Part shown: positions 1 to 33,396 of the stretch, in pieces | How the letters are laid out: the number at the start of each line of letters is the position of its first letter | Position numbering within the stretch: the first letter of the stretch is position 1 | Origin: Octopus sinensis | Lineage: Eukaryota | NCBI RefSeq assembly: GCF_006345805.1 | Contig: NW_021831898.1 | Location: 1-33,396 of the forward strand | DNA length: 33,396 nt | Direction of reading: 5' to 3' | The notes under the pieces: generated by a model | The model's input: the letters and a program-made list of their open reading frames with translations, nothing else | Told to the model about the DNA's origin: nothing | Databases searched by the model: none | Position numbers and translations under genes: made by a program

Positions 1-1333
1 TAATGGAAGGGACTGCCTAACGCAGCTCCTGCATCACTTTGAGGACATTTTGAGAGCTTTGGGAGAGGGCTCCAACACTGATGTCATCTACCTTGATTTC
101 AGTAAGGCCTTCGACAGGGTCGCTCACACACAAGATCCTATTGAAAAAACTATCCAACATTGGTGTCTCTGGAAAGTTACTGAAATGGATATTAAGTGTT
201 TCCTGACAGACAGATCTCAACATGTTGTAGGTGAAGGGGTAAAATCAAGCCCAGCCAAAGTCAGTAGTGGCGTTCCGCAAGGCAATGTGCTGGGCCCACT
301 TCTTTTCATCATTTACATTAATGACATAATGACATCATCAAGCACAGCAACATAAAAATCTTTGCAGATGACTCCAAGCTACAGAAGGTCATAAATGAGG
401 CGAGTGACCGGACATGCCTTCAGTCAGATCTACTGGCTGTTATCCAATGGGCAGAAAAACAATATGCTGCTGAACGAGGATAAATTTGAGCTAATCCACT
501 TTGGAAAAGAGGATGCCCTGAACCTCCATACTCCCTTCCTTCAGGTGAAACTCTCGCGGCGTCAACAACATCAGAGACTTGGAGTAATTGTGGACAACAA
601 CGTAAGCTGGGCCACTCATATAAACACCAAAGTTGACATGGCCCGCAGAATGTGTTCCTGGATTCTCAGAACTTTCCAGTCGAGAGATATCCACACCATT
701 ATCCTTCTCTTCTCCACTTTTGCCCGACCCCACCTGAATACTGTTGTCCACTGTGGGTCCCCCACACAATACAAGGTATCATAAAAGTTGAAGCACCACA
801 AAGGGCAATCACAAAAAAAGATAGATGGCATGACAGGCCTCGACTATTGGGGTCGACTAGAAAAGCTAAAACTCTATTCTCTCCAACGTCGTCGTGAGCG
901 CTACATCATCTGCATGATGTGGAAAATATTCCATCAGCATTGCCCAAATGATGTTGGCATCACCTTTAAGGAAATCCAAGGCTTGGGCCCCGTGCCATCC
1001 GCCCAAAACAAAATCGCATCTCATCACTCTCATCTCATAACAACAATACGGCACAATTATTTCACCTCAATTGGCCCCGCTCTCTTTAACATTACACCAA
1101 AACACATTAAAACAGAAACTGACCCTATAGGGTTCAAGAAGTCTTTGGACAGATTCCTTCAAGAAATCCCGGATAAACCCCCTACCACCCGGATATGTCT
1201 CTGTAAACAATAACTCCTCTACTTGAGTGGGCCATAGTGCCCAAATTCTGACTTGAAAGACTTCACCAGGTTGCCTATTAAGTTAGACATGGCCTGGGCC
1301 AATATGGCCGAAACCTATCAAAGTATCAAAGTA
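1..1333 (+). mobile_element. CR1/L2-group LINE, family A, copy 1: RT domain, ORF2 C-terminus and 3' tail (runs off the window start)
   Basis: Frame-shifted translation gives YLDFSKAFDRV, SGVPQGNVLGPLLFIIYIND, IFADDSK, YCCPLW, LYSLQRRRERY. It ends in ...ATGGCCGAAACCT(ATCAAAGT)2. It is a near-identical reverse complement of 10563-11891. Confidence 0.93.
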
Positions 1334-2335
1334 TATATATTATATTCCTTCCTCTCTTTCGTCCAATCTTTCCATCCAGCCCTCCACTTCACTTCCACTA
1401 TCTCCACCACCTCTGTCTCCTTCCTCGACATTTCGGTTAGCATTCTTGACTCCACTCTTACCACCTCCATTCACTACAAACACACAGACTCACACTCATA
1501 CCTCAACTTCTCTTCCTCCCACCCAGAACCACCCAAAGCTTTCCATCCCCTATTCCCAATTCCTCCGTCTACGTAGGCTCTGTAGTGACGACCATGACTT
1601 TGAGACTCAGTCTCACGTATGGCTCACCACTTCACCCTACGTGGATACCCCCTCACCACTATCCACACCGCCCTTGCCAGAGCACGGTCCGTGGACCATG
1701 TATCTGCTCTCTCTCCCCGAACCCGCCCTGTAGTCTCCCGCCCTCCCTTTTCCCCTCACTTACCACCCCACGACCCTACGTCTCCAACGCACCATTCTTC
1801 GAGCTTTCCGTCGTCTCCAGTCCGACCCGTCCACTTCACACCTCTTCCCTAACCGACCCCCTCCCCTCTTTCAAACGCCCACAAACCTTCGAGACCTTTT
1901 GGTCCATAGCTCCTTCCCTGACCCTACCTCCCAACCCGGCTCGTTCCCCTGCTCCCGCCCACGTTTGCCGCACTTGCCCTTACCTCTCCAACACCACCCC
2001 CGCCTCACTAGCACCCACCATCGACCCTATCCCATCATCCACTCCTTCACCTGCACCTCCAGCAATATTATCTATTGCATCTCTTGCTCTCTCTGCAATT
2101 CCTTGTACATCGGACAAACGGACGCCGCTTGGCTGACCGTTTCGCGGAACACCTTCGTGACATCCACCTTGCGAACGACACACCGGTCTCACGCCATTTC
2201 CGCTCCACCGTCACTCCTTGCAACACCTATCTGTGTTCGTTTGTCCTTACACAGAGGCCATCCGGATTCCCGTTTGCGCCGTGAACAGGAATTAATCTTC
2301 TCTCTTCGCTCTTATACGCCATTTGGTCTCAACTC

Positions 2336-2632
2336 TCCCCCCTCCTCATCTAACCCCCCTCTCCCCCTCCTCACCTATCCTTTCTCCCCCCGACCCCCAC
2401 TTCTTCAGTCCTTCATCCTTTCACCCCTACTCCCCTTCCCTTCTTCCCTCTTCTCTTCTCCCTCCTCTTCTCTTCCCTCTGCTCCCTCACTCCCCTCTCT
2501 CCCCTCTTCTCTCTCCCCCTCTCCCTCTTTCCTCCTTCATCCCTCTCCTCCCCTTCCTTCTCCCCATCCTCTCCTCTTCACCCTCCCCCTCCCCCTCTCT
2601 TCCCTCCCTTCTCCCCTCCCCCTCTTCTCCCT
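2336..2632. repeat. Polypyrimidine (CT-rich) low-complexity tract
   Basis: Almost exclusively C/T on the + strand. Confidence 0.9.
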
Positions 2633-2990
2633 CACTACACCACATGACTTTACACATCACATCACATATGATGTGCCATACTAATACACACACCAACTAT
2701 ACATACTAATACGTACTAATACATACTAGTACATACTAATACTTACACCAACCCTATACATACACACGTCCAGACCCCCGATACGCACTTATACTCTCTC
2801 ACACACCACACACACACCTATACATACAATACGTACTAATACATACTAATACATACTATACATACACCCCACCATACATACGCACGTCCAGACCAATCCC
2901 ACGCACTGATACTCTCTCATACACACACACACAACACACACCCTTATACATACTAATACATACACCAACCCTATACATACACATCAGACT
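2633..2990. repeat. CA-rich low-complexity region with recurring ACATACTAAT / ACACCAACCCTATACATACAC motifs
   Basis: These motifs recur directly in the sequence. Confidence 0.75.
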
Positions 2991-3161
2991 CCTCCACGCA
3001 CTTTTAGCTGGTCCCTCAACCCTATTATCTCCCCTTATTTCGCTCTCGCGTCTCATGTTTGATCTTTGACCTCTGGCCGAAATCAGATCGCCATGTTGAT
3101 TCGTTAGCTACTGCACGCATTTTTTTCTCTCCTTCTTTCTGTGTTTTTCTCTCTCTGTGTA

Positions 3162-3198
3162 TCTTTCTGTTGAAGAGCGTAGCTCGAAACGTTAAAGA
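3162..3198 (+). ncRNA. Candidate minimal type I hammerhead ribozyme in the Penelope terminal segment
   Basis: TCTTT-CTGTTGA-A-GAGC-GTA-GCTC-GAAAC-GT-T-AAAGA. Stem I is TCTTT/AAAGA, stem II is GAGC/GCTC and stem III is the palindrome ACGT. The core differs from CUGANGA at A6. Confidence 0.6.
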
Positions 3199-3296
3199 CT
3201 TGTTTTATTTATATTTCCTGAGCGCCATACTAATACAATTGTTCGTTTGTTTTCCACCTGCCTTCGTCTTTTGTTTATTTTCATAAAGCTTCCCGT

Positions 3297-3484
3297 TATA
3301 TATATATATATATATAATTATGTATGTAATATTATATATAATGTATGTATGTATATATATATATATTTAATGTATGTATATATTTATATATATATATATA
3401 TAAATGTATGTATATATTTATATATATATATATATAATGTATGTTATATTATATATATATATATATAATAATGTATTATATATT

Positions 3485-3521
<37 letters not shown>

Positions 3522-3901
3522 GTGTATATATTTTATATTTATATATAATGTATGTATATATTTATATATATATATATATTATAATATATATAATTTATGT
3601 ATATATATTTTATTATATATATATATTGTATGTATATATTTATATATATATATATATAATATATAATTTATGTATTATATTTTATATATATATATATTAG
3701 TATGTATATATTTATATATATATATATATAATTTATGTATATATATTATATATTATATATATATAAATGTATGTATATATATTTATAATATATAATGTAT
3801 ATATGTATGTATATATTTTATATATATATAATGTATATATGTATGTATATATTTTGTATGTATATATTTATATATATATAATGTATATATGTATGTATAT
3901 A

Positions 3902-3938
<37 letters not shown>

Positions 3939-4399
3939 TATGTATATATTATATAATGTATATATGTATGTATATATATTTATATATATATATTTATATA
4001 TGTATGTATATATATATAATGTATATATGTATGTATATATATTATATAATATTATTATATGTATGTATATATATATATATATTATATATGTATGTATATA
4101 TATATAATGTATATATGTATGTATATATATATATATATATATTTATATGTGTATGTATATATATATAATGTATATATGTATGTATATATATTATATGTAT
4201 GTAATATATTATATATATATATATTTATATATGTATGTATATATATATAATGTATATATGTATGTATATATATTTATATATATATATATTTATATATGTA
4301 TGTATATCTATATAATGTATATATGTATGTATATATATTTTATATATATATATTTATATATGTATGTATATATATATAATGTATATATGTATGTATATA

Positions 4400-4431
<32 letters not shown>

Positions 4432-4723
4432 CTTATATATGTTGTATATATGTATGTATATATATTTATATAATATATATATATATATACTATATATGTA
4501 TGTATATATATATAATGTATATATGTATGTATATAATTTATATATATATATATTTATATATGTATGTATATATGTATATATGTATGTATATATTTATATA
4601 TATATATTATATTTTATCTATGTATGTATATATATTATAAGTATATCTATATATATATATATATATCATGTATATATATATAATGTATGTATATATATTT
4701 TATATATATATATATATATTTAT

Positions 4724-4757
<34 letters not shown>

Positions 4758-4918
4758 ATATAATGTATGTATAACGTCCGTTCTCCATGCTAGCATGGGT
4801 TATATAATGTATGTATATATATATATATATATATATAATAATGTATGTATTATATTTATATATATATATATATATATATAATGTATATATATATATATAT
4901 ATATATAATGTATGTATA

Positions 4919-4965
<47 letters not shown>

Positions 4966-5266
4966 ATAATGTATGTATATATATTTATATATATATATAT
5001 TATAATGTATGTATATATATTTATATATATATAATATATAATGTATGTATATATATTATATATATATATATAATGTATGTATATATATTTATATATATAT
5101 ATATAATGTATGTATATATATTTTATATATATATATATAATGTATGTATATATATTTATATATATATATAATATGTATATATATTTATATATATATAATG
5201 TATGTATATATTTATATATATATAATGTATGTATATATTTATATTAATATATCTAATGTATGTATA

Positions 5267-5299
<33 letters not shown>

Positions 5300-5514
5300 T
5301 GTATGTATATATATATCTATATATAACTTATGTATATATATTTATATATATATATATATTATCATGTATGTATATATATTTATATATATATATATATATA
5401 TGTATGTATATATTTATATATATATATAATGTATGTATATATTTATATATATATATATATATATATAATGTATGTATATATTTTATATATATCTATGTAT
5501 GTATATATTTATAT
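3297..5514. repeat. AT-rich compound minisatellite block 1, unit approximately TAATGTATGTATATATATTTATATATATATA
   Basis: Tandem variable-length units. A sub-block at about 3760-4600 uses the variant TAATGTATATATGTATGT. Confidence 0.95.
4772..4801 (-). mobile_element. 30-bp fragment of the RTE 3' terminus embedded in the minisatellite
   Basis: TAACGTCCGTTCTCCATGCTAGCATGGGTT matches the RTE 3' end at about 18878-18907 with 2 mismatches. Confidence 0.8.
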
Positions 5515-8500
5515 AGAGGAAGAAAAGAGAAGTAGAGAGGAAGAAAAGAGAAGTCGAAAGGGCCTACACTCTCATTGCACCACACATGGCTTTGCTAAGC
5601 CAAGTCCTCAAGGTGGACAAAGACAAAGAGAGAGAGATGGAAACAGGAAACACCAACCACAGAGTGTCAAAAAATGACACGCCCACTGCCACAGTCGAAG
5701 AAGGCAAGCAGGGCAAACACAGACAGCGGCGATGGGGAACGAAAATAACCACCCGATGAAAAACCTATGCAGAAAGGAACCAGTGGACAACCATCCAACG
5801 GAGGAAGAAAAAACAGAGAGGAACTGGGGACAAGAAAACCCAGATAACATGCAAATTCTTCCGGAATGGAACCTGCTGGCATGGAGAAACAGAGGAAGGA
5901 TGCAGGTTCGCTCATCCCATCCCAGGCCCTATGGAAATTGCGTCAAACCCACTCGACCCAATGCCTTAACCAAAACCAAGACCGAAACCAAAACCAGAAC
6001 AAATACAAGCTGCCCCAGAAATATGCAGACATAGTGCGTAATGCCCCAACAAGGAGAAGGGCGCACATCTGCAGAGGAAATGCAGACGGCGGCAGCAGAA
6101 CAAAGAAATTTTGTGTGAAATAGCAGAGAAAATTGTGGGACAACTGGCCTGGATACATCGTCTTCAGAGCCAGGGGCACTCACAACAGCACTCAAGACCA
6201 CCACAATCAAGGGACCCAGGGTGGCCACCGCTGACACCAGCCCAGGTGCCACACCGTCAGCCTTTATTGACACCCCAAATATCTCACCAGTGCTTCTGCT
6301 GAATGTCAGAGGTCTGGTGAAACCCACTAATATGAGTAAAATTCCTTACCTTAGGGACTTAAGCACAAGCAACCATGCAATATGCATAGCACTGACTGAA
6401 ACGCACCTATCAAGCAGTATAGCAGATGCAGAAATACACATACCAAAGTATACTGTTTTTCGGTCAGACAGGAAGGAAAGAACTCATGGTGGGTTTGCCC
6501 TGTACGTCCGTGAAGATGTCACACCCATAGTACTGTTGACACACTCAAACTTAGTCTGTGACACACTGATAGTACACATGAAAACAACCGAAAATAGTAA
6601 TATGTGTCACATATCGGCCACCAGACACCCCTAGTCATGAAGGAGTGTTTGAAGATAGCCTCAGAAGAATAGAAGAAGTCCTGGACAACACTGGACCAGG
6701 TAACACCATTCTACTGCTGGGAGATTTTACCTTCCGAAAGTCAAATGGCCAGATGGCCATCTCCCTGGAATGACATCACTTGAACAGAGACAGACAGAGT
6801 CCTTGTTGGCTCTCACACGCAAGTTTTTCATGGAACACAGCAGTGCTTCGGCCAACAAGAAGTGAGAATGTCTTGGACCTCTGTTTCACAAGCAACCCGA
6901 TGCTCATCCACAACATAATGGTAACACCAACAATTCTCTCAGATCACAACTTAGTAGAGGTAATGATATATGGTATGAGAGAGTTAGTTGAGACGCAGCC
7001 ATTAGAAAATACCACAGGCCTATCCAGTCTAAACTTCCATAAGGCAAACTGGAAGAAGATCAACGAAGAGATCCGAAAACATGACTGGAGTGACGTCATC
7101 ACCACACAAGACACCACACACATTTCCAACATTTCATGACAACAATACAGAACATATGCCATAAGTTTGTCCCGGAGAAAAAAGCCAGCAGGCATAGGAA
7201 CGTTATTCCCAGAGACAGGAAAATACTTATGAGGCGAAGAGCTAAGCTCTCGAAGCAACTGAATGCACGGCAGAGAAACAATGAGGGACTCCACCTGAAA
7301 CTTTTTGAAACGGAAACTGCACTCAAACTTTCCTATGAGGAGAGGGGCAGAGAGAGAAGCCAGGGCCATAGAGAATATTAAAACAAACCCTAAAGCCTTC
7401 TTTAAATTTGCGAAAGAAACCACCTCGGTACACCTGCAAGATGGCCCACTCTTTGATAAAAAGGGCTCTCTAACTGAGGACCCCCAGGGATAAGTGAAAT
7501 ACTAAAGGAACAGTATAAAAGTGTGTGTTCACATCCCCTCTGGGGCACATGCAAATCACAAACCCAGAAGTTTTCTTTGATGCCACAACACTCCAAAACC
7601 AACACAACCATCGACCACATAGAGATGACAGAGAGGGATGTAATATCTGCCATAGAAGAAATGAGAATAACTCAGCTGCTGGACCAGATGGATTCCCAGC
7701 AGTCCTCCTAAAAGCATGCAGGCATGCCCTAGCGGGACCACTGAAGAAGCTCTTCAGTGGTTCCTTGGCTAACGGTAAACTGCCCAGGGCGCTAAAAGAA
7801 GGCACCCTATGCCCTATCCACAAAGGAGGGAGTAGAGCAGAGGCCAAAAACTACAGGCCAGTCTCCTGACGTCACACATAAGTAAGGTCATGGAACGAAT
7901 CATCAGAAAAAAACTGATCACGTTCCTCGAAGAAACTAACCGTCTCACTGACACACAGCATGGCTTTCGCCCAGGAAGAAGCTGCCTTACGCAGCTGTTA
8001 CAACACTACGACCTGGTACTGAACAACTACTGGATCGCTCACAGGTGGATGTGGTATATCTCGACTTGCGAAGGCCTTGACAAAGTCGACCACGGAGTGA
8101 TATGTCACAAATTACTCAGACTCGGCATAACAGGAAAAGTAGGTGAGTGGATACATGACTTCCTGAAGGACAGAAGCCAGATGGTTGCAGCCAATGGAGC
8201 CCTCTCGGGAAAGACACCATAGCAAGCGGGGTGCCACAGGGCACAGTCTTGGGACCCTTGCTGTTTTGGTGGCGCTCTCTGACATGCCCTTGGTAGCACA
8301 AACAACATCCCTCACTAGCTATGCTGATGACACAAAGGTAGCACAGGCAATCAAAAACCCAGTTGATGCTGACCTTTTACAACAAGATCTGGATGCCATA
8401 TACAAATGGGCTGAAGACAACAACATGCAATTTAATGCTGGTAAATTTCAAGCCTTACAATATCAAGCTGTAAACACATATACATTACAACCAACTATAC

Positions 8501-9305
8501 TGGTCCAGGAGGGATCGAAATCCCAGTATCGAAATCAATACGGGACCTGGGCATAGACATGAGTGACGATGCATCTTTTATCTTTTCTTCACACATCGCG
8601 AAGGTGGCGACAATGTGCAGACGACTCACTGGCTGGATCCTGAGGACATTCCGGAAGAGACTGCGAGACCATGTTGACACTATGGAGGACATTTGTCCTA
8701 AGCCGCCTGGACTACTGCTCCCAACTGTGGTCACCGGCATAGTGTCAACTAACCACAGAGCTTGAGACAATCCAAAGACATTTCACCAAGAGGATTTCCA
8801 CCATGAAAAAAAGAACTATTGGGAGAGGCTTAGGGAACTCAATTTGTACTCCTTGGAACGAAGACGAGAGAGATATGCAGTGATATACATATGGAAAATC
8901 CTGGAGGGACTAGCACCAAATTTTGGAATTGAGAGCTGTTCCAATCCCATCCCCGTACAGGACGTCACTGTGTGGTGCCAAAGGTCCCGTCTTCCACATC
9001 CAGGGTAAGGAGCAGATACTGTAATAGCCTGGGGTTCAGGGGCCCTCAGCTGTTCAACAAACTGCCAAGAAAACTAAGAGATCTACATGATGCGGATGTG
9101 GACATTTTCAAAAAAACATCTAGACAAGCTGCTTTCCGGGATCCCAGATGAACCCACTGCAAGGTACGAAGGTAACCTAAGGGCAGCAGCTACAAACTCT
9201 CTCTTAGCTCAGTGGCCAGCCATGGCAAACTGGACTTAGAGAGGGTAGCAACAAGGGCGGTGCCCCAGCATGGCCTCAGCCGGATGGCTGAAACAAGTAA
9301 AAGAG

Positions 9306-9307
<2 letters not shown>
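5515..9307 (+). mobile_element. CR1/L2-group LINE, family B: ORF1 remnant with CCCH finger, APE endonuclease, RT and 3' tail; many frameshifts
   Basis: ORF1 has CKFFRNGTCWHGETEEGCRFAH (5850-5915). APE has LLLNVRGL, IALTETHL, FRSDRKERTHGG, PTRSENVLDL and SDHN. RT has KGGSRAEAKNYRPVS, QHGFRPGRSCLTQLL, YADDTK and LYSLERRRERY. It ends in ATGGCTGAAACAAGTAAAAGAGTAA. Confidence 0.92.
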
Positions 9308-9340
<33 letters not shown>

Positions 9341-9433
9341 GTATGTATATATATTTATATATATATATATAATGTATGTATTATATATATATATAATGTA
9401 TGTATATATATTTATATATATATATATAATGTA

Positions 9434-9467
<34 letters not shown>

Positions 9468-9977
9468 ATGTATGTATTTATATATTTATATATATTATAA
9501 TGTATGTATATATATTTATATATATATATATAATGTATGTATATATTATTTATATATTATATATATGTATGTATTATCTATATATATATATATATATAAT
9601 GTATGTATATATTTATATATATATATAATTTATGTATATATATTTATATATATATATAGTATGTATATATTTAATATATATATATATATATAATTTATGT
9701 ATATATATTTATATATATATAATGTATGTATATATTTTATATATATATATATATATAATTTATGTATATATATTTTATATATATATATAATGTATGTATA
9801 TATTTTATATATAATAATATATATAATGTATGTATATATTTATATATATATATATATAATAATATATATAATGTATGTATAATTTATATATATATATGTA
9901 TAATGTATGTATATATTTATATATATATATGTATAATGTATGTATATATATTTATATATATATATATATAATGTATG

Positions 9978-10008
<31 letters not shown>

Positions 10009-10051
10009 AATAATGTATGTATAATATATATATATATATATATAATATAAA
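9308..10051. repeat. AT-rich compound minisatellite block 2
   Basis: Same TAATGTATGTATATAT(TT)ATA unit and same orientation as block 1. Confidence 0.95.
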
Positions 10052-10396
10052 CGTTCGCCAGCCTCGTCTGGCACCTGTGTCGGTGGCACATAAAAAAAAA
10101 AACACCATCCGAGCGTGGCCGTCTGCCAGCCCCGTCTGGCACCTGTGTCGGTGGCACATAAAAAACACCATCCGAGCGTGGCCGTCTGCCAGCCTCGTCT
10201 GGTACCTGTGTCGGTGGCACATAAAATCACCCACTACACTCTCGGAGTGGTTGGCGTTAGGAAGGGCATCCAGCTGTAGAAACACTGCCAGATCTGACTG
10301 GCCTGGTGCAGCCTTCGGGCTACCCAGACCCCAGTTGAACCGTCCAACCCATGCTAGCATGGAAAGCGGACGTTAAAAAATGATGATGATGATGAT
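10052..10396 (+). mobile_element. RTE LINE 3' UTR only, with internal ~60-bp repeats and (GAT)n tail
   Basis: Near-identical to the reverse complement of about 18864-19140, which is contiguous with an RTE ORF. It contains CCATGCTAGCATGG and ends in (TGA)5. Confidence 0.88.
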
Positions 10397-10520
10397 AATG
10401 TATGTATATATATTTATATATATTATATATATATATATTATATATAATGTATGTATGTTATATATATAATATATATATATAATATATATATCATGTATGT
10501 ATATATATATATCATGTATG

Positions 10521-10555
<35 letters not shown>

Positions 10556-10562
10556 ATATATA
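10397..10562. repeat. AT-rich minisatellite block 3
   Basis: TAATGTATGT/TCATGTATGT + (TA)n units, same orientation as the other blocks. Confidence 0.85.
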
Positions 10563-10654
10563 TACTTTGATACTTTGATACTTTGATAGGTTTCGGCCAT
10601 TATTGGCCCAGGCCATGTCTAACTTAATAGCACCACCTGGTGAAGTCTTTCAAG

Positions 10655-13600
10655 TCAGAATTTGGGCACTATGGCCCACTCAAGTAGAGAGTTATTGTTT
10701 ACAGAGAAATATCCGGGTGTAGGGGGTTATCCGGGATTTCTTGAAGGAATCTGTCCAAAGACTTCTTGAACCCTATAGGGTCAGTTCTGTTTTAATGTGT
10801 TTTGGTGTATGTTAAAGAGAGCGGGGGCCAATTGAGGTGAAATAATTGTGCCGTATTGTTGTTATGAGATGAAGTGCGATTTTTGTTTTGGGCGGATGGC
10901 ACGGGGCCCAAGCCTTGGATGTACCTTAAAGGTGATGCCAACATCATTTGGGCAATGCTGATGGAATATTTTCCACATCATGCAGATGATGTAGCGCTCA
11001 CGACGACGTTGGAGAGAATAGAGTTTTAGCTTTTCTAGTCGACCCCAATAGTCGAGGCCTGTCATGCCATCTATCTTTTTTGTGATTGCCCTTTGTGGTG
11101 CTTCAACTTTTATGATACCTTGTATTGTGTGGGGAGACCACAGTGGACAACAGTATTCAAGGTGGGGTCGGGCAAAAGTGGAGAAGAGAAGGATAATGGT
11201 GTGGATATCTCTCGACTGAAAAGTTCTGAGAATCCAGGAACACATTCTGCGGGCCATGTCAACTTTGGTGTTTATATGAGTGGCCCAGCTTACGTTGTTG
11301 TCCACAATTACTCCCAAGTCTCTGATGTTGTTGGACGCCGCGAGAGTTTCACCTGAAGGAAGGGAGTATGGGAGTTTCAGGGCATCCTCTTTTCCAAAGT
11401 GGATTAGCTCAAATTTATCCTCGTTCAGCAGCATATTGTTTTTTCTGCCCATTGGATAACAGCCAGTAGATCTGACTGAAGGCATGTCCGGTCACTCGCC
11501 TCATTTATGACCTTCTGTAGCTTGGAGTCATCTGCAAAGATTTTTATGTTGCTGTGCTTGATGATGTCATTAATGTCATTAATGTAAATGATGAAAAGAA
11601 GTGGGCCCAGCACAGTGCCTTGCGGAACGCCACTACTGACTTTGGCTGGGCTTGATTTTACCCCTTCAACTACAACATGTTGAGATCTGTCTGTCAGGAA
11701 ACACTTAATCCATTTCAGTAACTTTCCAGAGACACCAATGTTGGATAGTTTTTTCAATAGGATCTTGTGATCGACCCTGTCGAAGGCCTTACTGAAATCA
11801 AGGTAGATGACATCGGTGTTGGAGCCCTCTCCAAAGCTCTCAAAATGTCCTCAAAGTGATGCAGGAGCTGCGTTAGGCAGTCCCTTCATTACGGAACCCA
11901 TGTTGGTTGGAGATCAGCCGTCTGTTGCTTTCCAGAAATTGGGTTATTCGAGATCTCACCACCCTCTCAAATACCTTGATGATATGAGAGGTGAGTGAAA
12001 TCGGACGGTAATTCACTGCAAGGGACTTGTTTCCCTTTTTGAAAACTGGGAAACAGACTGGGACAGGAGATTTTTTGGAATATAGCCAGCATCCAGTGAG
12101 TTTCTCCACAGATTAGCAAGGGAGATGCAAGTTGGTGTCGACACACTTTCAGGACACAAGCAGGGAACCTATCGGGGCCTACTGCTGATTGTGTTTTATT
12201 TCGTTTATCGCCGCTAAGACCTCAGGGGCACTAAACGTTTGTCCGATAGTGTGTTTGGGGGGGGTTGACATCACTGATACAGCCCAGATCGGCCATATCA
12301 GATTGCTGAAAACAGAGCAGTATTGTTTCTTGCAGTATCTCGGCCATGGATTTGGCATTATCTTGGAGATGCCAGTTTCGTCAATTAGAGGGCCTACAGT
12401 GAGACAGGACCCTGCGTTTCCTCGCAAATGAAAAGAACACTTTGGGGTTGAGTTTGATTTTTTCAATGGCCCACTTCTCCTCAGCTGATCTTTGGTTATT
12501 GATGAGGGTCTTCATGCATTGTTGGAGGTTATATTTTTTGGATTCAAGCAGTGCGATAGCCGTCGAATGTGTGTGTTGCTGTTGGCAGTACTTTAGTTTT
12601 GTTAATTTTTTTGTTTGTTCTTTTTATTTTTCTGATAATGGTTTTTCTGTTTTGGGGGATTCTGCACTTTTTGTTCACAGGTCTTGGTGGGGAGTGTTTT
12701 GCACATATGTCTGTGACGGTGTCTACAAAGATCTGCCAAGATGTTTTTATGGTTGGTGGAGATGTGTGTATGTGTAAAGGACCAGTCAACATTTGATAGC
12801 TCGTTCCTGATTGCATCCCAGTTGGCTTTATGGAGATCCATGTTGTCAAATGGTGGGCTGGAGGAAGGTCACTAGGATTAGCTTTCGGCTGTGGAATTTC
12901 ATGTTACAGAGAACCATGTCATGGTCTGAAAGAAGGGTTTTTTCCACTGTAACGTTATGTATAGTTGTTGTGTGTTACTAAACCTAGGTCCAAAATGTTC
13001 TGATGTCTTGTTGGTGCAAGGACAAGTTGGGACAAGAAAAACTCATTCGTAAAGTCGAAAAGTGACTCTGCTGCTTCTTTGTCAGCGGTTGAGGCGGGAG
13101 TGCTTGGTTTCAAACAGTTTGTAGTCCAGTCAACACAGGGTAGATTGAAGTCTCCCATCATGAGTATGTTGCTAGAATGGCACTGTTGAATAAAGCACTT
13201 AATGCTGTTGAGGCATTCTTTAAAGCACAGTATGGGTGTTTGGGGCGGCCTATAGAGCCCAATTACTGTCAGGTCATTGGCTTTGTTTTGCACGGGGACT
13301 GATTCACAGTAGCCGTTGGAGAATATACTATTTCCATCTGCCGTAAATGAATCATGCAGGAAAATGGCAGTTCCACCCTTCCTCCTGCCGATACGATCCG
13401 CGCGGATGGTTGTGAAATTCTTCACTCTCACTTCGGCTTCCAAGTGGGAGTTGTCAAGGTGGGTCTCAGTGAGAATGAAGAAAGGGATGTGGTGTGAATG
13501 GTTACCAACCCAGTCTTCAATGAATTGGACCTTCCATTTTTGTGCATTGATGGAAGGGCTGACACCTTGTGCATTGAGTAGGAATGTGGAGGTTAGTGTA

Positions 13601-13700
13601 GTGGCTGGTTTGACTGTTGCAGGGGCTTGGATTTTTTGTGTGTGTAGTGCAGCAATGTGGGGAATTGGTGCACTGGGGTAATAGCATAGGATGGTGTTGA
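10655..13700 (-). pseudogene. LINE family A ORF2 (APE endonuclease + reverse transcriptase), frameshifted
   Basis: ORF-track pieces 12955-13443, 12179-12466, 11873-12109, 11425-11757 and 10862-11485 are collinear APE/RT segments. Confidence 0.88.
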
Positions 13701-14869
13701 GTGATGGCTAGAATGTTTTTGTGTATCTCTTTTGCCATGTTCAACATGGCTAAAAAAGAATTTTCCTGCTTAGGGAGCAGTTTTTGGCTGGAGGTGTGGT
13801 TGCACTGTTGGATAGGGTTGTAGTTTCCACTTTTGTTGTTGTTGTTTTGTGTCTTCCTGAAAAGACTGGACCAGCATTACTGCAGCATGGTGTGTTTTCT
13901 ATTTTATTGTTATTCAGGTTTGTGTGTTGGCTTGAGGCCCCGTTTCTGTTTGTGCGTCGGGTCCCTGGAAGATGAGTGAAGGGACAGTCACTCAGTAGAC
14001 ATGTTCTCTCACGTTGGGAATACCGGCAGATTTTGGGACTCCGAGTTGTGTGTGTTTTTGAATTTCGATTTACTATTTGGTGGTGTTGATGTTATTGTTG
14101 GGATGCGTGCTTTGGCCTTGGCCGGTAGTGCGTCTAGTGCCGGGTAGATGCGTGAAGATGCAGTCACTATTTGTGCAGAGTCTCTGGCGCAGTGAATAGC
14201 GGCATATTTGGGGATTTCTTGTTTGTGCCGTGGGGGGCGCATTCTGTTTCCTATGTTTCTTTAAGTTTTGTTACTGCAGTAGTATTGAGGTGGTGATGTG
14301 GGGGAGAGGGCAGTGGTTTCTTATTTGGTTTTCTGTTGGTATTTTTTGGTGAGAGAAGACGATGGTTGCCAGCGGTGGTGATGATGATGATGATAATTGT
14401 GGTGGTTGCTGTGAGAGCGGTGAAAAGATACTGGCATTTAGAGAATCATCTAGTAAGCTAGAGTTGAGGAGTGGCTGTTGTTCTTGTTGCTGTGGCTGTT
14501 GTTGTTGTTGTTGTGCTTGACCGATGTGAGGGTCAGCCATTGTGCTGGGAACCAGGAGTGGCTCATTCTGTTGTTGTTGTTGTTGTGGCTGCTGATTTTC
14601 TAGCTGTTGTTGTTCTTGAACTGTGAAAATATGTAGAAGCTTTTCATAATGGCCTCTTATCAGTTTGAAAGATACTTCGATATGTTTCAACTTGCTACGA
14701 ATCTGTTTGACGGATCGTGTGTTGACCACTTGTGATGTTTTTTCGGCAATCTCATTCAAACACCAGACATTTAGATTTCTGTTTGGGAAAGAGAGAACCA
14801 TGTGTTTATTAAAACATCAATTTCGTTATCAGACCAATTTCGTCTGTTGCAGGCCTGCAAGTTAGTCAT
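13517..14869 (-). pseudogene. LINE family A ORF1, frameshifted: Myb/SANT-like N-terminus, polyQ region and two CCCH fingers
   Basis: MTNLQACNRRNWSDNEIDVLINTW...EIAEKTSQVVNTRSVKQIRSKLKHI; Q-rich tracts at about 14480-14620; CRYSLRQRLCTNSDCIFTH (14148-14204) and CRYSQRERTCLLSDCPFTH (13972-14028). Joining these pieces needs frameshifts. Confidence 0.72.
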
Positions 14870-15189
14870 GTTTGTTTTTCTTTTGTTTGTTTTCCTTTTG
14901 ATTTTTGAAAATATATAATTCTTTCTTGGGAGTTAAAGAAGTGTATATATATATATAATGTTCTCTCTTAAGGGTGTGAGTTTTTGATTATTTGTGTTTT
15001 GAGGATATTAAAGAAAAACAGGTGTGTAAACAATTTGTAGTTAAATGAAAACGTACTTACGGGTTTGTAGGCAACACGTGGTTACAAATATATATATATT
15101 TAAGGTCAGTTAGTTTTGAAGCTGTGTAGCTTGCTACTGACTTGGGAGAGAAACAAATAGACGTCCGTCCACTTCAACAGTTAATCCAC

Positions 15190-15234
15190 TATAATATATA
15201 ATGTATGTATGTAATATATATATATAATATAATG

Positions 15235-15276
<42 letters not shown>

Positions 15277-15472
15277 GTATAATATATATTATATATTAAT
15301 GTATGTATATATATTTATATATATATATATATATATATAATGTATGTATATATATTTTATATATATATATAATGTATGTATTTATATTTATATATATATA
15401 TATATTATGTATGTATATATATTTATATATTATATATAATGTATGTATATATATATATATATAATGTATATG

Positions 15473-15515
<43 letters not shown>

Positions 15516-15529
15516 ATGTATATATATTT

Positions 15530-15560
<31 letters not shown>

Positions 15561-15941
15561 ATTATATTTATATATATATATATATGTATGTATATATTTT
15601 TATATATATATATAATGTATGTATATATATTTTATATATATATATATAAATATATTAATGTATGTATATATTTTTATATATTATATAATGTATGTATATA
15701 TTATTTATATATATATATAAATATATATAATGTATGTATATATATTTATATATATATAAAAATATATATAATGTATTATATATTATATGTTATATAATAT
15801 AATATATTATATATAGAATTATGTATATATTTATATATATATATATAATGTATGTATATATATTTATATATATATATATATAATGTATGTATATATATTT
15901 ATATATAATGTATGTATATATATTTATATATATATATAATA
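15190..15941. repeat. AT-rich compound minisatellite block 4
   Basis: Same unit and orientation as blocks 1-2. Confidence 0.95.
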
Positions 15942-16296
15942 ATGTTCGTCCTTCGGTTTGAAGATGACCAACTGACATCATCTGATGGAACTGGCGCCAT
16001 GAGACCGGAGGTGGCTGGTGAGGCCAATCCGGGCAAGGAAGCCCCTCCCACAGGTGGGGCAGAAGTGGGTAGGGGCCGTGCTACTGGTGCAGGCGGCTCT
16101 GACTTTACGCATCTGACGTTTCTGCTCCGCTGACCGAATCCGTCCCTCCTCGGCTGTCCCTGCTCCCACGGTGATTGCGCTGTGCCAGGATGAGCGGTTG
16201 GCAGCAAGTGTCTCCCAGGTCTCTGTTCCGATGGAGAAGTCTTTGAGAGAGACCTTGAGACTATCCTTGTAGCGCTTTTTCTGCCCTCCGACTTAT
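15942..16296 (-). mobile_element. RTE-BovB-like LINE 3' fragment with C-terminal C2H2 finger
   Basis: KKRYKDSLKVSLKDFSI..WETLAANRSSW..AEQKRQMRK and HFCPTCGRGFLARIGLTSHLRSH. The short 3' end reads GGTCATCTTCAAACCGAAGGACGAAC. Confidence 0.82.
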
Positions 16297-16350
16297 GGAT
16301 GTTTTTTTTTATGTGCCACCGACACAGGTGCCAGACGAGGCTGGCGAACG
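16297..16350 (-). mobile_element. One internal repeat unit of the RTE 3' UTR
   Basis: Reverse complement of about 10052-10100, with the same breakpoint. Confidence 0.85.
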
Positions 16351-17367
16351 TTTATATTATATATATATATATATATACATTATATATATATAATGTATGT
16401 ATGTATATATATATAATGTATGTATGTATATATATATATGTATTATGTATGTATATATATATAATGTATGTATGTATATATATATATATATAATGTATGT
16501 ATGTAATATAATGTATGTATGATGTATATATATAATGTATGTATGTATAATTATATGTATGTATGTATATATATATAATGTATGTATGTATAATAATATA
16601 TATAATGTATGTATGTATATATAATATTATAATGTATGTATGTATATATATATACTGTATTAGTATATATATATATTGTATGTATGTATATATATATATA
16701 ATGTATGTATGTATATATATATATAATGTATGTGATGTATGTATATATAATAATGTATGTATATATATATATACTGTATTTATGTATATATATATAATGT
16801 ATGTATGTATATATATATAATGTATGTATGTATATATATATAATGTATGTATGTATATATATATAATGTATGTATGTATATATATATAATGTATGTATGT
16901 ATATATATATATATAATGTATGTATGTATATATATATACTGTATGTATGTATGTATATATATATATATAATGTATGTATGTATATATATATACTGTATGT
17001 ATGTATATATATATACTGTATGTATGTATATATATATATAATGTATGTATGTATATATATATAATGTATGTATGTATATATATATAATGTATGTATGTAT
17101 GTATATATATATAATGTATGTATGTATATATATATAATGTATGTATGTATATATATATATATAATGTATGTATGTATATATATATATATAATGTATGTAT
17201 GTATATATATATAATGTATGTATGTATATATATATATATAATGTATGTATGTAATATATATATATGTAGTATGTATATATATATTATATTATGTATGTAT
17301 ATATATAATGTATGTATGTATATATATATAATGTATGTATGTGTATATATATATATATAATGTATGT
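16351..17367. repeat. AT-rich compound minisatellite block 5, variant unit TAATGTATGTATGTATATATATA
   Basis: Tandem units with an extra GTAT and an occasional TACTGTA variant. Confidence 0.95.
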
Positions 17368-17403
17368 GCATTGTTTTTGATTTTGTCAACGAAAACCAGC
17401 ACC

Positions 17404-18000
17404 ATGATACAATTCACTCTGCTAGAAATTTGGAAACGACATGCTGTAATGATTTGGCATTCGTGCTGGAAGTTCCAATAAGAACATTTCAGAGTGTTTG
17501 GGTGTGAATCTAAAGACAGTGCAGAGGGTTCAGAATGAGTTGGATGAATTTAATGGTGATTACGAAGTTACAGCAACTCAGAAAACTCACTTTGATCATT
17601 CCGATAAGAAAAGAACTCCTGAATTTGTGTCTGAGTTTCTTATCAGGCAGAGTTCATGAAGACATTCGGTATTCCTTGTCAAAATGAGAGAGGGTCAATT
17701 TTCATCCCAAGCCTTTAAAGACAAGAGTAAAAACCCTGCTACGAAGTTTCTGAACAAACTCAAGCATCCCCTCCAACCAAACATGGTTTGGTTTTTTTCA
17801 GTTGAGAAAAATTTCCGCCAGGGCCAGATGGTGAACACACAGAACAACCATTGGCTTGCTGTGTCCCCTTAACATGTACCGAGAGTGATAAGTCAAACAT
17901 CGAGTCAGCATCATGGTGTTTGGAGTGATCTTCCCACATGGCCTCAGGCTCAACACAGAGGCCTACATCAAGTACCTGGAGGAGGTAGTGCTGCCCTGGT
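17404..18000 (+). pseudogene. Degraded IS630/Tc1/mariner transposase with internal deletions
   Basis: MIQFTLLEIWKRHAV..IRAGSSNKNISECLGVNLKTVQRV (HTH-like), WFFSVEKNF (the SDEK catalytic D is replaced by V), NTQNNHWL, IMVFGVI, LNTEAYIKYLEEVVLPW. No TIRs seen. Confidence 0.78.
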
Positions 18001-18180
18001 AAGAATATAGTCATTCTGGCTAGCTTGGCTCCAGATTGACAGCTTATCAGGTGACTGGCAGGTTTCCCAAAGTTGGTGTTGCAGATCATTAGGTTATTTG
18101 CATCACAGAACTCTAGAAGCTTCATTCCTTCCTCTTTATGGGAGCCAACTCCATGGCCTCCATGCACAATATGGAAGATA
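18001..18180 (-). mobile_element. RTE APE-endonuclease fragment
   Basis: HGGHGVGSHKEEGMKLLEFCDANNLMICNTNFGKPASHLISCQSG. Confidence 0.75.
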
Positions 18181-18751
18181 CCTCGGCTATGAGAGACAGA
18201 ATTACGATTATGATAAGTTAATTAAATTAAATTGAAGGTGGGTTAGTATTAACAGGGTAGAACCACAAATAGATGAATAATGTACAATTAAAGGTGAAGA
18301 AGCCAGCCAACGTAGCTAGTCATTTTGTCACACATGGGAGAAGGTAACAAGCAGAGTAGTTCTGGGGAATAATGCATGACCAAAGGGTTTAAATAGCACC
18401 ACTAGTCTGACCTGACCCACACACACTTACAAGGATATACTTTAAAAAAATAAAATAAAATAGAAATAAAGTGTAAAATGATATATATATATATAAGTAG
18501 AAATATGATTTAAAATATGACATGATATATACTACAGGCATTTTTTCCTTTTTCTTTTTACAAACATTTTGTTGGGTAGCCATTCACTGTTCATGGAGTT
18601 CCTCCGCCCTTTGACGGGTCTTATTTTTTTTATCCCACAGGGTGTCCAACACACCCTCCTCACCAAGCAGTTTAGTCGCCGCCGACCCGACCATGCAACA
18701 GGTTGTACTGGTTACATGTTACCAGTAGCACTGCAGAGTGACTTGGCATAA

Positions 18752-18863
18752 TGTGTATGTATGTGTGTGTGTGTGTGTGTGTATATATATGTGTGTGTGT
18801 ATGTATATATATATGTGTGTGTGTATATATGTATGTGTGTGTAAATATATATGTATGTGTGTG
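18752..18863. repeat. (TG)n/(TA)n compound microsatellite
   Basis: Visible directly in the sequence. Confidence 0.9.
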
Positions 18864-20754
18864 TCATCATCATCGTTTAACGTCCGCTTTCCATGCTAGC
18901 ATGGGTTGGACGGTTCAACTAGGGTCTGGGAAGCCCGAAGGCTGCACCAGGCCAGTCAGATCTGGCAGTGTTTCTACAGCTGGATGCCCTTCCTAATGCC
19001 AACCACTCCGTGAGTGTAGTGGGTGCTTTTTATGTGCCACCGACACAGGTGCCAGACGAGGCTGGCGAACGGCCACGCTCGGATGGTGTTTTTTTTTGTG
19101 TCACCGACACAGGTGCCAGATGAGGCTGGCGAACGGCCACGCTCGGATGGTGTTTTTTACGTGCCACCAGCATGGAGGCCAGTCGAGGCTGGCACGGCCA
19201 CGATCGGATGGTGTTTGTTATGTGCCCACAGCACGGAGGCCAGTCGATGCGGTACTGGCTACGGCCACTTTCAGATGGTTTTCTTATGTGCCACTGGCAC
19301 TGGTACCACAAAAATACAAATTCCATTGATGTTCATCGATTTTGATTTGATTTGATTTTCACTTGCCTCAACAGGTCTTCACAAGTAGAGTTATGTGTCC
19401 CAAGAAGGTATGCACAGGTGGACTGACTACGTCCCAGGTAGGGCCTCACGTGTCCTGCCGGGTCTTCTCACGCACAGCATACTTCCAAAGGTCTCGGTCT
19501 CTGGTCATTTCCTCGGTGAGACCTAAAGCGCAAAGGTCGTTCTTCACCACCTCGTCCCAGGTTTTCCTGGGTCTACCTCTTCCACAGGTTCCCTCAACCG
19601 CTAGGGTGTGGCACTTTTTCACACAACTATCTTCATCCATTCTTACTACGTGTCCATACCAGCGTAGACGCCTCTCTTGCACACCACATCTGATGCTTCT
19701 TAGGTCCAACTTTTCTCTCAAGGCACTTACACTCTGTCGGGTATGAACACTGACATTACACATCCAACGGAGCATACTGGCTTCATTTCTTGCAAGCTTA
19801 CGCATATCCTCAGCAGTCACGGCCCATGTTTCACTGCCATGTAGCATGGCTGTTTGCACACATGCGTCATACAGTCTGCCTTTTATTCTGAGCGAGAGGC
19901 CTTTTGTCACCAGTAGAGGTAAGAGCTCTCTGAACTTTGCCCAGGCTATTCTTACTCTAGCAGTTACACTTTCGGCACACCCACCCCCGCTACTGACTTG
20001 GTCACCTAGGTAACGGAAACTATCAACTATTTCAAGTTTTTCTCCCTGGAATGTGGCGGAAGATGGTCTCTGCACATTTTCAGTCTTTATTGAACCAGAA
20101 CATCTGCCACATACAAAAACTATCTTCCTAGTTAGCCTTCCTTTGACATTGCTGCACCTCTTATGTGTCCATAGCTTACACTTGGTGCATCTTATAGAGT
20201 TTCTACAGATTGAGCAGGGCCATCTACCTGAAGGCGTTTGAGATTTGTCTACCTTCCTACTTATTAGGACTTTGGTTTTAGCTAGATTGACTCTAAAGCC
20301 CTTCGATTCTAATCCTTGCTTCCACGCCTGAAACTTCACCTCGAGTTCTGATAGTGATTCAGCTATTAGAGCAAGGTCGTCAGCATAGAGGAGCTCCCAG
20401 GGGCATCCTGTCTTGAATTCCTCTGTTATTGCCTGGAGGACTATGATAAATAGGATGAGGCTGAGGACTGAGCCTTGGTAGACCCCAACCTCCACCCGGA
20501 ATTCTTCACTGTACTCGTTGCCAACCCTCACCTTACTAACAGCGTCCCTGTACATGGCACGCACAGCTCTCACTAACCATTTATCTATCCCTAGTTTCCT
20601 CATTGACCACCAGATAAGGGATCGGGGGACTCTGTCAAAGGCTTTCTCCAAGTCAACGAAAGCCAGGTACAGAGTTTTATCTTTGGCTAGGTATTTCTCC
20701 TGCAGCTGTCTCACCAGAAATATGGCATCAGTGGTGCTTTTCCCTGGCACGAAA
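18864..20754 (-). mobile_element. RTE-clade LINE, 5'-truncated, with ~580-bp 3' UTR and (GAT)n tail
   Basis: Contains an uninterrupted RT ORF at 19446-20750. The UTR has ~60-bp tandem units, the GGATGCCCTTCCT motif and a terminal (TCA)n on the + strand. Confidence 0.93.
19446..20750 (-). CDS. RTE ORF C-terminal 434 aa: RT domain with a PHD-like C4HC3 insertion; 5'-truncated, so not a complete protein
   Basis: PGKSTTDAIF, FVDLEKAFDRVPR, YQGSVLS, LLYADDL, VNLAKTK, CSIC..CTKCKLWTHKRC..CGRC, FRYLG, RRLRWYGHV, GRGRPRKTW. Confidence 0.85.
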   Translation of the reverse strand: MPGKSTTDAIFLVRQLQEKYLAKDKTLYLAFVDLEKAFDRVPRSLIWWSMRKLGIDKWLVRAVRAMYRDAVSKVRVGNEYSEEFRVEVGVYQGSVLSLILFIIVLQAITEEFKTGCPWELLYADDLALIAESLSELEVKFQAWKQGLESKGFRVNLAKTKVLISRKVDKSQTPSGRWPCSICRNSIRCTKCKLWTHKRCSNVKGRLTRKIVFVCGRCSGSIKTENVQRPSSATFQGEKLEIVDSFRYLGDQVSSGGGCAESVTARVRIAWAKFRELLPLLVTKGLSLRIKGRLYDACVQTAMLHGSETWAVTAEDMRKLARNEASMLRWMCNVSVHTRQSVSALREKLDLRSIRCGVQERRLRWYGHVVRMDEDSCVKKCHTLAVEGTCGRGRPRKTWDEVVKNDLCALGLTEEMTRDRDLWKYAVREKTRQDT

Positions 20755-23700
20755 GTTGTATTGGCTGATATTGTTCAGAAAATCCTTTGACTGGAAGGAA
20801 GCTTTCCAGAAGATCCATAAGAGGCCGAAGGAGGAGCTGGTAGTGCTGGCAGTCTTACCTTAATGCCTGAGCAGCACATGCTATTAGCTTCATTTGATAA
20901 TTTGAAAGCTTTGCAGAAATGAGAATTTGTACAGAATTATCATTTTTATAAGACTAGGATGGATCATATATGAAAGCAGCTCCTGGAGTTGTGAAGAACG
21001 AATTTGCATGTGGTCTATTTCTGAGAGCTATTGTATTGGACTTCTGTCTAATCTGGCATGCTAAACATTGTTCTAATGATTCAGCATTAAGTGTTGCAGT
21101 ATGCCTTAGATAATCTTGGGAAAGTCTCATCACCCTTCCCTCTTGAGACTCCATTTGACGTGCTGCAGCATGCCTCTGCTGATCTTGGGAAAGTCTCATC
21201 ACCCTTCCCTCTTGAGACTCCATTTGACGTGCTGCAGCATGCCTCTGCTGATCTTGAGAAAGTCTCATCACCCTTCCTCTTGAGACTCATTTGACGTGCT
21301 GCAGCATGCCTCTGCTGATCTTGGGAAAGTCTCTCACCCTCCCTCTTGAGACTCCATTTGACGTGCTGCAGCATGCCTCTGCTGATCTTGTGAAGTCTCA
21401 TCACCCTTCCCTCTTGAGAACTCCATTTGACGTGCTGCAGCATGCCTCTGCTGATCTTGAGGAAAGTCTCATCACCCTCCCTCTTGAGACTCCATTTGAC
21501 GTGCTGCAGCATGCCTCTGCTGATCTTGGGAAAGTCTCATCACCCTTCCCTCTTGAGACTCCATTTGATGTGCTGCAGCATGCCGCTGCTGATCTTGGAA
21601 AGTCTCATCACCCTTCCCTCTTGAGACTCCATTTGACGTGCTGCAGCATGCCTCTGCTGATCTTGGGAAAGTCTCATCACCCTTCCCTCTTGAGACTCCA
21701 TTGACGTGCTGCAGCATGCCTCTGCTGATCTTGAGTAAGTCTCATCACCTTCCCTCTTGAACTCCATTTGACGTGCTGCAGCATGCCTCTGCTGATCTTG
21801 GGAAAGTCTCATCACCCTTCCCTCTTGATGAGACTCCATTTGACGTGCTGCAGCATGCCTCTGCTGATCTTGGGAAAGTCTCATCACCCTTCCCTCTTGA
21901 GACTCCATTTGACGTGCTGCAGCATGCTCTGCTGATCTTGGGAAAGTCTCATCACCCTTCCCTCTTGAGACTCCATTTGACGTGCTGCAGCATGCCTCTG
22001 CTGATCTTGGGAAAGTCTCATCACCCTTCTCTCTTGAGACTCCATTTGACGTGCTGCAGCATGCCTCTGCTGATTTGGGAAAGTCTCATCACCCTTCCCT
22101 CTTGAGACTCCATTTGACGTGCTGCAGCATGCCTCTGCTGATCTTGGGAAAGTCTCTCATCACCCTTCCCTCTTGAGACTCCATTTACGTGCTGCAGCAT
22201 GCCTCTGCTGATCTTGGGAAAGTCTCATCACCCTTCCCTCTTGAGACTCCATTTGATGTGCTGCAGCATGCCTCTGCTGATCTTGAGTAAGTCTCATCAC
22301 CCTTCCCTCTTGAGACTCCATTTGACGTGCTGCAGCATGCCTCTGCTGATCTTGGGAAAGTCTCATCACCCTTCCCTCTTGAGACTCCATTTGATGTGCT
22401 GCAGCATGCCTTTGCTGATCTTGGGAAAGTCTCATCACCCTTCTCTCTTGAGACTCCATTTGACGTGCTGCAGCATGCCTCTGCTGATCTTGGGAAAGTC
22501 TCATCACCCTTCTCTCTTGAGACTCCATTTGATGTGCTGCAGCATGCCTCTGCTGATCTTGGGAAAGTCTCATCACCCTTCCCTCTTGAGACTCCATTTG
22601 TGCTGCAGCATGCCTCTGCTGATCTTGGGAAAGTCTCATCATCCTTCCCTCTTGAGACTCCTTGATGTGCTGCAGCATGCCTCTGCTGATCTTGGGAAAG
22701 TCTCATCATCCTTCCCTCTTGAGACTCCATTTGATATGCTGCAGCATGCCTCTGCTGATCTTGGGAAAGTCTCATCACCCTTCCCTCTGAGACTCCATTG
22801 ATGTGCTGCAGCATGCCTCTGCTGATCTTGGGAAAGTCTCATCACCCTTCCCTCTTGAGACTCCATTTGATGTGCTGCAGCATGCCTCTGCTGATCTTGG
22901 GAAAGTCTCATCACCCTTCCCTCTTGAGACTCCATTTGACGTGCTGCAGCATGCCTCTGCTGATCTTGGGAAAGTCTAACCCTTCCCTCTTGAGACTCCA
23001 TTTGACGTGCTGCAGCATGCCTCTGATGATCTTGAGAAAGTCTCATCACCCTTCCCTCTTGAGACTCCATTTGACGGTGCTGCAGCATGCCTCTGCTGAT
23101 CTTGGGAAAGTCTCATCACCCTTCCCTCTTGAGACTCCATTTGACGTGCTGCAGCATGCCTCTGCTGATCTTGGGAAAGTCTCATCACCCTTCCCTCTTG
23201 AGACTCCATTTGACGTGCTGCAGCATGCCTCTGCTGATCTTGGGAAAGTCTCATCACCCTTCCCTCTTGAGACTCCATTTGATGTGCTGCAGCATGCCTC
23301 TGCTGATCTTGGGAAAGTCTCATCACCTTCCTCTTGAGACTCCATTTGATGTGCTGCAGCATGCCTCTGCTGATCTTGGGAAAGTCTCATCACCCTTCCC
23401 TCTTGAGACTCCATTTGATGTGCTGCAGCATGCCTCTGCTGATCTTGGGAAAGTCTCATCACCCTTCTCTCTTGAGACTCCATTTGATGTGCTGCAGCAT
23501 GCCTCTGCTGATCTTGAGAAAGTCTCATCACCCTTCTCTCTTGAGACTCCATTTGATGTGCTGCAGCATGCCTCTGCTGATCTTGGGAAAGTCTCATCAC
23601 CCTTCCCTCTTGAGACTCCATTTGACGTGCTGCAGCATGCCTCTGCTGATCTTGGGAAAGTCTCATCACCCTTCCCTCTTGAGACTCCATTTGACGTGCT

Positions 23701-26700
23701 GCAGCATGCCTCTGCTGATCTTGAGAAAGTCTCATCACCCTTCCCTCTTGAGACTCCATTTGACGTGCTGCAGCATGCCTCTGCTGATCTTGAGAAAGTC
23801 TCATCACCCTTCCCTCTTGAGACTCCATTTGACGTGCTGCAGCATGCCTCTGCTGATCTTGGGAAAGTCTCATCACCCTTCCCTCTTGAGACTCTATTTG
23901 ACCTGCTGCAGCATGCCTCTGCTGATCTTGAGTAAGCCTCATCACCCTTCCCTCTTGAGACTCCATTTGACGTGCTGCAGCATGCCTCTGCTGATCTTGG
24001 GAAAGTCTCATCACCCTTCTCTCTTGAGACTCCATTTGACGTGCTGCAGCATGCCTCTGCTGATCTTGAGTAAGTCTCATCACCCTTCCCTCTTGAGACT
24101 CCATTTGATGTGCTGCAGCATGCCTCTGCTGATCTTGGGAAAGTCTCATCACCCTTCCCTCTTGAGACTCCATTTGACCTGCTGCAGCATGCCTCTGCTG
24201 ATCTTGGGAAGGTCTCATCACCCTTCTCTCTTGAGACTCCATTTGATGTGCTGCAGCATGCCTCTGCTGATCTTGGGAAAGTCTCATCACCCTTCCCTCT
24301 TGAGACTCTATTTGACCTGCTGCAGCATGCCTCTGCTGATCTTGAGTAAGTCTCATCACCCTTCCCTCTTGAGACTCCATTTGACGTGCTGCAGCATGCC
24401 TCTGCTGATCTTGGGAAAGTCTCATCACCCTTCCCTCTTGAGACTCCATTTGACGTGCTGCAGCATGCCTCTGCTGATCTTGGGAAAGTCTCATCACCCT
24501 TCTCTCTTGAGACTCCATTTGACGTGCTGCAGCATGCCTCTGCTGATCTTGAGTAAGCCTCATCACCCTTCCCTCTTGAGACTCCATTTGACGTGCTGCA
24601 GCATGCCTCTGCTGATCTTGGGAAAGTCTCATCACCCTTCTCTCTTGAGACTCCATTGACGTGCTGCAGCATGCCTCTGCTGATCTTGGGAAAGTCTCAT
24701 CACCTCCCTCTCTGAGACTCCATTTGATGCGTGCTGCAGCATGCCTCTGCTGATCTTGAGTAAGTCTCATCCACTTCCCTCTTGAGACTCCATTTGACGT
24801 GCTGCAGCATGCCTCTGCTGATCTTGGGAAAGTCTCATCACCCTTCCCTCTTGAGACTCCATTTGACGTGCTGCAGCATGCCTCTGCTGATCTTGGGAAA
24901 GTCTCATCACCCTTCCCTCTTGAGACTCCATTTGACGTGTGCTGCAGCATGCCTCTGCTGATCTTGAGAAAGTCTCATCACCCTTCCCTCTTGAGACTCC
25001 ATTTGACGTGCTGCACAGCATGCCTCTGCTGATCTTGGGAAAGTCTCATCACCCTTCCCTCTTGAGACTCCATTTGACGTGCCTGCAGCATGCCTCTGCT
25101 GATCTGAGAAAGTCTCATCACCCTTCCCTCTTGAGACTCCATTTGACGTGCTGCAGCATGCCTCTGCTGATCTTGGAAAGTCTCATCACCCTTCCCTCTT
25201 GAGACTCTATTTGACGTGCTGCAGCATGCTCTTGCTGATCTTGGGAAAGTCTCATCACCCTTCCCTCTTGAGACTCCATTTGACCTGCTGCAGCATGCCT
25301 CTGCTGATTGAGTAAGTCTCATCACCCTTCCCCTTGAGACTCCATTTGACGTGCTGCAGCATGCCTCTGCTGATCTTGGGAAAGTCTCATCACCCTTCCC
25401 TCTTGAGACTCCATTTGACGTGCTGCAGCATGCCTTCTGATCTTGGGAAAGTCTCATCACCCTTCCCTCTTGAGACTCCATTTGACCTGCTGCAGCATGC
25501 CTCTCTGATCTTGAGTAAGTCTCATCACCCTTCCCTCTTGAGACTCCATTTGACGTGCTGCAGCATGCCTCTGCTGATCTTGGGAAAGTCTCATCACCCT
25601 TCCCTCTTGAGACTCATTTGACCTGCTGCAGCATGCCTCTGCTGATCTTGAGTAAGTCTCATCACCCTTCCCTCTTGAGACTCCATTTGACGTGCTGCCA
25701 GCATGCCTCTGCTGATCTTGGGAAAGTCTCATCACCCTTCCCTCTTGAGACTCCATTTGACGTGCTGCAGCTGCCTCTGCTGATCTTGGAAAGTCTCATC
25801 ACCCTTCTCTCTTGAGACTCCATTGGACGTGCTGCAGCATGCCTCTGCTGATCTTGAGTAAGTCTCATCACCCTTCCCTCTTGAGACTCCATTTGATGTG
25901 CTGCAGCATGCCTCTGCTGATCTTGAGTAAGTCTCATCACCCTTCCCTCTTGAGACTCCATTTGACGTGCTGCAGCATGCCTCTGCTGATCTTGGGAAAG
26001 TCTCATCACCCTTCCCTCTTGAGACTCCATTTGACGTGCTGCAGCATGCCTCTGCTGATCTTGGGAAAGTCTCATCACCCTTCCCTCTTGAGACTCCATT
26101 TGACGTGCTGCAGCATGCCTCTGCTGATCTTGAGAAAGTCTCATCACCCTTCCCTCTTGAGACTCCATTTGACGTGCTGCAGCATGCCTCTGCTGATCTT
26201 GGGAAAGTCTCATCACCCTTCCCTCTTGAGACTCCATTTGACGTGCTGCAGCATGCCTCTGCTGATCTTGAGAAAGTCTCATCACCCTTCCCTCTTGAGA
26301 CTCCATTTGACGTGCTGCAGCATGCCTCTGCTGATCTTGAGAAAGTCTCATCACCCTTCCCTCTTGAGACTCTATTTGATGTGCTGCAGCATGCCTCTGC
26401 TGATCTTGGGAAAGTCTCATCACCCTTCTCTCTTGAGACTCCATTTGACGTGCTGCAGCATGCCTCTGCTGATCTTGGGAAAGTCTCATCACCCTTCTCT
26501 CTTGAGACTCCACTTGACGTGCTGCAGCATGCCTCTGCTGATCTTGGGAAAGTCTCATCACCCTTCCCTCTTGAGACTCTATTTGATGTGCTGCAGCATG
26601 CCTCTGCTAATCTTGGGAAAGTCTCATCACCCTTCCCTCTTGAGACTCCATTTGACGTGCTGCAGCATACCTCTGCTGATCTTGAGAAAGTCTCGTCTCC

Positions 26701-27362
26701 CTTTTCTGTTGAGTCTCTCACCTTTGGTTTTCTGCAATTGTCCTCGCTTTATATGTGTTTGAGAGATTACATCTTTTCTTTGGTGGCATATTTTTTGCAG
26801 TATTGTAAAACAAAAAATTATGAACATAGACAAAATTATACATTAATCAATATTTTTGTAAGCAGTTGTATGTATGCAGTATGTTTGTATTTTTGTATGC
26901 TGTGTAAATTAACGAAATATAAGCAAATGAACAAAATAGAAGCACATGTATGGAACTGCTAATTTAACAGGAAATGCAACAATAATTATTACAGAGAGAC
27001 GAGGAATTTTATATTTTACCTTCCAACCTTGCAACTGTTGCGATAATTATTAACTGGTAATGGAACAGTAAATGTGTATTGTTTTAATGGAAATGAAAAT
27101 AAAAATTCCTATTCACACTGGCTACTTCACGCATGTCAGTTGTCAGGTATGTATGTGTAGATGTGTGTGTGTTTATTAATGTACTGTGTATAGTATGCCT
27201 GTATTTTTGTATGTAGTGTAAATTAATCCCCGAAAAGTACATGTTGACACTCCTGGAGTCTCATAGTATTTACCATGTAAAATTTGATTTGATTTCGTTC
27301 AGCCATTTGAGAATGCTTTGGAAACAGACAGCGATGCAAAGGATTTTATATATATATATAGA
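20755..27362 (-). mobile_element. Helitron, 5' portion only: 5' terminus, N-terminal ORF with expanded repeat, zinc-ribbon region; Rep and helicase domains absent
   Basis: The 5' end is A|TCTATATATATATATAAAATCC..CTCAAATGGCTGAACGAAATCAAATCAAATTTT at 27362. The ORF starts MPPKKRCNLSNTYKART (ATG 26789). After the repeats come AAFIYDPS, FCKAFKLSNEANSMCCSGIKVRLPALPAPP, PLMDLL and SKDFLNNISQYN, the usual Helitron pre-Rep motifs. Confidence 0.82.
21113..26717 (-). repeat. ~80 tandem 69-bp units encoding ESQEGRVMRLSQDQQRHAAARQM (STPR-like 23-aa repeat)
   Basis: The + strand unit is TCTTGAGACTCCATTTGACGTGCTGCAGCATGCCTCTGCTGATCTTGGGAAAGTCTCATCACCCTTCCC. About 5.6 kb divided by 69 gives about 81 units. 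There are no spacers. Confidence 0.97.
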
Positions 27363-27466
27363 TAGATATGTGATATCATTGTATATGATGGGGGTGGGAT
27401 TAGTGGAAAAAAATCATAAATTTTCAAACATTTTCCACATAAAATGCTTACCCCATCGTTTGCAAG

Positions 27467-27790
27467 ATCATCATCATCGTTTCACTGCTGGCATGGTTGG
27501 AAGGTTCAACTGGGGTCTGGGAAATCTGGAGGCTGCACCAGGCTCCAGTCTAATCTGGCATTGTTTCTGCAGCTGGATGCCCTTCCTAACGCCAACCACT
27601 CCGAGAGTGTAGCGGGTGCTTTTTACATGGCACTGGCCAGAAGGAGCTGGCGTCGACCATAATCTGATGGTGCTTTTTATGTGCCACTTGCACAGGAACT
27701 AGTCAAAGCAGTGCTGGCATTGGCCATGTTCGGATGGTGCTTTTTTGTGTCACTGGCACAGGAGCTAATCAGGGTGAGGGGGCTGGTGAC
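27467..27790 (-). mobile_element. Older RTE 3' UTR copy with (GAT)n tail
   Basis: Diverged match to 18864-19200 (GCTGGATGCCCTTCCTAACGCCAACCACTCC, internal units). Confidence 0.82.
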
Positions 27791-28220
27791 ATAAAAATAA
27801 ATTGGGAAAATCCCCATTAAAACAGAAAATATTGGTGTCTTGATCTGAAATTTTACCATTTTAGCCATTTTTGATAGCCCATTAAAATTTTATTGAAGTG
27901 TTGTCTCCAAAATCTCAAGATTTATTTAGTTCTATGCCATTTACAAATGTGTCAATCCTCAAGTTCCTATGACTTGTACTTTTGGATTTAGCTAGGTCTG
28001 AAAACACTGTGAAATTGACTGTGACATGTAACAAAATAGGCTTTACATAAATATTTTTAAAATTGTCAAAATGAAAGTTTTCTTTCCAAGAACACGAAAA
28101 AGATAAAATAGACAACTGCTCTATTACCATGGTTACTATTAATTTACATAATTTGAAGATGATTTTCACCTCAGTTTCAAAGATATGACATCACAAATAT
28201 GGCTAATTATTCATTTAGGC

Positions 28221-28515
28221 CAGTGGTTCTCAAAGTGGGCAGTATTGCCACCCTGGGGCAGTGTAAAGTTCCAAGGGGTCTTTGAAGAAAAGTGGGATGA
28301 TGATGGGGTAGTGATTCATGTAAAAATCTGGGTGGTAATGGGGTGGCAATTCATGTAAAAACCACAAAGTAATGGGTTCATTAGGTTGTTTTATTTGTGA
28401 AATACAGTTGCTTTGAACTTGCTATAGGAAGTCTGTGTTTGTGATGGTTAGTTTGGGAGGAATGTGGCTTGGGTGTCAAGGGTGCAGTAGCCCCCCAAAA
28501 GTTTAGGAATTATTG
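28221..28515. mobile_element. hAT-type (Charlie-like) MITE, 295 bp, with 8-bp target-site duplication
   Basis: Left end CAGTGGTTCTCAAAGT; degenerate right end AAGTTTAGGAATTATTG. Perfect flanking ATTTAGGC at 28213-28220 and 28516-28523. Confidence 0.8.
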
Positions 28516-29951
28516 ATTTAGGCTAATTAGGTAAGATTTCAACCATTTTGCTGACAATTCAAATTGTCATATTTACCAAAATATTCATCTAAATTTCATA
28601 AATGAGGTATCAAATGTTTTTTTTTTTTTTTTTTGGATGTTCTCCAAGAAAAAGTACAGTAGAAATTGCATTCAAATATTTTCAAAACTTCATAGTGGTA
28701 CCCACATAAAGAGCACAAAAAGTATAGGATAATCAGAGCTGTAATGCTTATAATCAAGCTTAGGTTCACTCAGTTTGTTCAGTGTGGAGAAGATCTGTAT
28801 TAAGGCAACAGCATAACTGGAGATTCAGTTTTGACTTTACTGTGCAGCACGTTGGGCATGTGTCTTCTACCAAAGATTTGAGCGAAATTTGCCAGGTAGA
28901 AAATGTAAAAACCTACTGGAGGATTATACTTGTTGGATAATAGATTTAACCTCTGGCTTGCTTTAACACCACCACCACCACCACCTTATACTTGGGTGCT
29001 TTTAATTAAATCCACTCTGTTGCAAGCATTCAGGGCAGGCCTCCAATCTGAGATGATGGTGGTGGTACCCTCTTCTTCATCCTCCAGTGTTAAACCATCA
29101 TTCTATGATGAATTAGTTATCAGAAAACAATTATACATTCATCCTATTGTATTGCAACTGCTTTAATAGTATTGATTAACTTTGGTTAGGAAAATCAATC
29201 AATAACTGATGTTCAGATTACTGTTGTTGGTGCTTAGCCCTGGACTCTACTAATTATGTAGAAATTTTATTTGTTTGACATATTTTACAAGCCTTTGTAG
29301 CTAAATATTGCTGAATATGAACCATCTTATTAATAATTGCCTCCAAACTATCACAATATCCTATTTAGGTTAGGAAGAACTACCAAACAAATCTAAGGTA
29401 AGTTACTATATTTAAACCTCTCAATGAACACCAGTTTCCCATTCACTCAGAATCTCATTGTTCAGTCCTCCTGATAGTTGTCAGTATTCATCGATACAAA
29501 TTGAGCTATAATTTGTTTAAACCTTAAACCTAGACAGGATCTCTTTTTATTAGCTGGTGGTGGGCAAATTTGTGAAGGAAAAAGAATAGTAATGTAGACT
29601 AATTAGTAAAGTAAATAGATTATTCATTCATTATATGAAAAGATTCTCTGATGTCCTTTCACCTACTACTCATGATTAGTGACAATATTAATTATTGTTA
29701 ATTACATATTTTTACAGCAACTTTCAGTTCTAACATTTGATAGATCACAGAATGCACTTCATCCTGCTTCAAATGTTGCTATAGAAACAATGGATTGTTG
29801 CTTACAAATTATGTTAGAAAAATAGCAACTCTTTATTTCAACTGATATCACATCACCCCTCTCCCATTCTAAACACATTTAGGACTATTGTTGTGAGAAG
29901 TGATTAGAATTATTGTTGTTGTACTGTTCACTGTTTTTTTTTTTCTATTCA

Positions 29952-30547
29952 CTGTAAGAGGCAGACCCTGGAAAACCTGGGACAAGGTGGTGAAGCACGA
30001 CCTTCGAACTTTAGGTCTCACCGAGGAAATGACTAGAGACCGAGACCTTTGGAAGTATGTTGTGCATGAGAAGACCCGGCAGGACAAGTGAGACCATAAC
30101 CTGTGGCCTCTACATGGGATGTAGCCAGTCCACTTATGCATACCTTTCCTTCTTGGGACACAAAACTCTACTTGTGAAGACCTGTTGAGGCAAGTGAAAA
30201 TCAAAATCAAAATCGATCAACATCAATGGAAATTGCAGCTGTGATACCAGTGCCGGTGGCATGTAAGAGAACCATCCGAACGTGGCTGTTGCCAGCACCG
30301 CCCCGACTGGCCTCGTGCCGGTGGCACGTAAAAAGCACCATCCGATCGTGGCCATTGCCAGCCTCGCCTGGCACGTAAAAAGCACCCACTACACTCATGG
30401 AGTGGTTGGCGTTAGGAAGGGCATCCAGCCAGCCGGAAAACATTGCCAGATCAGACTGGGCCTGGTGCAGCCTTCTGGCTTCCCAGACCCCAGTTGAACC
30501 GTCCAACCCATTCTAGCATGGAAAGCGGATGCTAAACGATGATGATG
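29952..30547 (+). mobile_element. RTE LINE 3' fragment: ORF end, 3' UTR and (GAT)n tail
   Basis: RGRPWKTWDKVVKHDLRTLGLTEEMTRDRDLWKYVVHEKTRQDK* parallels the end of the 19446-20750 ORF. The UTR is collinear with the reverse complement of 18864-19445. Confidence 0.88.
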
Positions 30548-31606
30548 TTACCATTGTTGTTCCGTTCTCTGTTGCTATAGTGTTTATTGTGCACCATTAA
30601 TGTTGTTAATGCATCAATGGGTGCAGCTGTTAGTTTGTCTGCTGCAACGGTTTATATTGAGTTATTGACATTGAATTTCATCTAATTCTGTGTTTGCAAC
30701 AATTCCAAGCAGCAGCAACAACAACAGTAATTACAGTATTAATATTTATTGACTTTTTAAGCTCATCATTGAAATGCTTGTGTAAATTTAGACTAATTAT
30801 TTTGAAATAATTACACTGATTAAATTATGTGTCACTTTCTGTTAGACATATGTATGTGTGTTTGTGCACACAAATATGGATGTGAAATGTTTACAAGGCC
30901 TTTCTGTTGTTTCTAAGAGGACAAAACTCCAGAGTAAAAGTAGAAGAAAGGCATAAAATAATAGTTGAAGCTTTTCTAGGCAATATATTTTAGTTGAGTG
31001 GTGTAAATCACAATTTGGTTTTTGTAAGAAAATTTTAATGACAAATCTTATGTATTTGTGATCCATGGGCTGATTCTCTGAATCTACTGAAGATGAGCTG
31101 ACTGGAGATGAACAACAACAACAACACTAACAGTTTTATGATTGTCTCCCTCAGTTTTGTATGTGTTGGGTCTTGCTTTTTTCTTAGAATAAAAAAACAT
31201 ATGGATCTTGAAGTTACATGCTGGGAATTTGTTATTTAATAGGATTCTTGTCTCTTTTGTTATATTTGTAAGGCAACCATCAGTCAATGCATGAAAAGTC
31301 TGTCTTGCTATGTATAACAAGCGTGTCATTTTATTTGCATAGTTATAACATGGGCTTGTTTAAATTCTTCTTATATAAAAATCTTACAACAAACATCTTA
31401 TCTACCAACTGTCACATTGGATTACACGTTAACTTATATTACACAAAAATAGAAGAAATGTACCTTATGCTTTACAAGTATAGAAGTAATTTACCCTGGT
31501 GTATATACATAGAAATATAAAGGTAACATACTTTATTGTATTCAGCAACCATTTTTTCATGTACTTCTCTCAAGCATTGATGAGGAACAAAAGGAGAGAG
31601 AAAAAT

Positions 31607-31946
31607 ACACACACACACAAAAGACAGGTTCCTTCAGTTTTTGTCTAGCAAATCTGCTCACAAGGCTTTGCTCAACCCAAGGTTATTGTAGAAGTTGCTT
31701 CCATCACTCTATCCAGCAGTTGTTTGATGAATTCCAGTCTGTGGATGCAGTCAGAATGCTTGCTGTGCCCCTTTCTGTTGACCACAGCTTCATAGCCTTC
31801 GTTGCAACTATCCCTATCACATTCTACAACCTTTACAGTGTTCTGGGTTCTGTACACATCGTTCTGGGTTCTGTGTCCACTGTGTGGGACAGAACCCAGA
31901 ACCATGTGGTTCAGAAGCAAACTTCTTACCACATAGTTTTATGCCT
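31607..31946 (-). mobile_element. tRNA-derived SINE, interrupted by a templated insertion
   Basis: The minus-strand head has A-box-like TATGTGGTAAG and B-box-like GGTTCTGTCCC. The 3' half is TTCTACAATAACCTTGGG..AAAGCCTTGTGAG..GGAACCTGTC plus (GT)n. The insertion occupies about 31700-31875. The family call is from recognition, not a search. Confidence 0.6.
31708..31842 (-). mobile_element. Inverted ~135-bp copy of the neighbouring Tc1/mariner fragment
   Basis: Reverse complement of about 32175-32313. The first 45 bp are identical; roughly 90% identity overall by eye. Confidence 0.85.
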
Positions 31947-32074
31947 TAGGCTAAATTTGGTGATTTTTATGTCCCCTTTTTTTTGGTGAACAGCTTGCTG
32001 TATTGGTGAACAATCAATGGTGTTGAAGAGCCTAAGGACTGAAGTTGTAGTTGAGAAAAACTCAGCTGAAATAG

Positions 32075-32700
32075 ATGAGTGGAAGCCATCTGGATATTGG
32101 GAAAGAGTTATTTGTATCATGATGATTTGCACCGTCAAAATGCAGACATCAAGATTGCTGCACAATGCTCTGTAAACACTGTAAAGGTTGTAGAATGTGA
32201 TAGGGATAGTTGCAACGAAAACTATGAGGCTGGGGTCAGCAGAAAGGGACACAGCAAGCATTCTGACTGCATCCATCCACACACTGGAATTCATCCAACA
32301 ATTGTGAGATAGATCCAAGCTTTGGTGAGACCGTTGGGTGTTGGAGGTGCCACTATGAAGCTGACTCTGAATTAGGACCTTCATTATCGAGAGGCACATC
32401 GGACAAATTCTACAGCTTGACAAAGGCAAAGAAGCTCTTGAAAAAGCTTGAGGTATCCTGTTGAGCTGGTAATAATCTAGTTCTTCTCAGATGTAAAACA
32501 ACTTCTGCCAGGAGCAGTTCCACAGTTCAACCTAAAACAACAGGTTGCTTGTCTACAATCCAGGTGATGTCCAGTGTAACAAGCCAGGTCCACCCAACTA
32601 TGATGGTCTTTGAGTATGGTTCCAGTAACGGTGATGTCATGCTGCTTTCCCCACACCTTTGAACAGTCTTGGGCTCATTTCAGACACGATATCTTGGTCA
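32075..32700 (+). pseudogene. Degraded IS630/Tc1/mariner transposase, related to 17404-18000
   Basis: DIKIAAQCSVNTVK..YEAGVSRKGHSKHSDC, FFSDVK, MMVF..SNGDVM. Confidence 0.68.
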
Positions 32701-32897
32701 CTTGCACTCTCTGTGAGGCTCCAATATCTGAAGATTATTTCTCACCATATTTTCTTGGGTCTACCCTTTCCACAGGCTCTCTCCACAATTAGAAATCAGC
32801 ACTTTTTTATGCAGCTGTCCTCATCTATATGCATCACATGACCACACCAGCACAATCTTCTCTCTTGCACACATCTAATGCCTCTTATACCCAATTA
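32701..32897 (-). mobile_element. Old RTE ORF C-terminal fragment
   Basis: Degenerate match to about 19540-19710 (TTTTCTTGGGTCTACCCTTTCCACAGG..CTCTCTTGCACAC). Confidence 0.65.
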
Positions 32898-32948
32898 TAA
32901 TATGAATGTTATCAAATGTGGATTAGTTGTGTGCTACGTTGCTTACCT

Positions 32949-32949
<1 letters not shown>

Positions 32950-32990
<41 letters not shown>
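32950..32990. repeat. (AC)n(AT)n microsatellite
   Basis: Visible directly in the sequence. Confidence 0.9.
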
Positions 32991-33396
32991 TAGTAAATCC
33001 CAAAAAGAACAACAAACACAAAAAAAAACAACAATGTGAGGATGAGGTACATGTAAAGTATTAACAGACACTCAAGGAAGGAACGAAAGATGGTTTAACG
33101 TTTCAAACAATGCTATCTATGTATGTACATGCAAATAACATGAAATATGCAAACAATGAGAAAAAAATGGAAAACAGGACAAGTTAATACAGAGAAAGGA
33201 CCCTTCATCAGTTGTTGGCTGTCTATTTACTACTCATTTCGAGCATTCAACGACAATATGAGTCTTCAAAGACAGTTGCTCCCATAAATTCTAAAATAAA
33301 ATTTAGGATTTATGGAGGGTAAAATTTGAGAATTAAAAAATGACAGTGGTGACATACAAGGAAACGAAATGAAAATGAACATGGAGGGTTGTTAGG
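32991..33396 (-). mobile_element. Possible Penelope-type terminal segment
   Basis: The minus strand has CTGATGAAGGG (33211 downward) and GAAACGTTAAA (33104 downward; the same 11-mer as 3186-3196). It then runs through a T-rich stretch into (TA)n, like 3200-3297. Confidence 0.35.

What the first reader, a model, noticed from the sequence alone, without database searches (positions are those of the whole stretch)
20755..27362. Helitron whose N-terminal STPR-like coding repeat has amplified to ~80 copies
Seen: a Helitron-type 5' end (A|TC, 27362) and ATG 26789 (MPPKKR..). A divergent first repeat (ETQQKRETRLSQDQQRYAAARQM) is followed by ~80 near-identical copies of ESQEGRVMRLSQDQQRHAAARQM and a divergent last repeat (ESLEQCLACQIRQKSNTIALRN). 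Then come AAFxYDP, C..CC..KV.LP and FLNNIxxYN. Known: 23-residue E[TS]xExRxxRL repeats define the STPR DNA-binding domain (four copies in silkworm FMBP-1), and similar short runs occur at Helitron RepHel N-termini. Inference: one central repeat expanded about 20-fold into a ~5.6-kb satellite inside the ORF. It is either a satellite being born from transposase coding sequence or a ~1,900-aa helical repeat protein. Against function: in-frame stops at 26718-26720 and 20954-20956, and no Rep/helicase.
Basis: partly seen in the sequence, partly recalled or inferred. Interest (0 to 1): 0.75.

Follow-up and report, generated by a model that had tools for sequence, protein, structure and literature searches.

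The report
Dead Helitron fragment with amplified coding repeat
A broken front end of a Helitron transposase gene, probably in an octopus genome, has had one 69-base repeat from its DNA-binding domain copied about 82 times into a 5.6-kb array, which looks like a tandem repeat forming from dead transposon coding sequence rather than a working giant protein.

Summary
The array is real: 81.9 head-to-tail copies of a 69-bp unit lie at 21091-26717. On the minus strand the unit reads ESQEGRVMRLSQDQQRHAAARQM. The unit belongs to the STPR repeat family. It sits where relatives carry 4-15 such repeats, between an MPPKK leader and the zinc-finger-like C..C/CC..GKV.LP/NIRxYN region of Helitron RepHel proteins, including the solved Helraiser protein.

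It is not an open reading frame as assembled. There are 23 stops in the ATG frame, about 53 small indels and 22 phase changes. The post-array motifs need three different frames.

Helitron homology stops at 20755. A 5'-truncated LINE reverse transcriptase begins at 20753. No Rep or helicase domain is found anywhere in the 33-kb window.

Unit substitutions look neutral (13 nonsynonymous, 5 synonymous, 1 stop). Private indels outnumber private substitutions 5:1. The same pattern appears in another duplicated stretch of the window. Much of the frame damage may therefore be long-read assembly noise.

Best reading: a recent local expansion, by unequal exchange or slippage, of near-identical internal STPR-coding units in a dead Helitron 5' fragment. 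The proposed 5' terminus at 27362 and the question of local event versus family trait could not be tested. Interest is modest.

The parts
26790..27362 (-). The boundary is unverified.
   Evidence: No other copy exists in the window. ATC occurs 12 times in the 691 bp upstream of the ATG. A different repeat, a LINE 3'-end module, ends at about 27466. The true 5' boundary therefore lies somewhere between 26790 and 27466.
26718..26789 (-). Start codon and basic leader MPPKKRCNLSNTYKARTIAENQR, followed by an in-frame TGA (26720-26718).
   Evidence: Relatives start with MPPKK, MPRRKR or MPSRKK in the alignment.
26649..26717 (-). Unit 1, the divergent first STPR-like repeat ETQQKRETRLSQDQQRYAAARQM. 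It has 8 mismatches to the consensus.
   Evidence: It aligns with the first repeat of relatives.
21152..26648 (-). Units 2-81, the amplified 69-bp unit (consensus ESQEGRVMRLSQDQQRHAAARQM). Units 2-13 and 31-49 are indel-free. Units 14-30, 50-60 and 66-80 carry many indels. Unit 2 holds a TAG at 26609-26607.
   Evidence: Pfam STPRs scores above its threshold on in-frame blocks.
21017..21151 (-). Two divergent last repeats, ESQEGRVMRLSQDYLRHTATLNA and ESLEQCLACQIRQKSNTIALRN.
   Evidence: They align with the degenerate last repeats of P0004 and P0015.
20755..21016 (-). Decayed zinc-finger-like part of the RepHel N-terminus. It reads ..FFTTPGAAFIYDPS*(TAG 20956-20954) / HFCKAFKLSNEANSMCCSGIKVRLPALPAPP / LRPLMDLLES / SKDFLNNISQYN. 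Three frames are needed, and it is truncated before the SAFQMTSFGA motif.
   Evidence: tblastn of P0004 and P0015 reaches 20755. phmmer of the stitched tail against relatives gives 5.8e-22 for P0004, and 19 relatives match at E<1e-3, directly after the repeats where checked. The profile matches Helraiser residues 11-218.
18865..20753 (-). A 5'-truncated non-LTR retrotransposon (LINE) in the same orientation. It is not part of the Helitron but defines where the fragment ends. The RT ORF is 20750-19446 and the 3' UTR carries 64-bp tandem repeats at 19294-19022.
   Evidence: Pfam RVT_1 at 2.6e-22. tblastn of LINE proteins starts at 20753, at about residue 310 of proteins 740-760 aa long. The best named relatives are from Octopus vulgaris (86%) and O. 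bimaculoides (83%). The 3' end is defined by four copies.
18752..18864 (-). Microsatellite tail, (CA)n/(TACA)n on the minus strand, after the LINE 3' end.

Best explanation
The region is the dead 5' fragment of a Helitron RepHel (transposase) gene. The host is most likely an octopod cephalopod, inferred from the neighbouring LINE.

The ancestral gene probably had an MPPKK leader and about five 23-residue STPR DNA-binding repeats. The first and last repeats were divergent and the internal ones were nearly identical at the DNA level. After the repeats came the zinc-finger-like region, then Rep and helicase.

In this copy everything after 'NISQYN' is missing. A 5'-truncated LINE abuts the break at 20754.

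The near-identical internal 69-bp units acted as a substrate for unequal sister-chromatid or homologue exchange, or for replication slippage. They expanded to about 80 copies (5.6 kb). Continued exchange or conversion produced a mosaic of unit variants.

The expansion happened at the DNA level without protein-level constraint, so the array is a TE-derived minisatellite or nascent satellite, not a gene.

Shown: the array, the homology, the truncation, the absence of Rep/Hel, the broken frame as assembled and the neutral substitution pattern. Inferred: the mechanism of expansion, its recency and that it took place in this dead copy.
For: Array: 81.9 copies of 69 bp at 95% match. Chance expectation for the unit core is 0.

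Identity of the unit and its context:
- Pfam STPRs scores 41.7 and 34.6 bits against a cut-off of 27 on in-frame blocks.
- An exhaustive HMMER search gave 124 hits. About 19 of them carry the same post-repeat region, directly after the repeats where checked.
- The family profile hits Helraiser 7lcc at 9.8e-20 and FMBP-1 5d23 at 8.5e-8.
- HELIANO reports STPRs as a stable domain of HLE1 Helitrons.

Ancestral state:
- The closest relative, P0004, has 5 repeats. Its 3 internal ones are near-identical and its edge repeats are divergent, as in the window.
- True STPR relatives have at most about 13-15 units, for example P0088 and P0031.

The copy is dead:
- TGA lies before unit 1, TAG in unit 2 and TAG at 20954. 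The tail needs three frames.
- The LINE junction is at 20753-20755.
- No Rep/Hel similarity exists anywhere in the window.

No protein-level constraint and recent expansion:
- The 19 distinct substitutions split 13 nonsynonymous, 5 synonymous and 1 stop. All possible single changes split 156:42:9.
- Only 11 private substitutions occur in about 5.5 kb.

Exchange or conversion: 22 unit haplotypes from 6 shared variant sites occur in mosaic order with no higher-order period.

Precedent: expansion of internal Helitron or Helentron arrays into satellite DNA is established.
Against: - Frame status is uncertain. There are 53 private indel events against 11 private substitutions, clustered in blocks.
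- An unrelated duplicated stretch, 1-1345 versus 10556-11891, differs by 29 gap events against 10 mismatches, mostly in homopolymer runs. Many frameshifts may therefore be assembly errors, which weakens 'broken ORF' as evidence of death.
- Array length is not verified by reads.
- No sibling copies or orthologous loci were available. 'Local expansion in a dead copy' versus 'expansion inherited from an active master or a dispersed satellite family' is undecided.
- The Helitron 5' terminus is unverified, and there is no 3' terminus.
- The substitution test has low power, with only 19 variants.
Confidence: 0.72

Rival explanations
1. The expansion is not local. It arose in a transposing Helitron lineage, or the unit is already a dispersed satellite family. 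Sibling copies or free arrays elsewhere in the genome would then carry comparably long arrays.
For: Copy number of near-identical internal STPR units varies widely among Helitron N-termini in other genomes: about 11 in P0002, about 14 in P0088 and about 13 in P0031. Repeat-number instability is therefore a family property. Helitron-borne arrays are known to spread as satellite DNA.
Against: No predicted protein among the 1.84 billion cluster representatives searched (clustered from about 15 billion proteins) has more than about 15 true STPR units. No protein in the 5.8-billion word-indexed set shares this unit. The unit is absent from the metagenome contigs and from the rest of the window. None of these collections demonstrably contains the source genome, so the test is weak.
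Confidence: 0.2
2. The array length or its fine structure is an assembly artefact, from over-expansion or mis-joining of long noisy reads in a tandem repeat.
For: Indel-dominated differences in the array and between two near-identical LINE fragments indicate a noisy long-read consensus in repeats. Clean and noisy blocks alternate abruptly.
Against: The array has unique, homologous flanks on both sides in the correct gene order: leader and unit 1 on one side, last units and zinc-finger-like region on the other. The units form 22 haplotypes in a non-periodic mosaic rather than a stutter of identical copies. Long-read assemblers more often collapse tandem arrays than expand them (general knowledge).
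Confidence: 0.1
3. The array is translated. If the indels are assembly errors, an ORF of about 1,880 aa runs from a Met at a unit boundary after the TAG in unit 2 to the TAG at 20954. It would encode a giant all-helical STPR protein, a domesticated or neo-functional DNA binder.
For: Pfam STPRs scores above its threshold. AlphaFold2 predicts six units as one continuous helix with pLDDT 93.9. BmSTPR helices track the major groove of AT-rich or (ATAC)n DNA at 4 bp per helix, and the window is rich in (TA)n and (ATAC)-like tracts. Most frame damage is of the kind expected from assembly noise.
Against: Substitution-type stops lie before unit 1 and in unit 2, separating the leader and any NLS from the array. 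The substitution spectrum is indistinguishable from neutral and includes proline and stop changes. The downstream part of the gene is decayed and truncated by a LINE. No homologous long-array protein was found. Four of the six frames of the unit are open, so long ORFs here carry no weight.
Confidence: 0.04
4. The Helitron fragment and the LINE form one chimeric retrocopy. The LINE reverse transcriptase switched template from its own RNA to a Helitron transposase mRNA, so this locus was never a DNA-transposed Helitron. The array expanded before or after that event.
For: The Helitron sense strand and the 5'-truncated LINE are joined head-to-tail in the same orientation, with the junction within 3 bp (20755/20753). 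No Helitron sequence follows the LINE 3' end.
Against: No target-site duplication was found flanking the composite. The same orientation is expected half the time by chance. A LINE insertion with an associated deletion explains the data equally well. An upstream non-coding stretch of 570 bp or more, with no recognisable retrocopy boundary, is present.
Confidence: 0.1

Closest known systems
Helitron (HLE1) RepHel transposases with N-terminal STPR-like repeats, e.g. bat Helraiser (PDB 7lcc) and arthropod copies such as XP_043468040.1 of Leptopilina heterotoma
   Same: The order is the same: basic leader, 23-residue E[ST]xExRxxRL repeats, then AAFxYxP ... C.FC.A.K ... CCSGGKV.LP ... FLxNIRxYN. 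The profile hits Helraiser at E 9.8e-20. [quoted passage not shown]
   Different: The window has about 82 repeats against 4-15 in relatives. It has no Rep or helicase and is truncated at NISQYN by a LINE. It carries stops and frameshifts, and its termini are not demonstrable.
STPR DNA-binding domain of silkworm FMBP-1 (Pfam PF21107; PDB 5d23/5d2q/5d2s)
   Same: The period is 23 residues and the fold is all-helical. Pfam scores above the gathering threshold on in-frame blocks. The family profile gives E 8.5e-8 to 5d23. AlphaFold2 predicts a helix.
   Different: FMBP-1 has four repeats in a host transcription factor. Here there are about 82 repeats in a dead transposon fragment. A single-sequence search against PDB found nothing. 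DNA binding is untested.
Satellite DNAs derived from internal tandem repeats of Helitron/Helentron elements (e.g. Cg170/HindIII in Crassostrea gigas, DINE-TR1 central tandem repeats in Drosophila)
   Same: A short internal tandem array of a rolling-circle transposon expanded into a long array. One described 'intermediate form' also has an element component on only one side.
   Different: The known cases involve non-coding central repeats of non-autonomous elements and are multi-locus. Here the seed is the coding repeat of the transposase's own DNA-binding domain, and only one locus is known.
Coding minisatellite expansions (VNTRs inside repeat-domain genes)
   Same: A repeat unit whose length is a multiple of three, concerted evolution of internal units and divergent edge units.
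   Different: There is no evidence that this array is still expressed or under selection. The host gene is a decayed transposase.

Membership tests
Helitron (HLE1) transposon | Rep (HUH endonuclease, Pfam Helitron_like_N) domain | tested here: not met
   tblastn of full-length RepHel relatives (P0002, P0031, P0024, P0060, P0247) finds nothing outside 20755-26897. The fragment ends before this domain.
Helitron (HLE1) transposon | PIF1-type helicase domain | tested here: not met
   Same searches. No helicase similarity exists in the 33-kb window.
Helitron (HLE1) transposon | Homology to the RepHel N-terminal region (STPR-like repeats plus zinc-finger-like C..C/CC..GKV motif) | tested here: met
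   phmmer of the tail against relatives reaches 5.8e-22. tblastn of P0004 gives 2.9e-26. The alignment is A1. The profile hits Helraiser 7lcc_A residues 11-218 at E 9.8e-20.
Helitron (HLE1) transposon | 5'-TC terminus inserted after a host A | tested here: inconclusive
   A|TC exists at 27363|27362, but ATC occurs 12 times in the 691 bp upstream of the ATG. No second copy was available to define the boundary.
Helitron (HLE1) transposon | 3' subterminal hairpin and CTRR terminus | tested here: not met
   Helitron homology ends at 20755, where a LINE begins. No Helitron sequence follows the LINE.
STPR domain (PF21107) | Tandem 23-residue repeats scoring above the Pfam gathering threshold | tested here: met
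   41.7 bits (E 1.6e-10) for units 31-49 and 34.6 bits (E 2.6e-8) for units 3-13, against a cut-off of 27. The leader plus 7 units alone scored only 20.5 bits, so the pass depends on summing many identical units.
STPR domain (PF21107) | Sequence relationship to the solved FMBP-1 STPR domain | tested here: met
   The profile of the window plus 7 relatives hits 5d23_A at E 8.5e-8. The window repeats alone gave no hit at E<=1.
STPR domain (PF21107) | All-alpha structure | tested here: met
   The AlphaFold2 single-sequence model of six units is helical over residues 3-137 with mean pLDDT 93.9. This is a prediction only.
STPR domain (PF21107) | Binding to AT-rich DNA along the major groove | not testable with these tools
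   Known for BmSTPR. It needs a binding assay.
Satellite DNA / minisatellite | Long head-to-tail array of a homogeneous monomer | tested here: met
   81.9 copies of 69 bp at 95% match. The units form a mosaic of 22 haplotypes.
Satellite DNA / minisatellite | Presence at multiple loci or high genomic abundance | not testable with these tools
   The source genome is not searchable here. The unit is absent from the rest of the window and from metagenome contigs.
Satellite DNA / minisatellite | No protein-coding constraint | tested here: inconclusive
   Substitutions split 13 nonsynonymous, 5 synonymous and 1 stop, against a neutral 156:42:9. The ATG frame has 23 stops. Power is low, and the indels may be assembly errors.

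The most novel reading that the evidence does not exclude
If the many 1-2 bp indels are long-read assembly errors, the locus could encode a roughly 1,880-residue protein made almost entirely of about 80 STPR helices. At 4 bp per helix, as in BmSTPR, it could coat about 320 bp of AT-rich or (ATAC)n DNA. It would be a transposase-derived binder of the very long (TA)n and ATAC-type microsatellites that fill this genome region.
Probability: 0.04. Interest if true: 0.8.

Novelty: new variant of a known kind. Interest (0 to 1): 0.35.

Why it matters
Tandem arrays growing out of Helitron or Helentron internal repeats are a recognised route to satellite DNA. The documented seeds are non-coding central repeats of non-autonomous elements. 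In this case the seed is the coding repeat of the transposase's own STPR DNA-binding domain, and both ancestral edge repeats are still attached. The origin and the direction of the expansion can therefore be read directly.

The case also illustrates that STPR repeat number is unstable in Helitron N-termini, ranging from 4 to 15 in relatives and reaching about 82 here.

If the 69-bp unit turns out to be a dispersed satellite in octopods, this locus would be its birthplace or an intermediate. If it is unique, it is a tidy but minor example. It is also a warning for annotation: four of the six frames of the unit are open, so ORF finders report many long spurious ORFs here.

Tried and rejected
- A word-indexed protein search with the stitched N-terminus found nothing. 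The same search with profile A1 found only arthropod relatives and no cephalopod siblings.
- An exact-product lookup of the LINE ORF, meant to identify the source contig, found nothing.
- A scan of metagenome contigs for the unit core found nothing.
- A target-site duplication around the Helitron-plus-LINE composite was sought. Only low-complexity matches turned up.
- Higher-order repeat structure was sought and not found.
- tRNA and Rfam scans of the window, run to classify the short dispersed repeat, found nothing.
- A single-sequence PDB search with the repeats found nothing. The profile search did find hits.
- Several HMMER hits with long 23-residue periodic runs (P0003, P0016, P0050, and P0055, which is a leucine-rich repeat protein) were inspected and rejected as unrelated repeat proteins.
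- A palindromic assembly artefact was considered for the inverted pair 1-1345 / 10556-11891 and rejected. The sequence between the two arms is not symmetric.
- Looking up the DNA encoding P0004 and P0015 was not attempted, because the tool restricts such look-ups to other protein sets.
Full report
**1. The observation**

Tandem Repeats Finder reports a single dominant array at 21091-26717: period 69, 81.9 copies, 95% matches, 2% indels, score 10084. A 47-nt core of the unit matches 63 times with up to 3 mismatches. All matches lie on the minus strand between 21161 and 26635. Dinucleotide-preserving shuffles give none.

- ATG at 26789, encoding MPPKKRCNLSNTYKARTIAENQR.
- TGA at 26720-26718.
- A divergent first unit, ETQQKRETRLSQDQQRYAAARQM (26717-26649, 8 mismatches to the consensus).
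- The consensus unit ESQEGRVMRLSQDQQRHAAARQM.
- Two divergent last units, ESQEGRVMRLSQDYLRHTATLNA and ESLEQCLACQIRQKSNTIALRN.
- ...GAAFIYDPS, followed by TAG at 20956-20954.

**2.

As assembled, the array is not a reading frame.
- 27 of 81 unit-to-unit intervals differ from 69 bp.
- Alignment of every unit to the consensus shows about 53 small indel events in units 2-81.
- The unit phase changes 22 times. The ATG frame holds 23 stops between 26789 and 20954, including an extra TAG in unit 2 at 26609-26607.
- The indels are confined to units 14-30, 50-60 and 66-82. Units 1-13 and 31-49 have none.
- The three post-array motifs lie in three different frames: AAFIYDPS; HFCKAFKLSNEANSMCCSGIKVRLPALPAPP; and SKDFLNNISQYN.
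- Four of the six frames of the consensus unit contain no stop. The many long ORFs that an ORF finder lists on both strands here are therefore meaningless.

**3. How far the frameshifts can be trusted**

Among units 2-81 there are 53 indel events, almost all private. Only 11 substitutions are private, and the other substitutions are shared variants at six to eight sites. A 5:1 excess of private indels over private substitutions is the reverse of a normal mutation spectrum.

The same signature appears elsewhere in the window. The near-identical inverted pair 1-1345 / 10556-11891 differs by 10 mismatches and 29 gap events, and 18 of those gaps are single bases in homopolymer runs.

I infer that the assembly carries long-read consensus indel noise in repeated sequence. 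Part or most of the frame damage in the array may therefore be technical. The three stop codons created by substitutions are not of this kind: TGA 26720-26718, TAG 26609-26607 and TAG 20956-20954.

**4. Identity of the unit and its context**

Pfam results:
- Pfam's STPRs model (PF21107) is the top hit.
- It scores 20.5 bits for the leader plus seven units, below the cut-off of 27.
- It scores 34.6 bits (E 2.6e-8) for the in-frame units 3-13 and 41.7 bits (E 1.6e-10) for units 31-49.

Relatives:
- An exhaustive HMMER search of 1.84 billion cluster representatives with units 3-13 gave 124 hits at E<=1e-3.
- The stitched post-array region matches 19 of these hits at E<1e-3. In those inspected the match lies directly after their own repeats (P0004 at 5.8e-22, P0015 at 1e-17).
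- tblastn of these hits places their homology at 21277-20755.
- Longer relatives carry STPRs together with Helitron_like_N and PIF1. Some also carry DUF6570 or OTU (P0002, P0031, P0024, P0060).
- Named relatives come from arthropods: Leptopilina, Euphydryas, Parnassius, Eumeta and Cordylochernes.

Solved structures: a profile built from the window's stitched N-terminus and seven relatives (A1) hits two structures. One is the bat Helitron transposase Helraiser (7lcc_A, residues 11-218, E 9.8e-20). The other is the FMBP-1 STPR domain (5d23_A, E 8.5e-8).

Literature: the HELIANO survey lists STPRs among domains stably associated with HLE1 Helitrons (PMC11417382). FMBP-1 has four STPRs that form tandem helices running along the major groove of AT-rich DNA (PMC4856987).

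Structure prediction: AlphaFold2 predicts six window units as one continuous helix with pLDDT 93.9, from a single sequence.

**5. It is a fragment, not a Helitron**

- Helitron homology stops at 20755, at '...NISQYN'. Relatives continue there with SAFQMTSFGA.
- From 20753 the same strand encodes the middle and C-terminal part of a non-LTR reverse transcriptase. The ORF is 20750-19446, and Pfam RVT_1 gives 2.6e-22. The similarity begins at about residue 310 of proteins 740-760 aa long.
- The LINE's 3' end is at 18865. It is defined by four copies of the same 3' module, which carries 64-bp internal repeats and ends ...AAACGATGATGATGA. A (CA/TACA)n tract follows to 18752.
- Nothing Helitron-like follows. 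Full-length RepHel queries find no Rep or helicase anywhere in the 33 kb.
- No target-site duplication could be found.

I cannot say whether the LINE inserted into the Helitron with loss of the rest, or whether the composite is a template-switch retrocopy.

The LINE's best named relatives are from Octopus vulgaris (86% identity) and O. bimaculoides (83%). The window is therefore probably from an octopod genome. O. vulgaris is reported to contain Helitron families (PMC13282606).

**6. The 5' terminus**

The proposed A|TC at 27363|27362 exists. However, ATC occurs 12 times in the 691 bp upstream of the ATG. The region has no second copy in the window. A different repeat ends at about 27466. The boundary lies somewhere in 26790-27466 and is otherwise untested.

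**7. How the array arose (inference)**

- The closest relative, P0004, has five repeats: a divergent first, three nearly identical internal ones and a degenerate last. The window has the same layout with about 80 internal units.
- Other Helitron N-termini carry about 11 units (P0002), about 13 (P0031) and about 14 (P0088). These often fall into blocks of near-identical copies.
- Repeat number is thus unstable in this domain generally. Even so, 82 is five- to six-fold beyond anything found.
- Near-identical 69-bp direct repeats are a classic substrate for unequal exchange and slippage.
- Six shared variant sites combine into 22 unit haplotypes, arranged as a non-periodic mosaic. This fits ongoing exchange or conversion. 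It argues against a simple assembly stutter.
- Only 11 private substitutions occur in about 5.5 kb (0.2%), which points to a recent expansion or recent homogenisation.
- The 19 distinct substitutions split 13 nonsynonymous, 5 synonymous and 1 stop. All possible single changes split 156:42:9, so there is no sign of purifying selection, though power is low.

**8. Comparison with what is known, and verdict**

Expansion of internal tandem repeats of Helitrons or Helentrons into satellite DNA is well documented, including 'intermediate' forms with element sequence on one side only (PMC12628747). The difference here is the seed. It is the coding repeat of the transposase's own DNA-binding domain, and both ancestral edge repeats are still attached. 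I rate this a new variant of a known kind, of modest interest.

The locus fails membership as a Helitron element: it has no Rep, no helicase and no demonstrable termini. It is securely homologous to the N-terminus of Helitron RepHel proteins, and the unit is an STPR-type repeat.

It survives only if nearly all indels are artefacts, and even then the leader is cut off by stops. I give it about 4%.

Three questions remain open: the true array length and frame (needs reads), whether sibling copies or free arrays exist (needs the genome), and the 5' terminus.

Noticed in passing
1-1345 (+) and 10556-11891 (-): This inverted pair of near-identical LINE-derived segments (96.4% identity) differs by 10 mismatches but 29 gap events, 18 of them single bases in homopolymer runs. 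This looks like long-read consensus indel noise and affects how far any frameshift in this window can be trusted.
   Followed up: yes
10097-10389 (+), 18864-19584 (-), 27466-27762 (-), 29953-30547 (+): There are four copies of a LINE 3'-end module. It holds the ORF C-terminus and a 3' UTR with 63/64-bp internal tandem repeats, and ends ...AAACGATGATGATGA. These are either 5'-truncated LINE copies or a SINE-like derivative. No tRNA or Rfam match was found.
   Followed up: partly
3297-5515, 9308-10049, 15190-15938, 16353-17367: Very long (TA)n microsatellites, up to 2.2 kb. ATAC/TGTA-type tracts occur at 2686-2963 and 18752-18864. BmSTPR is reported to prefer AT-rich and (ATAC)n DNA. The co-occurrence with an STPR-coding array may be a coincidence.
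   Followed up: no
1900-2750: A strongly C/T-rich low-complexity block on the plus strand (GC skew about -0.7), with degenerate TCCC/TCTC repeats.
   Followed up: no
6780-8553 (+), 11428-12037 (-), 12958-13443 (-), 32733-32894 (-): Further decayed LINE pieces with endonuclease and reverse-transcriptase similarity. The whole window is dominated by decayed transposon fragments and holds no recognisable host gene.
   Followed up: partly
27226-27195 and 26912-26881 (minus strand): A 32-bp imperfect direct repeat (TTAATTTACAC..CATACAAAAATACA..CAT, 4 mismatches) lies 314 bp apart inside the putative Helitron 5' non-coding region. Its origin is unknown.
   Followed up: no
19446-20750 (-): The LINE ORF carries a PHD-finger-like segment C-terminal to the RT. 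The Pfam PHD hit is weak here (E 0.028), but PF00628 is precomputed for most homologues. Homologues are widespread in marine invertebrates, including Hydractinia, Mercenaria and Branchiostoma.
   Followed up: partly
P0088 (protein from the representative library, not in the window): This predicted protein fuses a LINE C-terminal fragment to about 14 near-identical STPR units and a Helitron zinc-finger-like region. It is an intermediate-size STPR expansion beside LINE sequence in another genome, similar in arrangement to this locus.
   Followed up: partly
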